64,000 nucleotides of DNA from Vulcanimicrobiota bacterium (GTDB taxonomy: Bacteria; Vulcanimicrobiota; Vulcanimicrobiia; Eremiobacterales; Eremiobacteraceae), in NCBI GenBank assembly GCA_963805945.1, contig CAWDVP010000004.1, forward strand, positions 64,001-128,000, in the 5' to 3' direction. How positions within the stretch are numbered: the first letter of the stretch is position 1; the number at the start of each line of letters is the position of its first letter. Shown here one piece after another: positions 1-64,000 of this stretch. Made by a program: the position numbers and the translations under genes. Under the pieces are notes generated by a model. The model did no database searches. It was not told where the DNA came from and saw only the letters and a list, made by a program, of their open reading frames with translations.

Positions 1-1087
1 GCGGCGCGATGCCGACAGCCTCTCCAAACTCGGCTTCCGTTCGGTCGTGCTCGACGAAGCACAGCAGATCAAGAATCCGCAAGCCAAGATCTCGCAAGTC
101 ATCAAATCGTTGGAATCAGAGCAGCGCCTCGCGCTCACCGGCACGCCGATCGAGAACTCGGTGCTCGATCTGTGGTCGATCATGGATTTCGTCATGCCCG
201 GCCTGCTCGGCAACGAGAGCCACTTCCGCTCAGCTTTTGAGACGCCCATCATGCGCGACGGCGACGTCGAGAAGCAGCAGCGGCTCGCCAAACGCGTGCA
301 GCCGTTCATGATCCGCCGCCTCAAGACGCAGGTGGCGGCTGACCTGCCTTCGCGCACCGAGCAGACCATCGAATGCGAGATGACCCAGTCGCAGCGCAAG
401 GCGTACAAAGAGGTCGTGCTGCGCGCGCGGCGCGAGATCATGCGCGAGGTGGACGAGCACGGCATCGGGCGCGCACAGCTCTCGATCCTCGCCGCGCTCA
501 CCAAGCTGCGGCAGATCTGCAACCATCCGGGTCTGGTCGGCGAGCACTGGCGCGAGGATGAAGATGCGTCCGGCAAGTTCTCGGCGTTCCTCGAGCTGGT
601 GGATTCGATCGTCGAGTCTGGCCATCGCGTGCTCGTCTTCTCCTCGTTCACCGAGATGCTCGGCATCATCCGCGAGTCCTTCGACGCGCGCGGGCGCAAG
701 TACGCCTACCTCGACGGCGCGACGAAGCATCGGGCCAAGGTGCTCGAGGACTTCAAGCGCGAGGACGGCCCGCCGGTGTTCCTCATGAGCCTCAAGGCCG
801 GCGGCGTCGGCCTCACCGTCACCGAGGCGGACTACGTCATCCTCTACGATCCGTGGTGGAATCCGGCGATCGAGCGCCAGGCGATCGACCGCACGCACCG
901 CATCGGCCAGACCAAACCGGTCACCGCGTACCGGCTCGTCACCATCGGTTCGGTCGAACAGAAGATCCAGGCGCTCCAGGACCGCAAGCAGGCGCTCGCG
1001 GATTCGGTCATCTCGAGCGATTCGGCCTTCACCAAGAGCCTGACGCGCGAAGACCTCGACGATCTGTTCTCGACGGTGCTGGACTAG
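1..1087 (+). CDS. SNF2/RapA-family helicase, C-terminal part (5' end outside window)
   Basis: DEAQ motif II, LTGTPIEN, SLKAGGVGL, DPWWNP and QAIDRTHRIGQ motifs. Confidence 0.95.
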   Translation, partial: RRDADSLSKLGFRSVVLDEAQQIKNPQAKISQVIKSLESEQRLALTGTPIENSVLDLWSIMDFVMPGLLGNESHFRSAFETPIMRDGDVEKQQRLAKRVQPFMIRRLKTQVAADLPSRTEQTIECEMTQSQRKAYKEVVLRARREIMREVDEHGIGRAQLSILAALTKLRQICNHPGLVGEHWREDEDASGKFSAFLELVDSIVESGHRVLVFSSFTEMLGIIRESFDARGRKYAYLDGATKHRAKVLEDFKREDGPPVFLMSLKAGGVGLTVTEADYVILYDPWWNPAIERQAIDRTHRIGQTKPVTAYRLVTIGSVEQKIQALQDRKQALADSVISSDSAFTKSLTREDLDDLFSTVLD

Positions 1088-1090
1088 CTC

Positions 1091-2470
1091 TTAGCCCCAA
1101 CGCTCCAGTCGCGCGATGAGGTCCGGCACGATCGCTTCGTGCTCGGGCTTCATGAGCACGCAGCGGATGACGCTGCACTCTTGCTCATCCCACTCGACCG
1201 TCGGCAGCGCCTGCCGTCCGAGTTCCCGTCCGACACGCCACGTGGCGAGATAGAACGGCCGCGTCGCGTCGTGCTGGCACGCTCGGAAAAGCGCGGCCGT
1301 TCTCGCCGAGAGGGTTGACGCGTTGACGCGCTCGTTTTCGCGCATCGGCGCGAGCGTCCCGATATCAAGCTCCGGCGCGATGACCGGCGCGAGCTTGCCG
1401 CCGGCGAGGGCGCGTTCGTGCGCCGCCAGCGCGGCGCGGCGGCACGCTAAGAGGATGCCGCCCAAACCGTCGGTCGCGTGCAGCGGCAGGACGCGCAGGG
1501 TCGTCCATACCGCCGCGGCCGCCGCGCCGGCCCGCGAACATTCGAGGCTGATCTCCCCGAGGTGCAGCTCCTTCGAGGTGAAGTACGTGTAGGGCGAGTC
1601 GTGCTTGTAGAGCGCACCGACCGCCGGATCCTTGAAGATCACGCAGCCGCAGCCGTACGGCTGCAAGCCGTGTTTGTGCGGATCCACCACGATGGAATCG
1701 CATTCACCTAACGCCCGCCACGGCGCGGCGTCCATGCGCGCCTCGGGCAGCCCGGAGATGAGGGTGAAGAAGCCGCCGTACGCCGCGTCCGCGTGGACGC
1801 GCCAGCCGCGCTCGCGCGCGAGCGCGACGCACCTCGTCGATAGGATCGACCGCACCCGCAGCGGTCGTGCCGGCGGTGACGACGACGGTGCCGATGCGCT
1901 GCGCGCGTGCGTCGCCCGCGAGCGCGCCGACGTCGAGCCTGCCGCGCGCGTCGACCGGCAGCACGAGCGTCTCGACGCCGAGCAGCTCGCACATGCGCGC
2001 GTGCGTGTAGTGCGCTTCGGCCGAGAACGCGATGACGCTGTCAGGGCGCACGCGCGAGGCAACCCACAGCGCCTCGAGATTGGCGATGGTGCCGGAACTG
2101 GTGAGATGGCCGAGATGGTCCGCGCCATAGCCGAACATCGCGGCGAACGCGGCGACGACCTCACGCTCGAGCGCGGCGGTCGCCGGACCGCCGTCGAGCG
2201 CGTGGTTGTTCGGGTTGATGCGCGCCGCCGCGAGATACGCGGCGAGCGCGACGGGATGAGGCGGCGCCAGCATCTGGCCGGCGTAGTCCGGGTGGAAGAA
2301 CGGGTAGTTGTCGCGGAGGCGCTCGACGAGCGCATCGAGCGCCGCGGCGGCGACCGTGTCGTCGACGCGAGCGCTCGGTGCGGGTTCGAAGGGCCGCCAG
2401 GTCTGCTCCCAGGCGGCGATGCCGTCGAGGGCGCGCGCGAGGAGCGCGCGGAACTGCGGCGAGTCTTTGT
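1091..2470 (-). CDS. Group II PLP-dependent decarboxylase (frameshift near 1830; no canonical start found)
   Basis: N-half in ORF 1704..2273 (TSSGTIAN, AHYTH, GTTAAGAVD); C-half in ORF 1091..2335 (HADAAYGG, DPHK PLP lysine). Confidence 0.85.
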   Translation of the reverse strand, partial: TKTRRSSARSSRAPSTASPPGSRPGGPSNPHRALASTTRSPPRRSMRSSSASATTTRSSTRTTPARCWRRLIPSRSPRISRRRASTRTTTRSTAVRRPPRSSVRSSPRSPRCSAMARTISAISPVPAPSPISRRCGLPRACALTASSRSRPKRTTRTRACASCSASRRSCCRSTRAAGSTSARSRATHARSASAPSSSPPARPLRVRSILSTRCVALARERGWRVHADAAYGGFFTLISGLPEARMDAAPWRALGECDSIVVDPHKHGLQPYGCGCVIFKDPAVGALYKHDSPYTYFTSKELHLGEISLECSRAGAAAAAVWTTLRVLPLHATDGLGGILLACRRAALAAHERALAGGKLAPVIAPELDIGTLAPMRENERVNASTLSARTAALFRACQHDATRPFYLATWRVGRELGRQALPTVEWDEQECSVIRCVLMKPEHEAIVPDLIARLERWG

Positions 2471-3157
2471 CTACTGCTGTTTCTCGCCGCTCACGAGGAT
2501 GATGGCGCGCTTATCGGAGCTCTTGAACTCGTTGACCGCGCCGATGGCGGCGCCGAGCGGCGAGCTCTTGTCGGTCATCTCGCTGATCGACATGCCGGTG
2601 CGTTGCTTGACCTGCGCGTCGATGCCTTGACGCATCGGCAGCGGCATGGAGTTGTATCTGTCGAGCAGCGCGAGCACGGGTCCGAGCTTCGTCGTGACCA
2701 GCTTCGGGTCCATGACGATGATCGTCGCGCCCTTGTTGGACCCGCTGACGAACGCCACGTAGTCGACGCCGTACTTGCGCGCTTCTGCGTGGACCGACTC
2801 GCCGCCGGGATCGCTCTTCTTCCATCCTTCGGGCGGTGCCGCGGCGACGCTCGCCAGCCATTTCGCGAGATCCGCATCCGCCGCGAGCGACGACGCGACC
2901 ACTTCGTGGCCGACGTATGTGCCTTTGCCCATCGAGGACAAGGGATTGCCGGCCTGCTGCGTCGGGTCGAGGACCTGGTGGAAGTCGCGCGTGTCGATGA
3001 TGACCGCGTCGGCGATGAGCGGCAGGCCCGTCGTGTTGGTCAATGTCGTCGCCGGCGAAGCGCCGCCTGCAGGCGCGGACGTCTGTTCCGATTGTTTGGC
3101 GCAGCCTGTGGCCAGCAGCGCGGCGCACGCGGCAGCCGCGAAAAGGCGGTAATCCAT
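2471..3157 (-). CDS. Hypothetical lipoprotein
   Basis: MDYRLFAAAACAALLATG-C signal peptide and lipobox; typical codon usage. Confidence 0.7.
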   Translation of the reverse strand: MDYRLFAAAACAALLATGCAKQSEQTSAPAGGASPATTLTNTTGLPLIADAVIIDTRDFHQVLDPTQQAGNPLSSMGKGTYVGHEVVASSLAADADLAKWLASVAAAPPEGWKKSDPGGESVHAEARKYGVDYVAFVSGSNKGATIIVMDPKLVTTKLGPVLALLDRYNSMPLPMRQGIDAQVKQRTGMSISEMTDKSSPLGAAIGAVNEFKSSDKRAIILVSGEKQQ

Positions 3158-3173
3158 GCTCACATGATCCTCT

Positions 3174-4332
3174 TCAGCGTCGTGCGATGGAGACCCATGG
3201 CAGACCCACAAGTCCGGTGTACTCGACTTGCGGTCGAATCAGACGATTGTCCTGCATCTGTTCCATCACATGCGCGGTCCAGCCGGCGGTGCGCGAGCAC
3301 GCGAACATGCAGGTGAACGTGTCGGGTTCGAGGCCGAGCGCGTACAGCGTCGGCGCCGTGTAGAATTCCACGTTGGCGTAGAGGCGCCGGCCCGGCTTCT
3401 TCTCGTCGAGCACGTGGACCGCGACGTCTTCGAGTCTGCGCGCGACCGCATACCATTGCGGTTTCCCCATGCCCTGACCGAGATCGCGCGCCATGCGTTC
3501 GAGCGGCTCCGCGCGCGGATCGCGCACTTTGTACTCGCGATGACCGATGCCCATGACGCGGCCGCCCTTGTCGACGAGCGCGCGCACATACGCCTCGGCC
3601 TTATCGGGTTCGCCGATGTCGAGGATCATCTTCATGACTTTGCCGGGCGCGCCGCCGTGCAGATCGCCCTGCAGCGTGGCGATCGCCGCGGTCACGGCGG
3701 CATACATGTCGGCCCACGTGCTCGCCGCGACGCGCGCCGCGAACGTCGAAGCGTTGAAGCCGTGATCGGCGAGCAGCACGAAGTACACGTCGAGCGCGCG
3801 CGCGGCCGTCTCGTCCGGTGGCGTGCCGTTCTTCATATAGAGGAAGTTGGCGGCGTGCGACAGGTCCTCACGCGGGGCGATCGGTTCTTCGCCGCGGCGC
3901 AGACGGTCCCACGCGGCGACCGCGGTCGCCGGCGCTTGCGGTGAGCCGGATCGCGGTGGCGATGTCGGAGACGTGCGTGCCGTCGGCACGGACGGGCACG
4001 GACAGCGAGAGCGACGACATGACCGTGCGCAGCACGTCCATCGGCCACGCCTTGCGATCGATGCCGTGCATCATCGCGAGCACGTGCTGCGGCAGCGCAC
4101 GTTGCGCCGCCATGTCGCTGCGCAATACGTCGAGCTCCGCCTGATTGGGCAGGCGCCCCGACCACAACAGATAGCAGACCTCTTCGTATGAGGCGTTGGA
4201 CGCGAGGTCGGCGATGTCGTAGCCTCGATAGGTGAGGCGTCCCTCCTGGCCGGCTACCTTGCTGATGCCGGTCGAGCCGACGATGACGCCTTCGAGGCCC
4301 GGGTCGACGGTGATGCTGCTGTCTTTGACGAT
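3174..4332 (-). CDS. Citrate synthase / methylcitrate synthase (frameshift near 3930)
   Basis: GLEGVIV and GRLTYRGYDI at the N-terminus; DHGFNASTF, LHGGA, GIGHREYKVRDPRA, ANVEFY, RLIRP. Confidence 0.92.
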
Positions 4333-4449
4333 TGGTCCTCCTTGTAAGCCCGCGGGACTTCTTGCGAGCGGGCGAAGGCACCTCGGACTTGAGAGGGCGC
4401 GGCGGGACATAACGGGGGCTGGGTGTGCGTCAGGTCGAAGACTGGCTTC

Positions 4450-5643
4450 GTGGCTCGCCCTATCAGTTCGTCGAACGGTCGCCGCCCCATGCTGTTCTTG
4501 TTCTCCGACACGGGCGGCGGGCATCGCACGGCGGCCGAAGCGATCGAAGTCGCCTGCAAACGCGCGCAGCCCGGCCAGCCCGTGCCGACCGAGATGATCG
4601 ACGCCTTTGAGGCATGCGGCATCTTCCCGCTGCGCGAGGGCATCAAGACGTATGGCGCACTGCTCAACGTGCGTCCAAGCCCGTATCCGGCGCTCTTCCA
4701 CCTTTCCAACGGCCGGACGCGCTCGCGCATTATGACAGAGCTCGGCAAACCTTTTATCCGGCGCAACTTCCGCGAGCTGCTCGAGCGCCTCAATCCGTCG
4801 CTCGTCGTCTCGGTGCATCCGCTGTTGAACGAGCTGGCGCGCGAGACGATCGACGAGCTCGGGCTGCGCGCGCCGTTCGTCACCGTCATCACCGATCTCG
4901 TCACCATCCATCATTCGTGGACGTCGGATTCGGCCGCCGATGAATACGTCGTCGCGTCGCCAGAGGCCGCGCACGTCTGCACGAGCCGCGATATCCCGGC
5001 CTCGCGCGTGCACGATCTCGGCCTGCCGATCCGCGACGGTTTCTCGCCGGCCGTCGACGCGGTCGCGGCGAAGACGCGCCTCGGTCTCGATCCGCAGCGG
5101 CGCGTGCTGCTCGTGATGTCGGGCGGCGAAGGCGGCGGCAAGCTGCGCAGCATCCTGCGCCGCGTCGCAGGCGTCGTGCGCGCGCTTAACCTTCAGGTCG
5201 TCGCCATCTGCGGACGCAACGAAGCGCTGCGCGAACAGCTGACTGCGCTCGCTCCGCGCTTAGGCCCGGGTGCGCAGGTGCACGGCTTCGTGACCAACGT
5301 CGCGGATCACATGCGCGCGGCCGACGCGCTGCTGTCCAAGGCGGGGCCCGGCACGATCGCCGAGGCGTCGGCGTGCGGTCTGCCGATCGTCGTGTGCGAT
5401 TACATCTCCGGCCAGGAAGCCGGCAATCTCGCGTACGTCGAGTCGCGCAGCGCCGGCGTCGTCGCGCTCGAGCCGTCCGACGTGAGCGCGACGCTGCGGC
5501 GGCTATTCGGATCCGACTCGGGTCCGTTGGCGAGGCTCAAAGCGGGCGCGCTCGCGAGCGCGCGGCCGCACGCGGCCGACGACATCGCGCGGTTCTTGCT
5601 TGGATTGCTCTCGCGAGCGGAGACGCGCGCAGCCGCTCGCTAA
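4450..5643 (+). CDS. MGDG synthase/UgtP-like GT28 glycosyltransferase
   Basis: SDTGGGH, VITD, GLPIR, SKAGPGTIAEA, GQEAGN; start could be 4450 or 4489. Confidence 0.9.
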   Translation: MARPISSSNGRRPMLFLFSDTGGGHRTAAEAIEVACKRAQPGQPVPTEMIDAFEACGIFPLREGIKTYGALLNVRPSPYPALFHLSNGRTRSRIMTELGKPFIRRNFRELLERLNPSLVVSVHPLLNELARETIDELGLRAPFVTVITDLVTIHHSWTSDSAADEYVVASPEAAHVCTSRDIPASRVHDLGLPIRDGFSPAVDAVAAKTRLGLDPQRRVLLVMSGGEGGGKLRSILRRVAGVVRALNLQVVAICGRNEALREQLTALAPRLGPGAQVHGFVTNVADHMRAADALLSKAGPGTIAEASACGLPIVVCDYISGQEAGNLAYVESRSAGVVALEPSDVSATLRRLFGSDSGPLARLKAGALASARPHAADDIARFLLGLLSRAETRAAAR

Positions 5644-5651
5644 AAGCTTTA

Positions 5652-6122
5652 CTACTGCCTGGCCGCCGTGGGTACGGACTCCACGGGAACTATCCTCGAC
5701 GCGAAAACTTTTTCGGTGATTTTCAAATTGAGTACCAGGCCGAGTCCCGCGCTAAGGGCAAACGCCGGTAACCACCAGTGTGACGGACTACGCAAGATAA
5801 TGGGGAGCGACCCCAGACCACATGCGATGAAGAACGAAGCGAAGAACTCGATAAATAGTAAGGGGTTGCGTAATCGCAATGTCGGGCTTAGCGACCACGA
5901 CGGGCGTTGCCAGGTCGCATCGCAGAGTCCAAGTGCAACGTTGACGGCCACTGTGGCTAGCGGCCCGATCGCAAAGAAGACGAGGGGAACGAATACTAGA
6001 CCCCACGGCGGTTGACTGAGCGTCCAAACGTCAGGAGCGGTAAAGGCAAAAACAGCGTTCGTCACCACGAGGCCCGAGAAGAGCAGAATCCGGAAAGCGA
6101 ACCAAAAGGACGCTGGTTTCAC
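5652..6122 (-). CDS. Hypothetical membrane protein, visibly lower GC than its neighbours
   Basis: About 4 hydrophobic segments; fills the gap between two genes. Confidence 0.55.
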   Translation of the reverse strand: MKPASFWFAFRILLFSGLVVTNAVFAFTAPDVWTLSQPPWGLVFVPLVFFAIGPLATVAVNVALGLCDATWQRPSWSLSPTLRLRNPLLFIEFFASFFIACGLGSLPIILRSPSHWWLPAFALSAGLGLVLNLKITEKVFASRIVPVESVPTAARQ

Positions 6123-6134
6123 GCGGCCAGACTC

Positions 6135-7085
6135 TTACGGTATCCCGTGGAGCGCGAGACACGCCGCGCCGACGATTCCCGCTTTGTTGCCCAGTTTCGC
6201 GCTGACGATCGCCGTGTGGCCCTTGGGCACCATGGTCGTCTGTTCGTCGACGAGCTGCTTCAGCGGGGTGGCGAGTAGCAGATGGTCGGTCTTGCCGACG
6301 CCGCCGCCCAATGCGATCATCTCCGGGTTGACGAACGCGACGATGTTCGCGACGCCGATCGCGAGGTCACCGAGCCATGCGCGCCACGTCGCGATGGCGT
6401 GCAGATCGCCCGCGGCGACGCCGCGCACGACCGTCTTCGAACCCCATTGCTCGTGCGGCACGCTGGTGAGCAGCGTGCTGCGGGGAAACGACGACGCGAG
6501 CCGCAGCGCGTGTCGCAGCAGCGCCGTACCGGAGGCTTGCGCCTCGAAACAGCCGATCTTGCCGCAGGTGCAGTGAAACCCGGTTACAGGTTGGATGACG
6601 TGGTGGCCGACTTCGCCGGCGCCCATCGAGTGGCCGAGCGCGAGCTTGCCGTTGCTGACGATGCCGCCGCCGATGCCCGTTCCTAGCGTGATGAGTGCGA
6701 AATCGCGCGTGCCCTTCCCGACGCCGTGCAGGTATTCGCCGATGGTGGCGCAGCGCGCGTCGTTGAGGATGTGCACCGGATGCGCGAGCTTCTTCTCGAG
6801 CTTGGCGCGCAGCGGCACGTCGTGCCAGTCGAAGTTGGGGGAGAAGCGCACCATGCCGGTGCGTTCATCGATGTTGCCGGGCGAACCGATGCCGATGCCG
6901 GCGAGCTTCTTGCCGCGGAGCGCCGTCTTCGCTCGATCGACGACTCTGGCGATCTCGTTGACGACGTACTTGACGTCATGGGCCTCAAGCTCGCGGCTGA
7001 AGACCTCGTGGACCTTGCCGCGCTCGTCGACCGGTGCTGCGGCGACGTGCGTGCCGCCGAGGTCGATGCCGATCGCCCACTTCAC
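6135..7085 (-). CDS. ROK family sugar kinase (glucokinase-like)
   Basis: GIDLGGT, NDA, GTGIGGG, GEVGH, CTCGKIGCFE zinc motif. Confidence 0.93.
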   Translation of the reverse strand: MKWAIGIDLGGTHVAAAPVDERGKVHEVFSRELEAHDVKYVVNEIARVVDRAKTALRGKKLAGIGIGSPGNIDERTGMVRFSPNFDWHDVPLRAKLEKKLAHPVHILNDARCATIGEYLHGVGKGTRDFALITLGTGIGGGIVSNGKLALGHSMGAGEVGHHVIQPVTGFHCTCGKIGCFEAQASGTALLRHALRLASSFPRSTLLTSVPHEQWGSKTVVRGVAAGDLHAIATWRAWLGDLAIGVANIVAFVNPEMIALGGGVGKTDHLLLATPLKQLVDEQTTMVPKGHTAIVSAKLGNKAGIVGAACLALHGIP

Positions 7086-7102
7086 GCTGCCGCTCCATTC
7101 TA

Positions 7103-7189
7103 TGGTGCCCAGGACAGGACTCGAACCTGCACCGGTTTTACCCGACTAGCCCCTCAAACTAGCGCGTCTACCAATTCCGCCACCTGGGC
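7103..7189 (-). tRNA. tRNA-Leu(GAG)
   Basis: GCCCAGG/CCTGGGC acceptor stem, encoded CCA, GGTTCGAGTCC T-arm, anticodon loop TT-GAG-GG, long variable arm. Confidence 0.96.
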
Positions 7190-7256
7190 AAGGTGTCTGC
7201 TTCATATACGACTTCGCGGGGAGCCGACCTCTCGGCCGCCTAGAAAGCGCTACGAC

Positions 7257-8180
7257 TTATTGCACGTTGGGATCGAGCGCGTCGCGCAGGCCGTCGCCGA
7301 TGTAGTTGATGGCGAGCACGGTGATGAAGATGCACAGACCCGGGAAGACCGCCGCCCACCACGCGATCTGCACGTTCTCTTGCGCGTTGGCGAGCATGCT
7401 GCCCCACGACGCGGTCGGCGGCTGGATGCCGAAGCCGAGGAACGACAGCGCGGACTCCAAGATGATGATGCCGGCGACGTCCAACGTCGCTTGGACGATG
7501 ATCGGCGCGACCGCGTTGGGCAGCAGGTGTTTGAACATGATGCTCAGGTTCTTGCTGCCGATCGCGCGCGCGGCCTCGCAGAACTCCTTCTCGCGCAGGC
7601 TCAGGAACGCGCCGCGCACGAGACGCGCGACGGGCATCCACGAGAGCAGGCCGATGATCATCGCGATCGTGACGAAGTTGAGCGATGCCTTCGACGAGGT
7701 CGCGGCGACGATGCCGGTGAGCACGAGCAGCAGCGGCAGCAGCGGGATCGACAAGAACACGTCAGTGATGCGCATGAGCGCCCAGTCGAGCCAGCCGCCG
7801 AAAAAGCCGGCGAAGGCGCCGACGATGGTGCCGAGGATGACCTCGATCGCCATGGCGACGAACGCGAGCGACAACGAGATCTGCCCGCCGTACATCAGAC
7901 GCGACAGCATGTCGCGGCCGAGCTCGTCGGTGCCGAGGCTGTGCCCGTGCACGCCCAAGCCGAGCGGCGTGCCCGACCAGGCCGGGTCGATGGCGGCGGG
8001 ATCGTATGGGGCGATCCATTTCGCCAACACTGCGGCGAGCACGAAGATCAAGAACACGACGGCTCCGGCGAGCGCGAGGCGATGCCGGCTGAACTTCTTC
8101 CAGACGAGGCTGCGCGATGCGATCGCCTCGTCGTCGAAGACGGCGATCGGCGGCGGGAGCGTTCCGGATGCGACTGCCAC
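7257..8180 (-). CDS. Peptide ABC transporter permease (OppC/DppC family)
   Basis: LGTDELGRD, EAARAIG, ESALSFLGFG, GDGLRDALDP. Confidence 0.95.
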   Translation of the reverse strand: MAVASGTLPPPIAVFDDEAIASRSLVWKKFSRHRLALAGAVVFLIFVLAAVLAKWIAPYDPAAIDPAWSGTPLGLGVHGHSLGTDELGRDMLSRLMYGGQISLSLAFVAMAIEVILGTIVGAFAGFFGGWLDWALMRITDVFLSIPLLPLLLVLTGIVAATSSKASLNFVTIAMIIGLLSWMPVARLVRGAFLSLREKEFCEAARAIGSKNLSIMFKHLLPNAVAPIIVQATLDVAGIIILESALSFLGFGIQPPTASWGSMLANAQENVQIAWWAAVFPGLCIFITVLAINYIGDGLRDALDPNVQ

Positions 8181-8190
8181 GGCCGGCCTC

Positions 8191-9174
8191 CTAGTCGTAC
8201 TTCACGCGCGGGTCGAGCCAGCCGTAGGCCAGATCCGCGAGCAAGTTGCTCAAGACCACCAACGTCGAGATGATGATGAGGTAGCCCATGAGCAGCGAGA
8301 AGTCTTGTTGCCCGAGCGCGGTGTAGAACAAGCGGCCCATGCCCGGCCAGGCGAAGATCGTCTCGGTGATGATCGCGCCGCCGATGACGCCGGGGATGGT
8401 GAGCGCGATGACGGTGACCACCGGCATGAGGCCGTTCTTGAGCCCGTGCTTGAAGAGAATGGTGCCGAACGGCAAGCCCTTGGCCGCCGCGGTGCGCATG
8501 TAGTCGGTGTGCAGCACTTCCTGCATCGACGCGCGCGTGAAGCGCGACCAGGTCGCGACCTGGATGAGCGCGAGCACGGTCACCGGCAGCACGAGATGCG
8601 CGGCGAGATCCCAGAAGCCGCCGCCGTCGGTGGACATGACGCCCGCGGACGGCAATTGGAAGTCGATGCGGTAGCCGAAGGCCTGCACGTGGAGGCCGTT
8701 GACCGCGAAGAGCCACTGCAGCATGAGCGCGAACCAGAACGACGGCATCGACTGGCCGAAGAACGCGAAGGTCGTGACGAAGTAGTCGAGCGTCGAATAC
8801 GGCCGCAGCGCGGCGAGGATGCCGGCGATCAGACCGATGACGAGCGACACGAGGAACGCGGTCACCATGAGTTCGAGCGTCGCCGGCAGGCGTTCGAGCA
8901 GCGCCTCGGTCACCGTCGTCGAATTGAGCTGCGACCAGCCGAGATTGCCGTGGAGCACTTGGTTGAGCCAGGCCAGGTATTGCACGTAGACGGGGCGGTC
9001 GAGCCCGAGATTATGGCGCAGGCGCGCGATGTCGGCCGCGGTGAGATGCGGGTTGCCGGCATAGGCGGCCAGACCGCCGCCCGGCATCTGGTGCAAGATG
9101 AGGAACAGGATCACGCTGATGAAGATCAGCAGCGGGATCGCCTGCAGCGTGCGGCGGATGGCGTAGATCAGCAT
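8191..9174 (-). CDS. Peptide ABC transporter permease (OppB/DppB family)
   Basis: LGLDRP, RTAAAKGL, ETIFAWPGMG, LDPRV. Confidence 0.95.
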   Translation of the reverse strand: MLIYAIRRTLQAIPLLIFISVILFLILHQMPGGGLAAYAGNPHLTAADIARLRHNLGLDRPVYVQYLAWLNQVLHGNLGWSQLNSTTVTEALLERLPATLELMVTAFLVSLVIGLIAGILAALRPYSTLDYFVTTFAFFGQSMPSFWFALMLQWLFAVNGLHVQAFGYRIDFQLPSAGVMSTDGGGFWDLAAHLVLPVTVLALIQVATWSRFTRASMQEVLHTDYMRTAAAKGLPFGTILFKHGLKNGLMPVVTVIALTIPGVIGGAIITETIFAWPGMGRLFYTALGQQDFSLLMGYLIIISTLVVLSNLLADLAYGWLDPRVKYD

Positions 9175-9192
9175 TCGTATCCCACCCTTAGA

Positions 9193-9645
9193 TCACGGGC
9201 TCGACGGGCTGGGAGGGGTGACGGGCTTGCCGTCCGGCCGGCGCACGTCGTCGGCCACCACCCACCCATACCGTCCACGATTCGGACCCTTGTTCAGCTT
9301 GACGCCGACCAGGTCCACGTCTGTTTTCCCGTATTGCGGCCGTACCGCCGACGGACGGCAGTCGATGACGATCGCCGAGGTGCCCGGGTGCGCGAGGAGC
9401 GTATGCCGTAGCACGCTCTCCGTGTCGTAGTTGCCCTGCTCGTAGGCGATGAGATGGGCCGCCGAATCCCACACGAAGACGTCGGGATCGAGGCCTTGCG
9501 AAGCGAGCACGATGGGATCCCCTCGCGACACCACGCACGCCGCCACCGGTCCTGCGACGCCGACGAGCGCTATAAGGATAAGACCCGCAACGGTGCTCCG
9601 CCACACGACCAGCATGCGGTTGGCGAGGTTCGCTGTCCCGCGCAC
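9193..9645 (-). CDS. Hypothetical secreted protein
   Basis: Hydrophobic N-terminal segment followed by a globular region; start uncertain. Confidence 0.55.
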   Translation of the reverse strand: MRGTANLANRMLVVWRSTVAGLILIALVGVAGPVAACVVSRGDPIVLASQGLDPDVFVWDSAAHLIAYEQGNYDTESVLRHTLLAHPGTSAIVIDCRPSAVRPQYGKTDVDLVGVKLNKGPNRGRYGWVVADDVRRPDGKPVTPPSPSSP

Positions 9646-9665
9646 CGCATCCCGCCTAGGGCCTA

Positions 9666-9730
9666 TGTAGGGGTCGATCTTCAGATCGACCCGCGTCGAG
9701 CAAGGGCCGACCTAAAGGTCGGCCCCTACA
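9666..9730. repeat. Inverted doublet of GTAG-tagged REP palindromes (REPIN-like, family A)
   Basis: TGTAGGGGTCGATCTTCAGATCGACCC ... GGGCCGACCTAAAGGTCGGCCCCTACA. Confidence 0.9.
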
Positions 9731-9745
9731 TGCGCCTTGGGCGGG

Positions 9746-12509
<2,764 letters not shown>

Positions 12510-12594
12510 GATGGCATGAGTTTTCGGCGGCGAATCTGCGCGGGCCTATGCGGCAAGGATTCGGCGCCGGTATCGGCGCAACGGCCTTGACACA

Positions 12595-12981
12595 TTGGTT
12601 CAACGTGGCAACCCGCTCGCATGGGCCTCGCTCGGCGCGGGCGCGATCATCAGCTGTCTCGTCGCCGGCTTCGAGGCGGCGGCATGGGCGCATACCGACA
12701 AGACCGAGAAGATCGTCGGCTTCTTCGCGCTCGCGGTGTGCGTGCTCGGCATCGATTCGCTGATGAAGGCGCGCAGCGGCATGCAGATCGTCACCGCCGG
12801 CCCGGTCAAGCTGCGGCTGCTCGCCGCCGGGCTGCTCACCGCGCTCGCGCTCGTGCTGCTCGGCGTGCAGATCAGCGCGACCGGTTTCGCTTTCAACGTC
12901 CGCCTCATGTTCGATGCGGTGTTCTTCTCGATCGGATTGGTGATGCTTGGCCAAGCTCTCTTCAGCGCAGCGACTCGCTAG
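12595..12981 (+). CDS. Hypothetical membrane protein (about 4 TM)
   Basis: Four hydrophobic stretches. Confidence 0.6.
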   Translation: MVQRGNPLAWASLGAGAIISCLVAGFEAAAWAHTDKTEKIVGFFALAVCVLGIDSLMKARSGMQIVTAGPVKLRLLAAGLLTALALVLLGVQISATGFAFNVRLMFDAVFFSIGLVMLGQALFSAATR

Positions 12982-13730
12982 ACTCGTCGCGTTCGCGCCG
13001 GCGGCCGCGTTCGCGCTTGGCGACCGCCCTGCCGGCGCCGGCCGACGCGGCGAACACCTTCGCGCCGACCGCGTACCTCGAGTATGCCGGCCTATGGGGC
13101 GACACGTACAACGGCGTGACCACCGACGACGGCGATCATCTCGCTGGATCGTATACGGCGCTGGGACGTGTCGACTACGGACGTTTCACGGCGTCGCTCA
13201 TGTTCCAACGGGTCTCGACGCGCAGCGTCACCAACGCGACGACGCCCGCCGGCGCACCAGGCACGGCGCTCGCGTATCCATCAGGCCAAGTGATCGTGCC
13301 GCTCTTCACCGCCGTGAATTCAGAATCGGAGATCCGGCTCGAGTACGAGCCGCCGGCATGGCCGGTGTATCTCGGGCTCGCGTATTCGCTCTCGTCGAAC
13401 AACTACAATTTCCCGGCGCTCAAGGCGTTCGGCGTCGGCGTCGAGCTCCAGCCGAACCCGCGCCACGCGCTCAGCCCCTACGGCTCCTACTTCTATTTCC
13501 CGAATCAGACCGGCACATATCCGCTCGCCGATCCGAACAACCCGAACAGCGGCTCGTATCAATCATCCTATCGCGCGAATGAATTGACGCTTGGCGCAAG
13601 CTTGCGGATCCCGCGGACGCATCTGACGCTCGTTGGCGGCTACAAGCAGACGACCAACGTGGCGCGCGTCAGCAGCTTCAACTTCGTGCAGGACGGGCCG
13701 TTCCTCGGCCTTGGGTATCGTTTGCGCTAG
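12947..13730 (+). CDS. Secreted, probable outer-membrane beta-barrel protein (frameshift near 13020)
   Basis: Signal-like start in ORF 12947; aromatic alternating strands and C-terminal GPFLGLGYRL in ORF 12621..13730. Confidence 0.6.
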
Positions 13731-13793
13731 GTACAGAAAGGTCTCGGAAGCTCGAGACGTCGGACCGCTACAGGTATGTCCCTCTATAGACGT

Positions 13794-15242
13794 CTATTCG
13801 CCGGGGACGGCTGCGAACTCGGGCTGTCCGGCGAACGTGTTGAGCGCCTCGACCGACACGAAATCAAAACCCGCTTTCTCCAGCCGGGCGAGCAGCGCGA
13901 CGACCTGCGCATGCGTGACGGTGCCGGAGCCGGCGGCGAAACGGCAGCGCCATTGATCGGTGCACAGCGTTTCGGGCAAGCCGTTGGGCCAGACGCGCGC
14001 GCCGCGATTGAGGATCGCCTGTAGCATCAAGCCGTCGCCCGAGATCGGCGCGAGCGCCGCGGCGAGCTGGTCGGGCGTGCCCTTGTTCCAATCGAGGAAG
14101 ATATCCACGCCGACCAACGCCTTCGGGCGCGGATCGGTGCCCATGGTCGCGAACTTGCGCGATTGCTCGGGCGCGACGTCTTTGTACGACGCGGCCTTGA
14201 GATGCTGCGGTTTCTCGCCGAGGCGCGCGACGACGGCCTGCGCGAATTCTTTCGTGCCGACCTTCTGCTTGCTCGTGCCCTCGCGGAAGATGTCGTAGGT
14301 GTGGACGCCGTCTTCGATCGTGCGCAGCCACGCGTTGTGGACGCGCGAGGCGATATCGGTCTGGCCGATGTGCACGAGCATCATCACCGCGCCGAGCATG
14401 AGCCCCGAAGGGTTGGCCACGTTCTGGTTCGCGCGTCGCGGCGCGGAGCCGTGGATCGCCTCGAACATCGAGCAGACCTCGCCGATGTTGGCCGAGCCCG
14501 CGAGGCCGACCGAGCCGGTGATCTGCGCCGCCACGTCTGACAAGATATCGCCGTAGAGATTCGGCAGGACGAGCACATCGAACGCCTCGGGGGTGTCGGC
14601 GAGCTTGGCGGCGCCGATGTCGACGATCCAGTGCTCGTGCTCGATCTCGGGATATTCCTTGGCCACCTCTTCGAAGATCTTATGGAAGAGCCCGTCGGTG
14701 AGCTTGAGGATGTTGTCCTTGGTGAAGCAAGTGACTTTCTTGCGGTCGTTGCGGCGCGCGTATTCGAACGCGTAGCGATTGATGCGCTCGCTGCCCGGCC
14801 GCGAGATCAGCTTGAGCGCCTTGTTCACCTGGTGCGTCTGCTGGTACTCGATGCCGCCGTAGACGTCTTCCTCGTTCTCGCGCACGATGACGACGTCCAT
14901 CACCGGATGCTTCGTCTTGACGTACGGATAGTAGGAGACGCACGGCCGGACATTGGCGTACAGGCCGAGCGCGGTGCGCGTCGTCACGTTGAGGCTCTTG
15001 TAGCCGCCGCCTTGCGGCGTGGTGATCGGCGCCTTGAGGAACACTTTGGTGCGGCGCAGCGACTCCCACGCGCTCGGCGCGATGCCGGCCGGATTGCCGG
15101 CGAGGTAGACCTTCTCGCCGATGTCGATGACCTCGAGGTCGAGGCGCGCGCCCGCCGCCTTCAAGACCTCGAGCGTGGCGTTCATGATCTCGGGACCGAT
15201 GCCGTCGCCATAGGCGACGGTGATAGGGACGTTGCCGCTCAT
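13794..15242 (-). CDS. icd: NADP-dependent isocitrate dehydrogenase
   Basis: GDGIGPEI, KAPITTP, RENEED, NLYGDILSD, EAIHGSAP. Confidence 0.95.
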   Translation of the reverse strand: MSGNVPITVAYGDGIGPEIMNATLEVLKAAGARLDLEVIDIGEKVYLAGNPAGIAPSAWESLRRTKVFLKAPITTPQGGGYKSLNVTTRTALGLYANVRPCVSYYPYVKTKHPVMDVVIVRENEEDVYGGIEYQQTHQVNKALKLISRPGSERINRYAFEYARRNDRKKVTCFTKDNILKLTDGLFHKIFEEVAKEYPEIEHEHWIVDIGAAKLADTPEAFDVLVLPNLYGDILSDVAAQITGSVGLAGSANIGEVCSMFEAIHGSAPRRANQNVANPSGLMLGAVMMLVHIGQTDIASRVHNAWLRTIEDGVHTYDIFREGTSKQKVGTKEFAQAVVARLGEKPQHLKAASYKDVAPEQSRKFATMGTDPRPKALVGVDIFLDWNKGTPDQLAAALAPISGDGLMLQAILNRGARVWPNGLPETLCTDQWRCRFAAGSGTVTHAQVVALLARLEKAGFDFVSVEALNTFAGQPEFAAVPGE

Positions 15243-15325
15243 GCACGTGCCATTCATCCGCGTCCATCCGGCACCCTCCGCGCGAAGGGCGCGGTCCCGC
15301 GCGTGCGAAAATGAGGGCACGACAA

Positions 15326-15611
15326 ATGGCACAGACGAACGTCATCGCCGCGAGCTTCGCGCAGATGCGCGAGGCGACCGGCGCCATCGACTGGTTTCGC
15401 AACCAGGGCATCGACGCGACCGCCATCGGCGCGTACGCGGTGCCGCCGGGCGGACACGCGCGTCCGCCGCGGCCCGGCGACAACCAGCGCGACGACCTCA
15501 CCTGGATCGTGTCGCTCGACCTCGCGCGTTCCGCGATCGAGCGCTCGGTCGCGATCGCGACGCATGAAGCGCGAGGGCGGCACGATGCTCGCCCGCCCGC
15601 CGGCGGTCTAA
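15326..15611 (+). CDS. Small hypothetical protein (probable frameshift near 15563)
   Basis: GAGG SD then MAQTNVIAASF; continuing in another frame gives TMKREGG...PAV-stop. Confidence 0.5.
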
Positions 15612-15634
15612 GGCCAAGCCGGCACGACGCGGAG

Positions 15635-16256
15635 ATGATCGTCGCCATCGCCCGCGAGCTCGGGGCCGGCGGACGCGCCGTCGGCGCCGCCGTCGCCGAG
15701 ACCCTCGGCATCGAACTGCTCGACAATCAGATCGTCAATCTCGTCGCGGCGCGCATCGGCGCGCCGGAATCCTATGTGGCCGAGCACGAGGAGCACGTCG
15801 AGAGCTTCGTCGATCGCGTGCTGCGCGGCATCACCGCGGCCTATCCGGAATCCGGCTCCGGGCAAGGGCTGCCGGATTGGTCCGAGCCGCGCCTCGTCGG
15901 CGCTCACCGAGACGATCATCAAGGAACGCGCCGCCAGCGAGTCCATCGTGGTGGTCGGACGCGGCGCGCCGATCCTGTTCAAGGACCGGCCGGACGTGCT
16001 GCGCGTCTTCGTGACTGCGCCTGCCGACGTGCGGCTAGCGCGCATCTGCGAGCGCTTGAGCCTGCCGCGCGATGAAGCGCTCAAAGAGCTCAAGAAATCC
16101 GATCTCAATCGGGCGGCGTATTTCAAGGAGCATTACGGCGTCGCGGATTGGCGCGACGCGCACCACTACGATCTCGTCGTCGACACCGGCCGCTTCGGCA
16201 TCCCCGGTTCAGCGCGGTTGGTCGTCGAAGCGACGAAGCTGCTCGGGCCGAACTAA
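15635..16256 (+). CDS. Cytidylate kinase-like family protein (frameshift near 15900)
   Basis: IVAIARELGAGG, VVVGRGA, YDLVVDT. Confidence 0.85.
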
Positions 16257-16271
16257 AGTTCGGCCCCTACA
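16245..16271. repeat. REP family A copy, contains the stop codon of the upstream gene
   Basis: GGGCCGAACTAAAGTTCGGCCCCTACA. Confidence 0.85.
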
Positions 16272-16277
16272 GATGTC

Positions 16278-17588
16278 CTAGGGGCGCGTGGCGCGGATCG
16301 CCGCGAGCGCCGGACCCTGCCCGATCGCGCACGCCACGCCCGCATCCCAGCGCACCTTCTCCTTGACGAAGTCGTTGAAGTCCGACGCGCGCAGGCGGGC
16401 GAGCATCTCTCGTTCTTGCGCCGGCGTCACGAGCGGCTGATCGAAGAGCGCGAGCTCGGCGTAGCGCCGCGCGATCTCCGTGTTCCACTCCTGCGCGAGC
16501 GTGATCTGCGCGTCGAGCGCCTCGCGCCCGCGATCGAATTCCTCGGTCGAAAAACCGTGCCGCGTGTCCTCGAGGATGCGCTGCATCTCGCGCACCGCGA
16601 TGCCGGCCCGGTTCGTGCCGACGGCGGCCATCGCGCTCATGACGCCGATGCTGCCGTAGAAATCCTGCGTCGCGTACACCTCATAGGCGAGACCGAGCCG
16701 CTCGCGCAGCCCATCCCACAGCCTGCTGCCGTCACCGTCGCCGATCATCGTCTGGGCGAGCTGCGTGCGCACGACTTCGTCGTAGCCATCCGGGTAGGAC
16801 GGCGTGGTGGTCGAGATCGAGAACCACACCTGCTGGGTGTTGGAACGGCGCAAGACCTTAGACCGGCGTCCTCGTCGCACCGACGGCTGATAGGACGCGG
16901 TGTGCGGGGCTTTCGGCATGATCGCACCCGCCGCCGCGCGCCAGCCGCCGAAATGGCGTCGTGCCTGATCGAGCATGTCGTCTTCGCTCATGGCGCCCGC
17001 CAAGCTCAGCACCGCGTTGCGCGGATGGAACAGCCGGCGGTGAAATGCGCGGACCTGCGCGCGCGTGATGTCGCGGACCGTGCCGAGCGTGCCCCCGATG
17101 TCGCGGCCGAGCGGGTGCGCACCCCACATCGTCTGGTCGGCGAGCACTTCGATGCGTTTGCTCGGATCGTCTTCCCAATCGCGCAGTTCCTCGAGCACGA
17201 CTTTGCGCTCGGTCTCGACGTCGCGCGCGTCGAAGAGCGGCCGGCGCACGACGCTGCCGAGGACGTCGAGCGCTTCGGCGGTCTTCTCGGTCGGCACCGT
17301 GGCGGACAGCGAGATCAGCTCTTTGTTGGTCGAGGGGTCGAAGCGGTTGCCGCAGCGCTGCATCGCGGCGGCGAGCTCCTGGCGCGTGTAGTCCGCCGTC
17401 GCCTTGAAGATGAGATGTTCGAGGAAATGCGCGAGGCCGTTCGCGTCGCGCGGATCGTAGATCGAACCGGCCCGCAGCGCGAGCGAAACGCTCAGACTGC
17501 CGGAAGCGGGCATCGGCGTAGTGACGACGCGTAGGCCGTTGCGCAGCCGATGACTGGTGGGCTTGGATTTCGTGCGGCGGGGAGACAT
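16278..17588 (-). CDS. M16 (pitrilysin) family zinc peptidase
   Basis: GLAHFLEHLIFK (HxxEH), LRERLGLAY. Confidence 0.92.
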   Translation of the reverse strand: MSPRRTKSKPTSHRLRNGLRVVTTPMPASGSLSVSLALRAGSIYDPRDANGLAHFLEHLIFKATADYTRQELAAAMQRCGNRFDPSTNKELISLSATVPTEKTAEALDVLGSVVRRPLFDARDVETERKVVLEELRDWEDDPSKRIEVLADQTMWGAHPLGRDIGGTLGTVRDITRAQVRAFHRRLFHPRNAVLSLAGAMSEDDMLDQARRHFGGWRAAAGAIMPKAPHTASYQPSVRRGRRSKVLRRSNTQQVWFSISTTTPSYPDGYDEVVRTQLAQTMIGDGDGSRLWDGLRERLGLAYEVYATQDFYGSIGVMSAMAAVGTNRAGIAVREMQRILEDTRHGFSTEEFDRGREALDAQITLAQEWNTEIARRYAELALFDQPLVTPAQEREMLARLRASDFNDFVKEKVRWDAGVACAIGQGPALAAIRATRP

Positions 17589-17863
17589 GGCGGTCCGGCT
17601 TTCTTTAGGGGGCGGGGAGGGCGATAGGACTTCTTCGCCACCGGGGGCGCAAACGTCTAGGTCGGTCAGGGACGAGAATATCGGGGTTTGCTTATTTTGT
17701 ATGTCCCTCGGCATGGGATGGACAGAAATAGGCTCCAAAATGAGACTCCGGGACCTGGTTACGTCCCGAGCTTCGCTCGGGCACTACCGACGATGCCTGT
17801 TTGCAAAATCTTGCCAAACGGCGACGAGGTCGCAACCCGACCGTGGCGCAACACGCCTCGTAC

Positions 17864-18743
17864 ATGATCGCACCGCACAACCCTACTGATTCCGATACCT
17901 ACGATCTCGGTTGCGGCCGCATGCGCGAGGTCGGCGCCGGCGCACTCGCGCACATCTTCAGCTACGAGCTCGTACGCGGCGGTCACGAGCGCGTCGACAA
18001 CAAGCCCTTCTTCTATCCTGCGGTGGTGGTGACGACGAGCGGTCGCTGGACGTTCCACGGCCCGGTGACGCTCGAGGTCGAGCCCGGTATCGTCGTGCTC
18101 GGCGATGCCGGCACCGAATTCGCATGCAGCCACGACCGGCTCGATCAACCGGAGACCGACATCATCGTCGGCTTTGATCCCGCCGGGCTCGCGCGCGTGC
18201 TGTCGCAGACCCCTTTCGCGCACTCGACCTTCGCATGGCGGCGCACGGCGGTGCCGCGATCGCGCGCCATCGACGGGCTGAGCCGCGCGTTGCTCGGCGA
18301 AGCGCGACGTCACGCGCCCGGCTTCCAGACGACGATTGACGCCCTCGCATGCCGGCTGCTCGGCGAATTGCTCCGTTTCACGCCCGCGCCGCGGCGTGCC
18401 CAGCCGCGTGCGTCGACCGGCCGCCGCGCGGCTCGGATCGAGAAGCGCGCGCGCATACATGCACGAACATCTCGACCGCGAATGCTCGCTGTTCGAGCTT
18501 GCAGACGTCGCGGGCGTCAGCCCATACTACTTCCATCGCTTGTTCGTCGCGCAGGTCGGTCAGTCTCCCCACCGCTACTTGCGCTCGGCGCGGCTCGAAA
18601 GAGCGAAGACGTTGTTGCGCGCGACCGACATGACGAGCACGCAGATCGGACGCGCGGTGGGATTCGGCAGCCTGCCGCACTTCATCAACACGTTCCGCGC
18701 GCAGGTGGGCCTGACGCCCACGCGCTTCCGCGCGGCTCGATAA
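17864..18743 (+). CDS. AraC family transcriptional regulator (frameshift near 18450)
   Basis: C-terminal HTH in ORF 18336..18743 (GVSPYYFHRLF, GFGSLPHF). Confidence 0.85.
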
Positions 18744-18754
18744 GGAGCGTCACC

Positions 18755-19258
18755 ATGCTCGCATTGCTGCTCTCTATCACCATGGCCGCCGCGGCCTCGT
18801 CGCCTCCCACGACGGCGCCGACGCCCGCACCGTGCGCGGCGCCCCAGTACCATCAATTCGATTTTTGGATCGGCGATTGGACGGTCAAGGAGAACGGCAA
18901 GTTCGCCGGCACCAACGAGATCGACTCGATCCAGCGCGGCTGCGCCATCCAGGAGCACTGGACCGACGCCGACGGACACATCGGCACGAGTTTCAGCATC
19001 TACTATGCGCCGGCCGCTCAGTGGCACCAGACATGGATCGATTCAGGCGGCAGCCTGCTGCGCATGGACGGCGGCATGGTGAACGGCTCGATGGTGATGC
19101 AAGGCACGCGCGTCGGCAAGAAGTACAAACAGGTCATCGACAAGACGACCTGGACGCCGCTGCCCGATGGGCGCGTGCACCAGTTCTGGCAGTATTCGAT
19201 CGACGGCGGCAAGACCTGGCAGACCGCGTTCGACGGCTACTACACGCGGGTGCGATAG
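18755..19258 (+). CDS. Secreted protein of the FDFWxGxW (DUF1579-like) type
   Basis: AGGAG SD, signal peptide, QFDFWIGDW, SIDGGKTW. Confidence 0.75.
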   Translation: MLALLLSITMAAAASSPPTTAPTPAPCAAPQYHQFDFWIGDWTVKENGKFAGTNEIDSIQRGCAIQEHWTDADGHIGTSFSIYYAPAAQWHQTWIDSGGSLLRMDGGMVNGSMVMQGTRVGKKYKQVIDKTTWTPLPDGRVHQFWQYSIDGGKTWQTAFDGYYTRVR

Positions 19259-19260
19259 GA

Positions 19261-19290
19261 AAAGTCCCGTAACGCAAGTTCCGGGACTTT
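19261..19290. terminator. Probable bidirectional terminator between convergent genes
   Basis: AAAGTCCCG...CGGGACTTT inverted repeat. Confidence 0.55.
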
Positions 19291-19303
19291 GTGGATACCC
19301 GTC

Positions 19304-19885
19304 TTAGCGCGGTGCGCCGAGGTACGGGAACGTCGTCGTATCGTGCTTGCCGCCGTATGGCACGTTGTCGTCAGCCAGACACACCGACTCTTTGCCGTCA
19401 TCGTGGCCCGTGAGCGCAAAGACGGTGCTGCCGAAGATCGCGCCGAGATCCGTCTTGATGACGTCGTCGTGCAATCCGCGGCCGCCGAACGGGCTGCCGG
19501 TCGCGCCGCCCGACTCGACGCCGAGGTACGCAGGCCCGACGCCGGTCTTCGAGAGATCGGAGATCAGCACGTCCGGGATGAGGATGCCGACCACCGCCGC
19601 CGTCGTCTGCGCGTCGCGCCCCGCGACGTTAGTCATGAACGAGTTGACGTCGGCGATGAGCGGATCGCTCGGGTTGAACGGCGAGCTGCGATTGGTGCCG
19701 TCGTGGTTCATATACGGCTGCGTCGCCTCTTTGACCGCCGGCCGCGCGAGCCGTTCGATCTGCACGTAGGTCTGCGTGGTCGGATTCGTGCTCGTCGTGC
19801 TCGAGGAGCACGCGCTGGCCGCCAGCGCTGCGACGACCGCAGCTCCCAAGATGAGCGCTTTGTTGGTCTGCATGATGTCTTTCAT
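19304..19885 (-). CDS. DUF4331-family lipoprotein
   Basis: Lipobox ASA-C, QIERLARPAV, GGRGLHDD, FPYLG. Confidence 0.8.
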   Translation of the reverse strand: MKDIMQTNKALILGAAVVAALAASACSSSTTSTNPTTQTYVQIERLARPAVKEATQPYMNHDGTNRSSPFNPSDPLIADVNSFMTNVAGRDAQTTAAVVGILIPDVLISDLSKTGVGPAYLGVESGGATGSPFGGRGLHDDVIKTDLGAIFGSTVFALTGHDDGKESVCLADDNVPYGGKHDTTTFPYLGAPR

Positions 19886-19891
19886 CGCCTC

Positions 19892-20688
19892 CTACGATCC
19901 GCTCGTGGTGCTGGTGGTCGCCCACACTTTGATGACGCCGGGCGTCCCTGTCGCCGCCGGCGCCAGCAACGTGCGTGGCATCTCGACGACGATCGACAGC
20001 ACGTTGAAGCCGTTGGTGGACAGGAAGTCCTGCGACGCCGAGTGATCGCAGCCGGTCGTGGTGCCGCTGTTGGGGAAGCCACGGAAGCCGAGGTCCGGGG
20101 TTCGGCGGTGCAGGGTTGGGCTGGTTCTGATAGTTGCGGTCGGGGATGATCATGAAGAAGCGCGCGAGATCGAAGAAGAACGGATCCTCGCGTGGTCCTG
20201 CGAAGACCTGGACGCTCTTGCCGTTCACGGTCAACGTCGCGGGCGTGTTGAAGTTGAACGTGCCTGCCTGCGCGATGAACGTCGAGCTCGTGCCGACGGA
20301 ATTCGGCTTGCCCGGTCCGTACATGGTGAGCGTCTGCCCGGTGCCCGCGCTGTTCGCCTTGAACTGCAGCACGAGGTCCTCTTGCGTATCCGTGCCCTGG
20401 GCGATCTTGAACTGATACATGACCGCCGGATCGAACGCGGCGGTGCTCGACTTGGCCCATCGGGATGAGCGGCAACACGTCCATCACCAGCACGATGTTG
20501 CTGTCTTGCGACGCGGTCGGCGGCGGGAAGGCGAAGACGTCCGTGATGTCGGCGGCTGGCCGGCCGATCATCGTGGGCGAGTCTTGGTGGTCGGAGCCGC
20601 GCACGGGATGCACGGCGTAGAGCACCATCGCGCCGGCGAGGGCCGCAAGCGCGACACCTCCGGCTGCTTGAAGCATCGTACGATTCAT
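19892..20688 (-). CDS. DUF4331-family secreted protein (two frameshifts)
   Basis: SDHQDSP, ADITDVFAF, VFAGPREDPFFFDL. Confidence 0.82.
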
Positions 20689-20750
20689 GAAGCATTGCCT
20701 CCGGGAGAAGCGCCGCGCGTGAGACGCGGCTGCCGTGTGTACGATGGTCT

Positions 20751-20810
20751 AACGGTTGGCTGTGCGTTCCGGATGAGCGTTCACCCATCCGGACGACGCG
20801 CACGGACGTT
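20751..20810. promoter_or_regulatory. Back-to-back ECF-type promoters, each CATCC-N16-CGTT
   Basis: Plus strand CATCC 20786-90 and CGTT 20807-10; minus strand CATCC 20775-71 and CGTT 20754-51. Confidence 0.7.
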
Positions 20811-20931
20811 TCCTATAGTGAGATGTTCATGCAGCTGGCCGGCGCTCGCCCTCCCGCGTGGACGAGCCACGCGTTTGGCGGGGTTCGCCACGCCAGGCCT
20901 TGCCTCGCGTTCGCGCGAAACGCGCCCCGAG

Positions 20932-21465
20932 ATGAGCGATGACAGCGCATTGATCGAAGCAGTGCGCCGCGGCGACGCGGACGCGTTCGCGCGTCTGTAC
21001 GATCGGCACGGCGCGATGGTCTTCGGCGTCGCGCGGCGCGTGCTCGGCAATACCGCGCAGGCCGAGGATGTCGCGCAATCCGTCTTCCTTCAGATATGGT
21101 CCAAGCCGCAGGCGTTCCAAGGCGGCAGCTTCGCGGCCTGGGTGGCGACGGTCGCGCGCAACGCATCGATCGACGTGCTGCGCAGCGCCGCGGTCCGCAC
21201 GCGCGAACCGGACATGCCGCTCAACTTGGTGGCGCCGGGCGATCTTGACGAAGAGGTCTTCTCGCGCGTGCGCGCGAGCGCCGTCGGCGACGCGCTCAAG
21301 ACGCTGCCTGCTGACCAGCGCGACGCCATCGAGCGGGCGTACTTCGAAGGCCTTTCCTATCGTGAAGTGGCGGAACGGCTCGGCGAGCCGCTCGGCACGG
21401 TGAAGAGCCGCATCCGCGCTGGCCTGCGCCGGCTCACGGACATCTTGCGCGAGGTGGCGAGCTGA
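20932..21465 (+). CDS. ECF sigma factor (SigK-like)
   Basis: AFARLYDRH, AEDVAQ, YFEGLSYREVA, PLGTVKSRIR. Confidence 0.93.
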   Translation: MSDDSALIEAVRRGDADAFARLYDRHGAMVFGVARRVLGNTAQAEDVAQSVFLQIWSKPQAFQGGSFAAWVATVARNASIDVLRSAAVRTREPDMPLNLVAPGDLDEEVFSRVRASAVGDALKTLPADQRDAIERAYFEGLSYREVAERLGEPLGTVKSRIRAGLRRLTDILREVAS

Positions 21466-22136
21466 TGCCGTACGACGACGAAGCCATGCTCGAACTCGCG
21501 GAGCTCTACGCGCTCGGCGGCTTGGAGGCCGACGAACGGCGCGCCGTCGAGGCGTATGCGGCGAACGCGACCTGCCGCGCGGCGCTGGAGAACGGGATGT
21601 TCGGCGCGTACGCATTGGCCAAGGGCGTCGAAACGCCGCCACCGGCATCGCTGCGCGCGCGCGTCCTCGCGATCGCGGGTCAGGCGACGGCGAGCGCAGT
21701 CGTGCCGATGCGCCGCTCGTTGTGGGCGCAGCCTGTTTGGCTCGCCGCCGCGGCGGCCGTTGTCGTGCTCGTCTTCGCCGGCACCTGGGCGCTGCAGTCG
21801 CGCGTCTTCAATCAGAGCTGGGCCGCGGGTTGCACGCCGCAGACCACGCCCTGCACGCTGTCCGGCCGCGTGATCGCCTGGGGGCCGAGCGAATTGCATC
21901 TCGTCGCTCATGGTCTTGCCGCGCTGCCGGTCGGCAAGGTGTATCAGGCGTGGTACATCCGGCCGGGCGCGCCGCCGACGCCGGCCCCGACCTTCGTGCC
22001 GGACGCGCGCGGTGACGCATCGGTCGCGCTGCCGGTCGGCGCGGAGAAGGGTCTCACCATCGCCGTCACCGTCGAACCGGCGGGCGGCTCGCAAGCGCCG
22101 ACGACGAAACCGTTCTTTGTCGCCTCGATCAACTGA
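21465..22136 (+). CDS. Anti-sigma factor, RskA family
   Basis: YALGGL, PPPASLRARVL, one TM, YQAWYI, AVTVEPAGGSQAPT. Confidence 0.9.
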   Translation: MPYDDEAMLELAELYALGGLEADERRAVEAYAANATCRAALENGMFGAYALAKGVETPPPASLRARVLAIAGQATASAVVPMRRSLWAQPVWLAAAAAVVVLVFAGTWALQSRVFNQSWAAGCTPQTTPCTLSGRVIAWGPSELHLVAHGLAALPVGKVYQAWYIRPGAPPTPAPTFVPDARGDASVALPVGAEKGLTIAVTVEPAGGSQAPTTKPFFVASIN

Positions 22137-22140
22137 CGCG

Positions 22141-22596
22141 ATCGTCGTCCGGCCGTTTCGCGCGGACGAGATGCCGTCGCTGCTCGAGATGCGGCGTGCG
22201 ATGACGCTCGAACTCGGTGACGAAGACCTCGATGTGGAGTACGACGGCTGGCGCCGGCGCTTCAGCGCGTACGTCGACGAGCTGCGCGCCGACGACGCGG
22301 CGATGTTCTTCGTGGCGGAGCTCGACGGCGCGCTCGTCGGCATGGGCGGCGTCTACAAACTGCGCAACCATCGCAGCGTGATCTACGGCGTGGCCTCGGC
22401 CTACGTGACGAGCGTCTACGTCGCGCCCGAACATCGGCGGCTGGGACTTGCGTCGCGCATCACGCAGGCCGCGGTCGCGTGGGCTCGCGAGCACGGCTGC
22501 GCCGTCGTGCGCCTGCGCGCATCGGCGACGGGCCGACGCGTGTATGAAGCGCTCGGGTTCACGCCGACCGAGGAGATGGAGTTCCGGCTCGAGTGA
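22141..22596 (+). CDS. GNAT family acetyltransferase (start uncertain)
   Basis: VYVAPEHRRLGLA motif A, YEALGF. Confidence 0.85.
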   Translation: MVVRPFRADEMPSLLEMRRAMTLELGDEDLDVEYDGWRRRFSAYVDELRADDAAMFFVAELDGALVGMGGVYKLRNHRSVIYGVASAYVTSVYVAPEHRRLGLASRITQAAVAWAREHGCAVVRLRASATGRRVYEALGFTPTEEMEFRLE

Positions 22597-22621
22597 CGGT
22601 CGAATAAATTCGACCGCTCCA
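22597..22621. repeat. REP family B copy
   Basis: CGGTCGAATAAATTCGACCGCTCCA. Confidence 0.8.
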
Positions 22622-22625
22622 AGGC

Positions 22626-23690
22626 CTAGAGCGTGGCTGTTATATACGCGTCGACGGCGCCGCTGAACGTGGTGGGATCACTTTCCGGCAGGCAACGCGA
22701 CGGATGCGGTTCCCACGATTGGAACAGCACGTAGTCGGGTTTTCCGCCGTATTGCCCTTGATATGTCTCGAAGCGCGCGACGACTTTGGCGGTCCACTGC
22801 GCGTCGGAGACGTCCGTCGGCTCGCCGATGTAGATGATGCCGAATTTCATCCCGCGCTGTCGCGCGCCCGCTTCGAGCGCCTTGACGAGCGAGGGCCACG
22901 CCGGGTTGCTGAAATCGAGATCCGCGAAGTAGAACGGGAACGGCGCGCCGGTGACCGCCTTGTATGTGTCGTGCCACTGCCCGATCGCGGTCACGACGTC
23001 CGGCGTATATGCGCTCGCGATGATCGGTTCGACGTCGCCTACCACGGCGTTCGGGTACACAGTCTTCACCAGTTGCACGTACGCGCCGATGTCGGCGGCC
23101 ACTTGCGACACCGACCATTGGCAGGCGCGCGGATCGGTGACCACGCTTCCGAAGTAGAACGGCTCATCCACCTTGATGAACGGCGCCGGGGCGCCCAACG
23201 CTTTCAATCGATTCAGATAAGCAAGCGTGAAAGTGTTGAGCGATCCGCCAAACGGGATGAATCCCTCGACGCCCGAACCGCATGTGGCCGTTGCCTGAAG
23301 CGCCGGCGCTTCGATCTCTATGCCCATGGCGTGAGCGTTCACAAACGCTATGGTCTGCTGCAGCACCGGGTCGCTGACCGCGGTGATCCATCCCGCATAC
23401 AACCCCAACACCTGTGTGTGCGACGCGACGGTCGCCCAGGGCGCGTTGGGTTGGAACAGGCCGAGGAAATCCGTCGAACCGTCACCGCCAGGCCCGCCGG
23501 GCCAACCCGCCGCCGGTCCCGGTAGAGGATGGAACCAGATGGCGGCGGAGGAGGCGAAGGGAGCCGGCGATGTGTTCGACGACGGGCTTGGCGTTGAGCT
23601 CGTGCTTTGACAGCCGGCCATGCTCAGGAGCATCAGCGCAGCGCATGCTGATAGAAGGCGCGACGTGCGCCTGAAGCCGTGGACCGCCAT
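22626..23690 (-). CDS. Hypothetical lipoprotein, possibly glycoside-hydrolase-like
   Basis: Lipobox MAG-C, Ser/Pro linker, globular domain with DEP and FQSW. Confidence 0.65.
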   Translation of the reverse strand: MAVHGFRRTSRLLSACAALMLLSMAGCQSTSSTPSPSSNTSPAPFASSAAIWFHPLPGPAAGWPGGPGGDGSTDFLGLFQPNAPWATVASHTQVLGLYAGWITAVSDPVLQQTIAFVNAHAMGIEIEAPALQATATCGSGVEGFIPFGGSLNTFTLAYLNRLKALGAPAPFIKVDEPFYFGSVVTDPRACQWSVSQVAADIGAYVQLVKTVYPNAVVGDVEPIIASAYTPDVVTAIGQWHDTYKAVTGAPFPFYFADLDFSNPAWPSLVKALEAGARQRGMKFGIIYIGEPTDVSDAQWTAKVVARFETYQGQYGGKPDYVLFQSWEPHPSRCLPESDPTTFSGAVDAYITATL

Positions 23691-23691
23691 G

Positions 23692-24123
23692 TCATTTGCC
23701 TCCGGCCGCTTCGAGTTGCCGCGCTTTGATTTGTTGATCGAGCGTCAACTCGTTCTTGACCAGGATCATCAAGCCGAGCTGGATGTGCTTGGCCTCGCGC
23801 TCGAGGTCGAGCAGCGCGTCGAGCTGCGCGAGCGCCTTCGCCTGATCGACGTGGTTCTGCTTGAGCAAGTCGGCGAGTTTCGCGGTCGCAGCGGCGAGCT
23901 GCGGCTGCAGCTTGGCGAAGCGGTCTTGCCCGCTTTGCACGTCGGCTTGGATCGCCCGCGCCTGGACCTCGCTGATGCCCAACTCCTGCTGATGGCTCAT
24001 CACCAGATCGGGCGGGAGCAGCGCGCCGCCGATCGGATCGGCGTTGGGCGGTTGGTCCGCAAAGGCCGCGCCCGCGGCCAGCAGCCATGCGGCGGCGGCG
24101 ATGACGAAGGTCTTACGAAGCAT
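23692..24123 (-). CDS. Periplasmic Spy/CpxP-like helical protein
   Basis: Signal peptide, helical Q/A-rich body, LTLDQQ (LTxxQ) motif. Confidence 0.75.
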   Translation of the reverse strand: MLRKTFVIAAAAWLLAAGAAFADQPPNADPIGGALLPPDLVMSHQQELGISEVQARAIQADVQSGQDRFAKLQPQLAAATAKLADLLKQNHVDQAKALAQLDALLDLEREAKHIQLGLMILVKNELTLDQQIKARQLEAAGGK

Positions 24124-24607
24124 GTGTGACTCCTGGTGCGCGTTGCGAGTGCGTCGACGGTGAGCCGGAGGGGCTGCCGTCGCGAGAAGGTGCGTGTCGC
24201 ACGCCGTTGAGGGGTTCGAGCAGCACCGCGGTCGGCGAGCGCCACTGCGTCAGCGCGACGGTATTCGGGATCGGCGTGGTGTGCGGTTGCAGCCCGCGCA
24301 CGCCGAGGAACAACGCGATGCTTGCCGCGAGCGCCGCGCCGGCCGCGATCCACGACCGCTGCCGTCGTCGCGAACCCGGAGCGGCGAGACGGAAGCGCGC
24401 GGCGATGTCCTCCTGCAACCGTTCGGCGGGCTGCGCCCGGACGAGCGCGAGCACCGCAGCGTCCATGCGCTGCGCGAGCGCGCGCTGGCGTTCGAGTCGC
24501 GCGGTGCACGCGGCGCATTCGGCGAGATGCGCTGCGAGCGTCTCGCTGGGCTGCTCGCCGAGCGCGACCTCGGCGAGCGCGTCCTTCATCTCGTCGCAGT
24601 GATTCAT
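24113..24607 (-). CDS. Zinc-finger anti-sigma factor
   Basis: HLAECAAC (HxxxCxxC) plus one TM; follows an ECF sigma. Confidence 0.85.
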   Translation of the reverse strand: MNHCDEMKDALAEVALGEQPSETLAAHLAECAACTARLERQRALAQRMDAAVLALVRAQPAERLQEDIAARFRLAAPGSRRRQRSWIAAGAALAASIALFLGVRGLQPHTTPIPNTVALTQWRSPTAVLLEPLNGVRHAPSRDGSPSGSPSTHSQRAPGVTHAS

Positions 24608-25101
24608 GACAGCACCTCCAGCAATCGTTTGCGCGCCAGATGCAGGCGAGAGCGGACGGTCCCTTCAGGGATCCCGAGCAGATCGCCGACGGCGCCCGAC
24701 GACATGCCCTCGACCGCGCACAAGAGCAGCACCTCGCGCAGTCGCTCGGGCAGACGGTCGATCTCAAGGCGCACCCGCGCTTGGAACTCGCGTTCCCCTG
24801 CCAGCGCTTCGACGTCGACGACCGCGCTCGCGTCGCCCGCCGCGAGCTCTTCGCGCCGGCGCGCGCGCACCTCCGTGCGCATGCGATTGAGCGCGAGCCG
24901 CCTGGCAATCTGGCACACCCACGCGCGGAAACGTTCCGGATCGCGCAGACCCGCGAGTTTCGCATACGCGCGGACGAAGGTGTCCTGCGTGACGTCTTCC
25001 GCGTCCGCCGCATTGCCGAGCACGCCGTATGCGATCTGATAGACCACGCGCTGATTCTCCCGCACGAGCAGTTCGAAATCGTCAAATGTGGAGGCTGTCA
25101 C
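24604..25101 (-). CDS. ECF sigma factor
   Basis: DAEDVTQDTF, FRAW, GIPEGTVRSRL. Confidence 0.92.
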   Translation of the reverse strand: MTASTFDDFELLVRENQRVVYQIAYGVLGNAADAEDVTQDTFVRAYAKLAGLRDPERFRAWVCQIARRLALNRMRTEVRARRREELAAGDASAVVDVEALAGEREFQARVRLEIDRLPERLREVLLLCAVEGMSSGAVGDLLGIPEGTVRSRLHLARKRLLEVLS

Positions 25102-25206
25102 GAATCACTCAGCAAGCAGACACCACCGCGGGGACATCCGTTCACCAAGGGCGCGGCCGCCGCAGTCCAAGAAGGCGCGCCCGCCTGCCCATCGAACGCA
25201 CCGACG

Positions 25207-25761
25207 ATGAGCATCACACGATTTCATCTCACCGTCGCTTCGGTCGCGCTGTGCGCGCTGCTGAGCCAGCAGGCTGTCGCCGGACCGGTCCCGGCGGGGA
25301 CGGGCAAGACCATGTGCTCTGCCCTGAACACGTCCGATTTTACATCCGTGGGGATACAAGGCACGACAGGCCCGCGAGCAGACGTGATCCATCCGACCGC
25401 CGCCTACTGCGTCTATGCCGGGAACTCCGGCATGAGCGGCGGCATCGAATTCGACGTGTACTACCCCGCTGGGGCGACGCCGGCGGCGGTGAAGAGCCAC
25501 GAGCACACGTTGATGATGGAGGCCGGCGGCAGCGTCGGTGAAGGAGCGTACTCGACCATCTCTATGCCGGGAGTCGACGCGGCGCACCTTGGCACAAATA
25601 TGCGCACCGGCAAGGCGCCGTTCGACAGCCTCGTGGTGCGCAAGGGCAACCTCATCATCATCATCACGATCCCGGCCACCGCGCACGCGCCGGTTCAGCT
25701 CAAAAAACTCGCGACGATCGCCTTGGGGCGCTTCGCGACGGTAGTATCGTTCGAGCGCTAG
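25207..25761 (+). CDS. Hypothetical secreted protein
   Basis: Signal peptide ending AVA; two cysteines in the mature part. Confidence 0.6.
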   Translation: MSITRFHLTVASVALCALLSQQAVAGPVPAGTGKTMCSALNTSDFTSVGIQGTTGPRADVIHPTAAYCVYAGNSGMSGGIEFDVYYPAGATPAAVKSHEHTLMMEAGGSVGEGAYSTISMPGVDAAHLGTNMRTGKAPFDSLVVRKGNLIIIITIPATAHAPVQLKKLATIALGRFATVVSFER

Positions 25762-27026
25762 TCCACGCAGCGGAACTTCGCGTAGACGTACGGATAGTTC
25801 GGTCTGAACCAGTTGCGCAAGCTGCGCCGAATGAGCTCACGCGCGGTGACCGGCGATGCGCCCTTCATGACGTAATGCTTGCCGTCGAAGAAGTCGGCTG
25901 AGTACGGCGGATAGGTCGCCATCGGCGTGAAACCGGGCAGCGGCGCGAAGACGCTTGACGTCCACTCCCAACCGTTGCCTACCAGATCGTGCACGCCCCA
26001 CGCGCTCGCGGCCGCCGGGTGAGAGCCGGCCGGCACCGGATCGTAGCTCTCGAAGCCGAAATTCCCGTGCGTGCTGTCCGGCGCCGCATCGCCCCACGGA
26101 TGCTGGCGTTCCTCGCCGCCCGGCGTGCCGTACGCCGCGCGGTGGAATTCCGCCTCGGTCGGCAGACGCCGGCCGTGGCATGCGGCATACGCGGTCGCCT
26201 GTTCTTGCGTCACGTAGACGGGCCACGCGAGCGGCAGCGGGATCTCGTCGAACGCTGCGATCTGATACCACGCGCCGTCGCGGCGAACCCAGAACGGCGC
26301 CGCCTCGCCGCCGGACTCGACGAATTTGAGCCAATCCGCATTGGTGACGCTGTGGGCGTCGATCTCGAAGGCCGGCACGTCGACACGTGTCTCCTCGAAC
26401 TCGTTATCCCAACCGAACTCGACGTCTTGAGAACGGGCGCCGAGCGTCGCCTGCCCGGCCGCGATCTTCGCGCGCTTCTTTTCTGGCACGGCTCCGTCGC
26501 GCGGCGGCTTCGCGCCTGCGGGCCGCCGCTTGTCGGTGAGCGGCAGGCGATGCAACATGTATAAGAACGTCTCGTGATGCATCGGCTCGTGCTCGAGGAT
26601 GGTGTGCGCGGCCTGGCGCGACAGCGCGGACGCATCGGCGCCCTGTCGCTCGATATCCTCGAGGGCCGCGATCACCGCGGCATCCCAGCGCGCGCCCATC
26701 GCTTGCACCACGTCGCGCGACGGCCACTCCGGCGGCGCCGAGGTGTTGGCGGCAGCGACGTCATCGGGATCGATGCCGCGCTGGAAGAGCTTCTCCAGTG
26801 TGTCGTCGAGCGCCGGCTGCCCGAGCGCGAAGCGGTTGAGCGTGATGTAGCTGAACGCGGGGATGTGGCCCTCGTAGAATTCTATCGGGTGGCGCAGCGG
26901 GATCGGGCGCGCGAGATACGCGTCCGGCACCGGGATCTCGAAGAGCCCTGCCGAGATGCCGCGGTTGCGGCGATACCAATCGCTGAGCTTTGTGCCGACG
27001 CTGGGGCGTACATCTATCCGAGCCAT
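25758..27026 (-). CDS. EgtB/OvoA-type non-heme iron sulfoxide synthase (DinB + FGE-sulfatase domains)
   Basis: FYEGH and HEPMHHE (HxxxHxE) iron ligands, RLPTEAE, GNGWEW, FRC terminus. Confidence 0.88.
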   Translation of the reverse strand: MARIDVRPSVGTKLSDWYRRNRGISAGLFEIPVPDAYLARPIPLRHPIEFYEGHIPAFSYITLNRFALGQPALDDTLEKLFQRGIDPDDVAAANTSAPPEWPSRDVVQAMGARWDAAVIAALEDIERQGADASALSRQAAHTILEHEPMHHETFLYMLHRLPLTDKRRPAGAKPPRDGAVPEKKRAKIAAGQATLGARSQDVEFGWDNEFEETRVDVPAFEIDAHSVTNADWLKFVESGGEAAPFWVRRDGAWYQIAAFDEIPLPLAWPVYVTQEQATAYAACHGRRLPTEAEFHRAAYGTPGGEERQHPWGDAAPDSTHGNFGFESYDPVPAGSHPAAASAWGVHDLVGNGWEWTSSVFAPLPGFTPMATYPPYSADFFDGKHYVMKGASPVTARELIRRSLRNWFRPNYPYVYAKFRCVD

Positions 27027-27102
27027 GCTGGAGCCTTCCGTTCCTTCTGGGTGTGGGGAGAAGTGGCGATTCGGCGCTCGAAGTAGGGCGCCTTTCTGGC
27101 AA

Positions 27103-27160
27103 GGGCCGACCTAAAGGTCGGCCCCTACATCGCGGGCCGTCTTGAAGGTCGGCCCCTACA
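27103..27160. repeat. Two tandem REP family A copies
   Basis: GGGCCGACCTAAAGGTCGGCCCCTACA and GGGCCGTCTTGAAGGTCGGCCCCTACA. Confidence 0.88.
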
Positions 27161-27172
27161 TCGGCTGGCCCG

Positions 27173-28405
27173 CTATGCGGCCTTGAACACGAGCGCCGCG
27201 TTGAGGCCGCCGAAGCCGAAACTATTCGAGAGCACCACGCGCTGGCGCAGTTGCGTCGGCACGTCCGGCGAGTACCGCAGATCGCAACCCGGCGCCGGCG
27301 TCTCGAGATTGATGGTCGGCACGACCATGCTTTCTTTGAGTCCCATGGCGCACAGCGCCGCTTCGACCGAACCCGTCGCGCCGAGCGCGTGGCCTGTCAT
27401 ACCTTTCGTGCCGGATACCATTATGCGGTCGGCGTCCGCGCCGAACACCTCGCGGATCGCGCGGCTCTCCGTCGGGTCGTTGAGCGGCGTCGACGACCCG
27501 TGCGTGTTGATGTGGTCGACCTCGCCTGCCGACACGCCGGCGTCAGCCATGGCGAGCGTCATCGCGCGTTTGGCTTCGCGGCCGTCCGCGCGCGGTGAGG
27601 CCATGTTGTCGCCGTCGTTGGTGAGCGCGTAGCCGGACAGCTCCGCATACGGCACCGCGCCGCGCGCGATGACGTCCTCTTCGCGCTCGAGCAGCAGCAG
27701 CGCCGACGCCTCCGACATGACGAAGCCGTCGCGGCCCTCGTCGAACGGCCTGCTCGCGGTCGCCGGATCGCCGTTGCGCTGCGACATCGACTTGATGACG
27801 TCGAACGCGCCGAAGATGAGCGGCGTGAGCGGGATCTCGACGCCGCCGGCGAGCGCGCGGCGCACGTAGCCGGAACGCACGGCGCGTAGCGCGTCACCCA
27901 ACGCGACAGCGCCGGCCGCGCACGAATTCGAATTCGAGACCGTGGGACCGTGGATGCCGAAGTGGATGGCGATGTTGCAGCATGCGGCGGCGGGGAAGAC
28001 CGACAGCGCGAGCAACGGGTGCACCGCCTTGATGCCGCGCGTGATGAAGTTACGGTTCTGCTCTTCGCCGTAGGCCGCGCCGCCGAGCGCACTGCCGACC
28101 CACACGCCGAAGTCGCCGTCATCGCCGCTCGGCGTGTAGCCGGCGTCTTCGAACGCGAGGCGCGCGGTCGCGATCGAGAACTGCGCGAAGCGCTCGGAGC
28201 GCTGCAGTGCGCGGCGGTCGAGGAACGCCGCTGGATCGAAATCGTCCACCTGGCCGCCGACCTTGCTGCGGAACGGCGTCGTGTCGAAGCGGTCGAGCGC
28301 CCGCACGCCGCGTCTGCCCTCCAGCGCACCGCGCCACAGACCCGCACGGCCGATGCCGATCGGGGTGATTGCGCCGATGCCGGTGATGAAGACGCGATGG
28401 TTCAC
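27173..28405 (-). CDS. Beta-ketoacyl-ACP synthase (FabF/KS-alpha type)
   Basis: RVFITGIG, SNSC catalytic Cys, NTHGSST, KGMTGH, SNSFGFGG. Confidence 0.93.
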   Translation of the reverse strand: MNHRVFITGIGAITPIGIGRAGLWRGALEGRRGVRALDRFDTTPFRSKVGGQVDDFDPAAFLDRRALQRSERFAQFSIATARLAFEDAGYTPSGDDGDFGVWVGSALGGAAYGEEQNRNFITRGIKAVHPLLALSVFPAAACCNIAIHFGIHGPTVSNSNSCAAGAVALGDALRAVRSGYVRRALAGGVEIPLTPLIFGAFDVIKSMSQRNGDPATASRPFDEGRDGFVMSEASALLLLEREEDVIARGAVPYAELSGYALTNDGDNMASPRADGREAKRAMTLAMADAGVSAGEVDHINTHGSSTPLNDPTESRAIREVFGADADRIMVSGTKGMTGHALGATGSVEAALCAMGLKESMVVPTINLETPAPGCDLRYSPDVPTQLRQRVVLSNSFGFGGLNAALVFKAA

Positions 28406-28848
28406 GAGGCCGCCTCCGCTAGCTCTTTCATGCGCGCGAGCGTCTTGCCCGCGATGCTTTGGATGAAGAAATCGCCGATGATGCGCCTGCCGACCCACGG
28501 CCCGATGAGCGGGATGCGCCGGAAGTCGAGATGGTGCTCGATGGTCACGCGCGTGCCGCCTTCTACGGGCGCGAAGGTCCATGCCACCTGCATGCCGGCC
28601 GTCCAGCCCGACAAGTGCGTGAACTCGATGCGCGGCGCGTCCGGATCGAGACGCTCGACGGTCTCCCAGCGCACCGGGATCCAGCCGCGGCGCGCCGCCA
28701 TGATCGCGGTGCGTTCGTGCGGGCCGTCCTTGAGGATGTGCACGAAGCGGTAATGCGGCAACAGCGCGGGCCAGCGGCCGATGTCCTGCGCCAACTCGTA
28801 GATCGCCTGTGCCGGGGCCGCGATGTCGATCGACCGCTGTGCGTGCAT
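28402..28848 (-). CDS. SRPBCC (polyketide cyclase/aromatase-like) protein
   Basis: SIDIAAP, DIGRWPALLPH, GTRVTIEH. Confidence 0.85.
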   Translation of the reverse strand: MHAQRSIDIAAPAQAIYELAQDIGRWPALLPHYRFVHILKDGPHERTAIMAARRGWIPVRWETVERLDPDAPRIEFTHLSGWTAGMQVAWTFAPVEGGTRVTIEHHLDFRRIPLIGPWVGRRIIGDFFIQSIAGKTLARMKELAEAAS

Positions 28849-30005
28849 CACGCGAGCAGGTTCCACAGCAGCTTCGGAGTGAGGCCGCCGCCCATCGTGC
28901 CGACGACCGCGGCGAGCAGTTCGTCCGCGAGTTCCGGACGGCGTGCGATGCCGCGCGCAGCGCGCCGGCGCAGCCAGCGCGTGCGCAGCAGCGCGTCGAC
29001 CGCGCGCGACGTCCGTCGCACGCGGGCGATCGCCGCGGCGCGCTGCGTCGAGTACCGATCCGCGACCGCGCGCGACAGCGCGCCAGCAGCAAGCGCCTGC
29101 GCGGCATCCGCCGCGTACGTCGACAGGCCGATGGCCATAGCGATACCTTGTCCGAGGAACGGGTCGAGCAGTTCCGCGGCGTCACCGGTGAGGACGACGC
29201 GCCCCTCGGTGATAGAACGAGCGCGGTAGCGCAATGGACCGACGCTGACCCGGCGTGTCAGCAGCGCGGACTCGAAGCGGCATGCGCCGTCGCTCAAGCG
29301 CGAGACGACCTCGTCGGCCTCATCTTCGAGCACCGGCCGCGGCATCACGAGCATCGCATTGGTCATGCCGTTCCCCAACGGGTTGCGCGCATAGTAGCCC
29401 TCCGGGCCTACGTACATCATTACCTCATCGCCGTCCGAAGGTGTCGCCAGATGTCCGCCGACCGCCCAGCGGCCGCCGCGCGGACGCGCGCCGCCGGCCA
29501 TGCCGCAGCGCTGCGCCACGGCCGACCATGCGCCGTCGGCGCCGATGAGCACGTGCGCGACTATCTGATGTACGTCCCCCGCGCCGTCGCGGTACTCGAC
29601 GCGCACGTCGTCCGCACCGCGCCGTGCATCCACGAAGGTACCGTGCACGAGCGTCGCGCCTGCGCTCACCGCAAGCTCCGCGAGCAGCGAGTCGAAACGC
29701 TCGCGCGCGATCGCTAGACCGCCGCGACCCGGCAGTCGCATGTGCACCGGATCGAGCCCGAAGCCGCCGATGCGCAGGCTGCGCAACGGGTGCGCCGACA
29801 CTTCAACGGCGTCAAGCACGCCAAGCCGATCGAGCGCATCGAGCGTCGACGGGCTCAGGTATTCTCCGCACACCTTGGTGCGCGGCAGCCGCGCGCGTTC
29901 CACGATCACCGTCGAGAGCCCGCGCCGCGCGAGCTGCAGCGCGACGCTCGCGCCGGCCGGGCCGGCGCCGACCACCACGACATCGCGAGCGAACGCCGGC
30001 GTCAC
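28848..30005 (-). CDS. FAD-dependent oxidoreductase (geranylgeranyl reductase-like)
   Basis: VVGAGPAG, KVCGE, IGADG, GDAAELLDPFLGQGI. Confidence 0.9.
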   Translation of the reverse strand: MTPAFARDVVVVGAGPAGASVALQLARRGLSTVIVERARLPRTKVCGEYLSPSTLDALDRLGVLDAVEVSAHPLRSLRIGGFGLDPVHMRLPGRGGLAIARERFDSLLAELAVSAGATLVHGTFVDARRGADDVRVEYRDGAGDVHQIVAHVLIGADGAWSAVAQRCGMAGGARPRGGRWAVGGHLATPSDGDEVMMYVGPEGYYARNPLGNGMTNAMLVMPRPVLEDEADEVVSRLSDGACRFESALLTRRVSVGPLRYRARSITEGRVVLTGDAAELLDPFLGQGIAMAIGLSTYAADAAQALAAGALSRAVADRYSTQRAAAIARVRRTSRAVDALLRTRWLRRRAARGIARRPELADELLAAVVGTMGGGLTPKLLWNLLA

Positions 30006-30023
30006 CGGCCATATCGGATGCTC

Positions 30024-30557
30024 CTAGCGAACGGCTCGTCGCGCCACGCTCTCTCGCGCGCGCCAACCCACCAGCGGCGCGAGATAGCCCGCGATCCAGA
30101 AGAGCAGCGCGAACAGCACGAGACCGCCGACGATCAGCCCGCCGGTCACCGCGGTGACCGACCCGATGGTGCGCACCACCATCGGATTCCATTCCGATCC
30201 GTCGCCGGTCGCGAGATCGAGCAGCGCGAAGACGCGGTACGGCCGCAGGTCGGAGAGCGTCGGCTGCACGTTGACCTTCACGTCGGTCGTGCCTGCGACC
30301 GGCGTGAGCGCGTAGGGCGGCAGTCCGTTGCCGTTGGCGGTGAACGGCTGCATCGAGAAGTAGCCGACCACGAGCGCCTGACCGCGAGAGACGTTCTGTG
30401 CCTGCGCGACCGATTGCAGCGAACGCGGCAGCGGCACGACGGCCGCCACGCCCATGAGCCAGTAGAGCGCGATGAGCGCGGCGAGCAGCCCGAACGTCAG
30501 CGCGATCCGCGGCCCCATCGGTACGGCGCTCGTGGGCGCTCCCGTTCTGCTAGCCAA
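30024..30557 (-). CDS. Hypothetical membrane protein
   Basis: Two hydrophobic segments; start overlaps the stop of the P5C dehydrogenase gene. Confidence 0.6.
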   Translation of the reverse strand: MASRTGAPTSAVPMGPRIALTFGLLAALIALYWLMGVAAVVPLPRSLQSVAQAQNVSRGQALVVGYFSMQPFTANGNGLPPYALTPVAGTTDVKVNVQPTLSDLRPYRVFALLDLATGDGSEWNPMVVRTIGSVTAVTGGLIVGGLVLFALLFWIAGYLAPLVGWRARESVARRAVR

Positions 30558-32118
30558 TCTTCTCGCTCACCGTCTTCGCCTGCATGAAGAGCAGCAGATA
30601 GTCCGGGCCGCCGGCCTTCGAATCCGTGCCCGACATGTTGAAGCCGCCGAACGGATGGGCGCCGACGAACGCGCCCGTGCACTTGCGGTTGAAGTACAGA
30701 TTGCCGACGTGGAACTCGTCGCGCGCTTGCGCCAGCTTCTTCGGATCCTTCGAGTACACCGCGCCGGTGAGCCCGAACTCCGTGTTGTTGGCGATGCGCA
30801 GCGCGTCGTCGTAGTCCTTGGCCTTGATGACCGCGAGCACCGGGCCGAAGATCTCTTCCTGCGCGATCACCGCGTCGGGCTTCACATCGGCGATGACGGT
30901 CGGCTCGACGAAGTAGCCGCTGCCGGGCCCTCGTCCGCCGCCGGCGACGAGTCGGCCCTCTTTCGCGCCTTGGTCGACATAGGCTTTGATCTTCTTCAAC
31001 GACGCCTCGTTGACGACCGGCCCCATGAAGTTGGCGGGATCGGCGGGATCGCCGACCGTGATCTTCTTGACGCGCTCGGTGAGGCGCTCGACGAATTCAT
31101 CGTAGAGCGGCTGCTCGACGATCGCGCGCGAGCATGCCGAGCATTTCTGGCCTTGGAAGCCGAACGCGGAGAGCGCCACGCCTTCGACAGCGGCGTCGAG
31201 GTCGGCGTCGGCGGCGACGACGATGGAGTCCTTGCCGCCCATCTCGGCGACGACGCGCTTGATCCAGATCTGTCCGGGATGCGGCGCGGCCGCGAGCTGG
31301 TTGACGCGCAAGCCCACTTCTTTGCTGCCGGTGAACGAGATGAAGCGGACGCGCGGGTGCTCGACGAGCATGTCGCCGATGACGCTGCCCGAGCCGGCGA
31401 CGAAGTTGACGACGCCGGGCGGCATGCCGCACTGCTCGAGCAGCTCGACGAACTTATAGGCGATCACCGGCGAGTCGCTCGACGGCTTCAGCACCACGGT
31501 GTTGCCGGCGACGATCGCGGCCGACGTCATGCCGGCCATGATCGCGAAGGCGAAATTCCACGGCGGGATGACGACGCCGACGCCGAGCGGGATGTAGATC
31601 ATGGCGTTCTTCTCGCCGGGCATCGGCGTGAGCGGCTGCGGACCCGCGAAGCGCAGCATCTCGCGCGCGTAATACTCGAGGAAGTCGATGCCCTCGGCGA
31701 TGTCGCCGTCGGCTTCGGGCCAGCTCTTGCCGACTTCGAGCACGAGCAGCGCGTCGAACTCGAAGCGCCGGCGCCGCACTTCGGCGGCCGCTTTGAAGAG
31801 CAGGTCGGCGCGCTTCTCCGGCGCGGTCTTCGACCAGCCGATGAACGCTTGTTCCGCTGCTGCCACCGCCTCCTTGGCCTGCTGCTGCGTCGCTTGCGCG
31901 ACCACGCCGATCACCTCGTCGGGCTTCGACGGGTTGCGCGATGGCGTCGTCCCCGAACCGGCGACCCGCAGGCCGTTGATGATGAGCGGATACGAGGTGC
32001 CGAAGGTCGCGCGAACCGCGGCGATGGCCGCTTCCATCTTCTTCTTGTGGTCAGGATCGCGGAAATCGATGAACGGCTCGTTCGTGAACTCGGAGACGCG
32101 CTCCAGGACGCTTGCCAT
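30550..32118 (-). CDS. pruA: 1-pyrroline-5-carboxylate dehydrogenase
   Basis: FTNEP, PWNF, FTGS, EMGGK, GQKCSAC, SGTDSKAGGPDYL. Confidence 0.93.
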   Translation of the reverse strand: MASVLERVSEFTNEPFIDFRDPDHKKKMEAAIAAVRATFGTSYPLIINGLRVAGSGTTPSRNPSKPDEVIGVVAQATQQQAKEAVAAAEQAFIGWSKTAPEKRADLLFKAAAEVRRRRFEFDALLVLEVGKSWPEADGDIAEGIDFLEYYAREMLRFAGPQPLTPMPGEKNAMIYIPLGVGVVIPPWNFAFAIMAGMTSAAIVAGNTVVLKPSSDSPVIAYKFVELLEQCGMPPGVVNFVAGSGSVIGDMLVEHPRVRFISFTGSKEVGLRVNQLAAAPHPGQIWIKRVVAEMGGKDSIVVAADADLDAAVEGVALSAFGFQGQKCSACSRAIVEQPLYDEFVERLTERVKKITVGDPADPANFMGPVVNEASLKKIKAYVDQGAKEGRLVAGGGRGPGSGYFVEPTVIADVKPDAVIAQEEIFGPVLAVIKAKDYDDALRIANNTEFGLTGAVYSKDPKKLAQARDEFHVGNLYFNRKCTGAFVGAHPFGGFNMSGTDSKAGGPDYLLLFMQAKTVSEKIG

Positions 32119-32135
32119 TAGGTTGTTGCTTTCTA

Positions 32136-32160
32136 TGGAGCGGTCGACTTTAGTCGACCG
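32136..32160. repeat. REP family B copy
   Basis: TGGAGCGGTCGACTTTAGTCGACCG. Confidence 0.8.
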
Positions 32161-32202
32161 TTTGAAGAGCCGCGGTTTTCGGCGCGATGGTGAGGGGCTC
32201 CC

Positions 32203-33810
32203 TCACACCGCGGCGGATGCCGTCGTGTCCACGCGCCCGCCGCGGCCGCCCTTGCGTGCCGACGAATAGGCGCGCAGCGCTTTGCCGAAGCGGCGCATCG
32301 CCTCGGCCGCGTGCTCTTCGGGCAGTTTGCCGAAAGAGAGACGCAGCGTGTTGGCCTCCGGCGCGGTGGGATAGAACGGCGTGCCGGGCAAGAAGATGAC
32401 GCCCTCTTGGGCCGCGTAGCCGAAGAGCTCCATCGCTGACCAGTCCGCCGGCAACTCGACCCATATGTTGAGCCCGCCTCGCGGCAGCAGCGCCCGACCG
32501 CCTTCGGGCAGGACCCGCTGGAGTTCTTCGTAGAGCGCGTCGCGCCGGCGCTTGTAGAGGAAGCGCGTCGCGCGCAAGTGCCGGCTCGCCGCTTTCGATT
32601 CGAGGAAACGCAGCAGCGCGCGCTGCGCGACCGTGGTGGTGAACGAGTCGGCTCGCAGTTTGGCGGCGTACAAGGCCTGCAGCGCGGCGCCCTTGGCCGC
32701 GATGTAGCCGATGCGCAGGCTCGGCATGAGCAGCTTCGACATGCTCTCCATCAGCACGACGCGGCCGTCGCGATCCGACGAGAACAGCGGCTGCGGCGCT
32801 TCGGCGTCGTATGCCAGCGGCCAGCAGGTCTGGTCCTCGACGATGGTCAGCTGCGCGCGGCGCGCGGTGTCGAGGATCTTGCGATGCCGCGAGCGCGCGA
32901 GGTACGCGCCGGTCGGGTTCTGCGCCGCGGTGTTGACGTACGCGACCTTCGGGCCGACGCGGTGGACCGCTTCGGCGAACGCGTCGGGCACCAGGCCGTC
33001 TTCGTCCGCGGCGAGGTTGGTCCACGACACGCGGCGCTGATCGAACACCTCGAGCGCGGAGAAGTACGTCGGCGCTTCGGCCGCCGCGACGCTGCCGTAT
33101 TCGAGCAGCGCCTCCGAGACGAGGCTCAGCGCCTGCTGCGCCCCGCTCACGATGAGGATGTCGTCGGCGTCGACGTCCGCGCCACGTGCGCTCAGGCGCT
33201 CGGCGAACAGCGCGCGCAGCGATTCGTCGCCGCGGTCGGCGCGATATTGGTGGATCTCGGCCGGGTCGTCGAGGAACGTGCGCGCGTAGCACTGCGCGAA
33301 GTCGGCGACGGGATAGGTCTCGGGCGCGGTGTGGCCGGCCGAGAGCGCGATCGCGCCGGGCCGCACCGCCGAGCGCAGCAGCTGCATCGCCGCGACGCGT
33401 CGGGTCTCGGCCGCATAGCGGTTCAGGCCCGCATCCCATTGGCCGACGGACGGTCGATCTAAAGATCGGCCCGCTACATGGCCGCGCATTTTCGGGCCGG
33501 TGGACCGGTCGAATTTATTCGACCGCTTCGGCGGCGCGATCTCGTCCGCGCCCGCATCGTACGACACGAAGGTGCCGCGGCCGGTGCGCGACTCGACGAG
33601 ACCTTCGGACGCGAGCACCTCGTAGGCTTGGCTCGCGGTCACCAGCGCGATGCCGTGCGTCTTGGCGACCTCGCGTTGCGGCGGCAGTTTCGCGCCCTTC
33701 ACGAGCACGCCGTCGCGGATCTGATTCGCGATGCCCTCGGCGAGCTGCTGGTACAGCGGCCGCCGGTCGCGGCCCGAGAGGGTCACCGCCGAGAAGGTGG
33801 TTGCCGGCAC
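32203..33810 (-). CDS. MocR-family (GntR + PLP aminotransferase domain) regulator
   Basis: PLYQQL, GRGTFV, SGAQQAL, QNPTG, SMSK...LRIGY; AGGAG SD before GTG at 33810. Confidence 0.92.
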   Translation of the reverse strand: MPATTFSAVTLSGRDRRPLYQQLAEGIANQIRDGVLVKGAKLPPQREVAKTHGIALVTASQAYEVLASEGLVESRTGRGTFVSYDAGADEIAPPKRSNKFDRSTGPKMRGHVAGRSLDRPSVGQWDAGLNRYAAETRRVAAMQLLRSAVRPGAIALSAGHTAPETYPVADFAQCYARTFLDDPAEIHQYRADRGDESLRALFAERLSARGADVDADDILIVSGAQQALSLVSEALLEYGSVAAAEAPTYFSALEVFDQRRVSWTNLAADEDGLVPDAFAEAVHRVGPKVAYVNTAAQNPTGAYLARSRHRKILDTARRAQLTIVEDQTCWPLAYDAEAPQPLFSSDRDGRVVLMESMSKLLMPSLRIGYIAAKGAALQALYAAKLRADSFTTTVAQRALLRFLESKAASRHLRATRFLYKRRRDALYEELQRVLPEGGRALLPRGGLNIWVELPADWSAMELFGYAAQEGVIFLPGTPFYPTAPEANTLRLSFGKLPEEHAAEAMRRFGKALRAYSSARKGGRGGRVDTTASAAV

Positions 33811-33830
33811 GATCCAACTCCTGTCATGCT

Positions 33831-33862
33831 TGTACCTATAGATACCAGATACAAGTATAGCA
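33831..33862 (-). promoter_or_regulatory. Extended -10 promoter plus putative MocR operator
   Basis: Minus strand TGcTATACT; plus strand AGATACC-AGATACA direct repeats. Confidence 0.55.
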
Positions 33863-33880
33863 CGCGGAGCGTGGGTCGTG

Positions 33881-35182
33881 CTAGAGCGACCAGGACACCG
33901 TAGGCTCGATGTACTGCGTGCGCCCGAGCAGCCCGTTCTTGTTGAGGAAACTGGACGCATAGGCGAGCGTGACGCGCCAGCTCTTCGGCGACCAGTAGTT
34001 GACCTGCGCGGTCGTGCGCCCGAGCTCGCCGCCGGCGACGGTGCCGCCGTTCAAGTTTCCGTCCGAGTAACGCACGGCGATTTCGAACGCGCCGTTGTCG
34101 GGCCGCACCTGCTGCACGGAACCGAAGATCCCGCCGCGTTTCTTGTACGAGCGGTGGTCGCCGGTGATCATGAAGCTCAGCTGGGCATCCCAGCCGCCTA
34201 TCCACGGATCGCCCGTGCCGCCGCCGTAGACGCGCGTCGGATCGATCTCGCTGATGAACTGGAACGGGCCGCGCGCGACCGCGACCTCGTACCCGAGCGT
34301 CATCGCGCCTTTTGCCGCGAAGTTGCCCGTGTCGATGAAATTCGGCAGGTTGAAATCTTCGGGCTTCGAGCGGAAGCGCAGCGTGCCGTTCTGCTCGGTG
34401 CTGTAGCGCTCGTTGAAGCCGAGATGGATGAGGTCCGCGTCGTCTTTGTACTGAGCCAGCCAGGTGACCCGGGCGACGTACTGGTTGCCGGCGAGCGCCG
34501 GTCCGCCGCTCGTGATGAAGCCGTCGAAGTAGCCGACGGAATAGGTCATCCTTTCGTCGGCGGTGCTGCCGCTGAACCGGAATCCGTCGTTGCGCGAGGG
34601 GAAGAGCGCCGAGACATTCACCGGCAGCTCGTTGAACGAATAGAGGAGCCTTGAACCGAGGCGATCGAGCGCGGCGCCCTCCTTCTGTTTGCCGATCGAT
34701 AGCGCGCCGATGCGGCCGATGGGCGCCGTGACCGCGAGGTCGGTGAAGCTGAACGACGGCGCGTCGGTCTGGGCGTCGGCGCCGTCATAATTCACCGAGA
34801 CGATGAACGACCAAGGGTTCTTGAACTTGAGCTTGCCGTTGACGGTGAACCGGTCGGTGCGCAATTTCACCGACGGCCCAAGGCTGCCGACCTGCTCGAC
34901 GTTCGCGGCGTTCTGCGTCGGCACCACACCGCTGAGCGCGGCGACGATGCCGAGATGTCCGCTCCAGAACCTGCCATCCCACTCGTTCCAGGGGCTCAGT
35001 TCGCCCGGCTCGCCCTCGATCGGGATGCTCTCCTCTTCGGCGATCGGGTTTTCCGCCTCGTATGGCGTCGGCGAGGGCGACGGCGCAGGCGTGGGATCGG
35101 CGAGGGCTTGGCCCGCGCAGAGCACGACGAGCGCGGCGCAGACCAGCAAGCCGGCCGACGCTCGAGCGATAGTTTCTTTCAC
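33881..35182 (-). CDS. OprO/OprP-family porin
   Basis: Signal peptide, IGKQKE, LRFRSKPE, FMITGDHRSY, FEIAVRYS. Confidence 0.82.
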   Translation of the reverse strand: MKETIARASAGLLVCAALVVLCAGQALADPTPAPSPSPTPYEAENPIAEEESIPIEGEPGELSPWNEWDGRFWSGHLGIVAALSGVVPTQNAANVEQVGSLGPSVKLRTDRFTVNGKLKFKNPWSFIVSVNYDGADAQTDAPSFSFTDLAVTAPIGRIGALSIGKQKEGAALDRLGSRLLYSFNELPVNVSALFPSRNDGFRFSGSTADERMTYSVGYFDGFITSGGPALAGNQYVARVTWLAQYKDDADLIHLGFNERYSTEQNGTLRFRSKPEDFNLPNFIDTGNFAAKGAMTLGYEVAVARGPFQFISEIDPTRVYGGGTGDPWIGGWDAQLSFMITGDHRSYKKRGGIFGSVQQVRPDNGAFEIAVRYSDGNLNGGTVAGGELGRTTAQVNYWSPKSWRVTLAYASSFLNKNGLLGRTQYIEPTVSWSL

Positions 35183-35518
35183 GATAGGGTTGTGGCGGCT
35201 GACTTTCGTGCGCGCCTGGCGTTCCTATTGTCCCCAGGTGCTACCATGACACCCACGATGATCTCCGCCATCACGAGCGCCGCGCGACGGGCTCGACCGG
35301 CAACTCCACAGTGTACTTGCGCCGACGAAGGTCGGGAAGTCCGGGCTTGGCCATCTCCATGCCCGCCGCTTCGATCGGCATTTCCTTATCGTTGACGCGG
35401 CCGGCGTGCCGCGCATCCACCACTCGAATGACTTCCGCTTTTGGTTCATCCATCGTCGCCGGTAGTACGGTGCGGCCGTGAGGCCGCCCTGCCCGGCTCA
35501 AGCAAAGTGAGGCATCCC

Positions 35519-36370
35519 ATGGCTATCAACACCGCAACCGCGCCCGACACGCTCGTCGACACCGAGTGGGCGCAATCGCATCTCACGGACACCGGCCTTC
35601 GTTTCGTCGAGGTCGACGTCGACACCACTGAATATGGCAAGGGCCATCTTCCCGGCGCGGTCGGCTTCAACTGGCAGACACAGCTCAACCATCCGGTGCG
35701 CCGCGACATCCCGAGCAAGGAAGAGTTCGAAGAGCTGCTGTCGGCTGCGGGCATCGCCAACGACACGACCGTCGTGCTGTACGGCGACAACAACAACTGG
35801 TTCGCCGCGTTCGCGCTGTGGCTGTTCAAGTATTACGGCCACGACAAGGTCGTGCTGATCGACGGTGGGCGCAAGAAATGGCTGGCGGAGAACCGGCCGC
35901 TCACACCTGAGGTCCCGTCGTATCCTCGCACCTCGTACAAGGTGGCGAAGGTGAACTCGCAGCTGCGCGCCACGCGCGACCTCGTCCTCGAGACGGTGCG
36001 CGATCGTTCGCGCAACCTCGTCGACGTGCGATCCGCGCCGGAGTTCAGCGGCGAGATCATCGCGCCGCCGGGCATGCCGGAGACCGCGCAGCGTGCCGGC
36101 CACATCCCCGGCGCGATCAACGTGCCGTGGAGCCAGGCGGTCAACGAGGACGGCACGTTCAAGTCGCGCGACGATCTCAAGCAGCTGTATGCGTCCAAGG
36201 GGCTCGACCCGTCGCGCTCGACGATCGCCTACTGCCGCATCGGCGAGCGCTCGTCGCACACTTGGTTCGTGCTGAAGTATCTGCTCGGCTTGGACGACGT
36301 GGTCAACTACGACGGATCGTGGACCGAGTACGGCAATCTCATCGGCGTGCCTATCGAGAAGAACGTCTAG
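35519..36370 (+). CDS. Two-domain sulfurtransferase (rhodanese, CysA/SseA type)
   Basis: GHLPGAV, GHIPGA, YCRIGERS active site, YDGSWTEY. Confidence 0.95.
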   Translation: MAINTATAPDTLVDTEWAQSHLTDTGLRFVEVDVDTTEYGKGHLPGAVGFNWQTQLNHPVRRDIPSKEEFEELLSAAGIANDTTVVLYGDNNNWFAAFALWLFKYYGHDKVVLIDGGRKKWLAENRPLTPEVPSYPRTSYKVAKVNSQLRATRDLVLETVRDRSRNLVDVRSAPEFSGEIIAPPGMPETAQRAGHIPGAINVPWSQAVNEDGTFKSRDDLKQLYASKGLDPSRSTIAYCRIGERSSHTWFVLKYLLGLDDVVNYDGSWTEYGNLIGVPIEKNV

Positions 36371-36400
36371 CGTAGGAAACCGCGCGCCTAGCACCCAAGG

Positions 36401-36433
36401 GGCCGAGCGTACGCGCTCGGCCTTCTTCTTTTG
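36401..36433 (+). terminator. Rho-independent terminator
   Basis: GGCCGAGCG-tacg-CGCTCGGCC followed by TTCTTCTTTTT. Confidence 0.75.
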
Positions 36434-36444
36434 GGGGTGCATTT

Positions 36445-37119
36445 GTGAATCGTTATATCGCTGAATTCGTCGGCACGTGGGTGCTCATGGTCGCCGGCAT
36501 CGGCACCGCGATGTATGACGGCAAGGGCGAGGGCCACCTCGGCATCTCGCTCGCTTTCGGCTTCGCGCTCTTGGCGCTCGTCTACGTCATCGGGCCGGTC
36601 TCCGGCTGCCACATCAATCCCGCGGTGACCATCGGCCTCGCGGTCGCCAAACGCTTCAGCTGGTCCGAGGTGCCGTGGTATGTCATCGCGCAAGTGCTCG
36701 GCGGCATCTGCGCGTTCGGCACGCTCGTGCTCGTGCTCTTCATCAACGGCAAGTACGACCAATCGCTCGCGGTCGCGGTCGCTAACGGCTACGATGCAAA
36801 CTCATCGCTCGGCGTCGGCTGGGCCGGCGCGTTCATCGTCGAAGCGTTCATGACGATGGTGCTCGTGTTCACCGTGCTCGGCGCGACCGCCGAGGGAGCG
36901 CCGGCGGGTTTTGCCGGCATCCCGATCGGCATCGCGCTCGCGGTGGCCAACTTCGTCGCCATCCCGGTCACCAACGCATCGATCAATCCGGCCCGCAGCA
37001 TCGGTCCTGCCCTCTACGCGGGCGGCGACGCGCTGACGCAGCTGTGGCTGTTCATCGTCGCGCCGATCGTCGGCGGCGTCATCGCGGCGCTCGTCTACGG
37101 CCTGCTTCGAAAGAAGTAG
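36445..37119 (+). CDS. aqpZ: Aquaporin (MIP family, AqpZ-like)
   Basis: SGCHINPAVT and SINPARS motifs. Confidence 0.92.
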   Translation: MNRYIAEFVGTWVLMVAGIGTAMYDGKGEGHLGISLAFGFALLALVYVIGPVSGCHINPAVTIGLAVAKRFSWSEVPWYVIAQVLGGICAFGTLVLVLFINGKYDQSLAVAVANGYDANSSLGVGWAGAFIVEAFMTMVLVFTVLGATAEGAPAGFAGIPIGIALAVANFVAIPVTNASINPARSIGPALYAGGDALTQLWLFIVAPIVGGVIAALVYGLLRKK

Positions 37120-37180
37120 CTCGCACCGGCGTGAGGGGCGGGCGGGCGCCGGCCGTCCCTGCGTCGAATCATCCACGCCC

Positions 37181-38344
37181 ATGACGACGCCAGCCCTCGA
37201 TCTCGAGCTCAGCCGCGACGAGCAGTCGCGCTACGGCCGCCATCTCATCCTGCCGGAGATCGGCAAGGCCGGCCAGCATGCGCTCAAAAGGGCGCGGGTG
37301 CTGCTCGTCGGCGCCGGCGGACTCGGTTCGCCGCTCGCGCTGTATCTCGCGGCTGCCGGCGTCGGCACGTTGGGCATCGTCGATCACGACGTGGTCGAGC
37401 TCTCCAACCTACAACGTCAGGTGCTCCATCCCACCGGCGCGGTTGGCACGCCGAAGACCGAGTCGGCCGCGCGCACCATCGCCAACGTCAATCCGCACGT
37501 CACGGTCGAGCCGCACTCGGTCCAGCTCAGCAGCGCGAACGCGCTCGAGATCCTGGGCGGCTATGAGATCGTCGTCGACGGCAGCGACAACTTCGCCACC
37601 CGCTATCTCGTCAACGACGCGTGCGTGCTGCTCGGCAAACCCGACGTCTACGGCTCGGTGTATCGCTTCGAAGGCCAGGCGTCGGTGTTCGACGCGCGCA
37701 ACGGCCCGTGTTACCGCTGCATCTTCCCCGAGCCGCCGCCGCCAGGCGCAGTGCCGTCGTGCGAGCAGGCGGGCGTGCTCGGCGTGCTGCCGGGCATCGT
37801 GGGGCTCATCCAAGCGACGGAGACGATCAAGCTCATCACCGGCGCCGGCGCACCGCTGCTCGGACGGCTGCTGATGTTCGACGCGCTCGAGATGCGTTTC
37901 CGCGAGCTCAAGCTGCGCAAGGATCCGCAGTGCCCGGTGTGCGGCCCCAACCCCTCCATCACCGCCTTGCTCGACTACGCACAGCTTTGCGGCGATGCTC
38001 CTATTGCGAGGAACGGCGAGATGGACGACTTCGAGATCACGGTGCGCGATCTGAAGAGCAGAATGGACCGCGGCGATAAGCTCGAGCTGCTCGACGTGCG
38101 GCGGCCCGACGAGCTCGCCGTCGCGAAGCTGCCCTACACGAAATGGATCGAGATGCGCGAGCTTGCGGCGCGCATGGCAGAGCTCGACAAGAACGCGGAG
38201 ATCATCGTGTATTGCCATTCCGGCGTGCGCAGCGCGCGCGCGACGCAGATGCTGCGCCAGGCCGGCTACGCGCACGCGCGCAACCTCGCGGGCGGCATCG
38301 ACCAATGGAGCCTCGACGTCGACCCGTCGGTCGAACGCTACTGA
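37181..38344 (+). CDS. moeB: MoeB/MoeZ adenylyltransferase with C-terminal rhodanese domain
   Basis: RYGRH, GAGGLG, SNLQRQ, CYRC, CPVC, YCHSGVRS. Confidence 0.93.
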   Translation: MTTPALDLELSRDEQSRYGRHLILPEIGKAGQHALKRARVLLVGAGGLGSPLALYLAAAGVGTLGIVDHDVVELSNLQRQVLHPTGAVGTPKTESAARTIANVNPHVTVEPHSVQLSSANALEILGGYEIVVDGSDNFATRYLVNDACVLLGKPDVYGSVYRFEGQASVFDARNGPCYRCIFPEPPPPGAVPSCEQAGVLGVLPGIVGLIQATETIKLITGAGAPLLGRLLMFDALEMRFRELKLRKDPQCPVCGPNPSITALLDYAQLCGDAPIARNGEMDDFEITVRDLKSRMDRGDKLELLDVRRPDELAVAKLPYTKWIEMRELAARMAELDKNAEIIVYCHSGVRSARATQMLRQAGYAHARNLAGGIDQWSLDVDPSVERY

Positions 38345-38360
38345 CGATGACCGCGCGCGG

Positions 38361-38777
38361 TCACTCCGTGCAGTAGCTGCGCGCCACAGCGTTCGTGATC
38401 GCCCAGAATTGTAGGCAGAAGACCAGCAGCGCGACGAGTCTCACGAAGAGACTCCCATCCCAGGCCGCCGGGCCGAGAGGCCAGTAGCCGAAAACCACAC
38501 CCGCCAGGTCGAATCCGATCGCGGCTCCCAAGCAGACCGCGCCGATCGTACGCCACAGCTTCTTGCCGAGCAAGATCCCGATTCCGATCGCGATGGAAAG
38601 CGTGCCCGAAACCGCGCGCTCCAGTCCGACCCCGGCGGACATCGCGCCGAGAAGCGGGTCCGTCTCCGTATGCTTGAGTTGACCGAACAGAGCCGGCACG
38701 AGCACCACGACGCCTTGGATGATGAACAACCCCACTGCGAGCCGCAGTGGGAGGAGCGCTCGATCTGCCTCGGTCAC
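38361..38777 (-). CDS. Hypothetical membrane protein
   Basis: About 4 TM; start overlaps the lutC stop. Confidence 0.55.
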   Translation of the reverse strand: MTEADRALLPLRLAVGLFIIQGVVVLVPALFGQLKHTETDPLLGAMSAGVGLERAVSGTLSIAIGIGILLGKKLWRTIGAVCLGAAIGFDLAGVVFGYWPLGPAAWDGSLFVRLVALLVFCLQFWAITNAVARSYCTE

Positions 38778-39487
38778 GACTGTTGATCTGCAATGCCGAC
38801 GACGAACACGATGAGCGCTCCGGGACCGTGCGCGCCGAGGACGAGCACTTTTTCGATGTCCGCTGAACGGCTAGGCCCGGTGATGATGACGCCCTCGCCC
38901 TTCGACCCATCGCGTGCAGCGCCGTAGAGCGAGCTCAGCGCCGCGTCGTCCATGTGGGGGTGGAGCTGCGACGCGTCAGCAAGCACGATGCAGGTGCGCG
39001 GCAGATACGGCAGCAGCCGTTCGCCGCGCGCCTTGAAGAGCGCGATCACCGAGCCGGTGTCGGCGAGCAGCGCTTCCGCCTCGACGATACCGCAGTTCGC
39101 CGCTTCGATCCGATCTTTCGTCGCGCCGGCCGCCTGGAAGAACCGGTCGCCCTTCAGGAGCGCAAGCGCAGCGCTCACACGCGTCGAGTTCTGCACCGCG
39201 GCGGTCGTCAGCCCGCGGTCGGTGAGGAAGCGCGCTAAGGCGAAAGGCAGTTCGCTCGCGGCGGAGACGAAGACCACCTCCCCTTGCAGCGCGATCAGCT
39301 CTTTCTTGAAAGCGGCTGCGAGCTCGGTGGTGTCCGTAGTGCCCGAGCGGAGCTCGGGGAACACGGACGCGATCGGCGGCAGCTCGCGCGCAGGCTCGTC
39401 CGCCAGCGCCGTGCGAATCGCGTCAAGCACATCGGCGCGCGCAGCACTCGACGTCTGCTTGGCCAGTTGAAGCGGATCGGTGCTCAC
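38774..39487 (-). CDS. lutC: Lactate utilization protein C (LUD domain)
   Basis: ADTGS, ITGPSRSADIEKVLVLGAHGP. Confidence 0.9.
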   Translation of the reverse strand: MSTDPLQLAKQTSSAARADVLDAIRTALADEPARELPPIASVFPELRSGTTDTTELAAAFKKELIALQGEVVFVSAASELPFALARFLTDRGLTTAAVQNSTRVSAALALLKGDRFFQAAGATKDRIEAANCGIVEAEALLADTGSVIALFKARGERLLPYLPRTCIVLADASQLHPHMDDAALSSLYGAARDGSKGEGVIITGPSRSADIEKVLVLGAHGPGALIVFVVGIADQQS

Positions 39488-40851
39488 TGCCGCTTTTCCC
39501 ACCATTCTTTGAACGTCTCGTCTGCCAAACGCGGCACCTCGCGCTGTTTCGCCCACGCGCCCAGCGGGCCAGGCCGCCAGCCGAGTTTCGCGAGCACGCC
39601 CGCACCCGTGCGCGCCAACCTCGTCGCGCGCCGATACTTGACCGCATCGCTCATCGCATCCGCCCACATCCCGAAGGCGGCGCGCTCGCTGCCCGAGCCG
39701 ACCGCTTTCTCGCTCACCGCTTTGTTGCGCAGGTGCACGAGCTGATGCGGCAGATCGATCTTGACCGGGCACTCCTCGCCGCACGCGCCGCACAGGCTCG
39801 AGGCGAACGGCAGTTCACCGGCCTTGTCGAGACCGAGCATCTGCGGCGTCTCGGTCGAGCCGATCGGCCCCGGATAGACCCAGCCGTACGCGTAGCCCCC
39901 GGCGCGGCGATAGATCGGACACACGTTCATGCACGCGCCGCAGCGGATGCAGTAGAGCGACTCGCGCGTCGCACGGTCTGCCATCACCTTGGTGCGGCCG
40001 GCGTCGATGATGATGCAGTACCACGTCTTGCCGTCGTCTGGCCCTAAGAAATGGTGCGTGTACACCGACAGCTTCTGGCCGGTCGCGGCGCGCGCGAGCA
40101 CGTGCAGGAACGGCGGCAGGTCCATGAGCCGCGGGATGATCTTCTCGATGCCCATGAGCGCGACGTACACCGGCGGCGCGGATGCCGAGAGCGCCTGATT
40201 GCCCTCGTTCTCGACGGTGACGACGGTGCCGGTCTCGGCGATCGCGAAATTGGCGCCGGTCATCCCGAGTTCGGCTTCCAGATAGCGCGTGCGCAGACGC
40301 GAGCGCGCGGCTTCGAGCAGCGCCTGCGGATCGTCCGTGTACGGGATGCCCAGCTTCTCGGTGAAGAGCTTGCCGATCTCTTGGCGCGACAGGTGCAGCG
40401 CCGGCGCGATGATGTGCGACGGCTTCTGGCCGGCGAGCTGCACGATGTACTCGCCGAGATCGGTCTCGACCGCGTCGATGCCGGCGGCCTCGAGCCGCTC
40501 GTTGAGCTCGAGCTCCTCCGAGAGCATCGACTTGCCTTTGACGACCGAATGCACGCCGTGCTTGCGACAGATGTCGAGGAAGTGCGCCGCGCCTTCTTCG
40601 GCGGTGCGCGCCCACAGCACGGTGCCGCCGCGCGCGCTGAACTGCTTCTCGAACTCGACGAGCAGCCAGTCGAGGTTGGCGATCGCGTATTCCTTGATCG
40701 CATGCACGCGCGCGCGCAGCTCCTGCCATGGCACCTGCTCTTGCGCGCGATGCTTGTCGTCGACGATGCGCGCCATGGTCGCCGGCATGCCGGGCGGACC
40801 GTGCGGATGCAGGAGCGCCGCGTGGACCGCCCGTTTGTCGTAGAGGCTCAC
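39484..40851 (-). CDS. lutB: Lactate utilization Fe-S protein B
   Basis: KGKSM, ETDLGEYI, CIRCGACMNVCP, SSLCGACGEECP. Confidence 0.94.
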   Translation of the reverse strand: MSLYDKRAVHAALLHPHGPPGMPATMARIVDDKHRAQEQVPWQELRARVHAIKEYAIANLDWLLVEFEKQFSARGGTVLWARTAEEGAAHFLDICRKHGVHSVVKGKSMLSEELELNERLEAAGIDAVETDLGEYIVQLAGQKPSHIIAPALHLSRQEIGKLFTEKLGIPYTDDPQALLEAARSRLRTRYLEAELGMTGANFAIAETGTVVTVENEGNQALSASAPPVYVALMGIEKIIPRLMDLPPFLHVLARAATGQKLSVYTHHFLGPDDGKTWYCIIIDAGRTKVMADRATRESLYCIRCGACMNVCPIYRRAGGYAYGWVYPGPIGSTETPQMLGLDKAGELPFASSLCGACGEECPVKIDLPHQLVHLRNKAVSEKAVGSGSERAAFGMWADAMSDAVKYRRATRLARTGAGVLAKLGWRPGPLGAWAKQREVPRLADETFKEWWEKRQ

Positions 40852-41612
40852 GTGGCGGCCAGCACTTGCGCGAGGTGCATCGTGCGGATGCCGGCGCTCG
40901 CGGGATCGCGCCGCAGCAGACCGTCGATCTGCATGAGACAGCTCGAATCGGCGGAGACGAGCACCTCTGCGCCCGTCGCGCGCACGTTGGCGCACTTGGC
41001 GTTGCCCATCGACGCCGACAGCTCGTCGAACTTGACGCTGAACAGGCCGCCGAAACCGCAGCACTCTTCGACCGCGGGCAGCTCGATAAGGGTGGCGTCT
41101 TTCACCGCGCGCAGCAGGCGCAGCGGCGCGTCGCCGACCTTGAGCTCGCGACGGCCGTGGCAGCCGTCGTGATAGGTGAGCGTGTGCGGGAAGCGCGCCC
41201 CGACGTCGATGACGCCGAGCGCTTCCACTAAGAACGTGGACAGCTCCCATACGCGCGCGCCGACTTCCGCGGCGAGCGAGCCTGGGTCGAGCGTCGGATA
41301 GAACACCTTGCACATGGACGCGCACGAGCCCGACGGCACGACGATCCATTCATAACCGTCGAACGTCTCGGCGAAATGTTGCGCGACTGGGCGGGCCTGG
41401 TCCCAGTGACCGGCGTTGAACGCCGGCTGGCCGCAGCAGGTCTGCTCGACCGGATAGCCGAGCGGTATGCCCAAGCGCTCGAACAGCGTGACCACGGACT
41501 TGCCGACGTCGGGATAGAGCAGATCGACGTAGCACGGCACGAAGAGCGCGACTCGATCTCCGGTCGCATAGGTCTTCTTCGTCTGCGGTAAGGCGGCGTC
41601 CATTGCGCGCAT
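40848..41612 (-). CDS. lutA: Lactate utilization protein A (CCG domains)
   Basis: CCGQPAFNAG, YHDGCH, CCGFGG, DSSCLMQI. Confidence 0.93.
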   Translation of the reverse strand: MRAMDAALPQTKKTYATGDRVALFVPCYVDLLYPDVGKSVVTLFERLGIPLGYPVEQTCCGQPAFNAGHWDQARPVAQHFAETFDGYEWIVVPSGSCASMCKVFYPTLDPGSLAAEVGARVWELSTFLVEALGVIDVGARFPHTLTYHDGCHGRRELKVGDAPLRLLRAVKDATLIELPAVEECCGFGGLFSVKFDELSASMGNAKCANVRATGAEVLVSADSSCLMQIDGLLRRDPASAGIRTMHLAQVLAAT

Positions 41613-41695
41613 GGCTTTTGTGGCGGCATCGCTTTCACCCGCTGTCGTCCCGGCCGGCAAATGCGCGGCGACGACTCTTCGACAACAGCGCGGGC

Positions 41696-42490
41696 ATGGC
41701 GGACTTCAAAGGTAAGAACATCATCATCACCGGCGGCGGCAGCGGCTTGGGCGCTGCGATGGCCATACATCTCGCTGCATTGGGCGGGCGGGTCATCGTG
41801 GCCGGGCGGCGCCCGGAGATGCTCGCGGAAACGGTTGCCGCGATCGAGACCGCAGGCGGCAAGGCTGACGCCATACCGACCGACGTCCGCGTGCCCGAAC
41901 AGGTGCAGGCGCTCGTCGACGGCGTGGTCAGCAAGCACGGCAGCGTCGATTGCCTGGTCAACAACGCCGCCGGCAACTTCATCGTGCGCGCGGAAGAGCT
42001 CTCGCCGAACGGCTGGAACGCGGTGATCAACATCGTGCTCAACGGCACGTTCTATTGCTCGCGCGCCGTGGGCAAGGCGATGATCGCCGCCGGTCATGGC
42101 GGTTCGATCCTCAACATCGTCGCGGCGTACGCGTGGACCGGTGGACCCGGCACGATCCATTCCGCGGCGGCCAAGGCGGGCGTCATCTCGATGACGCAAA
42201 CGCTAGCGGTGGAGTGGGGCCATCACGGCATCCGCGTGAACGCGCTGTGTCCGGGCGTCGTGAACACGCCGGGCGCCGCCGCGAAGCTCTTCCCGACCGA
42301 GGCGATCCGCGATCGCATCGCGCGGCGCGTGCCGCTCGGCCGGCTCGAGACGTCTGACGAAGTCGCTAAGGCAGCCGCATATCTGCTGTCCGACGATGCG
42401 TCCTATGTCAACGGCGCGGTGCTGGTGGCCGACGGCGGCATGTGGCTCGATCAGGGATTGCTCGCCGCAAACGCCCCCGAAGGCATGTAG
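41696..42490 (+). CDS. SDR oxidoreductase, 2,4-dienoyl-CoA reductase-like
   Basis: TGGGSGLG, NNAAGNF, HSAAAKAG. Confidence 0.88.
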   Translation: MADFKGKNIIITGGGSGLGAAMAIHLAALGGRVIVAGRRPEMLAETVAAIETAGGKADAIPTDVRVPEQVQALVDGVVSKHGSVDCLVNNAAGNFIVRAEELSPNGWNAVINIVLNGTFYCSRAVGKAMIAAGHGGSILNIVAAYAWTGGPGTIHSAAAKAGVISMTQTLAVEWGHHGIRVNALCPGVVNTPGAAAKLFPTEAIRDRIARRVPLGRLETSDEVAKAAAYLLSDDASYVNGAVLVADGGMWLDQGLLAANAPEGM

Positions 42491-42512
42491 GGGTCGACCT
42501 TTAGGTCGACCC
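42486..42512. repeat. REP family A copy, supplies the SDR stop codon
   Basis: TGTAGGGGTCGACCTTTAGGTCGACCC. Confidence 0.88.
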
Positions 42513-42516
42513 AGGA

Positions 42517-42535
42517 ATTGAGACCCATTCTCAAT
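42517..42535. promoter_or_regulatory. Putative Fur/Zur box
   Basis: ATTGAGACC-C-ATTCTCAAT, similar to the palindrome at 57384. Confidence 0.65.
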
Positions 42536-42581
42536 AAGAAGGCCTGAAGAACCTTGCCCTTCGCGCCGATATTGTGGATAT

Positions 42582-43196
42582 ATGAGTGACCTCGCGCTGC
42601 GGATGACCCGCGGCCTCACCCCGATGTACGTCTGCCTGGTGGTGCTGGGCAGCATCGTCGCGCACTTGGCATCCGAATTCTTCTCCATGGGTTCCGAGGC
42701 GAGCGACATCGCGCTCTCGCCCAAGCATCTGTATCTCGGCGTCGCCGCGCTCGTCTGTGCGGCGGTCGTCGTGCTGCAAGCGCGTTCGCTACTGCGATCT
42801 TCCGAAGGCGCGCGCGACCTCAAGCGCCGGCTTCATCTCGGTCTGGAAGCGCTGCCCTTGCGCGGACGCGGCCTCGCGTTCTTGACGCTTACCGCAGGAC
42901 TCCAGCTCGCCATCGGCCTCGCGACGCAGTACGGCGAGGGCTGCCCGTTCTGCGGCCACGACGTGGCAGCGGGCGTCCTCGGCGCGCTGCTCACCGTCAT
43001 CGTGCTCGCGTTTGCGGGACGCTTCATCGGCGCCCGCTTGCCGTCAATCGCCGCGGCCATCGCTGCCCTCTTCATCGAACCTTCGACCAACGCACACGCG
43101 TTGTCATCGCTACGCGACGTCGCGTCGCCGGCGTTCTTCCGCTTCATCTGGTTCAGCCAGCTCTACAACCGCCCTCCGCCTTCCCTCTCGATCTAA
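42582..43196 (+). CDS. Membrane leader protein 1 (CxxC + C-terminal RPPP), putative arrest peptide
   Basis: About 4 TM, CPFCGH, ends NRPPPSLSI; directly upstream of a TonB-dependent receptor. Confidence 0.75.
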   Translation: MSDLALRMTRGLTPMYVCLVVLGSIVAHLASEFFSMGSEASDIALSPKHLYLGVAALVCAAVVVLQARSLLRSSEGARDLKRRLHLGLEALPLRGRGLAFLTLTAGLQLAIGLATQYGEGCPFCGHDVAAGVLGALLTVIVLAFAGRFIGARLPSIAAAIAALFIEPSTNAHALSSLRDVASPAFFRFIWFSQLYNRPPPSLSI

Positions 43197-43224
43197 CGGC
43201 CGAAGCACTCGGCCGCGCCCAGGA

Positions 43225-43249
43225 CGGTCGAGTGAATTCGACCGCTCCA
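43225..43249. repeat. REP family B copy in the leader-receptor spacer
   Basis: CGGTCGAGTGAATTCGACCGCTCCA. Confidence 0.8.
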
Positions 43250-43268
43250 TTCATTTTGAGAGGGAGTC

Positions 43269-45638
43269 ATGTCATACCATCTCTTCAGCCGCCCGCTGTG
43301 GGCGGCGCTAGCGCTCGCCGGCGTGCTCGCTATGCCGTCGGTCGGCGCGTGCGCCGGAGCGTTTCTGACCGGCTCGGTGACGCTCGACGGCAAACCCGCC
43401 GCCGGTGCGACGGTCACCGCCACGGGCAACAACCTCGTGCAGACGAAGCGCACCGATGCACAGGGACGCTTCAGCTTCAGCACGCTCCAACCGGGCGCGT
43501 ACGCGCTCGACGCGGCGTGGAACGATCGGCGCGCGCATCGCTCGATCGAGCTGTCGGCGAGCGGCGCCGATGTCTCGCTGGAACTTGATCCGAAGAACAT
43601 CGGCAGCATCAAAGTCACCGCGTCGAGCGCCGCGCCCATCAGGGGCGCCGGCACCGACGTCACGCTCAACTCGACGATGCTCACCCGCACGCCGGCCGGC
43701 GGCAGCTTCCCGGAATTGCTCGTGCAGTTGCCCGGCGCGGCGCGCGGGGCCAACGGCGTGGTCCATATCAACGGCGATCACGGCGACATCAACTACATCG
43801 TCGACGGGGCCTCCATCCCGCAAGCGCTCAACCGCGTCATCGGCACCGAGTTCGACGCGAACGACGTCGCGTTCGTCGACGTGCTGCAGGGCGCGTATCC
43901 CGCGCAATACGGAGAGCGTTTCGCCAGCGTGCTCAACATCAGCACGCGCACGGGCACCGGGCCGCCCGGCGCGATCCTCGATCTCTCCGGCGGCTCGTAC
44001 GCGAACTACGATTCGACCGTCGGGTACCACGGCCCGGTCGGTGCGGGCTCACTGGTGCTGGCGGTCCGTGACGGACGCTCGAGCTACGGCCTGGACCCGC
44101 CCGATCTGACCTCGCTTCACAACGACGCGAGCGATGCCAGCCAGTTCCTCCGCTACACGGTGCCTGTCGGCCACGACTACCTCAACTTCACCATGTCGCA
44201 TTCGTATCAGACGTTCCAGGTCCCGATCGACGTGCTCGGCGGCCAGCCCGCGAGCAGCGACGACAACGAGACACAGAACGACACCTTTGCGACGCTGCAG
44301 TACCGCCGCGCCATCGCGGACCGCGGTTCGCTGTCGCTGGGCGCGGCGTATAAGCGCTCGCAGATCCGCGACTTCGGCGATCCGCTGCCCGATTGGGCGT
44401 TCGGCATAAACACGTGGGTCGGCAGCGGCGGGCTGCCGTCGGACTGCTTCAACGCGCTCACGATCACCAATTACGCCAACAGCACGTGCGCCTACACGCT
44501 TGCCGACAACCGCACCGCCACCGATTACAAGTTCAATCTCGACGACGCGCTGCGCGGCGGCGCGCACGAGGTGCGCTGGGGCGCGCTTTATGACGTGACG
44601 CTCGTGCCCAAGCTCTACGACATCACGCTGCAACCGGGCAACTATCTCGCACCGATGTTCACGCCGGGGACGCCGCTCGCGCCGTATCCGGTGATCGACA
44701 ACGCGCCGAACGTCGGCCACACCGAAGCCGCATACCTTCAAGACAGCTGGCGCATGGGCCAGGCGTATCAGCTCGACTACGGGCTGCGCGTCGACGCGTT
44801 CCAGATCTTTTCGGATCAGTTCGACCAGGGCTTTTCCATGTTCAGCCCGCGCATCAAGCTGACGCGCTTCTTCAGTCCGCGCGCGAGCGCGTACGCCTAC
44901 TACGGCCGCTTCTTCACGCCGTTCTCGTTCGAGAACGTGTCGCCGAGCGCGGCGTACCTGCTCAACCTGCCGCTTCAGCCGACGCTCGCTCAGTTCGACC
45001 TCAAGCCGCAGCGCGACTCCGATTACGAGATCGGCGGCCACTTGCCGCTCGGCAAGGGCGATCTCGGCTTGCGCGTGATGCAGAAAGACGCGACTGATCT
45101 CATCGACGACACGCAAGTAGGCGTGACGCTGCTGCACCAGGACATCAACTACCAGCTCGGGCGGATAGCCACGCAGTCGGCGTACTACCAGCAGACGCTT
45201 GCGCACGGCGGTCGTTTTTATGTGACCGGCAACCACACGTATTCGGTCAACAAAGGCTGTGAGACGCAGCTGTTGGCGCCGTGCTTCGGCTCGTCGACGG
45301 ATTGGACGCCAGCCGACCACATGCAGGCGTGGGGCGCCACCTCAGGGATCGTGCTCAACGACGCGCGCGGCGGCTGGTTCTCGATCGACGGCGAGTACGG
45401 GACCGGGCTATCGTCAGCGGGTTGCTCCGCCGCGACGCCGGGCTTCTGCGAATACACGCCGCATCTCACGTTCAACGCGGTGAAGGGCTTCGCGATCGGA
45501 CCGAAGACCGTGGCGACGGTGGGGATCGGCAACCTGCTCAACCATCAGTTCTTCATCACGTATCTCAACGCGCAGGGCAATCATTACTACCCGCCGCTCA
45601 CCGTGAACGTCGGCCTGCGCTTCGGCGTAAGCCGCTGA
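43269..45638 (+). CDS. TonB-dependent receptor 1 with N-terminal carboxypeptidase-regulatory-like domain
   Basis: Signal peptide, plug motifs YIVDG and GAYPAQYG, barrel strands, NLLN, terminal VGLRF. Confidence 0.9.
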   Translation: MSYHLFSRPLWAALALAGVLAMPSVGACAGAFLTGSVTLDGKPAAGATVTATGNNLVQTKRTDAQGRFSFSTLQPGAYALDAAWNDRRAHRSIELSASGADVSLELDPKNIGSIKVTASSAAPIRGAGTDVTLNSTMLTRTPAGGSFPELLVQLPGAARGANGVVHINGDHGDINYIVDGASIPQALNRVIGTEFDANDVAFVDVLQGAYPAQYGERFASVLNISTRTGTGPPGAILDLSGGSYANYDSTVGYHGPVGAGSLVLAVRDGRSSYGLDPPDLTSLHNDASDASQFLRYTVPVGHDYLNFTMSHSYQTFQVPIDVLGGQPASSDDNETQNDTFATLQYRRAIADRGSLSLGAAYKRSQIRDFGDPLPDWAFGINTWVGSGGLPSDCFNALTITNYANSTCAYTLADNRTATDYKFNLDDALRGGAHEVRWGALYDVTLVPKLYDITLQPGNYLAPMFTPGTPLAPYPVIDNAPNVGHTEAAYLQDSWRMGQAYQLDYGLRVDAFQIFSDQFDQGFSMFSPRIKLTRFFSPRASAYAYYGRFFTPFSFENVSPSAAYLLNLPLQPTLAQFDLKPQRDSDYEIGGHLPLGKGDLGLRVMQKDATDLIDDTQVGVTLLHQDINYQLGRIATQSAYYQQTLAHGGRFYVTGNHTYSVNKGCETQLLAPCFGSSTDWTPADHMQAWGATSGIVLNDARGGWFSIDGEYGTGLSSAGCSAATPGFCEYTPHLTFNAVKGFAIGPKTVATVGIGNLLNHQFFITYLNAQGNHYYPPLTVNVGLRFGVSR

Positions 45639-45665
45639 TGTAGGGGTCGACCTTTAGGTCGACCC
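45639..45665. repeat. REP family A copy, contains the stop of the convergent MauE gene
   Basis: TGTAGGGGTCGACCTTTAGGTCGACCC. Confidence 0.88.
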
Positions 45666-46094
45666 TTCGACCGGCCTCCGCCACGACCACCACATCAGAT
45701 AGATCGCGGGGATGATCGCCGCGCCGTCGCGCGCGATCGTCCACCAGGTTACCGGGTCGGTCTCGCGTGGCCCGAAGCAGCCGCACGGAGTCGGGATGCC
45801 GCGCACCACCACGGACGCGAGCGCCGCGATGAACACGAGCAGCACTGCGACCGCCACCACTGAGACGATGCGCAACTGCCAGCCGAGCAGCAGGTACACG
45901 CCCAGCACTATCTCAAGCAACGGCAAAGCGATGGCGGCGAAGCCGACGAATTGCGCCGGCAGATCGAGCCGGAAGGCGACGATCGTGGACCCGAGATCCG
46001 GCGCATGGCCCATCTTGAGGACGCCGGCGGCGATGAACACCAGCCCGACGATGATCCGGGCGATGAGGGGCAGCACGTGAAGAAGACGAGCCAA
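45654..46094 (-). CDS. MauE/DoxX family redox membrane protein
   Basis: ARIIVGLVFIAAGVLK, LPLLEI, CGCFG; start 46094 or 46076. Confidence 0.88.
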   Translation of the reverse strand: MARLLHVLPLIARIIVGLVFIAAGVLKMGHAPDLGSTIVAFRLDLPAQFVGFAAIALPLLEIVLGVYLLLGWQLRIVSVVAVAVLLVFIAALASVVVRGIPTPCGCFGPRETDPVTWWTIARDGAAIIPAIYLMWWSWRRPVEGST

Positions 46095-46721
46095 GCATCA
46101 CAACCTTCCGCGAAGCCGACGACGGGACCGCGATGGGGCACCATTTTGCCAGTCATCGCGGGCGTCCTCGTCGTCATCGCGATCGCCGTATATGCGATCA
46201 CGCAATCCCACAAGCTGCCGAGCGCGGCCGTCGAGCCGAACGCGCTGCCGTCGGTGCCGCCGCCGATCAAAGTCGGCGCGCGTGCGCCCGCGTTCTCGGT
46301 GCAGACGCCGCTCGGCGCCGTCTCCAACGACACGTTCGCCGGCAAACCGTACATGGTCGAGCTGTTCGCCACATGGTGCCCGCATTGCCAGCGCATGACG
46401 GCCGTGCTGCGCTCGCTGCGCGCGAAACTGCCGGAGTCGCGCTTCGGCATGGTCTCCGTCACCGGCTCGCCGTACGCCGCAGGCTCGACGCAGGGTGCCC
46501 CCATCGCCGAGAGTCAAGCGGACGTCGACGCGTTCGACAAGTACTTCAACGTCACATGGCTGTCCGTGTGGGATCCGCAACTCACGACGGCGGCGGCGTT
46601 CGGGCTCAACGGCTTTCCGACGATCTTCATCGTGGACGCCAAGGGCACGATTGTCTATACTGCAAGCGGTGAGCTCCCCGAGGCGACGCTGCTCGCCGCC
46701 GCCCGCAAGGCAGGCGCCTGA
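46077..46721 (+). CDS. Membrane-anchored TlpA/redoxin thioredoxin
   Basis: One TM, APAF, FATWCPHC, GFPTIFIVD. Confidence 0.88.
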   Translation: MKKTSQASQPSAKPTTGPRWGTILPVIAGVLVVIAIAVYAITQSHKLPSAAVEPNALPSVPPPIKVGARAPAFSVQTPLGAVSNDTFAGKPYMVELFATWCPHCQRMTAVLRSLRAKLPESRFGMVSVTGSPYAAGSTQGAPIAESQADVDAFDKYFNVTWLSVWDPQLTTAAAFGLNGFPTIFIVDAKGTIVYTASGELPEATLLAAARKAGA

Positions 46722-46801
46722 CCTTAGAATCCGCTGAGATGTCCACCACGCGGAGCACGGCCACAGGGGGCGCGCGCCCTACGGCCTAATGTATATGCAT
46801 C

Positions 46802-47473
46802 ATGAGGAACCGGGAGGTCTGCTGGCTGTTGATCGGAGCGGTGGCACTTGGCGCATCGCTCGCGGGCCACGCCGTGCAACTCGCGATCGAGTCCGCTCAC
46901 CTCTTCGGCGGCGTGCCTGCGCGCTACAGCCACGTGCTGCAGACACCGATCTCGCTCATCATGTTCGGCGCACTCGTCGTCGCCGCGCTGTTCATCGCGC
47001 GCGGTATCCTCGAAAGCGTCTATGACGAATTCGGCGGTGCCGACTGGCTCGTGCCGGCGCTCGATGCCGTCGCGGCGATCGCGCCCGGCCGCCTCATCGC
47101 ATTGGTCGTCGGTCTGCAGCTCGCGTCGCTCATCGGCGGCGAGCTGACCGAGCAAGCGCTGTCGTCCTACGGCGCATTCGGCTTGGGAGCCATCTTCGGC
47201 CCCGGTCATCTCAGCGCGCCATTCGTGCACGTCGCCATCGGCACGCTCGCCGCGTGGCTGCTGCTCGCGTTCGCGCGCGCCGTCTGCGCTCGCGTTGCGG
47301 ATATCGCTCGCTTCGCGCGCTCGCTCATCGCGTGGGTCTCCCGGCCCGCGCGCGTCCGTTGTGCTCCGGCGCTGCGCGTCCTCGCGCTCGCCTCGGAGTC
47401 ACCCGCACCACCGCTGCTGGCGCGACACATCGCCAGCCGTCCGCCTCCGGCCGCCGCTACGCTTGTAGCATAG
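46802..47473 (+). CDS. Membrane leader protein 2 (His-containing, C-terminal RPPP), putative arrest peptide
   Basis: About 4 TM, shares GLQLA with leader 1, ends HIASRPPPAAATLVA; directly upstream of a TonB-dependent receptor. Confidence 0.72.
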   Translation: MRNREVCWLLIGAVALGASLAGHAVQLAIESAHLFGGVPARYSHVLQTPISLIMFGALVVAALFIARGILESVYDEFGGADWLVPALDAVAAIAPGRLIALVVGLQLASLIGGELTEQALSSYGAFGLGAIFGPGHLSAPFVHVAIGTLAAWLLLAFARAVCARVADIARFARSLIAWVSRPARVRCAPALRVLALASESPAPPLLARHIASRPPPAAATLVA

Positions 47474-47525
47474 GCGGCCAAATCCGGCTTCCCGCCTTTT
47501 GGCCGCCTCCCCATAGGGTGGAGGT

Positions 47526-49793
47526 ATGGTCTTGCGTTTTCGTATTTTCTTTTTCATTTCCGTCGCATGCGCCGCGGCGCTCGCAGCGGTCGGCTCATTC
47601 GCACCGGCGTCCGCGAGCACGCTCGGCGCGATCCGCGGCACCGTCTACGATTCCGCCGGGCATCCGCTGCAGCACGCCAAGGTCGTCATCGTGGCCGGCG
47701 TCGGCACCAAGGACAGCACGGCGACCGATGCGTCCGGACGCTACATCTTCCCGCGCGTCGAGTTCGATACGTACACGGTGACCGTCACCGCGGCGGGCCT
47801 GCCGCCGAACAGCCAGATCGTGACCGTCGCGAGCGGCACCGTCACGGTACTTGATTTCCACCTCTCGGAGAAGAAGCTCGCCAGCGTCGTCACCGTCGCC
47901 AAAGCCGGGCACCCGGTGAGCGTGACCGTGATGACGCCGCAGATGATCCAGACGCTGCCGAGCAACTTCAAGCTCGCGAGCGTCACCGAGACGGTGCCCG
48001 GGGTCGTGCCGTTCTCGTACGACGAACCGGTGGTGCGCGGCTTCCACGGCGTCGCGTACTACATCGACGGCATCCCGATCCCGCAGACATCGTCGTCCGC
48101 GTTCGCCGAGGTCCTCGATCCGCGCGATATCGGCTCGGTGGAGGTCTACACAGGCTCGTTCCCCGCCGAGTACGGCGGCAGCCGCCAGGGCGGCGTGGTC
48201 AACATCATCTCCAAACGGCCGAGCGGGAACGGCGGCGACATCACGCTCACCGGCGGCAACTACGCCACCGGCGCCACGCAGCTCAGCGAATCGTTCGGCG
48301 GTCCGACCCTCAAAGCGTACGTATCGCTCAACTTCGACCGCACCGACCGCGGCCTCGATTCACCGACCGCGCAGCCCATCCATGACGCCGCGAGCCAATC
48401 GAACGAATTCATGCGGCTCACATATGTCCCCGACAGCCGCGACTCATGGGCGTTGCATTTCTCCAATCTGTTCTCGACGTTCCAGATCCCGATCGACACG
48501 AATCCGACCAGCGTGAGCTTCGCGCCGCAGGGAAGCGACGACTTGCAGTACGAGTACGCCCGCTATGCGAGCATCGTCTACAACCGCCTGAGCGCGGACG
48601 GCCAAGGCTACCTCGAGATCTCGCCCTGGTATAACCGCAGCCAGGTGAAGTTCTTCCCGGATCCGACCAACGATCTCGCGAGCGCCGCCATGGCGTCGAC
48701 CTTCCAGGATCGGGTCGGCACGTACTACGGGTTGACCGGGGCCTACTTCCGCAGCTGGACGAAGGACAATCTGAAGATCGGCTTCACCGGCGCGGTCGAG
48801 GACTTCACCAGCGCGTTCAACATCCAGTTCATCGATCCCACGACGATGATGTTGCAGCAGTTCAACGACAACGCGGCGCAGACCGGCACGAACTTCGGCA
48901 TCTACGCCGAAGACAAGATGATCCTGTCACCCATGTTCACCACGAACATCGGCCTGCGCTACGACCGCTCGACGGGTTTCACCGACGGCAACCAGGTGAG
49001 TCCGCGCTTCGAGCTCGATTACCTCGCCAATCCCAAGGAGACGGTCCATTTCTATTACGGACGCTTGTACGCGGCGCCGGCGCTCGAAGACACGCGGCGC
49101 AGCGCCGTCGTCATCGGCGGCGGCTCAGGCTTGCCGGTGTACGACCTCAAGCCCGAGACCGATTCGATCTACGAGTTCGGCTTTTCGCATCAGGTGACGC
49201 AGACGTCGAGATGGTACATCAACTATTGGGCGCGCTCCGTCGCCAACGTGCTCGACACGACCCAGATCGGCTCGACGCCGATCTTCACGATCTTCAATTC
49301 GACCTCCGGTCGCGCGCAAGGCATCGAGTTCAGCTACAGCGGGCAGGCGCAGAATCTCAACAGCTACTTCGTGTCGTATGGCCTCTCCGAGAGCCTTGCG
49401 TCGGGCATCTCGGGCGGCACGTTCCTGTTCTCTCCTGATCAGCTTCAGGGCGCCAATGGCTTCGCCCCGGAGGACCACGACCAGACTAACACGCTCAACA
49501 CCGCGTACACGTGGCGGCTGTCGAAGGACCGCCAGACCTGGACCTCGCTGCAGGCGATCTACGGCAGCGGCTATCCCGTGCAGTTCGAGAACGGACCGGG
49601 CAGGCTGCCCGCGCACTGGGAGCTCAACGCGTCGTACGGGCGCTTCGCGACGGGCGGGCATCTCGGCTACCAGCTGCAGGCGACCAACTTGACCAACAAC
49701 ATCTATCTCATCAAACTCAACAACGGCTTCAACACGACCCAATACGCGCGCGGCTTCCAGCTCACGGCGCAGATCACCGCGCCGATCCACTAG
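47526..49793 (+). CDS. TonB-dependent receptor 2 (paralog of receptor 1)
   Basis: Signal peptide, YYIDG, GSFPAEYGG, VVNIISK, DLKPE, NLTN. Confidence 0.9.
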   Translation: MVLRFRIFFFISVACAAALAAVGSFAPASASTLGAIRGTVYDSAGHPLQHAKVVIVAGVGTKDSTATDASGRYIFPRVEFDTYTVTVTAAGLPPNSQIVTVASGTVTVLDFHLSEKKLASVVTVAKAGHPVSVTVMTPQMIQTLPSNFKLASVTETVPGVVPFSYDEPVVRGFHGVAYYIDGIPIPQTSSSAFAEVLDPRDIGSVEVYTGSFPAEYGGSRQGGVVNIISKRPSGNGGDITLTGGNYATGATQLSESFGGPTLKAYVSLNFDRTDRGLDSPTAQPIHDAASQSNEFMRLTYVPDSRDSWALHFSNLFSTFQIPIDTNPTSVSFAPQGSDDLQYEYARYASIVYNRLSADGQGYLEISPWYNRSQVKFFPDPTNDLASAAMASTFQDRVGTYYGLTGAYFRSWTKDNLKIGFTGAVEDFTSAFNIQFIDPTTMMLQQFNDNAAQTGTNFGIYAEDKMILSPMFTTNIGLRYDRSTGFTDGNQVSPRFELDYLANPKETVHFYYGRLYAAPALEDTRRSAVVIGGGSGLPVYDLKPETDSIYEFGFSHQVTQTSRWYINYWARSVANVLDTTQIGSTPIFTIFNSTSGRAQGIEFSYSGQAQNLNSYFVSYGLSESLASGISGGTFLFSPDQLQGANGFAPEDHDQTNTLNTAYTWRLSKDRQTWTSLQAIYGSGYPVQFENGPGRLPAHWELNASYGRFATGGHLGYQLQATNLTNNIYLIKLNNGFNTTQYARGFQLTAQITAPIH

Positions 49794-49855
49794 CAAGTGC
49801 GGGCGTCCGGCGCTGCAAAGGCCTGGTGACGCCGCATTTTCTCTAGGAGATCGAG

Positions 49856-50722
49856 ATGGAGCGAAGCGTCTTTCTTCGGGGTTTGAGCGCCGGCGTGGCG
49901 GGAGCATCTGTTTGCGGATTGGCACCGCTCGTGGCGCGTGCGGCCGATCATGGCGATGCGCCGCATTGGACCTACGGCGGGGGTGAGGACGGCCCCGCGC
50001 ATTGGGGCGACCTCGCGCCCGACTTCCACACCTGCTCGATCGGCCAGCAGCAATCGCCGGTCAATATCAGCGACGTCGCCACCGGCGCGATCGGCGACAT
50101 CCAGCGTTCGTATCGCACCTCGCCGCTGCGCATCATCAACAATGGCCACACCATCCAGGTCGATTACGCCGCCGGCAGCACGCTCACGCTGCGCGGCCGG
50201 ATGTGGGAGATCGTCCAGTTCCACTTCCACACGCCGAGCGAGCACACGTACCAGGGCGCGCACTACGACATGGAGCTGCACATCGTGCATCAGAACACCG
50301 CGAAACATGTGTGCGTCCTCGGCGTCTTCATGAAGGCCGGCACGGCGAACGCCGAGATCCAGAAGATATGGGACGCGATGCCGATGAAGGAGGGGCCCGA
50401 GCAAACGGTGAGCGGCGTCAGCGTCAACGTCGGCGCGCTCGTGCCTGCGACGAAGGTCTACTACAACTATCTCGGTTCGTTCACCACGCCGCCGTGCACT
50501 GAGAACGTCGAATGGCTGGTGCTGCGCGATCCGATCCAGGTCTCAGCCGCGCAGATCGCGCGCTTCAAAGCGGCGATCCCGATGAACGCGCGGCCGGTGC
50601 AGCCGGTCAACCAGCGGTTGGTCATCAGAACCTGTCTACTGCGACGCGTTTGCCTGGTTGTGCAGGTACGCGTCGATGAACGACTGGATCTTGGCCTGAT
50701 CGATCGTGTCGAGCGTCCCTAA
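49856..50722 (+). CDS. Alpha-carbonic anhydrase with Tat-like signal (true stop may be near 50640)
   Basis: HWTY, QSPVNI, NNGHT, QFHFHTPSEH, ELHIVH, GSFTTPPCTE. Confidence 0.93.
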   Translation: MERSVFLRGLSAGVAGASVCGLAPLVARAADHGDAPHWTYGGGEDGPAHWGDLAPDFHTCSIGQQQSPVNISDVATGAIGDIQRSYRTSPLRIINNGHTIQVDYAAGSTLTLRGRMWEIVQFHFHTPSEHTYQGAHYDMELHIVHQNTAKHVCVLGVFMKAGTANAEIQKIWDAMPMKEGPEQTVSGVSVNVGALVPATKVYYNYLGSFTTPPCTENVEWLVLRDPIQVSAAQIARFKAAIPMNARPVQPVNQRLVIRTCLLRRVCLVVQVRVDERLDLGLIDRVERP

Positions 50723-51303
50723 TCGCGTCCACGCGGTCACCGCGATCTTGTGCTTCATGCCTGGATACGGCGCGACGATGACCGCTTGGCCGGATTCTTC
50801 AGCGCTCTGGACGTCTGCCGGCAGCGGCTGGAGCTGGCTCACCGGGACCAGTTTCGAGTCGTAGGTATAGGCGATCTGGTAGAGCGCACCCGCGATGTCC
50901 GGACAGTTGCAGTTGTACTGCAGCAGCACGTTGCCGTGCTCGAGCAGATGGACTTGCACCCACTTGGGCAGCGGCGTCGGGCTGTTGAACGAATCGTTGA
51001 ACGCCTCTTTGTGCGGCCCGGACGTCGGCGGGTCGGAGTTGTAGGCGAAGTCGGTGGACTCGCCAGCATCGAAATGCTTGTGCCCCTGCGACGGGTAGTG
51101 CGTGCCCAGGAATTTGAGCATGATGACCGTCCCCGCCGAGGCGCTCGCCGCGGCAGCGGTTGCGCCCGACGGCGCCGGGGATGCGCTCGCATCGCTGGCG
51201 GATTTGGTGCAGCCGCCGACGGCAAGCGCGAGGGCGATTGCGCCGGCCGCTGCGATGGCCTGTAGTGCCCGAGCGAAGCTCGGGTTTTTTCTTTCGTCGT
51301 CAT
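50636..51303 (-). CDS. DUF3105-family lipoprotein
   Basis: Lipobox VGG-C, DPPTSGPH, VHLLEHG, TAW. Confidence 0.8.
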
Positions 51304-51983
51304 TGCGTCGAATTCGCCTGGTTCGCAAGATACGCGTTGATGAAGCGGATGATCGTCGCCTGATCGAACGCGTCGAGCCACTCGAGCCGCGTCCAGGCGG
51401 TGAGCGCGATCTTGTGCTTCATGCCCGGATACGGCGCGACGATGACGCCGGTGCCGCGCTCTTCGACGCCCTGCGCCAAGTCAGCCGTGAAACCGGTCGC
51501 GCCCGGCGGCAGCTGCCGGTTGTTGTACTCGGCGGCGAGCTGCGCCAATGCGCCTGCGATATCGGGGCACTGGCAGCTGTACTGCATCAACACGTTGCCG
51601 TGCTCGAGCAAGTGGACCTGCATGTACTTGGGAAGCGGCTGCATGCTGATGAGCTCCTGGGAGAACTGCTCGAGGTGCATGCCCGAGGTCGGCGGATCGG
51701 AGCTGTAATGGAAGGTCGAGACGCCGGCGTCATCGGGTCCCTTCTTATCGTGACCTTGATGGCCTTGCGATTTGAAGAACAGGCCCGGCGTCTCGCGGGG
51801 TCCCGGCGACGCGGTCGACGTGGCCGCGGGCGAAGGGCTTGCGCTGACCGCCGACGGCGGGTTGCGGTGCGAGATGCTCATGACGATGAGCGCGACGATG
51901 GCGATGACGACGAAGGCGGCGAACGCGAGCGTCGCCATGCGGGCGGTCTGGTCGGCCGCCGGCGTGGTGGATTTCTTCGACAT
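51300..51983 (-). CDS. DUF3105-family membrane-anchored protein
   Basis: N-terminal TM, DPPTSGMH, VHLLEHG, TAW. Confidence 0.82.
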   Translation of the reverse strand: MSKKSTTPAADQTARMATLAFAAFVVIAIVALIVMSISHRNPPSAVSASPSPAATSTASPGPRETPGLFFKSQGHQGHDKKGPDDAGVSTFHYSSDPPTSGMHLEQFSQELISMQPLPKYMQVHLLEHGNVLMQYSCQCPDIAGALAQLAAEYNNRQLPPGATGFTADLAQGVEERGTGVIVAPYPGMKHKIALTAWTRLEWLDAFDQATIIRFINAYLANQANSTQ

Positions 51984-52048
51984 GGCGCGGCCTATTCGCG
52001 GGGATTCAGGGCGACGCCTGTAGCGGATGCGCCATCAGCGGCATCGCA

Positions 52049-53542
52049 TCAGGGTACCGCATGCAGCGCATTCACGAATGCGTAGATGACGAGCGGCACG
52101 GCGATGACCACATAGATGCGCAAGAGCCATAACAGCGCCGTCACGCCAGGCCCGAGCTTGCGGCGGGGCAGAGGCGGCCTCATTTCGGGATGATGTTCGG
52201 GAACACGGTGATGACGCCGTATGCCGAACCCATGAGCGCGATGATGATGATGATGGCGCCTCCCAGCGCTTGCTCTTCCACCCGTTCGCCAGCGGTCCGA
52301 TGACCTCACGGTCGTTGGCGAGCAGGAGCAAGAACAGCAGCGCCGGCGCCATCAGCAGGGTGGCGATGACGTTGACGGCAGATCGTGATGGCGAGCAGCG
52401 GCGCGTGCGGGATCAGCACGACGGCGGCGGCGACGACGACCGAGACGATGGCCGACGCGTAGAACGGCCGCGCGCTGGCGAAATCCGGCGTTGAGGCTGT
52501 GCGCGCGCGGATACTCTCGCCGAACGCGTAGGCCGAGCTCGTGGAGATCGTCATCGCGGCCACCAGCCCGGCCTCGATGATGCCGAGCGCGAACAGCGTC
52601 GCCGCCTGTGCCCGCCGAGCAACGGCTGCAGCGCGGTCGCGAAGTCGGCGCCGCTGGCGAAGCTGACGAGACGTTGACATGATGCGATGAAGAGCGGCGC
52701 GGCGGCCACGAGAGTGGCGATCGCGGCGACCGCCGCGACCGCCGCGCCGATCGCGGTGTCGAACCGGCCCTGCGGCAGATCGGCTCGCGCCAGGCCTTTG
52801 TCCACCACCGCGCTCTGCTGGAAGAAGATCATCCACGGCGTGACCGTGGCGCCGATGTCGCCAGGATGAGCGTCACGAAGCGCAGCAGTCGAGCCCGCCT
52901 GGCAGCGGGCTCCAGGTGCCGAACGCGTGCGCCAGCGCCGCCCCGCTCGGATGCGCCAAGAGCGCCGCGGGGACGAACAGCAGGTTGAACGCCGCGAGCG
53001 CCAGCACGGCGCGCTCCCAGGTGAAGTAGCGCCGCATGCGAGCGACGCGAAGATCACAGGCCGCGCCGCCCGCCACCGACAGCCAGCGGCGCGGAGATGC
53101 CGAAGTACAGCCCACCGGCCTGGATCGCGATGAACTCGGTGATCAGGGTCAGCACGTTGCCGAACGGCGAGATCGACCATCGAGAAGTAGCCCCAGAACG
53201 GCCGAAGCGGTCGAAGATGAGCTCGGCATGTCCGCGATGCGTCGCGATGCCGAGACGCACCGTCATCTCCTGCACGACGAACGCCATGAAGAACGTGAGC
53301 AGGATGAACGGGACGAAGAAACCGATGCCGTAGGTCGCGCCGGTCGTCGCGTACGAGAGCATGCTCGGGCCGTCGTTCTCGCCGAGCATGACCAGAATGC
53401 CGGGACCCGCGAGCAGGAAGTACAACCAGATGGGCTGGTGTTCGCGGCGCGCTTCGACCACCCGCGCTCGATCGCGCGCGCGCAGCGTCTCCTCGCGCGA
53501 CGCGCGCTGGTCCGCGGCGGAGACCTCCACGAACTCACCCAT
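52049..53542 (-). CDS. NRAMP-family divalent metal transporter (multiple frameshifts)
   Basis: GPGILVMLGENDGP, QEMTVRLG, GATVTPWMIFFQQS across several frames. Confidence 0.85.
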
Positions 53543-54230
53543 GCGCGGCAGCCTTCACCCGGATCGCCGTGCAGCGCACTTCGCCGGCGGCCTTGCGCGC
53601 GACGGTCAAAGATCGCCGGCCGATCCGCAACCGGATGCCGGCCGCGCTTGCGGACTCCACCGTGCCGCGTAAACCCGGCAGCACGCCTCGTTCGCGCAGA
53701 TACTTGACCGCCGCTTCATCGCGATCGTCGAGAAACGTGACGACCACCGTGTCGCCGCGACCGGTATCCGAAAGACGCATGCCCTTCGCCTTGACGTTCG
53801 CACCGCGCGGCGACGGGATGGGATGCCCATGCGGATCGGTCGCCGGATTGCCGAGGAAGTCGGCGAGTCGGCGCGCGATGTCGTCCGAGATCGCGTGCTC
53901 GATCTTCTCCGCGTCCGCGTGGACGCGCTCGAGCGGCACCTTCAGCGCGAGATGGAGGAACGTCTCGACGAGGCGATGCCGGCGCACCATGTCGAGCGCG
54001 AGACGCGTGCCGCGCGCGGTCAGCTGCAGCAGGCCGCCCGCGCCGAGGTCGCGCACGAAGCCGCGCCGCTGCAGGTCGCGCACCAGCTTGCTCACCGACG
54101 CGCGTGACACGCCGAGGCGCCGCGCCACATCCGCCGACTTGACGGGCTCGCCTCCGCCGAGCTGGTAGATCGCCTTGCAGTAGTCCTGCCGCGCACGCTC
54201 CGGCGAACGGTCGCCGCCGGCGTTAACCAT
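53535..54230 (-). CDS. DtxR/MntR-family metal-dependent repressor with FeoA domain
   Basis: QDYCKAIY, RRHRLVETFL, EKIEH, DPHGHPIP. Confidence 0.93.
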   Translation of the reverse strand: MVNAGGDRSPERARQDYCKAIYQLGGGEPVKSADVARRLGVSRASVSKLVRDLQRRGFVRDLGAGGLLQLTARGTRLALDMVRRHRLVETFLHLALKVPLERVHADAEKIEHAISDDIARRLADFLGNPATDPHGHPIPSPRGANVKAKGMRLSDTGRGDTVVVTFLDDRDEAAVKYLRERGVLPGLRGTVESASAAGIRLRIGRRSLTVARKAAGEVRCTAIRVKAAAHG

Positions 54231-54253
54231 AGCTAACGTCAACCATGGTTAAC
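54222..54253. promoter_or_regulatory. Tandem 16-bp palindromes over the mntR start, putative autoregulatory operator
   Basis: GTTAACCATAGCTAAC directly followed by GTCAACCATGGTTAAC. Confidence 0.65.
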
Positions 54254-54288
54254 AGTTTAGCGGCTGGCCGGCCCTCTTCCTCTGGCGA

Positions 54289-54315
54289 TGTAGGGGCCGA
54301 TCTTCAGATCGGCCC
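54289..54315. repeat. REP family A copy
   Basis: TGTAGGGGCCGATCTTCAGATCGGCCC. Confidence 0.88.
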
Positions 54316-54735
54316 TCACGAGCAACGCGCGCACAGGCCGAACAGCTCGAGCTTGTGCTGGGTGAGGGTGAAATGCAGCCTTGAGGTGATCGTGCGGGCG
54401 AAGCGCTCGATCGAGGCGCACGGCACGTCGTCGACCTTACCGCACTTGACGCAGACCGCGTGGTGGTGATGGGCGATCGGGCAGAACACGTACGCGTTCT
54501 CGCCGTGCGGCCCGGGCGACCTCGAGGCGGCGCCCACGTGCTCCAGCACTTCGAGCGTCCGATAGACCGTGGCCAGTCCGATGCGCGGCCGGCGCGCGGC
54601 AAGTCGCTCGTGCAGCTGCTGCGGCGTGACGTAACGGCGCACGCGCGCGAACTCGGCGACGATCGCCTTGCGCTGGCTGGTGACGCGGCAGCCGTTCTTC
54701 GCGAGGGCGTCGTAGACGGCGGTGGAGGCGGTCAT
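54316..54735 (-). CDS. Fur-family regulator, probably Zur
   Basis: RVTSQR, IGLATVYRTL, HHHHAVCVKC, CARC; last gene of a znuACB-like operon. Confidence 0.9.
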   Translation of the reverse strand: MTASTAVYDALAKNGCRVTSQRKAIVAEFARVRRYVTPQQLHERLAARRPRIGLATVYRTLEVLEHVGAASRSPGPHGENAYVFCPIAHHHHAVCVKCGKVDDVPCASIERFARTITSRLHFTLTQHKLELFGLCARCS

Positions 54736-55592
54736 GCCTGCACCTTTTCGCGTTGCCGGCGCGCCTCGATCACCTGGGTGAGCAGCGAGCGGCGCTTGGG
54801 CGAGACAACACGCGAGGAAGAAGCACGGCGTGGCGGTGAGCACGATGGTCGAGCCGGACGCCGCATCGAGATAGTAGGAGGCGTACAGTCCGATGACGGC
54901 CGAGCCCACGCCGACGGCCGCCGAGGTCGCCATCATCGGGCCGAAGCGATTCGGTGAGCTGGTACGCGGTGGCGGCAGGCGTCACGAGCAGCGCCGCGAC
55001 GAGCACGATGCCGGCCGCCTGCAGCGAGACGATGATGGTCACCGCGATGATCACGAGCAGCAGATTGCTCAGCGCGACCGTCGGCAGGCCGCTCGCCTGC
55101 GCCATGAGCGGATCGAACGACGCGAACAGCAGCTCCTTGTAGAACGCGAGATGAGCAGCAGCGCGACGATGGCGAGCCCGCGACGAGAGCGATGTCCGTC
55201 TTGTCGACGAGAGCACGTTGCCGAACAGGAAATCCTGCAGATCGACCATGTAGGTGCGCGTGCGCGACATGAGCAGCACGCCGAGCGCGAACACCGCGGT
55301 GAACAGCACGCCGATCGCGGTGTCCATCGAGACCACGAACGGCGGCTCACCGCGCCGATGCCAAGCGCGGTTAGGATGGCGAAGATGAGGCCGCCCACGT
55401 ACAGGTTATCTTGAACATATAGGCGAGCACGATGCCCAGAAACGATGCGTGCGCGAGGCCGTCGCCGATGAACGCGAGATTGCGCAGCACGACGTAGACG
55501 CCGACGACGCGAACACCAGGCCGATGAGCGTCGACGCGATGAGCGCGCGCTGCATGAACTCGTGCTGCAGCGGGAGCGAGCAGCCAGTCCAC
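54732..55592 (-). CDS. Zn/Mn ABC permease (ZnuB-like, frameshifted)
   Basis: GDGLAHA, DTAIG, FLFGNVL, SFDP, PAATA. Confidence 0.88.
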
Positions 55593-55593
55593 G

Positions 55594-56488
55594 TCAGTGC
55601 TGCATCGAGCGGACGGCCGCTGCGCTTCAGGGATGAGCGAGCACGTGGCTGCCGAAGGTCGCCGAGAGGGTCGCGTCGGTGAGCACCTCGCTCGGCGGAC
55701 CGTAGGCGATGACGCGATGGTTGAGGCAGAGCACCTTGTCGAACCAGGTGGCGACGCACGAAAGGTCGTGCGTCTCGCGATGATGGTCATGCCGGCTTTC
55801 TGCCGCGCTTCGAGCAGCGTGAAGATCGCGTGCTGGCTGGTCGCGTCGACGCCGGCGATCGGCTCGTCGAGCAGCAGCAACGCCGGGTTCTGCACCAGCG
55901 AGCGCGCGACGAAGACGCGCTGCTGCTGGCCGCCCGAAAGTTCGCCGATCTGCGCGCGCGCGAAGTCGCGCATGCCGACTTCGTCGAGCGCGCTCATGGC
56001 GGCGCGCTTGTCCTCGTCCTTGGGCCGATGGAAGAGACCGAGCTTCCCGTATACTCCCATGAGCACGACGTCGAAGACGCTCACCGGAAAAGTCCAGTTC
56101 ACCGCTTCGGTCTGCGGCACATAGCCGACGCCCGGCCCTGGCCGGGAGGCCCGCCGAGCACGTCGATGCTGCCGCAGCCGGCTCGCAGGCCGGCGATGAC
56201 CTTCAGCAAAGTGGACTTGCCGGAGCCGTTAGGCCCGATGATGCCGATGAACTCGCCGCGCCGACGTCGAAGGTGACTTCGTCGAGCACGTCGCGGCCGA
56301 AGTAGCCCGCGCAGATGCCTCCATCCAGACCGCATAGCGCGAGTCGTCGGCGGCGGCTTCCATTCAAGCGGATGGTGGCCTTCGTGCCGGTGCAGAGTGC
56401 GGGGCGACCGGTGCGACCGTGTGGCGTGGTCGCGCGGTGCGGCGGGCGCCGCCGGATCGACGTGGGTGTGGTCGTGCGGTTCGTTCAT
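55594..56488 (-). CDS. Zn/Mn ABC ATPase (ZnuC-like, frameshifted, His-rich N-terminus)
   Basis: GPNGSGKST, LSGGQQQRV, LLLDEP. Confidence 0.88.
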
Positions 56489-57377
56489 TGCTGTAGTGCC
56501 TTACGATCGGTCGACGTCGTAGCGCATCAACCGTCGTATGTGGCAAGCTCCGGCGTCGTGCCGAGGGTGTCATCGTAGAGATCGGTGACCGTTTGGATGC
56601 CGGCGCTCGAGGCGAGCTCGTCGGCGAGTTTCCGCGAGAATTGCGGCTCCGCGAAGACGGCGTGCACATGGTGGCGCCGCGCGTCAGGCGATGAGCGCTG
56701 CAGCGCGCCCGCCGACGGCTCTGGCCGGGTGACGGTTCGATCGCGCCGACGTCGTGCATGCCATAGCGCTTGTCGAAGTAGTACCACGCGTCGTGGAAGC
56801 AGATCATGACGCGCGGCGGGCGGGATGGTGGCGATCCGCGCGATCCAGCTATCGAGCGTGCTGAGCGCGCGCGTACGTCTTGCTCGCTTCGCCGCGTTGT
56901 AGGCCGCGTTGGCCGGACGGTCTCGCGCAGTGCGGCGCCGATCTTCTTCGCGTAGTCCTGCGCATAGGTCGCATCCAGCCACAGATGGGGATTGCCGGGC
57001 TCGCTTGCGCGTGCGGCCCGCACCGGCATGCCGTCGGAGAGCACGATCAGCGTGCCTTCGTGTTCGCGACGCTGGCAGCAGTTTGTCCATCCAAGCTCGA
57101 GGCCCGCGCCGTTCTTCACGATGAGCTGGGCCTGTGCGAGCTCGACGAGGTCCTGCGGCGACGGTTCGTACGTCTCCGGCGCGGCGCCGATGGGCACGAG
57201 GCTGACGACATCGATTTGTCGCCGCCGACAGGACTTGACGATCGCGCGAGCGTGGACAAGGTCGCCATGACGTTGATGCGGCCGCCGGACGTCGTGCGAT
57301 GACGCGCTCGTCTGGACTGCGGCGCGCAGGCGCCGGCGAGCAGCGCGAGCACGAGAGCCGCTGCCACATGCGGCCAC
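56485..57377 (-). CDS. Zn/Mn ABC substrate-binding lipoprotein (ZnuA-like, frameshifted)
   Basis: LAGA-C lipobox, YEPSP, NPHLWLD, FHDAWYYF, FAEPQ. Confidence 0.87.
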
Positions 57378-57383
57378 GATTCT

Positions 57384-57404
57384 TATCGAGAATCATTCTC
57401 GATA
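57384..57404. promoter_or_regulatory. Perfect 10-1-10 palindrome, putative Zur box
   Basis: TATCGAGAAT-C-ATTCTCGATA directly upstream of the znuA-like gene. Confidence 0.8.
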
Positions 57405-57450
57405 GCCTTTCGAGCCGTACCTAGGCCCGACCTTCGAGCCGCCCGGAGGC

Positions 57451-57475
57451 TGGACCGGTCGAGTTTACTCGACCG
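57451..57475. repeat. REP family B copy
   Basis: TGGACCGGTCGAGTTTACTCGACCG. Confidence 0.8.
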
Positions 57476-57480
57476 TCCGG

Positions 57481-58814
57481 CTAGAAATCGTCGTCGGGCG
57501 GCACCGTCGAGAGCGGCGCCCCAGGAAGTACTGGGCTCGTCGATCCGCCGTGATGACCTGGAATGGCGTCGGCGTCTGGCCATAGTTGAAGCAGTCCGCG
57601 AGGTCGTCGGCGCGCGCGTCGGTGTAGCCCAGCGACGGCAGGCCGAACGTCTCCTCGATGTACTTGAGGATGCTGCCGTATTCGTGCTGCACGTGCGACA
57701 CGTAGCCGGGCTTCGCATACGGCGAGACGACGATGAGCGGCACGCGGAAGCCGAGCTCGTACGAGTTGTAGATCTGCGGCTGGACGTGATCGAACCAGCC
57801 GCCCCAATCGTCCCAGGTGATGAAGATCGCGGTGTTCTGCCAGTACGGGCTCTGGCCGACCGCGTTGACGATCGAGGCCACCCACGCCGGGCCCGAGCCG
57901 TCGGTGGACAGCGCGTGATCCGAGGCCGCCGCGCTCGGGATGACCCATGAGACTGGCGCAGCTGTCCCGCCGCGATATCGGTGAGGACTGTCGTCTCGGC
58001 ACGATCACGTTCGCCCAGTCCGCGCCGTAGCGAATGTGCTGGATCGCGTCTGGCGCGGACCACAGGCGCCGTTGTACGAATCGTAGTAGCGCCAGGTGAC
58101 GCCGTCGCGTCGAGCTCGTCGAACAGCACCGGGTGGTCGAAGCATGGCGGCAGCATCGTCGCCTCGCTGCCCGACGGGTCGATCATCGCCACCAGCGACG
58201 AGGTTCGAGCCGTCGCAGTTGAGGGTGTTCGCCTACGATTGTATTTCGGGTTCTCGGAGGCGAGCAGGTTGCTGCCGACCGCGTTGGTGGACGTTCCCGA
58301 GATGATGTACTGGTGCGCGGGAAAACTCGGGCCCTGATTCGTCTCGAACATCCGGTCGGCGAACGTGTAGCGCTCCGCCATAGTGAAGTACGGCTGCACC
58401 TCGGCTTGCGGCACGTAGCCGAACGCCGTGAGCGGGCTGCACGCATGGCTCGGGCAGTTTAAACCACCAGGTCCCAACCGTTCATCGAGCCGCCGGCGTA
58501 CTCGGTCTTGAAGCCGGTATGGCTGTGGTCGATATCGTACGGCGCCGTGATGTCGACGGGCTGCAGCGGCACGACTTGCCCCATCGAGTTGGTCCCGCTG
58601 TTGGCGGTGTCGGCGCCGGCAAGCCGTGGAAGAGGTTGTCGGTTGAGCGGTTCTCCTGGAAGATGATGATGACGTATTTGATCTTGCCTTGCCCGGGCGG
58701 TGGCGTGGGGCTAGGGCCCGGCAGCACGCCGCCACCGCTGCCGCTTCCACCGCACGCGGCCAGCGAGAACACAGCCGTCAACGCGATCGCCAAGCCAAGC
58801 ACTGAGCGCTTCAT
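57481..58814 (-). CDS. Phosphoesterase (phospholipase C/AcpA family) lipoprotein, frameshifted
   Basis: LAA-C lipobox, IIFQENRSTD, GPSFPAH, TWDDWGGWFDHV, GFRVP. Confidence 0.87.
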
Positions 58815-58857
58815 AGTTCCAGATTAGCACCCTCGCGCGGTTCCGTGCCTGAGAACG

Positions 58858-58879
58858 CGATGAGAACGATTTCTCATCG
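58858..58879. promoter_or_regulatory. Fur/Zur-box-like palindrome
   Basis: CGATGAGAA-CGAT-TTCTCATCG; spacer 1 nt longer than in the other two boxes. Confidence 0.5.
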
Positions 58880-59104
58880 GGATTTCACCCTTGTGGGGGT
58901 AAAAGAGCGCGCGCTCGCTTCGTTCTTATGGATAGAGAAACGGGCGGGCACAGAGGAGACGGGACATGGTGCAAGAGACAGCAGCGACGACCGGCAGCGG
59001 ATCGGCGCTCACCCGCGCCGAGATGCACGCTTACTACATCGCGTTCGTGACCATGACGCGGGTGGGCTTCGACCCGCGCGCAGCTCGCTGACCAAGTCGG
59101 CTTC

Positions 59105-59443
59105 TTAGGCCGTCAGCAGCTCGTCGCCTTCGCTGGGCGCAAGCTCGATGAGTTCGACTTCTCCGTCGGGAAAGCGAGCGATGATCTGGGAGCTCTCCGC
59201 CCACCGCCTCGATATAGCGACGCAGCGTGCTCACATAGACATCCGTGCAATGCTCGAGTTACGACACCTCGGGCTCGCGTCATGTCGAGTATGCCCGCAA
59301 GCGTCTCTTGTGTGAGCTGGCGCGCGCGCCGCACTTCGCCGAGCAGGGCTGCGCGCTTCTTCCAATCTTGCTCTGCGAGCTCTACAACGCCCGGTTTCGA
59401 GTGGGTTGCACGAATCTCGCTCCATCTTCTTGGTACTGGGCAT
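59105..59443 (-). CDS. HigA-like XRE antitoxin (frameshifted)
   Basis: VRRARQLTQETLA and STLRRYIEAVGGEL fragments. Confidence 0.75.
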
Positions 59444-59811
59444 CAGATCAAACCCTCGGCTTTCGAGCTCTTCAAGGTGGTAGGCATGAGAGTTTCGGTC
59501 AGCGATCGGCACCATGCGCTCGTAGAATCGTCCGTCACCGGTCTTGTCGCCGCCGATAAGCAGAATCGCTACGCGTCGCGGGTCGAAGGCGAAGAACGTG
59601 CGCGAAGTAGGACGGCCCCCGAGCCTGAGTCCGCAACTCCTTCATGTTGGCGAATCGCGAATCTCGAACTGCGTCGGCGTATGGGCGAGCTAGACCCGGA
59701 CCGCTTTCTTCGAGGAGTTTGATCGAGACGTAAAGCGCGCGCTGCTCGGCGATGCCCGAAGGATCCGTACCACCCCTTGAACTCGTTCGTGCTCTCGACC
59801 ACCCATATCAC
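59443..59811 (-). CDS. HigB/RelE (Gp49-like) toxin (frameshifted)
   Basis: WVVESTNEFKGWY, MKELR, FFAFDP, LLIGGDKTG fragments; upstream of the XRE gene. Confidence 0.72.
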
Positions 59812-59873
59812 CGCTATTATACCTTCTATATCATAGTCTGTCAAAGGTATGAGGCCATCGCCACAACGCAAAG

Positions 59874-59900
59874 AGGCCGACCTGAAGGTCGGCCTCTACA
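59874..59900. repeat. REP family A copy
   Basis: AGGCCGACCTGAAGGTCGGCCTCTACA. Confidence 0.85.
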
Positions 59901-60627
59901 TGGAGCCGCGGGCGTTGAATAAGCCCAGAGCGTGCGCCCGGTAGTCCGCTAAGATCGAGCTCACGTAGTTGCGCGTCTCCGCATACGGCGGCACGCCGTG
60001 GTACCTGTCGACCGCGCCTGAACCCGCGTTGTAGGCGGCGAGCGCGAGGTCGAGCCGGCCGCCATACTGATCGATAAGACCGCGCAGCATCTTCGCCCCC
60101 GCGTCCACGTTTTGCACAGGATCGTACGGGTCGTTGACGCCGAGCGATTTCGCGGTGTCCGGCATGAGCTGCATGAGGCCCATCGCGCCGGCCGACGACT
60201 GCGCCTTCGGATTGAACCCAGATTCTTGCTGGATGACCGCGGTGAGCAGCGCCGGATCGAGCTCATGCCGCTGTGCGCTGCGCTGGATGAGGCCGTCATA
60301 CGGATTTGCCGCCTGCGCCTGCGATTGGGCGCGGCGGGTGGGAGTGGACGGCTGCGCGGCCGACGCGGCGGATTCGGCGCTGCGCGCGAGCGACTGCAGC
60401 GCTTTCATGAACGTGCGCTCGATGGACTTGAGCTGGCTGGAGAGCTGTGTGATGAGCTTGGACAGGCTCATCTCGTTCGGATCGGTATGATTATCGCCGC
60501 TGGCGCTGGGCGCCGGCTCGGACGGCGGAAGACCTGTATCGCCGCCTGCGTCGATCGGACGCGTCGCGACGGGCAACGTCCAGCGTAAACTCGAGGGGTC
60601 GGGCGTATCGATCGGTGCGATGCTCAT
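59896..60627 (-). CDS. Lytic transglycosylase (SLT domain)
   Basis: QESGFNP, GAMGLMQLMP, ALAAYNAG, PPYAETRNYV. Confidence 0.93.
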   Translation of the reverse strand: MSIAPIDTPDPSSLRWTLPVATRPIDAGGDTGLPPSEPAPSASGDNHTDPNEMSLSKLITQLSSQLKSIERTFMKALQSLARSAESAASAAQPSTPTRRAQSQAQAANPYDGLIQRSAQRHELDPALLTAVIQQESGFNPKAQSSAGAMGLMQLMPDTAKSLGVNDPYDPVQNVDAGAKMLRGLIDQYGGRLDLALAAYNAGSGAVDRYHGVPPYAETRNYVSSILADYRAHALGLFNARGSM

Positions 60628-60707
60628 CGCCAATCCTTTCCGCAAGAGAACAGCGCTCGTACTATCACGCGATCGCCTGCATCGGTCCAGGGGCGCGGCG
60701 CAATCGC

Positions 60708-61978
60708 TCAGGCGATCGCCCCAAGCGCCTCGATCGGATCGCCGGCCCTGCCGTCGCCGTCGAAGACGAATGCCTCGAGCTCCTCGCGCGCGGCGACACA
60801 CGCGTCGAGCCAGCCATCCGAGCCGGCGCGGTACGCGCCGATAGCGAAGAGATCTTCTGCACCGGCGAGCGTGGCGAGCGCGTGGCGGACGATCGCCGCG
60901 TCGTGCCGATGCTCGGGTGTGACGATCTCCGGCATCGCGCGGCTCAAGCTGCGCAGCACGTCGATCGCCGGGTAGCGCGCGGCTTCGGCGAAGCGCCGCG
61001 ACAGCGCGATGTGCCCGTCGAGCAGCGCGCGCACCGCGTCGGTGACGGGCTCGAATTCGTCGTCGCCGTCGACCAAGACCGTGTACACCGCGGTGATCGA
61101 GCCCTGCGGACGCGCGCCGGCCCGCTCGACGAGCCGCGCGAGTGCGAGCGGCATCGAGGGCGGATGGCCGCGCTGCGCTGGTGGCTCGCCGGCCGCGAGC
61201 GCCATCTCGCGCCACGCCGCGGCGACGCGGGTGAGCGAATCGATGACGAGCAGCACGCGTCGGCCGCTGCGGCACAGCCATTCCGCTTGTGCGGTCGCGG
61301 TTCGGGCCGCGGTGAAGCGCTCGATCGCGCTCGTTTCGGAGGTCGCGCAATATAAGGAAGTGCTCGGCCAGCACGGCAGCACTTGAAGCCGGTCGCGAGC
61401 CTCTGCGGCCTCGCGGGCGCGCTCACCGACGAGCGCCACGACACGCGCATCGACCGCCGCGTTTCCGACGATGCGCCGCAGCAGCGTCGTTTTGCCGACG
61501 CCTGCGCCGGCGGTGAGCGAGACGCGCTGTCCGTAACCGAGCGTCGCGAACGCGTCGATCGCGGCGACACCGGTGCGCAAGACCCGCGCGATGGGAGCGC
61601 GGGCGCGCAGCGGCAAGCGCGGCGGATCCAGCGGCGCGACGATGCGCGCGCGGCTGCCGCGCGCCCGGCCCCACGCGTCGGCGACTGCGCCGAGCAGCGC
61701 CGTACCGACGTATGCGCCGAGCCTGCCGAGTTCGCTAAGCGCCGGCGCGCCGACCGCGACGCCGGCGACGCCGCCCAACGGCGTGCAGCGCGCGCCGTCG
61801 CCATCCACCGCGCGCACTTCGGCGAGCACGCGACCGCCGTCGCGCGTGGCGATCGTCAGGACATCGCCCGGCGTCAGCGCGGGCGCGCGGACCACCACGA
61901 TGTCGGCGCCCACGCTCGTGACACAACCACGGCTATGAATCCGTCGGCGTGCTCGAAGGTGAGCGGCAAATCACGCAT
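60708..61978 (-). CDS. fliI: Flagellar export ATPase
   Basis: AGAGVGKT, VGERARE, DSLTR, GEPP, LDGHIALSR, YPAIDVLRSLSR; frameshift near the 5' end. Confidence 0.92.
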
Positions 61979-62545
61979 ACGCGGCGGCGCGCGCGAGCAG
62001 CAGCGCGCGCTCTTCGATCGTCGCACCGAGCGTGCCGGCGTCGGTGGTGACGCTGACGGCACCTCGCGCGAGCGAGGCATCCGCGACGACATCCGCCTCG
62101 CGGCTCGGCCGGAACGCGATCGCATCCTCGGGATGAAGATGGATCGCGGCGCGGCCCACGCGGCCGCACGCCCGTAGCGCTTCATCGACGTAACGCGTCA
62201 GCTCGTCCGCGTCGGCCGCGACGGCTTTGCGCAGCGCGCGGGCGCAGGCGATGGCGGCGAAGCGGATCGCCTCTTCCCGCAGCGCGACGTGAGCCTCTTC
62301 TTCATCGCGTACGCGCCTGCGGTCGTGGCGTACGGCGGTGAGCCTCATCGCCTCCGCCATCACGTTCGACATCAGCCTCGGGCTCGCGCGACTCGACGAT
62401 CTCCGTGACCGGAGCGTTCGCCGCGCGCGCTGTCGGCGATGACGGTGATTTGTTCGAGAACCGGCATGATCTCCGACGGGACATCGGCCTGAGGCGCCCC
62501 GTGCCGCCGCGGGCGCAGCGGCACGAACTCACGCTCGTCGTGCAT
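61971..62545 (-). CDS. fliH: FliH-like export protein (frameshifted)
   Basis: IHLHPED, DASLARG, GTLGATIEER; lies between fliF and fliI. Confidence 0.72.
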
Positions 62546-63935
62546 CGTGCAGACATGCCTCGACGGAAGCGCGGCGCAGCGGGCCGTAGGATTCCAGCAC
62601 GCGCTCGCGCAGCCCGCGCGGCAGCGACGAGAGCACGTACGCCGCCGTGCGCGGCGATTCGCGATCGAGCGTGTCGCGCAAGCGGCTCACGACGGGATCG
62701 GCGGGCTTGGCTGTGCGATGCGGCCAAAACGTCAGGCACAGCGCGACCATGAGCACCGCCGCGGCGGGCAGCACCGCGCGGGCGAACGGCGCGGGTGGCG
62801 GCACTGCAGGCGCAGCCTTCGCGGCGAACGGCACCGCCTCGACCACCACCTCGTCGCCTGCTTCGAGGTCCGCGCCGGCGGCCGCGCGCACCAACGCGGC
62901 GATCGGCTGCGAACGCTCGGCATCCGTGCGCGCCGCGTCGAGAAAGACCGCCACAGAGATCTTGGCGAGCGCGTCGGCGGCGGTCGAGCGGTGCTCGATG
63001 ATGGTGTCGTACGCATAGTGCCGCGCCGTGCGCTCCTTGGAAAGCCGCCGGCCGTTCTCAAGCCCGTGCTCGCTGCCGGTGTCGGCGTCGAGCAGTCCAT
63101 GCGGCACCACACGTGTGCTCTGCACTGTGCTCTCGGCGCCCTGGCTGCGCACGCTCACGCGCACTACCGCGGCGCCGGCGCCGAGCACCGCGTCGAGCGC
63201 TGTCTGCACGTTCGCCTGGATGCGCGTCTCGCGGCTCGCGGCGCGATCGGGTGCGGCAGCGCCGAGCAACGCGCCCGAGCCGTCCACGATCGCCACGCGA
63301 TCCGGATTGAGTCCCGGATATCCCGCGGCGACGAAACGGCGGATGCCGGCGACGGTCGACGCCGCCAGCTGCACGCCGGGCTGCAGGATGAGCTGCACGC
63401 TCGCGCTCGGCGGCGAACGCTCCGCTTCGTCCGCGAACGCGTCTCCGCTCGCCGGCGCGATGACCACCGACGCATCCGCGACGCCGTCCATGCGCCGCAG
63501 CCCGCTCACCAAGTCTCCCTCGATGCCGGAGCGGCGGCGATCGTCGACGACCTCAGGCGGCGCGAGCGGGTTGTCTTGGGTCTGGAGCACGTCCGCCGTG
63601 GTCGGCACGTAATGATGAGGCAGATCGGCGAGCGCCAAGCGCAGCAGCAGATCGCGCCGGCGATGGGCGTTGACGAAGATCTGCGTGCCTTGGGCGTCGG
63701 CGGAGAACGGCTCGTTCCACAGCGTGAGCGCCTGCGCGACTTCTGCGACTTGCCGCGGGTGCAGCGGCGCGTCGAACAGCGCGACCGGAGCGGCGCCGCG
63801 CACGACCAGCGCGATGACAGTTGCCACGACCACACAGGCGGCGGCAGCGCCAAGCGCCGCGGTCCGGCGTCGCCGTATCCAGAAGACGCAGTCCTCGACG
63901 ACGCGGGGCAGTTTCGCGGGCAGCAGGGCCAGCAC
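62529..63935 (-). CDS. fliF: Flagellar MS-ring protein FliF with a short FliG-like tail
   Basis: TM1, IEGDL...GVADASV, PSASVQL, PGLNPDRVAIVD, ISVAV, TM2. Confidence 0.85.
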   Translation of the reverse strand: MLALLPAKLPRVVEDCVFWIRRRRTAALGAAAACVVVATVIALVVRGAAPVALFDAPLHPRQVAEVAQALTLWNEPFSADAQGTQIFVNAHRRRDLLLRLALADLPHHYVPTTADVLQTQDNPLAPPEVVDDRRRSGIEGDLVSGLRRMDGVADASVVIAPASGDAFADEAERSPPSASVQLILQPGVQLAASTVAGIRRFVAAGYPGLNPDRVAIVDGSGALLGAAAPDRAASRETRIQANVQTALDAVLGAGAAVVRVSVRSQGAESTVQSTRVVPHGLLDADTGSEHGLENGRRLSKERTARHYAYDTIIEHRSTAADALAKISVAVFLDAARTDAERSQPIAALVRAAAGADLEAGDEVVVEAVPFAAKAAPAVPPPAPFARAVLPAAAVLMVALCLTFWPHRTAKPADPVVSRLRDTLDRESPRTAAYVLSSLPRGLRERVLESYGPLRRASVEACLHDARRA

Positions 63936-63937
63936 GA

Positions 63938-64000
63938 TTAGAGCTGCGTCTGCAGCAGCGTCGAGACGGCGTTGCTGACGCGCGAGGCGGTGATCGCCGC
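63938..64000 (-). CDS. fliE: FliE C-terminus (partial)
   Basis: AAITASRVSNAVSTLLQTQL-stop directly upstream of fliF. Confidence 0.6.
   Translation of the reverse strand, partial: AAITASRVSNAVSTLLQTQL

Follow-up and report, generated by a model that had tools for sequence, protein, structure and literature searches.

Candidate RPPP arrest leaders with four membrane helices upstream of two TonB-dependent receptor genes in a Vulcanimicrobiota bacterium

The locus and its metal-related context

The analysed window comprises 64,000 nt of DNA from a Vulcanimicrobiota bacterium (GCA_963805945.1 CAWDVP010000004.1:64001-128000) and contains two modules in which a gene for a small transmembrane (TM) protein with a C-terminal R-x-P-P motif lies directly upstream of, and on the same strand as, a gene for a TonB-dependent receptor, as is characteristic of the RAPP-like class of arrest leaders (Table 1). 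The original prediction of two ORFs bearing RPPP 4 (ORF1) or 7 (ORF2) residues before the stop is borne out by translation, as are the short distances to the receptor genes (72 and 52 nt). The codon-position G+C contents of the ORFs (0.66/0.50/0.83 for ORF1 and 0.74/0.54/0.82 for ORF2) are of the coding type and resemble those of the neighbouring genes. Both downstream products match PF07715 and PF00593 in addition to an N-terminal CarboxypepD_reg domain, in keeping with TonB-dependent receptors; the Plug match of receptor 1 (22.6 bits) is slightly under the Pfam gathering score of 23.9, and both matches of receptor 2 pass. The two receptors share 26% identity (E 2e-42), and a search for a close solved relative of receptor 1 found none.

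Table 1. Coordinates of genes and predicted elements, counted from the first letter of the window
Feature	Position	Strand	Remarks
Fur-family (Zur-like) palindromic operator candidate, TTGAGAcccATTCTCAA	42518..42534	.	47 nt upstream of ORF1 start
ORF1, candidate leader/sensor 1	42582..43196	+	204 aa; four helices; ends LYNRPPPSLSI
Periplasmic-loop codons E119-G-C-P-F-C-G-H-D127	42936..42962	+	candidate metal site, from residue conservation
R197-P198-P199-P200 codons CGC CCT CCG CCT	43170..43181	+	ORF1; proposed stall site
Anti-Shine-Dalgarno arm UUCCCUCUCGA	43181..43191	+	last base of P200 codon to first base of I204 codon
Two intergenic hairpins, 43197-43203:43209-43215 and 43222-43231:43238-43248	43197..43248	+	inside the long-range helix
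Shine-Dalgarno arm UUGAGAGGGAG of receptor 1	43256..43266	+	start codon at 43269
TonB-dependent receptor 1	43269..45638	+	789 aa; CarboxypepD_reg + Plug + TonB_dep_Rec_b-barrel
MauE/DoxX-family membrane protein	45654..46094	-	conserved next to receptor-2 module
TlpA/ResA/DsbE-like membrane-anchored thioredoxin (redoxin)	45951..46721	+	true start possibly further downstream
ORF2, candidate leader/sensor 2	46802..47473	+	223 aa; four helices; ends IASRPPPAAATLVA / SRPPPAAATLVA
R213-P214-P215-P216 codons CGT CCG CCT CCG	47438..47449	+	ORF2; also anti-SD arm in minimum-energy fold
ORF2 anti-SD arm in minimum-energy fold	47437-47440 and 47443-47449	+	S-RPPP codons
Stable intergenic hairpin, 11 bp	47472..47508	+	3' arm is a competing anti-SD
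Receptor 2 Shine-Dalgarno GGAGG and AUG	47519..47529	+	paired with S-RPPP codons in minimum-energy fold
TonB-dependent receptor 2	47526..49793	+	755 aa; CarboxypepD_reg + Plug + TonB_dep_Rec_b-barrel
ZnuA-like / ABC / ABC-3 / FUR-family gene row	54316-57396	-	second Fur-family box directly upstream
Second copy of the Fur-family box, TCGAGAATCATTCTCGA	57386..57402	.	directly upstream of the ZnuA-like gene row

The linkage of leader and receptor, which the original prediction had proposed to check, is strongly preserved: an ORF1 homolog stands directly before the receptor-1 ortholog in 17 of 17 related loci and an ORF2 homolog directly before receptor 2 in 12 of 13, the latter pairing also surviving a head-to-head rearrangement of the two modules; the gaps are 33-107 nt. 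Downstream of one ORF2-family homolog (L009) there is no receptor gene; a 317-aa ORF without annotation and a CopD-cytochrome c fusion lie there instead. The two leaders had additionally been taken for paralogs. By BLASTP their relationship is not visible (E 0.35), and an initial comparison of the family profiles returned a probability of 1%; after the addition of distant ORF2 orthologs, hhalign aligned 202 colinear columns, including RPPP, with a probability of 57.6% (E 1e-4). At the level of sequence, therefore, the paralogy of ORF1 and ORF2 has moderate support.

The candidate Fur-family palindrome upstream of ORF1 occurs twice in the window, where 0.04 matches would be expected, and it recurs in 13 of 17 loci, each time as the single match and 44-112 nt ahead of the start of the ORF1-family gene. 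That a candidate box is common to ORF1 and the ZnuA-type operon suggests zinc control, and transcription of the ORF1-receptor 1 unit is probably also repressed by a Fur-family regulator, likely Zur. The FUR-family regulator of the window scores below every NCBIfam cut-off, with Fur, PerR, Zur and Irr all matching, and the ZnuA-like binding protein matches AztC, MntC and ZnuA alike.

Conserved four-helix bodies and a C-terminal RPPP

Each ORF was originally described as having about four hydrophobic segments; there are four in each, in agreement with the four long helices of the respective AlphaFold models. Positively charged K/R-rich stretches occupy the N-terminus, the tail and, in ORF1, the middle loop, and the predicted topology is N-in/C-in, as opposed to the signal-peptide-type exported form of DUF2946 proteins. 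The DUF2946 profile (Pfam PF11162) matches neither ORF at E<=0.1 nor any member of the family alignments at E<=1 (0/47 for the ORF1 family, 0/26 for the ORF2 family), and membership of the leaders in this family is hence rejected. The reported histidine in the first helix (H28 in ORF1, H23 in ORF2) and the shared GLQLA motif are both present, and the contrast between a CPFCGH sequence in ORF1 (residues 121-126) and the lack of a CxxC in ORF2 likewise holds.

Under the predicted topology, the conserved ligand-type residues sit where the helices end on the periplasmic side: H28, E32, H49, E119, C121, C124, H126 and D127 in ORF1 would face the periplasm, and the invariant residues of ORF2 are H23, E30, Y42, H44, Q47, Q106, E114, E117 and H136. 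Among close ORF1 homologs the loop is well conserved (E119 in 103/103, D127 in 101/103, C121 in 93/103 and C124 in 84/103); among distant representatives the Cys pair is mostly gone (C121 in 28/130, C124 in 18/130) while E119 (113/130) and D127 (84/130) are retained. Further, E119 and the Arg of RPPP are separated by a nearly fixed distance, 78 residues in 94 of 100 close homologs and, among 105 scorable distant representatives, 78 in 43 and 76-80 in 95, even though it spans a linker of variable sequence. The tail of ORF1, which ends in NRPPPSLSI, is predicted to be disordered.

The expectation that the rest of the protein diverges around a conserved motif was correct for the linker and the tail on either side of it, but not for the four-TM body, which is conserved throughout in both families (45-70% mean column identity). 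On this ground the notion of short disposable leader peptides is rejected, and the proteins may act in their own right, for instance by serving the receptor as a permease or reductase. Whole-body conservation with ligand-like invariant residues is also what would be seen if the ORF products simply worked alongside the receptors in the inner membrane (for example as a metal permease or reductase), their genes being joined to those of the receptors by plain translational coupling, with any ribosome nearing the stop opening the downstream helix and RPPP kept at the protein level as a binding motif of the cytoplasmic tail. We consider this explanation unlikely in view of how the motif itself behaves. 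RPPP lies within 13 residues of the C-terminus in 100 of 103 close ORF1 homologs and in all 27 of ORF2, and it is present in every genomic copy (18/18 and 14/14). Its anticipated conservation extends to 109 of 134 distant cluster representatives, drawn from a profile search of 1.84 billion proteins, where it again stands 0-13 residues from the C-terminus. Such strict placement in divergent sequences, following a linker that is disordered and variable in sequence yet constant in length, is not expected of a binding motif.

Further, the few replacements of the motif are informative. Two of the 134 distant representatives (P0253 and P0261) carry LPNRAPP at the RPPP position, while their relatives (39-48% identity) carry LPNRPPP; RAPP and RPPP are hence interchangeable, with RAPP replacing RPPP in a sub-branch, and specific replacement by a proven arrest motif would be surprising under plain coupling. 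Another 23 lack both RPPP and RAPP, at least 10 of them being short fragments. Across the families every one of the six Arg codons and of the four Pro codons is used for RPPP, which points to selection on the peptide. The motif is rare in the window: among 60 coding-like ORFs (17,487 residues), RPPP occurs in ORF1 and ORF2 only, against 0.26 expected, alongside eight other PPP sequences, and R[AG]PP was sought in the same ORFs and not found.

RPPP was listed by Fujiwara 2024 among RAPP-like query motifs, as described there (PMC10987492). In the reporter work described for E. coli, it is the strongest staller among XPPP motifs in the NlpD context, falls into the strong stalling cluster when placed in CadC, and is under-represented in that organism (PMC4176338). 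An Arg at -1 that happens to be the strongest NlpD-context staller would be an unexpected coincidence were the motif kept for binding. In E. coli reporter contexts EF-P is described as relieving RPPP pauses (PMC4176338), so a long arrest is not guaranteed, a point that also speaks for coupling without arrest.

Predicted pairing of the leader tail with the receptor ribosome-binding site

In ORF1, an 11-bp helix is predicted between the anti-SD arm that begins on the last base of the third Pro codon (43181-43191) and the SD arm of receptor 1 (43256-43266), and the former is the best SD complement among 337 windows. This placement is a property of the ORF1 family: in 16 of 18 loci, with ~300-370 windows compared in each, the 12-mer that best complements the SD begins +3 to +11 nt relative to the first Pro codon, receptor start codons having been chosen from SD-like motifs and signal-peptide-like N-termini. 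Duplexes of the ribosome footprint with its cognate SD average -18.7 kcal/mol as against -12.6 for swapped partners, the cognate mean being reached in 0 of 20,000 permutations, and RNAalifold recovers the helix from eight loci with compensatory changes in two of six pairs. Modelled SD accessibility rises from 0.19 to 0.40 when the footprint is blocked and stays at 0.19 with a control ribosome placed 15 codons upstream. Hence, in these models, the receptor SD of the ORF1 family is sequestered by mRNA that a paused ribosome would cover, as in the RAPP class. The minimum-energy fold gives the pairing in 18/18 ORF1-family and 14/14 ORF2-family loci, but the folded segments began 15 nt ahead of the Arg codon, a choice that biases the result towards this pairing. 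A further caveat is that Pro codons are inherently complementary to GGAGG.

For the ORF2 family the models give weak support. The best SD complement falls within the footprint in only 5 of 14 loci, and blocking the footprint raises modelled accessibility only from 0.30 to 0.37. For ORF2 of the window itself the ensemble model gives no unmasking (0.52 to 0.50), because the intergenic hairpin holds a competing anti-SD.

The anti-SD segment of the ORF1 family sits in the stretch from the Pro codons to the stop codon, and so any terminating ribosome would also open the helix, as plain coupling envisages; the residues after RPPP, on the other hand, vary as the RNA helix requires, which that explanation does not predict. 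A different possibility is transcriptional attenuation of the kind published for CruR-BfrG (as described in PMC9426467; PMC12914433), in which a ribosome at RPPP would mainly shield the transcript from Rho or an intergenic attenuator, so that transcription of the receptor gene is controlled instead of, or besides, initiation of its translation. The intergenic regions do contain stable hairpins, and the second receptor-1 intergenic hairpin includes one weak terminator-like site (43230-43247). However, the gaps of 33-107 nt are short relative to the 162 bp described in Bordetella (PMC9426467), terminator-like sites are not commoner than in shuffled sequences (2 vs 3.1), the hairpins of most loci are not followed by U-runs, and the element that covaries is specifically the SD complement. 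Attenuation as the main mechanism therefore appears improbable.

A proposed pausing mechanism and related arrest systems

The motif with its conservation, the synteny, the helix with its covariation and the shared operator were computed directly. Building on these, we consider it somewhat better than an even bet that the four-helix products of ORF1 and ORF2 sit in the inner membrane and serve as cis-acting arrest, or long-pause, leaders for the receptor gene that each precedes, and by analogy they probably pause their own ribosome and thereby unmask the receptor ribosome-binding site. On reaching the conserved [N/S]-R-P-P-P, the ribosome would be slowed in peptide-bond formation, with the second Pro in the P site and the third in the A site if the RAPP analogy holds. 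It would then cover the next ~15 nt of the mRNA, which in the ORF1 family are the anti-SD strand of the long-range helix, and hence the site would open and the receptor would be translated until the leader ribosome terminates and the helix re-forms. We infer that by the time of the pause all four helices have emerged from the ribosome, with His/Glu/Asp, and in some versions Cys, on the periplasmic side, where binding of the transported metal could change how the nascent chain folds or how strongly it is pulled and thereby determine how long the pause lasts. A CruR-like logic, wherein metal shortens the pause and turns the importer off, seems most likely.

A pause could alternatively report the state of the cell, namely membrane-insertion capacity (Sec/YidC) or EF-P/prolyl-tRNA status, and tune receptor synthesis to it. 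SecM, MifM and ApdA are such membrane-insertion monitors, each leader has four TM helices, and RPPP is a classic EF-P-dependent motif. Additionally, a hydrophobic stretch of ORF1 ends at residue 166, 33 residues before P199, and membrane partitioning at about this distance pulls on the nascent chain. The last hydrophobic stretch of ORF2, however, ends 49 residues before P215, the downstream genes code for outer-membrane receptors rather than Sec/YidC components, and the periplasm-facing His/Glu/Asp/Cys residues together with the Fur-family operator point to metal control; a role of this type is accordingly very improbable.

The proposed cis-acting leaders would resemble SecM-secA and MifM-yidC2, in which arrest near the C-terminus leaves a stalled ribosome that disrupts a helix hiding the downstream SD. 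SecM and MifM monitor and regulate the protein-localisation machinery and are released by Sec/YidC pulling; their bodies are poorly conserved, unlike the four-TM bodies of the leaders described here.

The best reading by analogy is that the leaders are an RPPP variant of the RAPP-type arrest leaders exemplified by CruR, CutF and the Streptomyces four-TM peptides. CruR (Bp2923) of Bordetella pertussis is likewise encoded upstream in a TonB-dependent transporter operon (BfrG/CrtA; PMC9426467). It has a conserved R-x-P-P near the stop, as RAPP 3 residues before the C-terminus where the present proteins have RPPP, and a conserved metal-ligand motif that keeps a constant distance from it. CruR is described as regulating the receptor post-transcriptionally in response to metal and as arresting in vitro (PMC9426467; PMC12992588). 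It differs in being a 145-aa exported DUF2946 protein with a signal peptide, in relying on protection from Rho over a 162-bp spacer (PMC9426467) in place of a covarying SD-sequestering helix (ORF1 family) across 33-107 nt, and in being described without a Fur site (PMC12914433), whereas ORF1 has a candidate Fur-family box. CutF, upstream of CutO in Rhodobacter capsulatus, shares a C-terminal proline-rich stall motif containing PPP and is described as sensing periplasmic metal across the membrane with an interplay of EF-P (bioRxiv 10.1101/2025.02.05.636593). However, it is a secreted DUF2946 protein preceding a multicopper oxidase rather than a four-TM protein preceding a receptor, copper induces its stalling (same preprint), the opposite sign to the one we expect for an importer, and it has no sequence relationship to the present leaders by the DUF2946 profile (0/47 and 0/26).

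RAPP or RGPP near the C-terminus of small signal-peptide or TM proteins encoded upstream of TonB receptors and metal genes defines an established arrest class, and such uORFs are described as enriched upstream of TonB-dependent receptors (PMC12992588). That survey extracted RAPP and RGPP only. RPPP is absent from its main text, and in the searched part of its supplement it occurs only inside sequences under other motifs, with no Eremiobacterota name in that part. Nearly all of its TonB-related uORFs are described as having signal peptides, in contrast to the four TM helices seen here. By description, the four-TM arrest peptides of Streptomyces lividans (SLIV_18480, SLIV_27375 and SLIV_33595/33605) are similar in build to the present leaders. 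They have fewer than 300 aa and four TM segments by prediction, with clusters of conserved His, Cys and Met and a conserved arrest motif at the C-terminus; they lie upstream of metal-related or thioredoxin genes and are described as arresting both in vitro and in vivo (PMC12992588).

Two leader families with a C-terminal RPPP

ORF1 and ORF2 lie where the original prediction placed them and carry RPPP close to the C-terminus, as their coordinates and end sequences confirm. The next genes on the same strand begin 72 nt past ORF1 and 52 nt past ORF2, and both code for TonB-dependent receptors with an N-terminal CarboxypepD_reg domain, which are 26% identical to each other. PDB sequence searches with the two receptors return marginal matches only (E ~1e-3), hence no substrate can be assigned to either. 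The codon-position G+C of both leaders follows the pattern of real genes (the window has 67% G+C), and RPPP is absent from all other coding-like ORFs of the window (60 ORFs, 17,487 residues; 0.26 expected).

Features of the leader-receptor region and its surroundings (window positions unless a locus is named)
Feature	Position	Strand	Remarks
Inverted repeat GGGTCGACC-TTTA-GGTCGACCC	42491-42512		between short-chain dehydrogenase stop and Fur-family box
Palindrome, consensus TTATCGAGAATCATTCTCGATAA	42518-42534		47 nt upstream of ORF1
ORF1	42582-43196		204 aa; C-terminus ...WFSQLYNRPPPSLSI
Receptor 1	43269-45638		TonB-dependent receptor 3' of ORF1
MauE/DoxX membrane protein and TlpA/ResA-like thioredoxin	45654-46721	opposite strands	overlapping 5' ends
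ORF2	46802-47473		223 aa; C-terminus ...LLARHIASRPPPAAATLVA
Receptor 2	47526-49793		TonB-dependent receptor 3' of ORF2
Eukaryotic-type (alpha) carbonic anhydrase, then two DUF3105 paralogs	49856-51983		carbonic anhydrase follows receptor 2
Nramp (MntH-type) gene	52306-53542	minus	split, with profile positions 3-91, 167-252 and 252-318 each in a different frame
MntR/DtxR-type repressor gene	53535-54242		intact; adjoins split Nramp gene
ZnuA-like, ABC ATPase, ABC-3 permease and FUR-family gene row	54316-57402	minus	Pfam matches across overlapping ORFs in different frames
Second palindrome copy	57386-57402		directly upstream of the minus-strand gene row; only other copy in window (0.04 expected)
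ATP-synt_ab and T3SS EscN C-terminal domain protein	60708-61913	minus	flagellar or type III export ATPase type
ORF2-type leader region of L009	L009:2660-5961	minus	317-aa ORF without Pfam match and CopD-cytochrome c fusion replace receptor 2

Database searches recover 103 homologs of ORF1 at E<=0.01 and 27 of ORF2, the named ones all from Eremiobacterota/Vulcanimicrobiota metagenome bins. RPPP stands no more than 13 residues from the C-terminus in 100 of the 103 ORF1 homologs and is present in all 27 ORF2 homologs; of the three ORF1 homologs that lack it, two are truncated and one diverges at its C-terminus. Further, a profile of the ORF1 family run against 1.84 billion representatives retrieves 134 clusters at E<=1e-3; in 109 of the cluster representatives RPPP is followed by 0-13 residues (median 5), and its Arg is preceded by Asn in 63 and by Ser in 26 of these. 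NRAPP is found in two of the 134, and neither motif in 23, at least 10 of which are short fragments and two of which have LPPP. The predicted conservation of the motif is thus borne out in both families and in the distant representatives. In the branch of the distant representative P0253, two proteins have LPNRAPP and relatives at 39-48% identity have LPNRPPP, an exchange indicating that RAPP, a proven arrest motif, and RPPP are mutually substitutable there. Across 32 genomic copies the Arg is specified by CGC, CGT, CGG, CGA, AGA and AGG and the Pro residues by all four codons, and therefore the constraint acts on the peptide rather than on the nucleotides. The distant representatives P0172 and P0190 have LPPP in place of the RPPP of other members; LPPP is a reported arrest motif upstream of secA (PMC10987492).

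The predicted linkage of the leaders to receptors likewise holds in the 17 related loci (L001-L017) obtained from a scan of species-representative genomes: a receptor-1 ortholog lies directly 3' of the ORF1 homolog in 17/17, and an ORF2 homolog occurs in 13, followed by a receptor-2 ortholog in 12. This internal order is kept whether the two modules are in tandem (the window, L001-L003) or head to head (L004-L007, L011-L013, L016, L017). The exception is L009, where an unannotated ORF and a CopD-cytochrome c fusion follow the ORF2-type leader; on this account the leader module looks portable, and a link to copper is hinted at. MauE and thioredoxin genes still adjoin the leader in L009, and in 11/17 loci the receptor-2 module is found together with a MauE/DoxX gene and a gene for a TlpA-like thioredoxin. 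The ORF2 homolog of L003 (L003:12785-13454) is split over two frames near codon 130, with tblastn pieces covering query residues 1-132 and 127-216, which is either a frameshift or an assembly error. L012, L013 and L016, titled proteobacterium, share both the leader-receptor modules and the operator with the Eremiobacterota bins, and L014, titled Acidiferrales, shares the modules; either the titles of these records are imprecise or the module is also present beyond the phylum. The carbonic anhydrase behind receptor 2 has about 45 N-terminal residues ahead of its matched domain and no tblastn match in the 17 loci; the two adjacent DUF3105 paralogs lie on the opposite strand to it.

Anatomy and relationships of the leader proteins

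No Pfam or NCBIfam model matches the ORF1 or ORF2 protein. The original prediction likened the two to DUF2946 leaders and proposed a profile check; 47 aligned members of the ORF1 family and 26 of the ORF2 family gave no DUF2946 match at E<=1. Foldseek with the ORF1 model against the PDB likewise returned no match at E<=0.001 (best E 0.26, TM 0.2). AlphaFold models of both proteins (pLDDT 79 for ORF1, 75 for ORF2) share one architecture, in the order helix 1, helix 2, short helix, helix 3, loop, long helix 4 and a low-confidence tail, and the hydropathy and charge distribution of both sequences indicate an N-in/C-in topology.

Under this predicted topology the invariant or near-invariant residues of both families are placed at periplasmic helix ends or in periplasmic loops. 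The conserved set comprises H28, E32, H49, E119, D127, usually H126, and C121/C124 in the ORF1 family, and H23, E30, Y42, H44, Q47, E114, E117 and H136 in the ORF2 family; in the majority of the distant representatives the Cys pair has been lost and the His/Glu/Asp residues are kept. Between helix 4 and the motif, the linker keeps its length while its sequence varies: 78 residues separate E119 from the Arg of RPPP in 94/100 close homologs, and among 105 scorable distant representatives the separation is 78 in 43 and 76-80 in 95.

The proposal that the two leaders are paralogs stands only in part. BLASTP and a first profile comparison detect no similarity between the families, whereas hhalign, run on profiles that include distant ORF2 orthologs, aligns them along 202 colinear columns with a probability of 57.6% (E 1e-4); on these alignments a distant paralogy is plausible, though not established.

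Predicted Shine-Dalgarno switch and candidate operator

If ribosomes pause at RPPP, they could cover a strand complementary to the Shine-Dalgarno (SD) sequence of the receptor gene and thereby unmask the latter. In the ORF1 module a junction fold (z = -2.8) predicts an 11-bp helix between 43181-43191 and the receptor-1 SD at 43256-43266; the former segment starts on the final base of the third Pro codon and ends on the first base of the final sense codon. When the leader's last 300 nt and the spacer were scanned for SD complements (~300-370 12-nt windows per locus, with receptor start codons of our own choice), in 16/18 loci the best complement began at +3 to +11 nt relative to the first Pro codon. 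A ribosome covers about 15 nt 3' of its P-site codon. The helix sequence varies by lineage (GAGAGGGAG, UUGGAGC, ACGGAGC, CGGGAGC, UGAGGAG and others) and the partner strand changes along with it: cognate duplexes average -18.7 kcal/mol versus -12.6 for swapped partners, and 0/20,000 permutations reach the cognate value. MAFFT and RNAalifold on all 18 ORF1-family and all 14 ORF2-family leader-to-receptor segments predicted no pairs at all, as spacers of differing length put the 3' ends out of register; hence, the duplex scan, the partner swap and a subset of eight alignable ORF1-family loci were used instead, RNAalifold recovering six pairs in the latter, two of them with compensatory changes. 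Short-segment folds show an SD pairing in 18/18 ORF1-family and 14/14 ORF2-family loci, counts that are biased by truncation at -15 nt. Modelled SD accessibility rises from 0.19 to 0.40 when the bases under a ribosome at RP[P]P are made unpairable and stays at 0.19 with the ribosome 15 codons upstream. We weighed, and then dropped, the option of an intrinsic terminator or attenuator in the leader-receptor spacer, and Rfam finds nothing at E<=1 in window 42000-50000.

For the ORF2 family, the minimum-energy fold of the junction in the window pairs the S-RPPP codons (47437-47449) with GGAGG and AUG at 47519-47529 (z = -4.1), and the partner swap is positive (cognate -18.4 vs -16.0 kcal/mol; 6/20,000 permutations reach the cognate value). 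However, the best SD complement falls inside the footprint in only 5/14 loci, and the modelled gain in accessibility is small for the family (0.30 to 0.37) and nil for the window's own ORF2 (0.52 to 0.50); we therefore take this switch as unproven. A competing anti-SD is supplied by the 3' arm of an intergenic hairpin, 47498-47508, and the following CCCC. Thus, of the two modules, a covarying SD switch is a well-supported prediction for the ORF1 family only.

The palindrome upstream of ORF1, searched with at most 2 mismatches over 14 specified positions, is the sole match per locus in 13/17 loci and precedes the ORF1-family start by 44-112 nt. Its distance to the ORF2-family start is 94-132 nt in seven head-to-head loci and 1,161 nt in L009, where the leaders are not adjacent; it is missing from L002, from L005, which has a degenerate copy, and from L010 and L014, where upstream sequence is short or absent. 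We take it to resemble Fur/Zur boxes, and this resemblance together with the ZnuA-type row behind the second copy allows it to be read as a candidate Zur-type operator; since the FUR-family regulator is not typable, zinc is a metal that we only infer. In this row one ORF holds both the ABC-3 C-terminus and the FUR domain, which, with the Pfam matches scattered across frames, suggests frameshifts arising from decay or from assembly indels. The inverted repeat ahead of the palindrome could be a further operator, or else a terminator hairpin that lacks a U-run.

A joint reading and its place among known systems

The central idea of the original prediction, RPPP arrest leaders in front of TonB receptors, survives every computational test run. 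Taken jointly, the observations admit a tentative reading, to which we give distinctly less than even weight: an unnamed superfamily of ~200-aa, four-helix "sensor-arrest" membrane proteins might use RPPP, not RAPP, as arrest module, with a two-signal pause and two gated importers. Its members would fall into at least 134 clusters (50% identity), mainly from Eremiobacterota/Vulcanimicrobiota; look-alike clusters from Actinomycetota and Dormibacterota, unnamed in the atlas, serve as leads only. Given that RPPP is the classic example of a motif sensitive to EF-P, the pause would, on the same doubtful footing, combine metal occupancy of a periplasm-facing His/Glu/Asp site with EF-P or translation status. 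Two diverged modules per genome might then gate two different outer-membrane importers atop Zur control, one being zinc-linked and the other, beside TlpA/MauE-type genes, hinting at copper because one genome has an ORF2-type leader on a CopD-cytochrome c gene.

If true, this would add RPPP, hitherto seen as a generic EF-P problem sequence, to the RAPP/RGPP motifs of regulatory arrest peptides, and one would have to ask how a regulatory pause can exist alongside EF-P. It would also provide an almost uncultured phylum with a testable post-transcriptional control of metal import atop a Fur-family repressor. The diverged pair of sensor modules offers natural material on how a polytopic nascent chain relays ligand binding to the peptidyl-transferase centre, and the invariant motif and covarying helix yield precise mutational predictions.

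In E. coli, RPPP is reported as the strongest XPPP stall in the NlpD context and as belonging to the strong cluster in the CadC context, and as under-represented and EF-P-dependent (Starosta et al. 2014, PMC4176338). RAPP/RGPP motifs are reported to be depleted from proteomes and enriched near the C-terminus of small secreted or membrane proteins, which are found upstream of TonB-dependent receptors, copper genes and thioredoxins (Fujiwara et al. 2025, PMC12992588). According to the same source, seven Streptomyces lividans examples arrest translation, four being 4-TM proteins, two of these with conserved His/Cys residues, and CruR arrests in vitro too. In the literature, including the main text and part of the supplementary files of PMC12992588, we found no 4-TM family that ends in RPPP, and no RPPP leader either ahead of TonB receptors or from Eremiobacterota. 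CruR (PMC9426467) and CutF (bioRxiv 2025.02.05.636593) are reported to link the sensing of copper to stalling at a C-terminal RAPP or PPP, and in CutF a stem-loop over the next gene's ribosome-binding site is melted (bioRxiv 2025.02.05.636593); both are DUF2946 proteins, unlike the ORF1 and ORF2 families, which have no DUF2946 match. The finding itself is real, and the kind of system is already known. What is new is the RPPP variant, the unnamed polytopic family of at least 134 clusters and the duplicated modules per genome, as well as the predicted covarying SD switch of one module and the candidate Fur-family operator stacked upon it. Since metal-sensing arrest leaders before TonB receptors, 4-TM forms included, are already published as a general idea, the gain lies in a new family and a motif variant, not in a new principle.

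Follow-up and report, generated by a model that had tools for sequence, protein, structure and literature searches.

Arrest-peptide switches have long been associated with Sec and YidC genes. The locus described here raises the question of whether a switch of this type could control an outer-membrane receptor. Within the window (the whole stretch of 64,000 nt that was analysed), a gene ending in Arg-Pro-Pro-Pro codons precedes a gene for a TonB-dependent-receptor-like protein, and the bases directly after the RPPP codons can pair with the receptor's Shine-Dalgarno (SD) sequence. We estimate a probability of roughly 65% that this upstream gene (up1) and its receptor (receptor 1) form a SecM/CruR-type arrest switch, in which a presumed stall, governed by a presumed signal, unmasks the receptor SD.

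Organization of the Locus

In the ORF list up1 occupies 42582..43196 on the + strand (as do all features below) and encodes a 204-aa product; its true start could instead be ATG 42603. The N-R-P-P-P codons at 43167..43181 are the proposed arrest motif, based on conservation in orthologs, and RPPP is encoded in the frame of this ORF by CGC (43170-72), CCT (43173-75), CCG (43176-78) and CCT (43179-81). The preliminary description had called up1 "leader 1". Its RPPP codons were found as described; the wording has to be dropped, as up1 is a conserved 204-aa ORF and no short leader peptide. The anti-SD strand TTCCCTCTCGA, said to begin in the last Pro codon, was confirmed base for base at 43181..43191. 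This strand, supported by folds and covariation, runs from the third base of that codon through the Ser-Leu-Ser codons to the first base of the Ile codon. The SD strand of receptor 1, TTGAGAGGGAG (43256..43266), ends 2 nt 5' of the ATG at 43269-43271. In the folds, the spacer contains hairpin 1 (CGGCCGA/TCGGCCG, arms 43197-43203 and 43209-43215) and the REP-type hairpin 2 (CGGTCGA/TCGACCG, arms 43225-43231 and 43238-43244).

Receptor 1 (43269..45638) was classified by Pfam as a TonB-dependent-receptor-like outer-membrane protein, with matches to TonB_dep_Rec_b-barrel (2e-12, 48.1 bits, cut-off 27) and an N-terminal CarboxypepD_reg domain (6.3e-10), and with Plug at 22.6 bits, marginally below the cut-off of 23.9. 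Judged by such domain matches, receptor 1 and the second receptor described below would both count as TonB-dependent receptors (Plug plus 22-strand barrel), the Plug of receptor 1 being marginal. Scanning 42300-47700 with Rfam (E up to 1) returned a chance miRNA match only. Over 42300-43400 nothing promoter-like was found, and the sole terminator-like site was weak, lay within the REP hairpin and did not exceed shuffles.

The Upstream Protein

Four membrane helices are predicted in the up1 product, which also has an EGCPFCGHD loop and, at the C terminus, a tail ending in W..LYNRPPPSLSI. In the AlphaFold2 model (mean pLDDT 81.7) four long helices extend to approximately residue 164 and the tail is of low confidence; 3-4 hydrophobic segments were detected in the orthologs on the Kyte-Doolittle scale. 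The charge distribution is consistent with an N-in/C-in topology. Orthologs of up1 are present in 20 of 24 same-family genomes. The protein matched no Pfam or NCBIfam family, a Foldseek comparison of the model with the PDB gave no match at E up to 0.001, and the ESM Atlas returned unnamed "hypothetical protein" clusters only. A search of genome contigs recovered 17 related loci, most titled Eremiobacterota/Vulcanimicrobiota and a few carrying other labels, and no wider range. Among the sequencing runs listed as containing the DNA none was an RNA run, and the DNA runs contained it in small shares only.

In 100 of 111 proteins, 71 residues separate the loop His-Asp from the Arg of RPPP. Among 109 relatives the Cys pair of the loop occurs as CPFCGH in 63 and as CPLCGH in 11; the window protein has CPFC. 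The loop Cys residues are not invariant, as CPFGGH, APIAGH and SPLLGH variants are also present among the relatives.

Pairing between the up1 Tail and the Receptor SD

The 11 consecutive pairs claimed between TTCCCTCTCGA and TTGAGAGGGAG were recovered in the MFE fold and in 0.92 of the ensemble. The helix, enclosing the two hairpins, was the MFE fold of both 43150-43290 (MFE -46.6, z -2.78; 1 of 200 shuffles as good) and 43170-43271 (MFE -44.2, z -3.78; 0 of 200), and was also found in the centroid. In the ensemble of 43120-43300, the SD strand was paired with the anti-SD strand with a probability of 0.92, and the SD core was unpaired with a probability of 0.006. The folding model shows that in free mRNA the codons 3-8 nt past the last Pro of NRPPP would pair with and bury the receptor SD.

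Folding with and without a ribosome footprint had been suggested as a check. With a footprint of -12..+15 placed on the second or third Pro codon, pairing of the helix dropped from 0.92 to 0.00, and with the ribosome modelled 26 nt upstream it stayed at 0.92. In this thermodynamic model the SD core was still only 0.22 unpaired with the ribosome on RPPP, with 43131-43146 as an alternative partner, and the residual SD-opening cost at the window locus was 7.4 kcal/mol.

Both spacer hairpins are present where the preliminary description had placed them, and the second is indeed a REP: genomic copies of the pattern CGGTCGA-N4-8-TCGACCG number 151 (151-194 overall), and CTCCA usually comes right after. 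The further suggestion that the hairpins help the mechanism by bringing the strands together failed. The REP hairpin is missing from most orthologous spacers, and the hairpin 1 pattern occurs just twice in the genome and is not conserved in orthologs. We rejected the inner hairpins as functional "clamps" and place them outside the mechanism because they are unconserved, the orthologous spacers vary from 32 to 107 nt, and one hairpin is an insertion of a mobile REP.

Conservation and Covariation in Orthologous Loci

A receptor-1 homolog lies downstream of up1 and co-directional with it in 19 of 20 loci, at spacers of 32-107 nt. In all 19 an SD-like GGAG/GAGG stands 5' of the chosen receptor start, and in all 19 the receptor SD pairs with the codons directly after RPPP. 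The probability that the SD core is paired with the tail from Arg to stop was at least 0.64 in 19/19 loci and at least 0.81 in 18/19. The pairing was thus found both in the folding ensemble and in the orthologs, where its absence would have counted against the preliminary description.

In the MAFFT alignment, 8 of 19 junctions did not fall into the register of one shared consensus helix; therefore, duplex-based tests and a covariance-model realignment were added. The mean tail/SD duplex energy was -18.7 kcal/mol for cognate vs. -12.7 kcal/mol for non-cognate partners, and 0 of 20000 partner permutations was as low. When each of the 8 genera was represented by a single locus, the energies were -19.0 vs. 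-12.3, and 2 of 40320 permutations were as low. The pair-1 counts include L007 and L019, and those of the second gene pair L033 and L037 (unpublished genomes, two loci each); with L007 and L019 left out, the pair-1 values were -18.9 for cognate vs. -12.9 for non-cognate partners. The raw MAFFT alignment gave a covariation score of 0.284 vs. 0.177 for shuffles (0/500 reached it) and at most 0.169 for slid controls. In the model-fitted alignment (27 distinct rows) both partners vary in 10 of the 11 pairs, with a score of 0.315 vs. 0.172 (0/500) and slid controls of at most 0.133. The covariance model also found junctions on which it had not been trained, namely L020, L048, L050, L055, L056 and three junctions of the second gene pair. 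Covariation in orthologs had been named as a further check, and the 19/19 loci bear the pairing with compensatory changes. From these alignments we concluded that the SD-masking helix is conserved and covarying over at least 8 genera.

Placing the footprint on RPPP lowered the mean SD-opening cost across the orthologs from 12.6 to 5.8 kcal/mol (mean drop 6.7), with a drop of at least 3 kcal/mol in 17/19 loci; little gain from the footprint was seen in 2 of 19 pair-1 loci and in 4 of 14 loci of the second pair. Of 16 Leu codons at this place in the anti-SD strand, 15 are CTC, vs. a genome-wide CTC share of 47%.

The NRPPP Motif

NRPPP is invariant in 20/20 up1 orthologs, at 4-12 residues from the stop; its codons vary and its residues are constant. 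RPPP was found in 106 of 109 database relatives of up1 and in 113 of 137 distant representatives, and NRAPP occupies the same place in 2 more. The tail around the motif is otherwise variable and modelled at low confidence, and a Trp 7 residues ahead of the motif is invariant. CCT and CCA, which are rare Pro codons, account for 23/57 codons in pair 1 and 22/42 in pair 2, vs. 11.6% genome-wide. A scan of all ORFs for C-terminal PPP was too noisy for use.

Among XPPP sequences, RPPP was reported as the strongest staller in E. coli and as under-represented there, in PMC4176338, which also describes simple polyproline pauses as relieved by EF-P. According to PMC12992588, sequences of the form RxPP, with x being G, A, S or P, emerged from selection as arrest-inducing; the ApdP variant A132P (equivalent to RPPP) kept strong arrest in B. 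subtilis and intermediate arrest in E. coli, and the activity of RPPP was only partial in ApdA and E. coli. RPPP is counted among the RAPP-like sequences in PMC10987492. By analogy with PMC10951233, we infer the P- and A-site assignment at the N-R-P-P-P codons. Like RAPP-like arrest peptides, up1 carries an N-terminal membrane or secretion signal, a C-terminal R-x-P-P-type motif, an adjacent, co-directional downstream gene as the proposed regulatory target and an SD-masking structure under the predicted stall.

A Second Gene Pair in the Same Window

The genes up2 and receptor 2 (46802-49793) are a distant paralogue of up1/receptor 1 with the same design. The product of up2 (46802..47473; 223 aa, no NCBIfam match) ends in ..IASRPPPAAATLVA, with RPPP codons at 47438-47449. 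Within these codons GCCTCCG (47443..47449) pairs with the receptor 2 SD, as judged from the fold and from orthologs; the SD region is GGGTGGAGG (47517..47525). Receptor 2 (47526..49793) is a TonB-dependent receptor by Pfam, with Plug at 7.4e-14, barrel at 8.2e-15 and CarboxypepD_reg at 4.2e-17; its Plug and barrel clear their cut-offs by a wide margin. Its likely start is TTG 47532, not ATG 47526. The fold of 47420-47560 had an MFE of -58.0 (z -4.28; 0 of 200 shuffles as good), and RPPP is present in 20/23 up2 loci. BLASTP between up1 and up2 sees the RPPP stretch only, so profiles were needed to reveal the relationship: the profile-profile comparison of A1 (up1) with A2 (up2) gave a probability of 93% and E 3e-7. 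A paralog search of the window's own genome found the two pairs only. The loop Cys residues are absent from up2, and the putative sensing residues of the pairs differ, with Cys/His/Asp in one and His/Glu/Gln in the other, which would suggest two ligands and one mechanism for the two diverged candidate sensor/receptor pairs.

Proposed Switch and Alternative Explanations

In the arrest switch that we propose, a ribosome on up1 would pause or arrest at RPPP, and its mRNA channel (approximately +12 to +15 nt) would hold the anti-SD strand. For the duration of the stall the receptor SD would be open and the receptor translated; upon release the ribosome would finish, the helix would re-form and receptor synthesis would stop. 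More speculatively, at the stall the four-helix domain, including a periplasm-facing EGCPFCGHD loop a fixed 71 residues away from the Arg, could be just out of the tunnel, and the length of the stall could depend on how this domain folds, inserts into the membrane, or undergoes metal or redox binding. The constant spacing would be only an indirect hint of such a releasing signal. Such control might mirror the relief of RAPP arrest by Cu at the CXXC of CruR. We tentatively extend this to a polytopic up1 that acts as its own co-translational sensor, bundle folding or metal/redox binding at the loop coinciding with the ribosome's arrival at RPPP, 71 residues further on, setting the arrest lifetime and so gating the receptor via the anti-SD helix, in a device that was duplicated; this extension is possible and somewhat doubtful.

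Plain translational coupling, the main rival, could produce part of the same picture. Without any programmed arrest, the helix would tie the receptor to ribosomes passing the end of up1 and fix the protein ratio, and NRPPP would either serve a function in the mature membrane protein or, at the most, cause a common pause that EF-P relieves. In the model of the window a terminating ribosome abolished the helix too, as would any other that covers the tail; the mere passage of ribosomes could therefore be enough to open it. Since up1 is a well-conserved, confidently folded four-helix membrane protein and no disposable peptide, NRPPP could be a protein motif; an EF-P gene is present in the genome, and up1 and the receptor gene are adjacent and co-directional in the 19/20 loci. 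Against coupling, the anti-SD position tracks the motif rather than the end of the gene. The SD-pairing bases begin at nt 15-16 from the Arg codon in 15/19 loci, and over the 19 loci the standard deviation of the spacing is 3.2 nt from the Arg codon vs. 6.7 nt from the stop codon, so that the helix appears to be anchored to RPPP rather than to the stop. Five loci have their stop codon at nt 40, too far along for the anti-SD core to be covered by a ribosome that terminates there. Coupling also sits poorly with an NRPPP that is invariant across two families otherwise of weak profile similarity, belongs to a tail that varies and is modelled with low confidence, uses many rare Pro codons, gives way to the canonical arrest motif RAPP in two distant homologs, and contains the strongest published polyproline staller (PMC4176338). 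We consider coupling of this kind unlikely. Termination-reinitiation is likewise unlikely given the spacers of 32-107 nt.

The stall could instead act mainly on transcription, shielding the C/T-rich end of up1 from Rho, with SD masking secondary; its release would then permit Rho-dependent termination before the receptor. CruR, the closest known system, works in this way (PMC9426467), a Rho gene is present in the genome, and 43167-43196 is C/T-rich and G-poor. The conserved and covarying feature, though, is a helix with the SD itself, which a Rho mechanism does not need, and the spacers are short (32-107 nt) and structured. As the main output, polarity of this type is quite improbable. Within the genome the duplex energy is unexceptional, as 21 of 115 pairs in a rough set of same-strand neighbouring ORFs reach -17.8 kcal/mol or better, and the case beyond chance rests on the aligned orthologs, their conservation and covariation, not on in-genome duplex energy. 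Functionless complementarity in a GC-rich genome, which those 21 pairs would allow, is contradicted by the conservation in 19/19 orthologs, the compensatory changes and the permutation and slid-partner controls, and is very improbable.

Unmasking of the SD by a stalled ribosome would thus be the output of the proposed arrest switch, and the compensatory changes over approximately 8 genera are unusually clear comparative evidence for it. To our knowledge, there is almost no experimental genetics in this phylum (relatives labelled Eremiobacterota/Vulcanimicrobiota); the up1/receptor junction is a compact construct, testable in heterologous hosts. The locus adds to arrest-peptide switches a motif of the RPPP type, a proposed sensing module in the form of a conserved membrane protein with four helices, and a duplicated, diverged pair within one genome.

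Comparison with Known Systems

The claim that a stalled ribosome frees the receptor RBS is supported by the fold, the orthologs and the footprint, with the stall itself presumed; the precedents first cited for it, secM-secA and mifM-yidC2, give way to CruR-BfrG as the closest. The descriptions of CruR below follow PMC9426467. CruR (Bp2923, DUF2946/PF11162) precedes the TonB-dependent transporter gene bfrG in Bordetella pertussis and controls it. Like up1, it is an upstream ORF that encodes an arrest-type R-x-P-P motif at the C terminus, a few residues ahead of the stop, has Cys-x-x-Cys at a fixed spacing from that motif (as in the window up1), and heads an operon with a TonB-dependent outer-membrane receptor; in both, the nascent chain is proposed to sense the signal that ends the stall. 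The proteins differ in that up1 has 204 aa and four membrane helices whereas CruR has 145 aa and a signal peptide, and in carrying RPPP vs. RAPP, the latter found in only 2 of 137 up1-family representatives. The spacing is 71 residues in up1 and 45 in CruR, and the Cys residues are not invariant in the up1 family and absent from the paralogue up2. PF11162 gave no match in the window proteins (E up to 0.01) or in 20 + 20 family members (E up to 5). The conserved RNA feature at up1 masks the SD, whereas CruR acts by Rho-dependent termination; the term Shine-Dalgarno has 0 occurrences in the text of the CruR paper (PMC9426467).

SecM-secA, MifM-yidC2 and the RAPP-like "RQH" arrest peptides upstream of secDF/secA resemble up1 in their C-terminal R-A-G/P-P-type arrest motif, in an upstream product with a membrane or secretion signal, and in the disruption of an SD-sequestering stem by the stalled ribosome, which is predicted for up1 (PMC10987492, PMC10951233). 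A conserved aromatic residue lies approximately 7-8 residues before the Arg, Trp at -7 in up1 and W155 of SecM at -8 from R163 (PMC10987492). The target of up1 is an outer-membrane receptor, not Sec/YidC machinery, and up1 is a conserved polytopic membrane protein with RPPP.

EF-P-dependent polyproline pauses (PMC4176338) share with up1 the RPPP context, the strongest for XPPP stalling in E. coli; they are generic and EF-P-relieved, and are not known to be linked with a covarying SD-masking helix. As far as we know, work on CruR (2022) and the 2025 survey reached metal-uptake receptors with RAPP/RGPP motifs and small exported peptides only. The proteins of that survey resemble up1 in being membrane or secreted proteins of <300 aa, encoded upstream of a TonB-dependent receptor, with R-x-P-P close to the C terminus, and differ in that nearly all of its TonB-related class are signal-peptide proteins while up1 is polytopic (PMC12992588). 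The survey extracted RAPP and RGPP only and would therefore have passed over an RPPP family. The locus suggests that motif surveys restricted to RAPP/RGPP miss whole families.

The up1/receptor 1 junction

The upstream gene up1 (ORF 42582..43196, + strand) carries the R-P-P-P codons CGC CCT CCG CCT at 43170-43181 in its frame and is followed by receptor 1 (43269..45638, +), a TonB-dependent-receptor-like protein with a CarboxypepD_reg domain at its N-terminus. The preliminary description had presented up1 as a leader; its RPPP codons do lie at the ORF end, but at 204 aa it is not a short leader. The anti-SD strand TTCCCTCTCGA (43181-43191, +) begins at the wobble position of the final Pro codon, and the SD strand TTGAGAGGGAG (43256-43266, +) ends 2 nt ahead of ATG 43269. 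All coordinates of that description agreed with the window sequence.

RNA folding of 43150-43290 and of 43170-43271 recovered the proposed 11-pair helix with two G-U pairs, closing a loop that contains both spacer hairpins. The minimum free energy was -46.6 kcal/mol for the longer segment (z -2.78, equalled by 1 of 200 shuffles) and -44.2 kcal/mol for the shorter one (z -3.78, equalled by none of 200). Pairing of the SD strand with the anti-SD strand had a probability of 0.92 in the ensemble of 43120-43300, where the SD core was unpaired at 0.006. The same duplex energy was reached by 21 of 115 same-strand neighbouring ORF pairs in a rough set from the same GC-rich genome; the window taken alone therefore proves nothing.

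The hairpin at 43225-43244 is a genuine REP-type repeat, CGGTCGA-N4-8-TCGACCG occurring 151 times in the 2.3-Mb genome. Two REP-like hairpin families were seen genome-wide. The first, CGGTCGA..TCGACCG(CTCCAT), has 151-194 copies, one at window 43225-43250, and its flank GCTCCA is itself anti-SD-like. The second type, GGGTCGA..TCGACCC(CTACA), has one copy at 42491-42512, directly 3' of the SDR gene. The sequence TTGCCC-17 nt-GATATA directly abuts ATG 42582 (window 42554-42603); it was not called as a promoter by the consensus scan, and if it is one, the start of up1 would be ATG 42603.

The up1 protein family

No Pfam or NCBIfam family matched up1. Of 24 genomes from the same family, 20 have an ortholog (33-68% identity), indicating that up1 is a real gene despite having no Pfam or NCBIfam match; a search of 16 genomes belonging to other families of the class gave none. 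Among 5.8 billion proteins, a profile search picked out 109 relatives. Those with names were "hypothetical protein" throughout, bar one "heme exporter protein D"; where an organism was given, it was Candidatus Eremiobacteraceae/Eremiobacteraeota. An exhaustive profile search gave 137 related cluster representatives. The AlphaFold2 model of up1, built with the ortholog alignment, has four long helices (mean pLDDT 81.7) and a low-confidence tail from about residue 165; Foldseek found no solved structural relative. The charge distribution is compatible with an N-in/C-in topology, and by the positive-inside rule the nearly invariant loop E-G-C-P-F-C-G-H-D (119-127) would face the periplasm.

Conservation and covariation of the helix

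In 19 of 20 loci, up1 is followed by a receptor-1 homolog, with spacers of 32-107 nt; receptor starts were picked by best SD match, one choice being altered by hand. The two spacer hairpins, proposed to bring the strands together, fold inside the helix in the window but are not kept in the orthologous spacers. The helix itself showed compensatory changes, and pairing of the SD core with the Arg-to-stop tail was predicted in all 19 loci (probability at least 0.64 in 19/19 and at least 0.81 in 18/19). The strand sequences vary by genus yet fit their own partners, as in CTCTCCAAGTC/GACTTGGAGAG, CTCCAGTCTG/CAGACTGGAG and GCTCCCG/CGGGAGC. Cognate duplexes of the 19 loci averaged -18.7 kcal/mol vs. 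-12.7 kcal/mol for non-cognate ones, a cognate value reached by 0 of 20000 permutations. Restricting the set to one locus for each of the 8 genera gave -19.0 and -12.3 (2 of 40320 permutations). Counts that include loci L007, L019, L033 and L037 draw partly on genomes flagged unpublished; leaving out two loci from such genomes gave -18.9 vs. -12.9.

On the raw MAFFT alignment of the junctions, in which 8 rows are out of register, the covariation score was 0.284, compared with 0.177 for shuffles (0 of 500 as high) and at most 0.169 for slid partners. Covariance-model realignment, which is fitted to the structure and hence biased towards it, scored 0.315 (shuffles 0.172, 0 of 500 as high; slid partners at most 0.133), and 10 of the 11 pairs changed on both sides among its 27 distinct rows. 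The model also found junctions outside its training set, including three up2/receptor-2 junctions. Locus L020 (genome G020) has an up1 ortholog with no receptor-1 match within the locus sequence examined; its bases 1424-1524 (minus strand) were identified by the covariance model as a junction element (22.4 bits, E 3e-4).

The RPPP motif

N-R-P-P-P is invariant in all 20 up1 orthologs. RPPP was present in 106 of the 109 relatives, the exceptions being one protein that ends differently and two fragments, and within the last 30 residues of 113 of the 137 representatives (the remainder are mostly fragments). N-R-A-P-P replaces it at the same place in 2/137. At these fixed residues the codons vary, with five Arg codons in use and all four Pro codons at every Pro position, which shows that selection is on the peptide. 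The rare Pro codons CCT and CCA are enriched in the up1 motif (23/57 vs. 11.6% genome-wide). RPPP is placed in an otherwise variable tail, with an invariant Trp at -7 and a nearly invariant Leu at -3, and the loop's His-Asp and the Arg are 71 residues apart in 100 of 111 proteins. XPPP is mostly over-represented in a rough set of ORFs from this genome (observed/expected 2.66 for PPP and 7.2 for TPPP) and RPPP is not (1.0); up1 and up2 account for two of its six occurrences. Outside the window, a 471-aa ORF (G000 contig C2, 368472-369887, +) ends in ..RRAPPTCTL, with RAPP 4 residues from the stop, and may be another arrest-type tail.

Predicted effect of a ribosome on the helix

In 15 of 19 loci, the stretch that pairs with the SD core starts at nt 15-16 counted from the Arg codon, 3-4 nt past the last Pro codon. 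A footprint of -12 to +15 from the second Pro codon, carried over to RPPP, spans 43164-43191 and takes in the entire anti-SD strand. Folding with this constraint lowered the SD/anti-SD pairing from 0.92, where it dominates the free ensemble, to 0.00; with a ribosome placed 26 nt upstream it stayed at 0.92. Across the orthologs, the mean cost of opening the SD fell from 12.6 to 5.8 kcal/mol under the footprint, and 17 of the 19 loci showed a drop of 3 kcal/mol or more. Some cost was left, and in the window the SD can re-pair with 43131-43146. A stalled ribosome had been proposed to cover the anti-SD and release the receptor ribosome-binding site; the covering and loss of the helix were reproduced in the model, but the SD core was not fully freed (only 0.22 unpaired).

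Plain translational coupling, which we consider rather unlikely, is the chief rival reading. A terminating ribosome likewise opens the helix in the footprint fold of the window, but in five loci the stop lies at nt 40, where a terminating ribosome would miss the anti-SD core. Over the 19 loci, the standard deviation of the anti-SD start was 3.2 nt relative to the Arg codon vs. 6.7 nt relative to the stop. The RNA switch at up1/receptor 1 is very probably real and conserved, and the best-supported mechanism proposed for it is that the ribosome arrests, or pauses for long, at RPPP (probability roughly 0.65).

The up2/receptor 2 pair

The paralogous gene up2 (46802..47473, +) and receptor 2 (47526..49793, +) are built on the same plan. 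The up1 and up2 profiles match (probability 93%, E 3e-7), up2 ends in ..ASRPPP-7 residues-stop, and RPPP is present in 20 of 23 loci having an up2 match. Here the RPPP codons themselves pair with the SD, through GCCTCCG at 47443-47449 (+; fold z -4.28). Cognate duplexes averaged -19.4 vs. -16.4 kcal/mol for non-cognate ones (3 of 20000 permutations reached the cognate value; 17 of 5040 with one locus per genus). In 12 of 14 loci the SD was paired to the tail at a probability of 0.84 or higher, and in 10 of 14 its opening cost dropped by at least 3 kcal/mol under the footprint. This evidence points the same way as that for the first pair and is weaker. The two pairs are divergent neighbours in several genera.

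The start of receptor 2 is probably TTG 47532 rather than ATG 47526, since the SD GGAGG is separated from the ATG by 1 nt and from the TTG by ∼7 nt, and orthologs begin MRF.. at the equivalent place. The up2 ortholog of genome G002 (L027 / L042) is broken by one TGA and a shifted frame, which puts the RPPP tail into another frame; this may reflect a pseudogene or a mistake in the assembly.

Possible signal and comparison with known systems

Between the two pairs (45654-46721) lie the genes for a MauE/DoxX membrane protein, on the minus strand, and for a TlpA-like thioredoxin/redoxin. Given these adjoining genes and the fixed spacing from RPPP to the periplasm-facing Cys/His/Asp loop, it is a reasonable guess that a metal or thiol-redox signal would end the stall.

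Among XPPP motifs, RPPP was reported to cause the strongest stalling in E. coli, where it is under-represented (Starosta et al., PMC4176338). With an Ala-to-Pro change in its RAPP, ApdP arrest was strong in B. subtilis and intermediate in E. coli; selection for arrest-inducing sequences yielded RxPP (x = G, A, S or P), RAPP/RGPP arrests are resistant to EF-P, and TonB-dependent receptors are a leading class among genes downstream of RAPP/RGPP ORFs (Fujiwara et al., PMC12992588). An earlier paper of the same authors included RPPP among the RAPP-like sequences searched for and described arrest as opening SD-masking stems (PMC10987492). In the literature searched we found no description of the up1/up2 family, and none joining "Eremiobacterota" with "arrest peptide".

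The closest system to up1/receptor 1 is CruR, in which copper lifts the arrest, allowing Rho to terminate transcription (PMC9426467). Unlike CruR, the up1 and up2 proteins are not DUF2946 members; they are polytopic and carry RPPP as their motif, and the conserved output element of their loci is an SD mask.

Follow-up and report, generated by a model that had tools for sequence, protein, structure and literature searches.

An R-P-P-P ribosome-arrest switch may control a TonB-type receptor gene from the C-terminus of a four-helix membrane protein in Vulcanimicrobiota

The ribosome-arrest peptides of the RAPP/RGPP group (ApdA, ApdP and RQH; Sakiyama 2021, Fujiwara 2024 and 2025) are small membrane or secreted proteins with an R-x-P-P core near the C-terminus, encoded upstream of, and co-directionally with, their target genes. 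A 2025 survey searched for RAPP and RGPP cores only; it reports TonB-dependent receptors as an enriched downstream class, with signal peptides in nearly every ORF that precedes a TonB receptor (PMC12992588). In the published stall, motif codon 3 occupies the P site and codon 4 the A site. Random-library screens recovered RxPP, with x being G, A, S or P, and an Ala-to-Pro change in the RAPP core of ApdP gives near wild-type arrest in B. subtilis (2.4 versus 1.9 units), the effect being partial in E. coli and in ApdA (PMC12992588).

Two DUF2946 proteins are also close known systems. CutF of Rhodobacter capsulatus, encoded upstream of the multicopper oxidase gene cutO, is a small secreted protein with a signal peptide and a CxxxC motif. 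A ribosome pause at its C-terminal PPP stall motif melts a stem-loop over the SD of the next gene, the anti-SD being a separate intergenic arm; the protein is membrane-targeted, and its periplasmic metal-binding motif lies distant from the stall site (PMC9973294; bioRxiv 10.1101/2025.02.05.636593). CruR (Bp2923) of Bordetella pertussis, encoded upstream of the TonB-dependent transporter BfrG, has a RAPP-type motif a few residues before the C-terminus, at a conserved spacing from a sensing CxxC 45 residues before it, and acts through Rho-dependent termination (PMC9426467).

The locus considered here (locus 2) lies in a 64,000-nt stretch of Vulcanimicrobiota DNA, the whole of which is called the window. 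It shares with these systems an R-x-P-P near the C-terminus of a membrane protein encoded upstream of and co-directional with its putative target, a PPP sequence in the motif, a stem-loop over the next SD predicted to be melted by a pausing ribosome, a putative periplasmic metal-binding motif distant from the stall site and held at conserved spacing, and a TonB-type receptor downstream. Unlike the RAPP/RGPP peptides, it has RPPP as its core and, as carrier, a multi-pass membrane protein conserved over its whole length; unlike CutF, the carrier (204-223 aa, four helices) has no Pfam match, the putative stall-site codons themselves are the anti-SD, and a receptor gene takes the place of a multicopper oxidase gene. 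The features of locus 2 are as follows.

46802..47473, + strand: gene of an F2 family membrane protein, ORF of 223 aa with an arrest-like C-terminus
47408..47449, + strand: encodes residues 203-216 (PPLLARHIASRPPP), where conservation of the F2 protein is highest
47438-47449, + strand: RPPP codons
47441..47452, + strand: anti-SD strand of helix P1 in the MFE structure, within the Pro codons and the codon that follows
47444-47448, + strand: anti-SD core CCUCC of P1
47456..47469, + strand: 5-bp hairpin GCUAC / GUAGC in the tail codons
47471..47473, + strand: TAG stop codon, whose last two bases open the 5' arm of the large hairpin
47472..47508, + strand: conserved 11-bp hairpin, central junction arm, its 3' arm overlapping the second anti-SD
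47505..47510, + strand: local anti-SD (segment 3), second candidate partner of the SD
47516..47529, + strand: 3' strand of helix P1, containing the SD GGAGG (47520-47524)
47532..49793, + strand: TonB-dependent-receptor-like gene 2 (Pfam: CarboxypepD_reg, Plug and barrel)

We propose that locus 2 is a RAPP-like (R-P-P-P) ribosome-arrest switch in the C-terminus of a four-helix inner-membrane protein, with a probability of about 0.6. Traits of the class are found: an R-[A/G]-P-P-like core near the C-terminus, membrane helices as localisation signal in the AlphaFold model and, by computation, an upstream co-directional position with the SD occluded by RNA structure that ribosome stalling would open. 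Receptor 2 probably starts at TTG 47532, 7 nt after GGAGG, judging from aligned relatives, which have ATG, TTG or GTG followed by CGT at this position. The in-frame ATG 47526, taken as the start in the original prediction, is less likely and lies just 1 nt downstream of the SD.

What had been called leader 2 turns out to be the last 12 codons of the conserved 223-aa F2 ORF. The F2 gene is found in 26/32 genomes of the order, and its protein has 27 close homologues of nearly equal length (58-93% identity). The AlphaFold model (pLDDT 82) contains long hydrophobic helices at residues 2-31, 47-74, 95-120 and 138-163, and the charge distribution, as the sole basis, suggests an N-in, C-in topology. 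Conservation peaks at RPPP plus about 10 preceding residues. P203, L206, A207, A211, R213, P214, P215 and P216 are invariant in 28 F2 sequences, the 7 residues C-terminal of RPPP are variable, and the order-wide pattern is L-x-x-x-[ILF]-A-[NS]-R-P-P-P. No PDB fold matches the F2 model at E <= 0.001, neither protein has a Pfam match at E <= 0.01, and the Protein Atlas gives unnamed clusters only. DUF2946 identity was considered and rejected: a whole-genome scan with PF11162 at E <= 10 hit neither protein (a single unrelated match falls on contig C2), and neither resembles a signal-peptide protein of ~120-145 aa with CxxC or CxxxC ~45 residues before the motif. A conserved CxxC is absent from the F2 alignments, and in the F1 family the spacing is ~70 residues, both unlike the CxxC at 45 of CruR.

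The paralogous locus 1 of the window is built from the following elements.

42582..43196, + strand: F1 membrane-protein gene (204 aa, formerly leader 1), preceding the receptor at 43269
43170-43181, + strand: F1 RPPP codons
43182-43190, + strand: anti-SD in the F1 tail
43257..43271, + strand: SD region and ATG of receptor gene 1, pairing with the F1 tail codons

Profiles were required to establish the homology of F1 and F2 (hhalign probability 93.5%, E 2.4e-7) because BLASTP aligned the RPPP stretch only (E 0.35). In 27 F1 sequences W190, N196, R197 and P198-200 are invariant. R[PA]PP lies within the last 24 residues in 119/144 F1 cluster representatives drawn from 1.84 billion proteins (RPPP in 117, RAPP in 2), always 0-13 residues from the C-terminus. 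A sister family has canonical RAPP in 17/20 loci fetched. R-P-P-P is invariant in two paralogous families of this bacterial class, R-A-P-P characterizes the sister family, and 0-11 variable residues follow. The two hypothetical-protein families occur in 176/401 sampled genomes of the phylum. At motif positions 2-3, CCU accounts for 33% of codons versus 14% of the other Pro codons in the same genes. The window organism encodes an EF-P gene; a motif census on crude ORF calls suffered from wrong-frame contamination and was unusable for motif avoidance.

In the predicted free mRNA of locus 2, the Pro codons base-pair with the receptor SD. The region 47438-47545 folds better than 200/200 shuffles (-49.6 kcal/mol, z -3.72), and helix P1 (47441-52 with 47516-29) forms the closing stem of a three-way junction, with the small hairpin and the 11-bp hairpin as the remaining arms. 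Within P1, CCUCC 47444-48 pairs with GGAGG 47520-24 at a mean probability of 0.98, against 0.00 with a ribosome mask on the motif; the unpaired probability of the SD is 0.00 in free RNA. The original prediction had placed a four-segment attenuator here, and all of its complementarities do exist: 1:2 (47449-60 with 47465-79, 7+5 bp, an ATA bulge and a GCTT loop), 2:3 (47472-82 with 47498-508, 11 perfect bp and a 15-nt loop, i.e. the conserved hairpin) and 3:4 (47505-10 with 47520-25, 6 bp including one G.U). Segment 1 indeed starts in the third Pro codon, at its last base (CCG 47447-49). The assigned roles fare differently. In free RNA the Pro codons, not segment 3, hold the SD, and the inner portion of 1:2 forms the 5-bp hairpin 47456-47469 (probability 1.00; 94.3% of cells paired across 7 relatives, where a single A-U pair has become G.U). 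The 2:3 hairpin has a probability of 0.98 in free RNA, 0.89-0.94 with a stalled ribosome and 0.00 with a terminating one; for 3:4 the values are 0.00, 0.18-0.28 and 0.46, segment 3:SD pairing being predicted only once a terminating ribosome melts the 2:3 hairpin. Among 7 sequences whose proteins share 64-93% identity, 39/42 columns at 47466-47507 are invariant. In other genera the stop codon likewise sits in a hairpin arm, and one stop-adjacent pair covaries (CG in 4 rows, UA in 4). A repeat element was considered as the origin of the 2:3 hairpin and rejected: counting both strands, the 2.3-Mb genome contains 12 copies of its 10-mer arms, close to the number estimated from base composition alone, and they form a pair at locus 2 only. 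An Rfam scan of 40000-52000 gave no match at E <= 1.

We propose three states of this mRNA. With the ribosome halted so that motif codon 3 is in its P site and codon 4 in its A site, the anti-SD would be buried; the 2:3 hairpin would then stay intact, the SD would be free and receptor translation would rise. A ribosome reaching the stop codon would melt 2:3, and segment 3 or the re-exposed Pro codons would re-cover the SD, so that a paused ribosome alone would open it. The length of the pause could, more speculatively, be governed by the nascent protein. At locus 2 the computed cost of opening the RBS is 17.1 kcal/mol in free RNA, 10.0-10.6 stalled and 17.7 terminating; these, like all the folding reported here, are equilibrium values that leave out co-transcriptional order and trailing ribosomes. 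Even under the stalled mask the SD is mostly paired (unpaired probability 0.10-0.14), in weak alternative helices. At locus 1 the receptor SD pairs with the F1 tail at probability 1.0, and opening costs 15.1 kcal/mol free, 8.1 stalled and 10.3 terminating.

Sequestration of the SD by the end of the upstream gene recurs across the families. The SD core pairs with the segment from motif to stop at a probability of at least 0.8 in 21/27 F1, 19/28 F2 and 13/17 RAPP loci, i.e. 53/72 in total (19/72 miss the threshold) versus a background of 4/74 in the window's genome; the loci are kin and the counts therefore overstate their independence. In a genome control, 6/76 same-strand gene pairs sequester the SD, including both study loci. 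Five ORF matches without an RPPP tail were left out (L008 and L028, split-gene fragments; L045 and L010, cut at locus ends; and L027). The anti-SD is always in the motif codons or the next one or two codons. When a ribosome masks the motif, the median opening cost falls to about half, from 15.3-15.7 kcal/mol in free RNA to 7.6-8.4; genome controls have a median cost of 10.1 and a median drop of 0.03 under a mask at the matching place. Tail and SD also fit each other: the mean duplex value is -18.7 for cognate versus -13.7 for permuted partners, the observed value being reached by 0/5000 permutations (L029, L031, L057 and L058, with doubtful downstream starts, were left out), and locus 2 scores -19.0 versus -14.0, rank 2/49. 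Across 11 F1 sequences the paired fraction of helix cells is 94.7%, 3/7 pairs change on both sides, and the helix score is reached by 0/500 shuffles, with slid controls at 28-39%. The Pro-codon:SD duplex of locus 2 ranks just 22/184 among windows of its own gene and is unremarkable in 4/5 genus relatives (28/82 to 86/185), L006 ranking 4/180. None of the helices shows a compensatory change within the genus, and covariation at this level could not be improved because metagenome loci are so few (the scan gave 3, of which 2 duplicate a genome locus). Family-wide conservation, covariation and constrained folding support the general logic of the original prediction, in which a ribosome stalled on RPPP exposes the receptor SD, and its view that locus 1 follows the same logic with a different RNA; the four-segment route to that exposure is the part that falls.

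The rival that survives best is plain translational coupling without regulated arrest. Here any ribosome at the end of the gene would briefly melt the anti-SD:SD helix and tie receptor synthesis to membrane-protein synthesis, RPPP or RAPP being kept for protein function (e.g. as a cytoplasmic binding motif) and the CCNCC codons being co-opted as anti-SD. What has actually been demonstrated, computationally, is only that the 3' end of an upstream gene sequesters the SD. A terminating mask, too, lowers the family-wide median opening cost (9.9-13.4 kcal/mol), with a drop of at least 5 kcal/mol in 13/27 F1 and 6/17 RAPP loci. Furthermore, the membrane proteins are conserved throughout (mean column identity 45-51%) and are therefore more than disposable leaders. 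Against coupling stands the position of the anti-SD, which is constant relative to the motif and variable relative to the stop codon: in 38/40 loci its core is at a distance of 0-17 nt from the first Pro base, in most F1 loci at nt 12-15 despite tails of 3 to 9 codons, and only 19/40 cores fall inside the terminating footprint. In 5/6 loci of the window's genus the terminating mask raises the opening cost above that of free RNA. The motif, always close to the C-terminus, alternates across families between RPPP and RAPP only, both experimentally arrest-competent cores. On balance coupling alone appears unlikely, and a regulated arrest remains the preferred reading.

Control at the level of transcription, in which the stalled ribosome would protect the mRNA against Rho or against an intrinsic terminator, with the RNA helices in a secondary role, has a precedent in CruR, likewise a RAPP protein before a TonB-dependent transporter (PMC9426467), and could coexist with a translational mode. 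However, the spacer at locus 2 is 58 nt and almost fully structured, whereas the cruR spacer measures 162 nt and includes an unstructured C-rich region. Promoter and terminator scans detect no site in the 47473-47532 spacer, and the covarying anti-SD:SD pairing indicates control of translation initiation, all of which makes this rival improbable.

In translational attenuation of the ermC type, a ribosome stalled on segment 1 shifts 1:2/3:4 to 2:3 and frees the SD. Such a four-segment switch at locus 2, with 1:2 + 3:4 as the OFF state, is the most improbable of the alternatives: although 1:2 alone is worth -22.3 kcal/mol and, being transcribed first, could form transiently, although 81.6% of its cells can still pair among 7 relatives (G.U-rich), and although the predicted stalled state includes 2:3, the full OFF structure reaches -30.6 kcal/mol versus -49.6 for the MFE, outer 1:2 and 3:4 have a probability of 0.00 in free RNA, 2:3 dominates with and without the stalled ribosome (an outcome that the original prediction itself had named as decisive against it), the sequence of segment 1 is retained in only 2/7 genus-level sequences with no compensatory changes (segments 2 and 3 are invariant), and the 3:4 register (column 83:97) pairs in 1/7. 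Locus 2 also differs from ermC in having no drug-dependent short leader, in a predicted ground state other than 1:2/3:4 and in an SD partner that is the putative stall site itself.

Within the arrest reading, a further step concerns what the nascent protein might sense. Just N-terminal of the last membrane helix are conserved His/Glu residues in F2 or Cys-x-x-Cys-Gly-His-Asp in F1 (C-P-F-C-G-H-D, ~70 residues before RPPP in the window's F1 protein), and the spacing from conserved landmarks to the motif is fixed at 69 +/- 1-2 residues in F1 and 77-82 in F2. As has been proposed for CutF and CruR, these residues might serve to detect a ligand in the periplasm, perhaps a metal. A tentative proposal, possible rather than probable when taken as a whole, is that this previously undescribed class-wide four-helix family senses a periplasmic ligand, most likely a metal, co-translationally and acts on a three-state mRNA. 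Ligand at the His/Glu or CxxC-G-H-D site would change the pulling force on the nascent chain while the ribosome is on R-P-P-P or R-A-P-P, a fixed ~70-80 residues downstream of the ligand site. The SD would be held by the stall codons in free mRNA, open in the stalled state and re-covered in the terminating state by the arm of the stop-codon hairpin, so that switching the receptor on would require a ribosome that pauses, mere passage being insufficient.

With the putative stall codons doubling as the anti-SD, the layout is unusually compact; for the same reason it is directly testable, since synonymous recoding separates the effect of the peptide from that of the RNA. If true, the arrest reading would provide a natural RAPP-to-RPPP swap inside one protein family and would extend stall-peptide control to an unrelated carrier protein. 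It would also take the stall-peptide control of metal-type uptake receptors beyond the Proteobacteria of CutF and CruR, into an uncultured soil phylum, and would give two families of hypothetical proteins a testable regulatory role.

Exposure of the SD of the receptor gene under the putative control of ribosome arrest is well supported by comparison of related sequences. At the locus of the F2 family of membrane proteins, the RPPP codons lie near the end of a long ORF; the ‘leader 2’ of the original prediction is not a short leader. A paralogue family, F1, occupies a second module. The features concerned are the following.

42582-43196 (+), second upstream ORF (F1), 204 aa, ending in N-R-P-P-P plus four residues, ahead of the receptor gene at 43269
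43230-43247, weak terminator-like hairpin with a T-rich run behind it, within the locus 1 spacer and immediately 5' of the receptor 1 SD
45654-46094 (-), MauE/DoxX membrane-protein gene, between the two sensor-receptor modules
45951-46721 (+), redoxin/thioredoxin-like gene, between the two modules
46802-47473, ORF of 223 aa (F2), with RPPP codons at 47438-49 (residues 213-216)
49856-50722, alpha-type carbonic anhydrase gene, downstream of the modules together with two DUF3105 genes

Both downstream genes encode CarboxypepD_reg, Plug and TonB-barrel proteins, with a mutual identity of 26%. No Pfam family is matched by either upstream protein, and no Rfam family in the region. The genome encodes EF-P. 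Outside the window, a crude ORF call on contig C2 of this genome (368429-369884, +) gives a candidate frame of 485 codons with R-A-P-P four residues before its end.

The original prediction placed a four-segment attenuator behind the RPPP codons, in which segments 1:2 (47449-60 and 47465-79) and 3:4 (47505-10 and the SD at 47520-25) pair in the OFF state and 2:3 (47472-82 and 47498-508) in the ON state. These pairings are all present in the sequence at their positions, which confirms the observation as far as complementarity is concerned. Region 47438-47545 folds at -49.6 kcal/mol, against -37.5 ± 3.3 in 200 dinucleotide shuffles (0/200 as low), and the combination of 1:2 and 3:4 proposed as OFF state reaches -30.6 kcal/mol against this MFE.

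Mean pair probabilities from equilibrium folding of 47378-47552, for the free RNA and with a ribosome footprint imposed on the motif (stalled, Pro2 or Pro3 codon in the P site) or at the stop codon (terminating)
Element; free; stalled; terminating
1:2 outer stem; 0.00; 0.00; 0.00
1:2 inner hairpin; 1.00; 0.00; 0.00
2:3; 0.98; 0.89-0.94; 0.00
3:4; 0.00; 0.18-0.28; 0.46
P1, CCUCC (47444-48) with GGAGG (47520-24); 0.98; 0.00; 0.48
SD unpaired; 0.00; 0.10-0.14; 0.01

On these probabilities, the ground state predicted at the F2 locus is a three-way junction closed by pairing of the Pro codons with the SD. Both the 1:2 outer stem and 3:4 have zero probability in the free RNA, and 2:3 dominates with or without a stalled ribosome. 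This is the refuting condition set out with the original prediction, and by it the four-segment scheme does not hold in silico. With the stalled mask in place, the rest of the SD lies in a weak, G·U-rich helix formed with the opening codons of the receptor gene. Opening the RBS (-15 to +5) costs 17.1 kcal/mol in the free state, 10.0-10.6 when stalled and 17.7 when terminating. What survives of the proposal is its ON state, with 2:3 present and the SD released; as a whole, a four-segment attenuator does not offer the best account of this locus.

Pairing of motif or tail codons with the SD was analysed first in 55 distinct loci of the order, then in 17 RAPP loci of the sister families. The SD core pairs with the stretch from motif to stop codon at p ≥ 0.8 in 21/27 F1, 19/28 F2 and 13/17 RAPP loci. 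The control set consisted of 76 same-strand gene pairs, each with an SD and a spacer of 20-130 nt, drawn from a crude ORF annotation of the window's genome; six of them show the same sequestration, two being the F1 and F2 loci themselves. Median opening costs at the motif loci are 15.3-15.7 kcal/mol free, 7.6-8.4 stalled and 9.9-13.4 terminating; the control median is 10.1 kcal/mol, with a median drop of 0.03 under a position-matched mask and a drop of at least 5 in 4/76. When partners were swapped among 51 loci (four with a doubtful downstream start were left out), duplexes between a tail and the SD window of the same locus averaged -18.7 versus -13.7 ± 0.4 for permuted partners, and none of 5000 permutations reached the observed value. 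In the F1 alignment (11 sequences), the anti-SD:SD helix has 94.7% of its cells paired, compared with 28-39% in slid controls; three of its seven pairs change on both sides (e.g. AU 8, GC 2, CG 1), and 0/500 shuffles reach the score. The F2 alignment (9 sequences) is 86.7% paired versus 34-52% when slid, and the pair adjoining the stop codon is CG in four sequences and UA in four; here 4-8/500 shuffles reach the observed values, a weaker support than for F1. The loci are kin and not independent, and all these counts, like those on position and codon choice below, overstate significance; diverse SD flanks with matching tails nevertheless indicate repeated co-change.

The position of the pairing follows the motif. 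In 38/40 loci, the anti-SD core lies within 0-17 nt of the first Pro base, and in F1 it is mostly at nt 12-15, with tail lengths ranging from 3 to 9 codons; no more than 19/40 cores fall inside the terminating footprint. CCU makes up 33% of the codons at motif positions 2-3, versus 14% of the other Pro codons in the same genes.

Within the genus, seven distinct sequences could be aligned (proteins 64-93% identical). In 47466-47507, a block that includes the stop codon, the two arms of 2:3 and the greater part of its loop, 39/42 columns are invariant. Segment 1 shares its sequence with no relative of the window other than the closest one (L059). Paired cells amount to 91.4% for P1, 92.2% for 2:3, 81.6% for the 1:2 outer stem (mostly via G·U pairs) and 76.2% for 3:4 in the originally predicted register; no compensatory changes were seen in any helix at this depth. 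Segment 3 is CCACC in the relatives, where a different register pairs it with GGUGG, one half of the SD. The terminating mask lifts the opening cost above that of the free state in 5/6 genus loci. A role of segment 3 as back-up anti-SD after melting of 2:3 would fit this higher terminating cost. The 15-nt loop of the 2:3 hairpin (47483-47497) is nearly as invariant as the stem. It may make a tertiary contact or have a binding partner, because a plain clamp hairpin would need no fixed loop.

Profile comparison of F1 with F2 (probability 93.5%, E 2.4e-7, 138 columns) shows that the families are paralogues. Among Eremiobacteraceae-type records, F2 has 27 homologues (58-93% identity), nearly all of 223 aa. 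Conservation is highest over a block of 14 residues ending in RPPP; the seven residues after the motif are variable. The C-terminal patterns are L-x-x-x-[ILF]-A-[NS]-R-P-P-P in F2 and W-x-x-x-L-[FYA]-N-R-P-P-P in F1, followed in both by a variable tail of 0-11 residues. F2 is matched in 26/32 and F1 in 27/32 genomes of the order. These tallies, the phylum-wide scan below and the locus counts include three unpublished genomes (G015, G025 and G031, with L017, L024, L058, L027, L039 and L056), which alone provide the shortest tails (one residue in L024, none in L058); nothing else stated here rests on these genomes. When 1.84 billion cluster representatives were searched with the F1 profile, only 144 clusters matched; their last 24 residues contain RPPP in 117 and RAPP in two, and many of the 25 without motif are fragments. 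Scanned over 401 genomes of the phylum, F2 is present in 176: 26/29 in the window's family, 144/297 in a second and 4/5 in a third. Elsewhere there was a single weak match (1/16 genomes of a further family), and the remaining families had none. In the second and third families, sister to that of the window, 17 of 20 sampled loci end in G-[E/G]-R-A-P-P plus 4-11 residues, the canonical RAPP motif, and three lack it. The downstream gene has a CarboxypepD_reg domain in 17/20 sampled loci, and Plug too where enough sequence exists; in the other three (L010, L025 and L030) an exported protein of ∼304 aa without Pfam match replaces the TonB-type receptor. The F1 and F2 genes are in tandem ∼4 kb apart in the window's genus, each with its own receptor; in other genera they are adjacent and divergent, separated by a few hundred bases (L009-L012, L015-L019 and L021-L024). 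One F2 homologue (L008/L028; G013, contig C1) is split into 221-aa and 125-aa frames by a frameshift or TGA; its RPPP tail, hairpin and the SD behind are all intact.

RAPP-type arrest peptides stall when the P site holds codon 3 of the motif and the A site codon 4; their Arg is irreplaceable, whereas after Ala-to-Pro replacement (giving RPPP) ApdP still arrests at close to the wild-type level in B. subtilis, and arrest elsewhere is partial (PMC12992588). Random-library screens yielded RxPP (x = G, A, S or P), and RAPP/RGPP ORFs, nearly all with signal peptides, are enriched upstream of TonB-dependent receptor genes (PMC12992588). An RPPP or RAPP motif by itself is no proof of arrest. The F1 C-terminus (43149-43181, W-x6-R-P-P-P) resembles the SecM motif, quoted as W-I-x4-G-I-R-A-G-P (PMC12992588), with Trp one residue nearer to Arg; this is a resemblance only. 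A PDB fold search with the F2 model gave no match (E ≤ 0.001), the Protein Atlas holds no named cluster for these proteins, and the listings and passages covered by a literature search make no mention of this Eremiobacterota family; titles and abstract openings on the phylum and TonB-dependent transport hold nothing on this system.

Conserved polar residues precede the last long helix in both families: H23, H44, Q106, E114, E117 and G133 in F2, and G-E-G-C-P-F-C-G-H-D in F1. Their distance from the motif is nearly fixed (G133 to R213, 77-82 residues in F2; D127 to R197, 68-71 in F1, and exactly 69 in 20/27 sequences), which is reminiscent of CruR, where the distance between CxxC and RAPP is fixed. 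That these residues bind a ligand is a conjecture, and the neighbouring MauE/DoxX, redoxin, carbonic anhydrase and DUF3105 genes hint at periplasmic thiol or metal chemistry. CruR (RAPP, DUF2946) governs the TonB-dependent transporter BfrG via Rho (PMC9426467), and CutF (PPP, DUF2946) governs cutO through melting of an SD-shielding stem-loop (PMC9973294; bioRxiv 10.1101/2025.02.05.636593). The F1/F2 system would work in the manner of CutF, of CruR and of the RAPP arrest peptides, yet with putative sensors that lie outside DUF2946.
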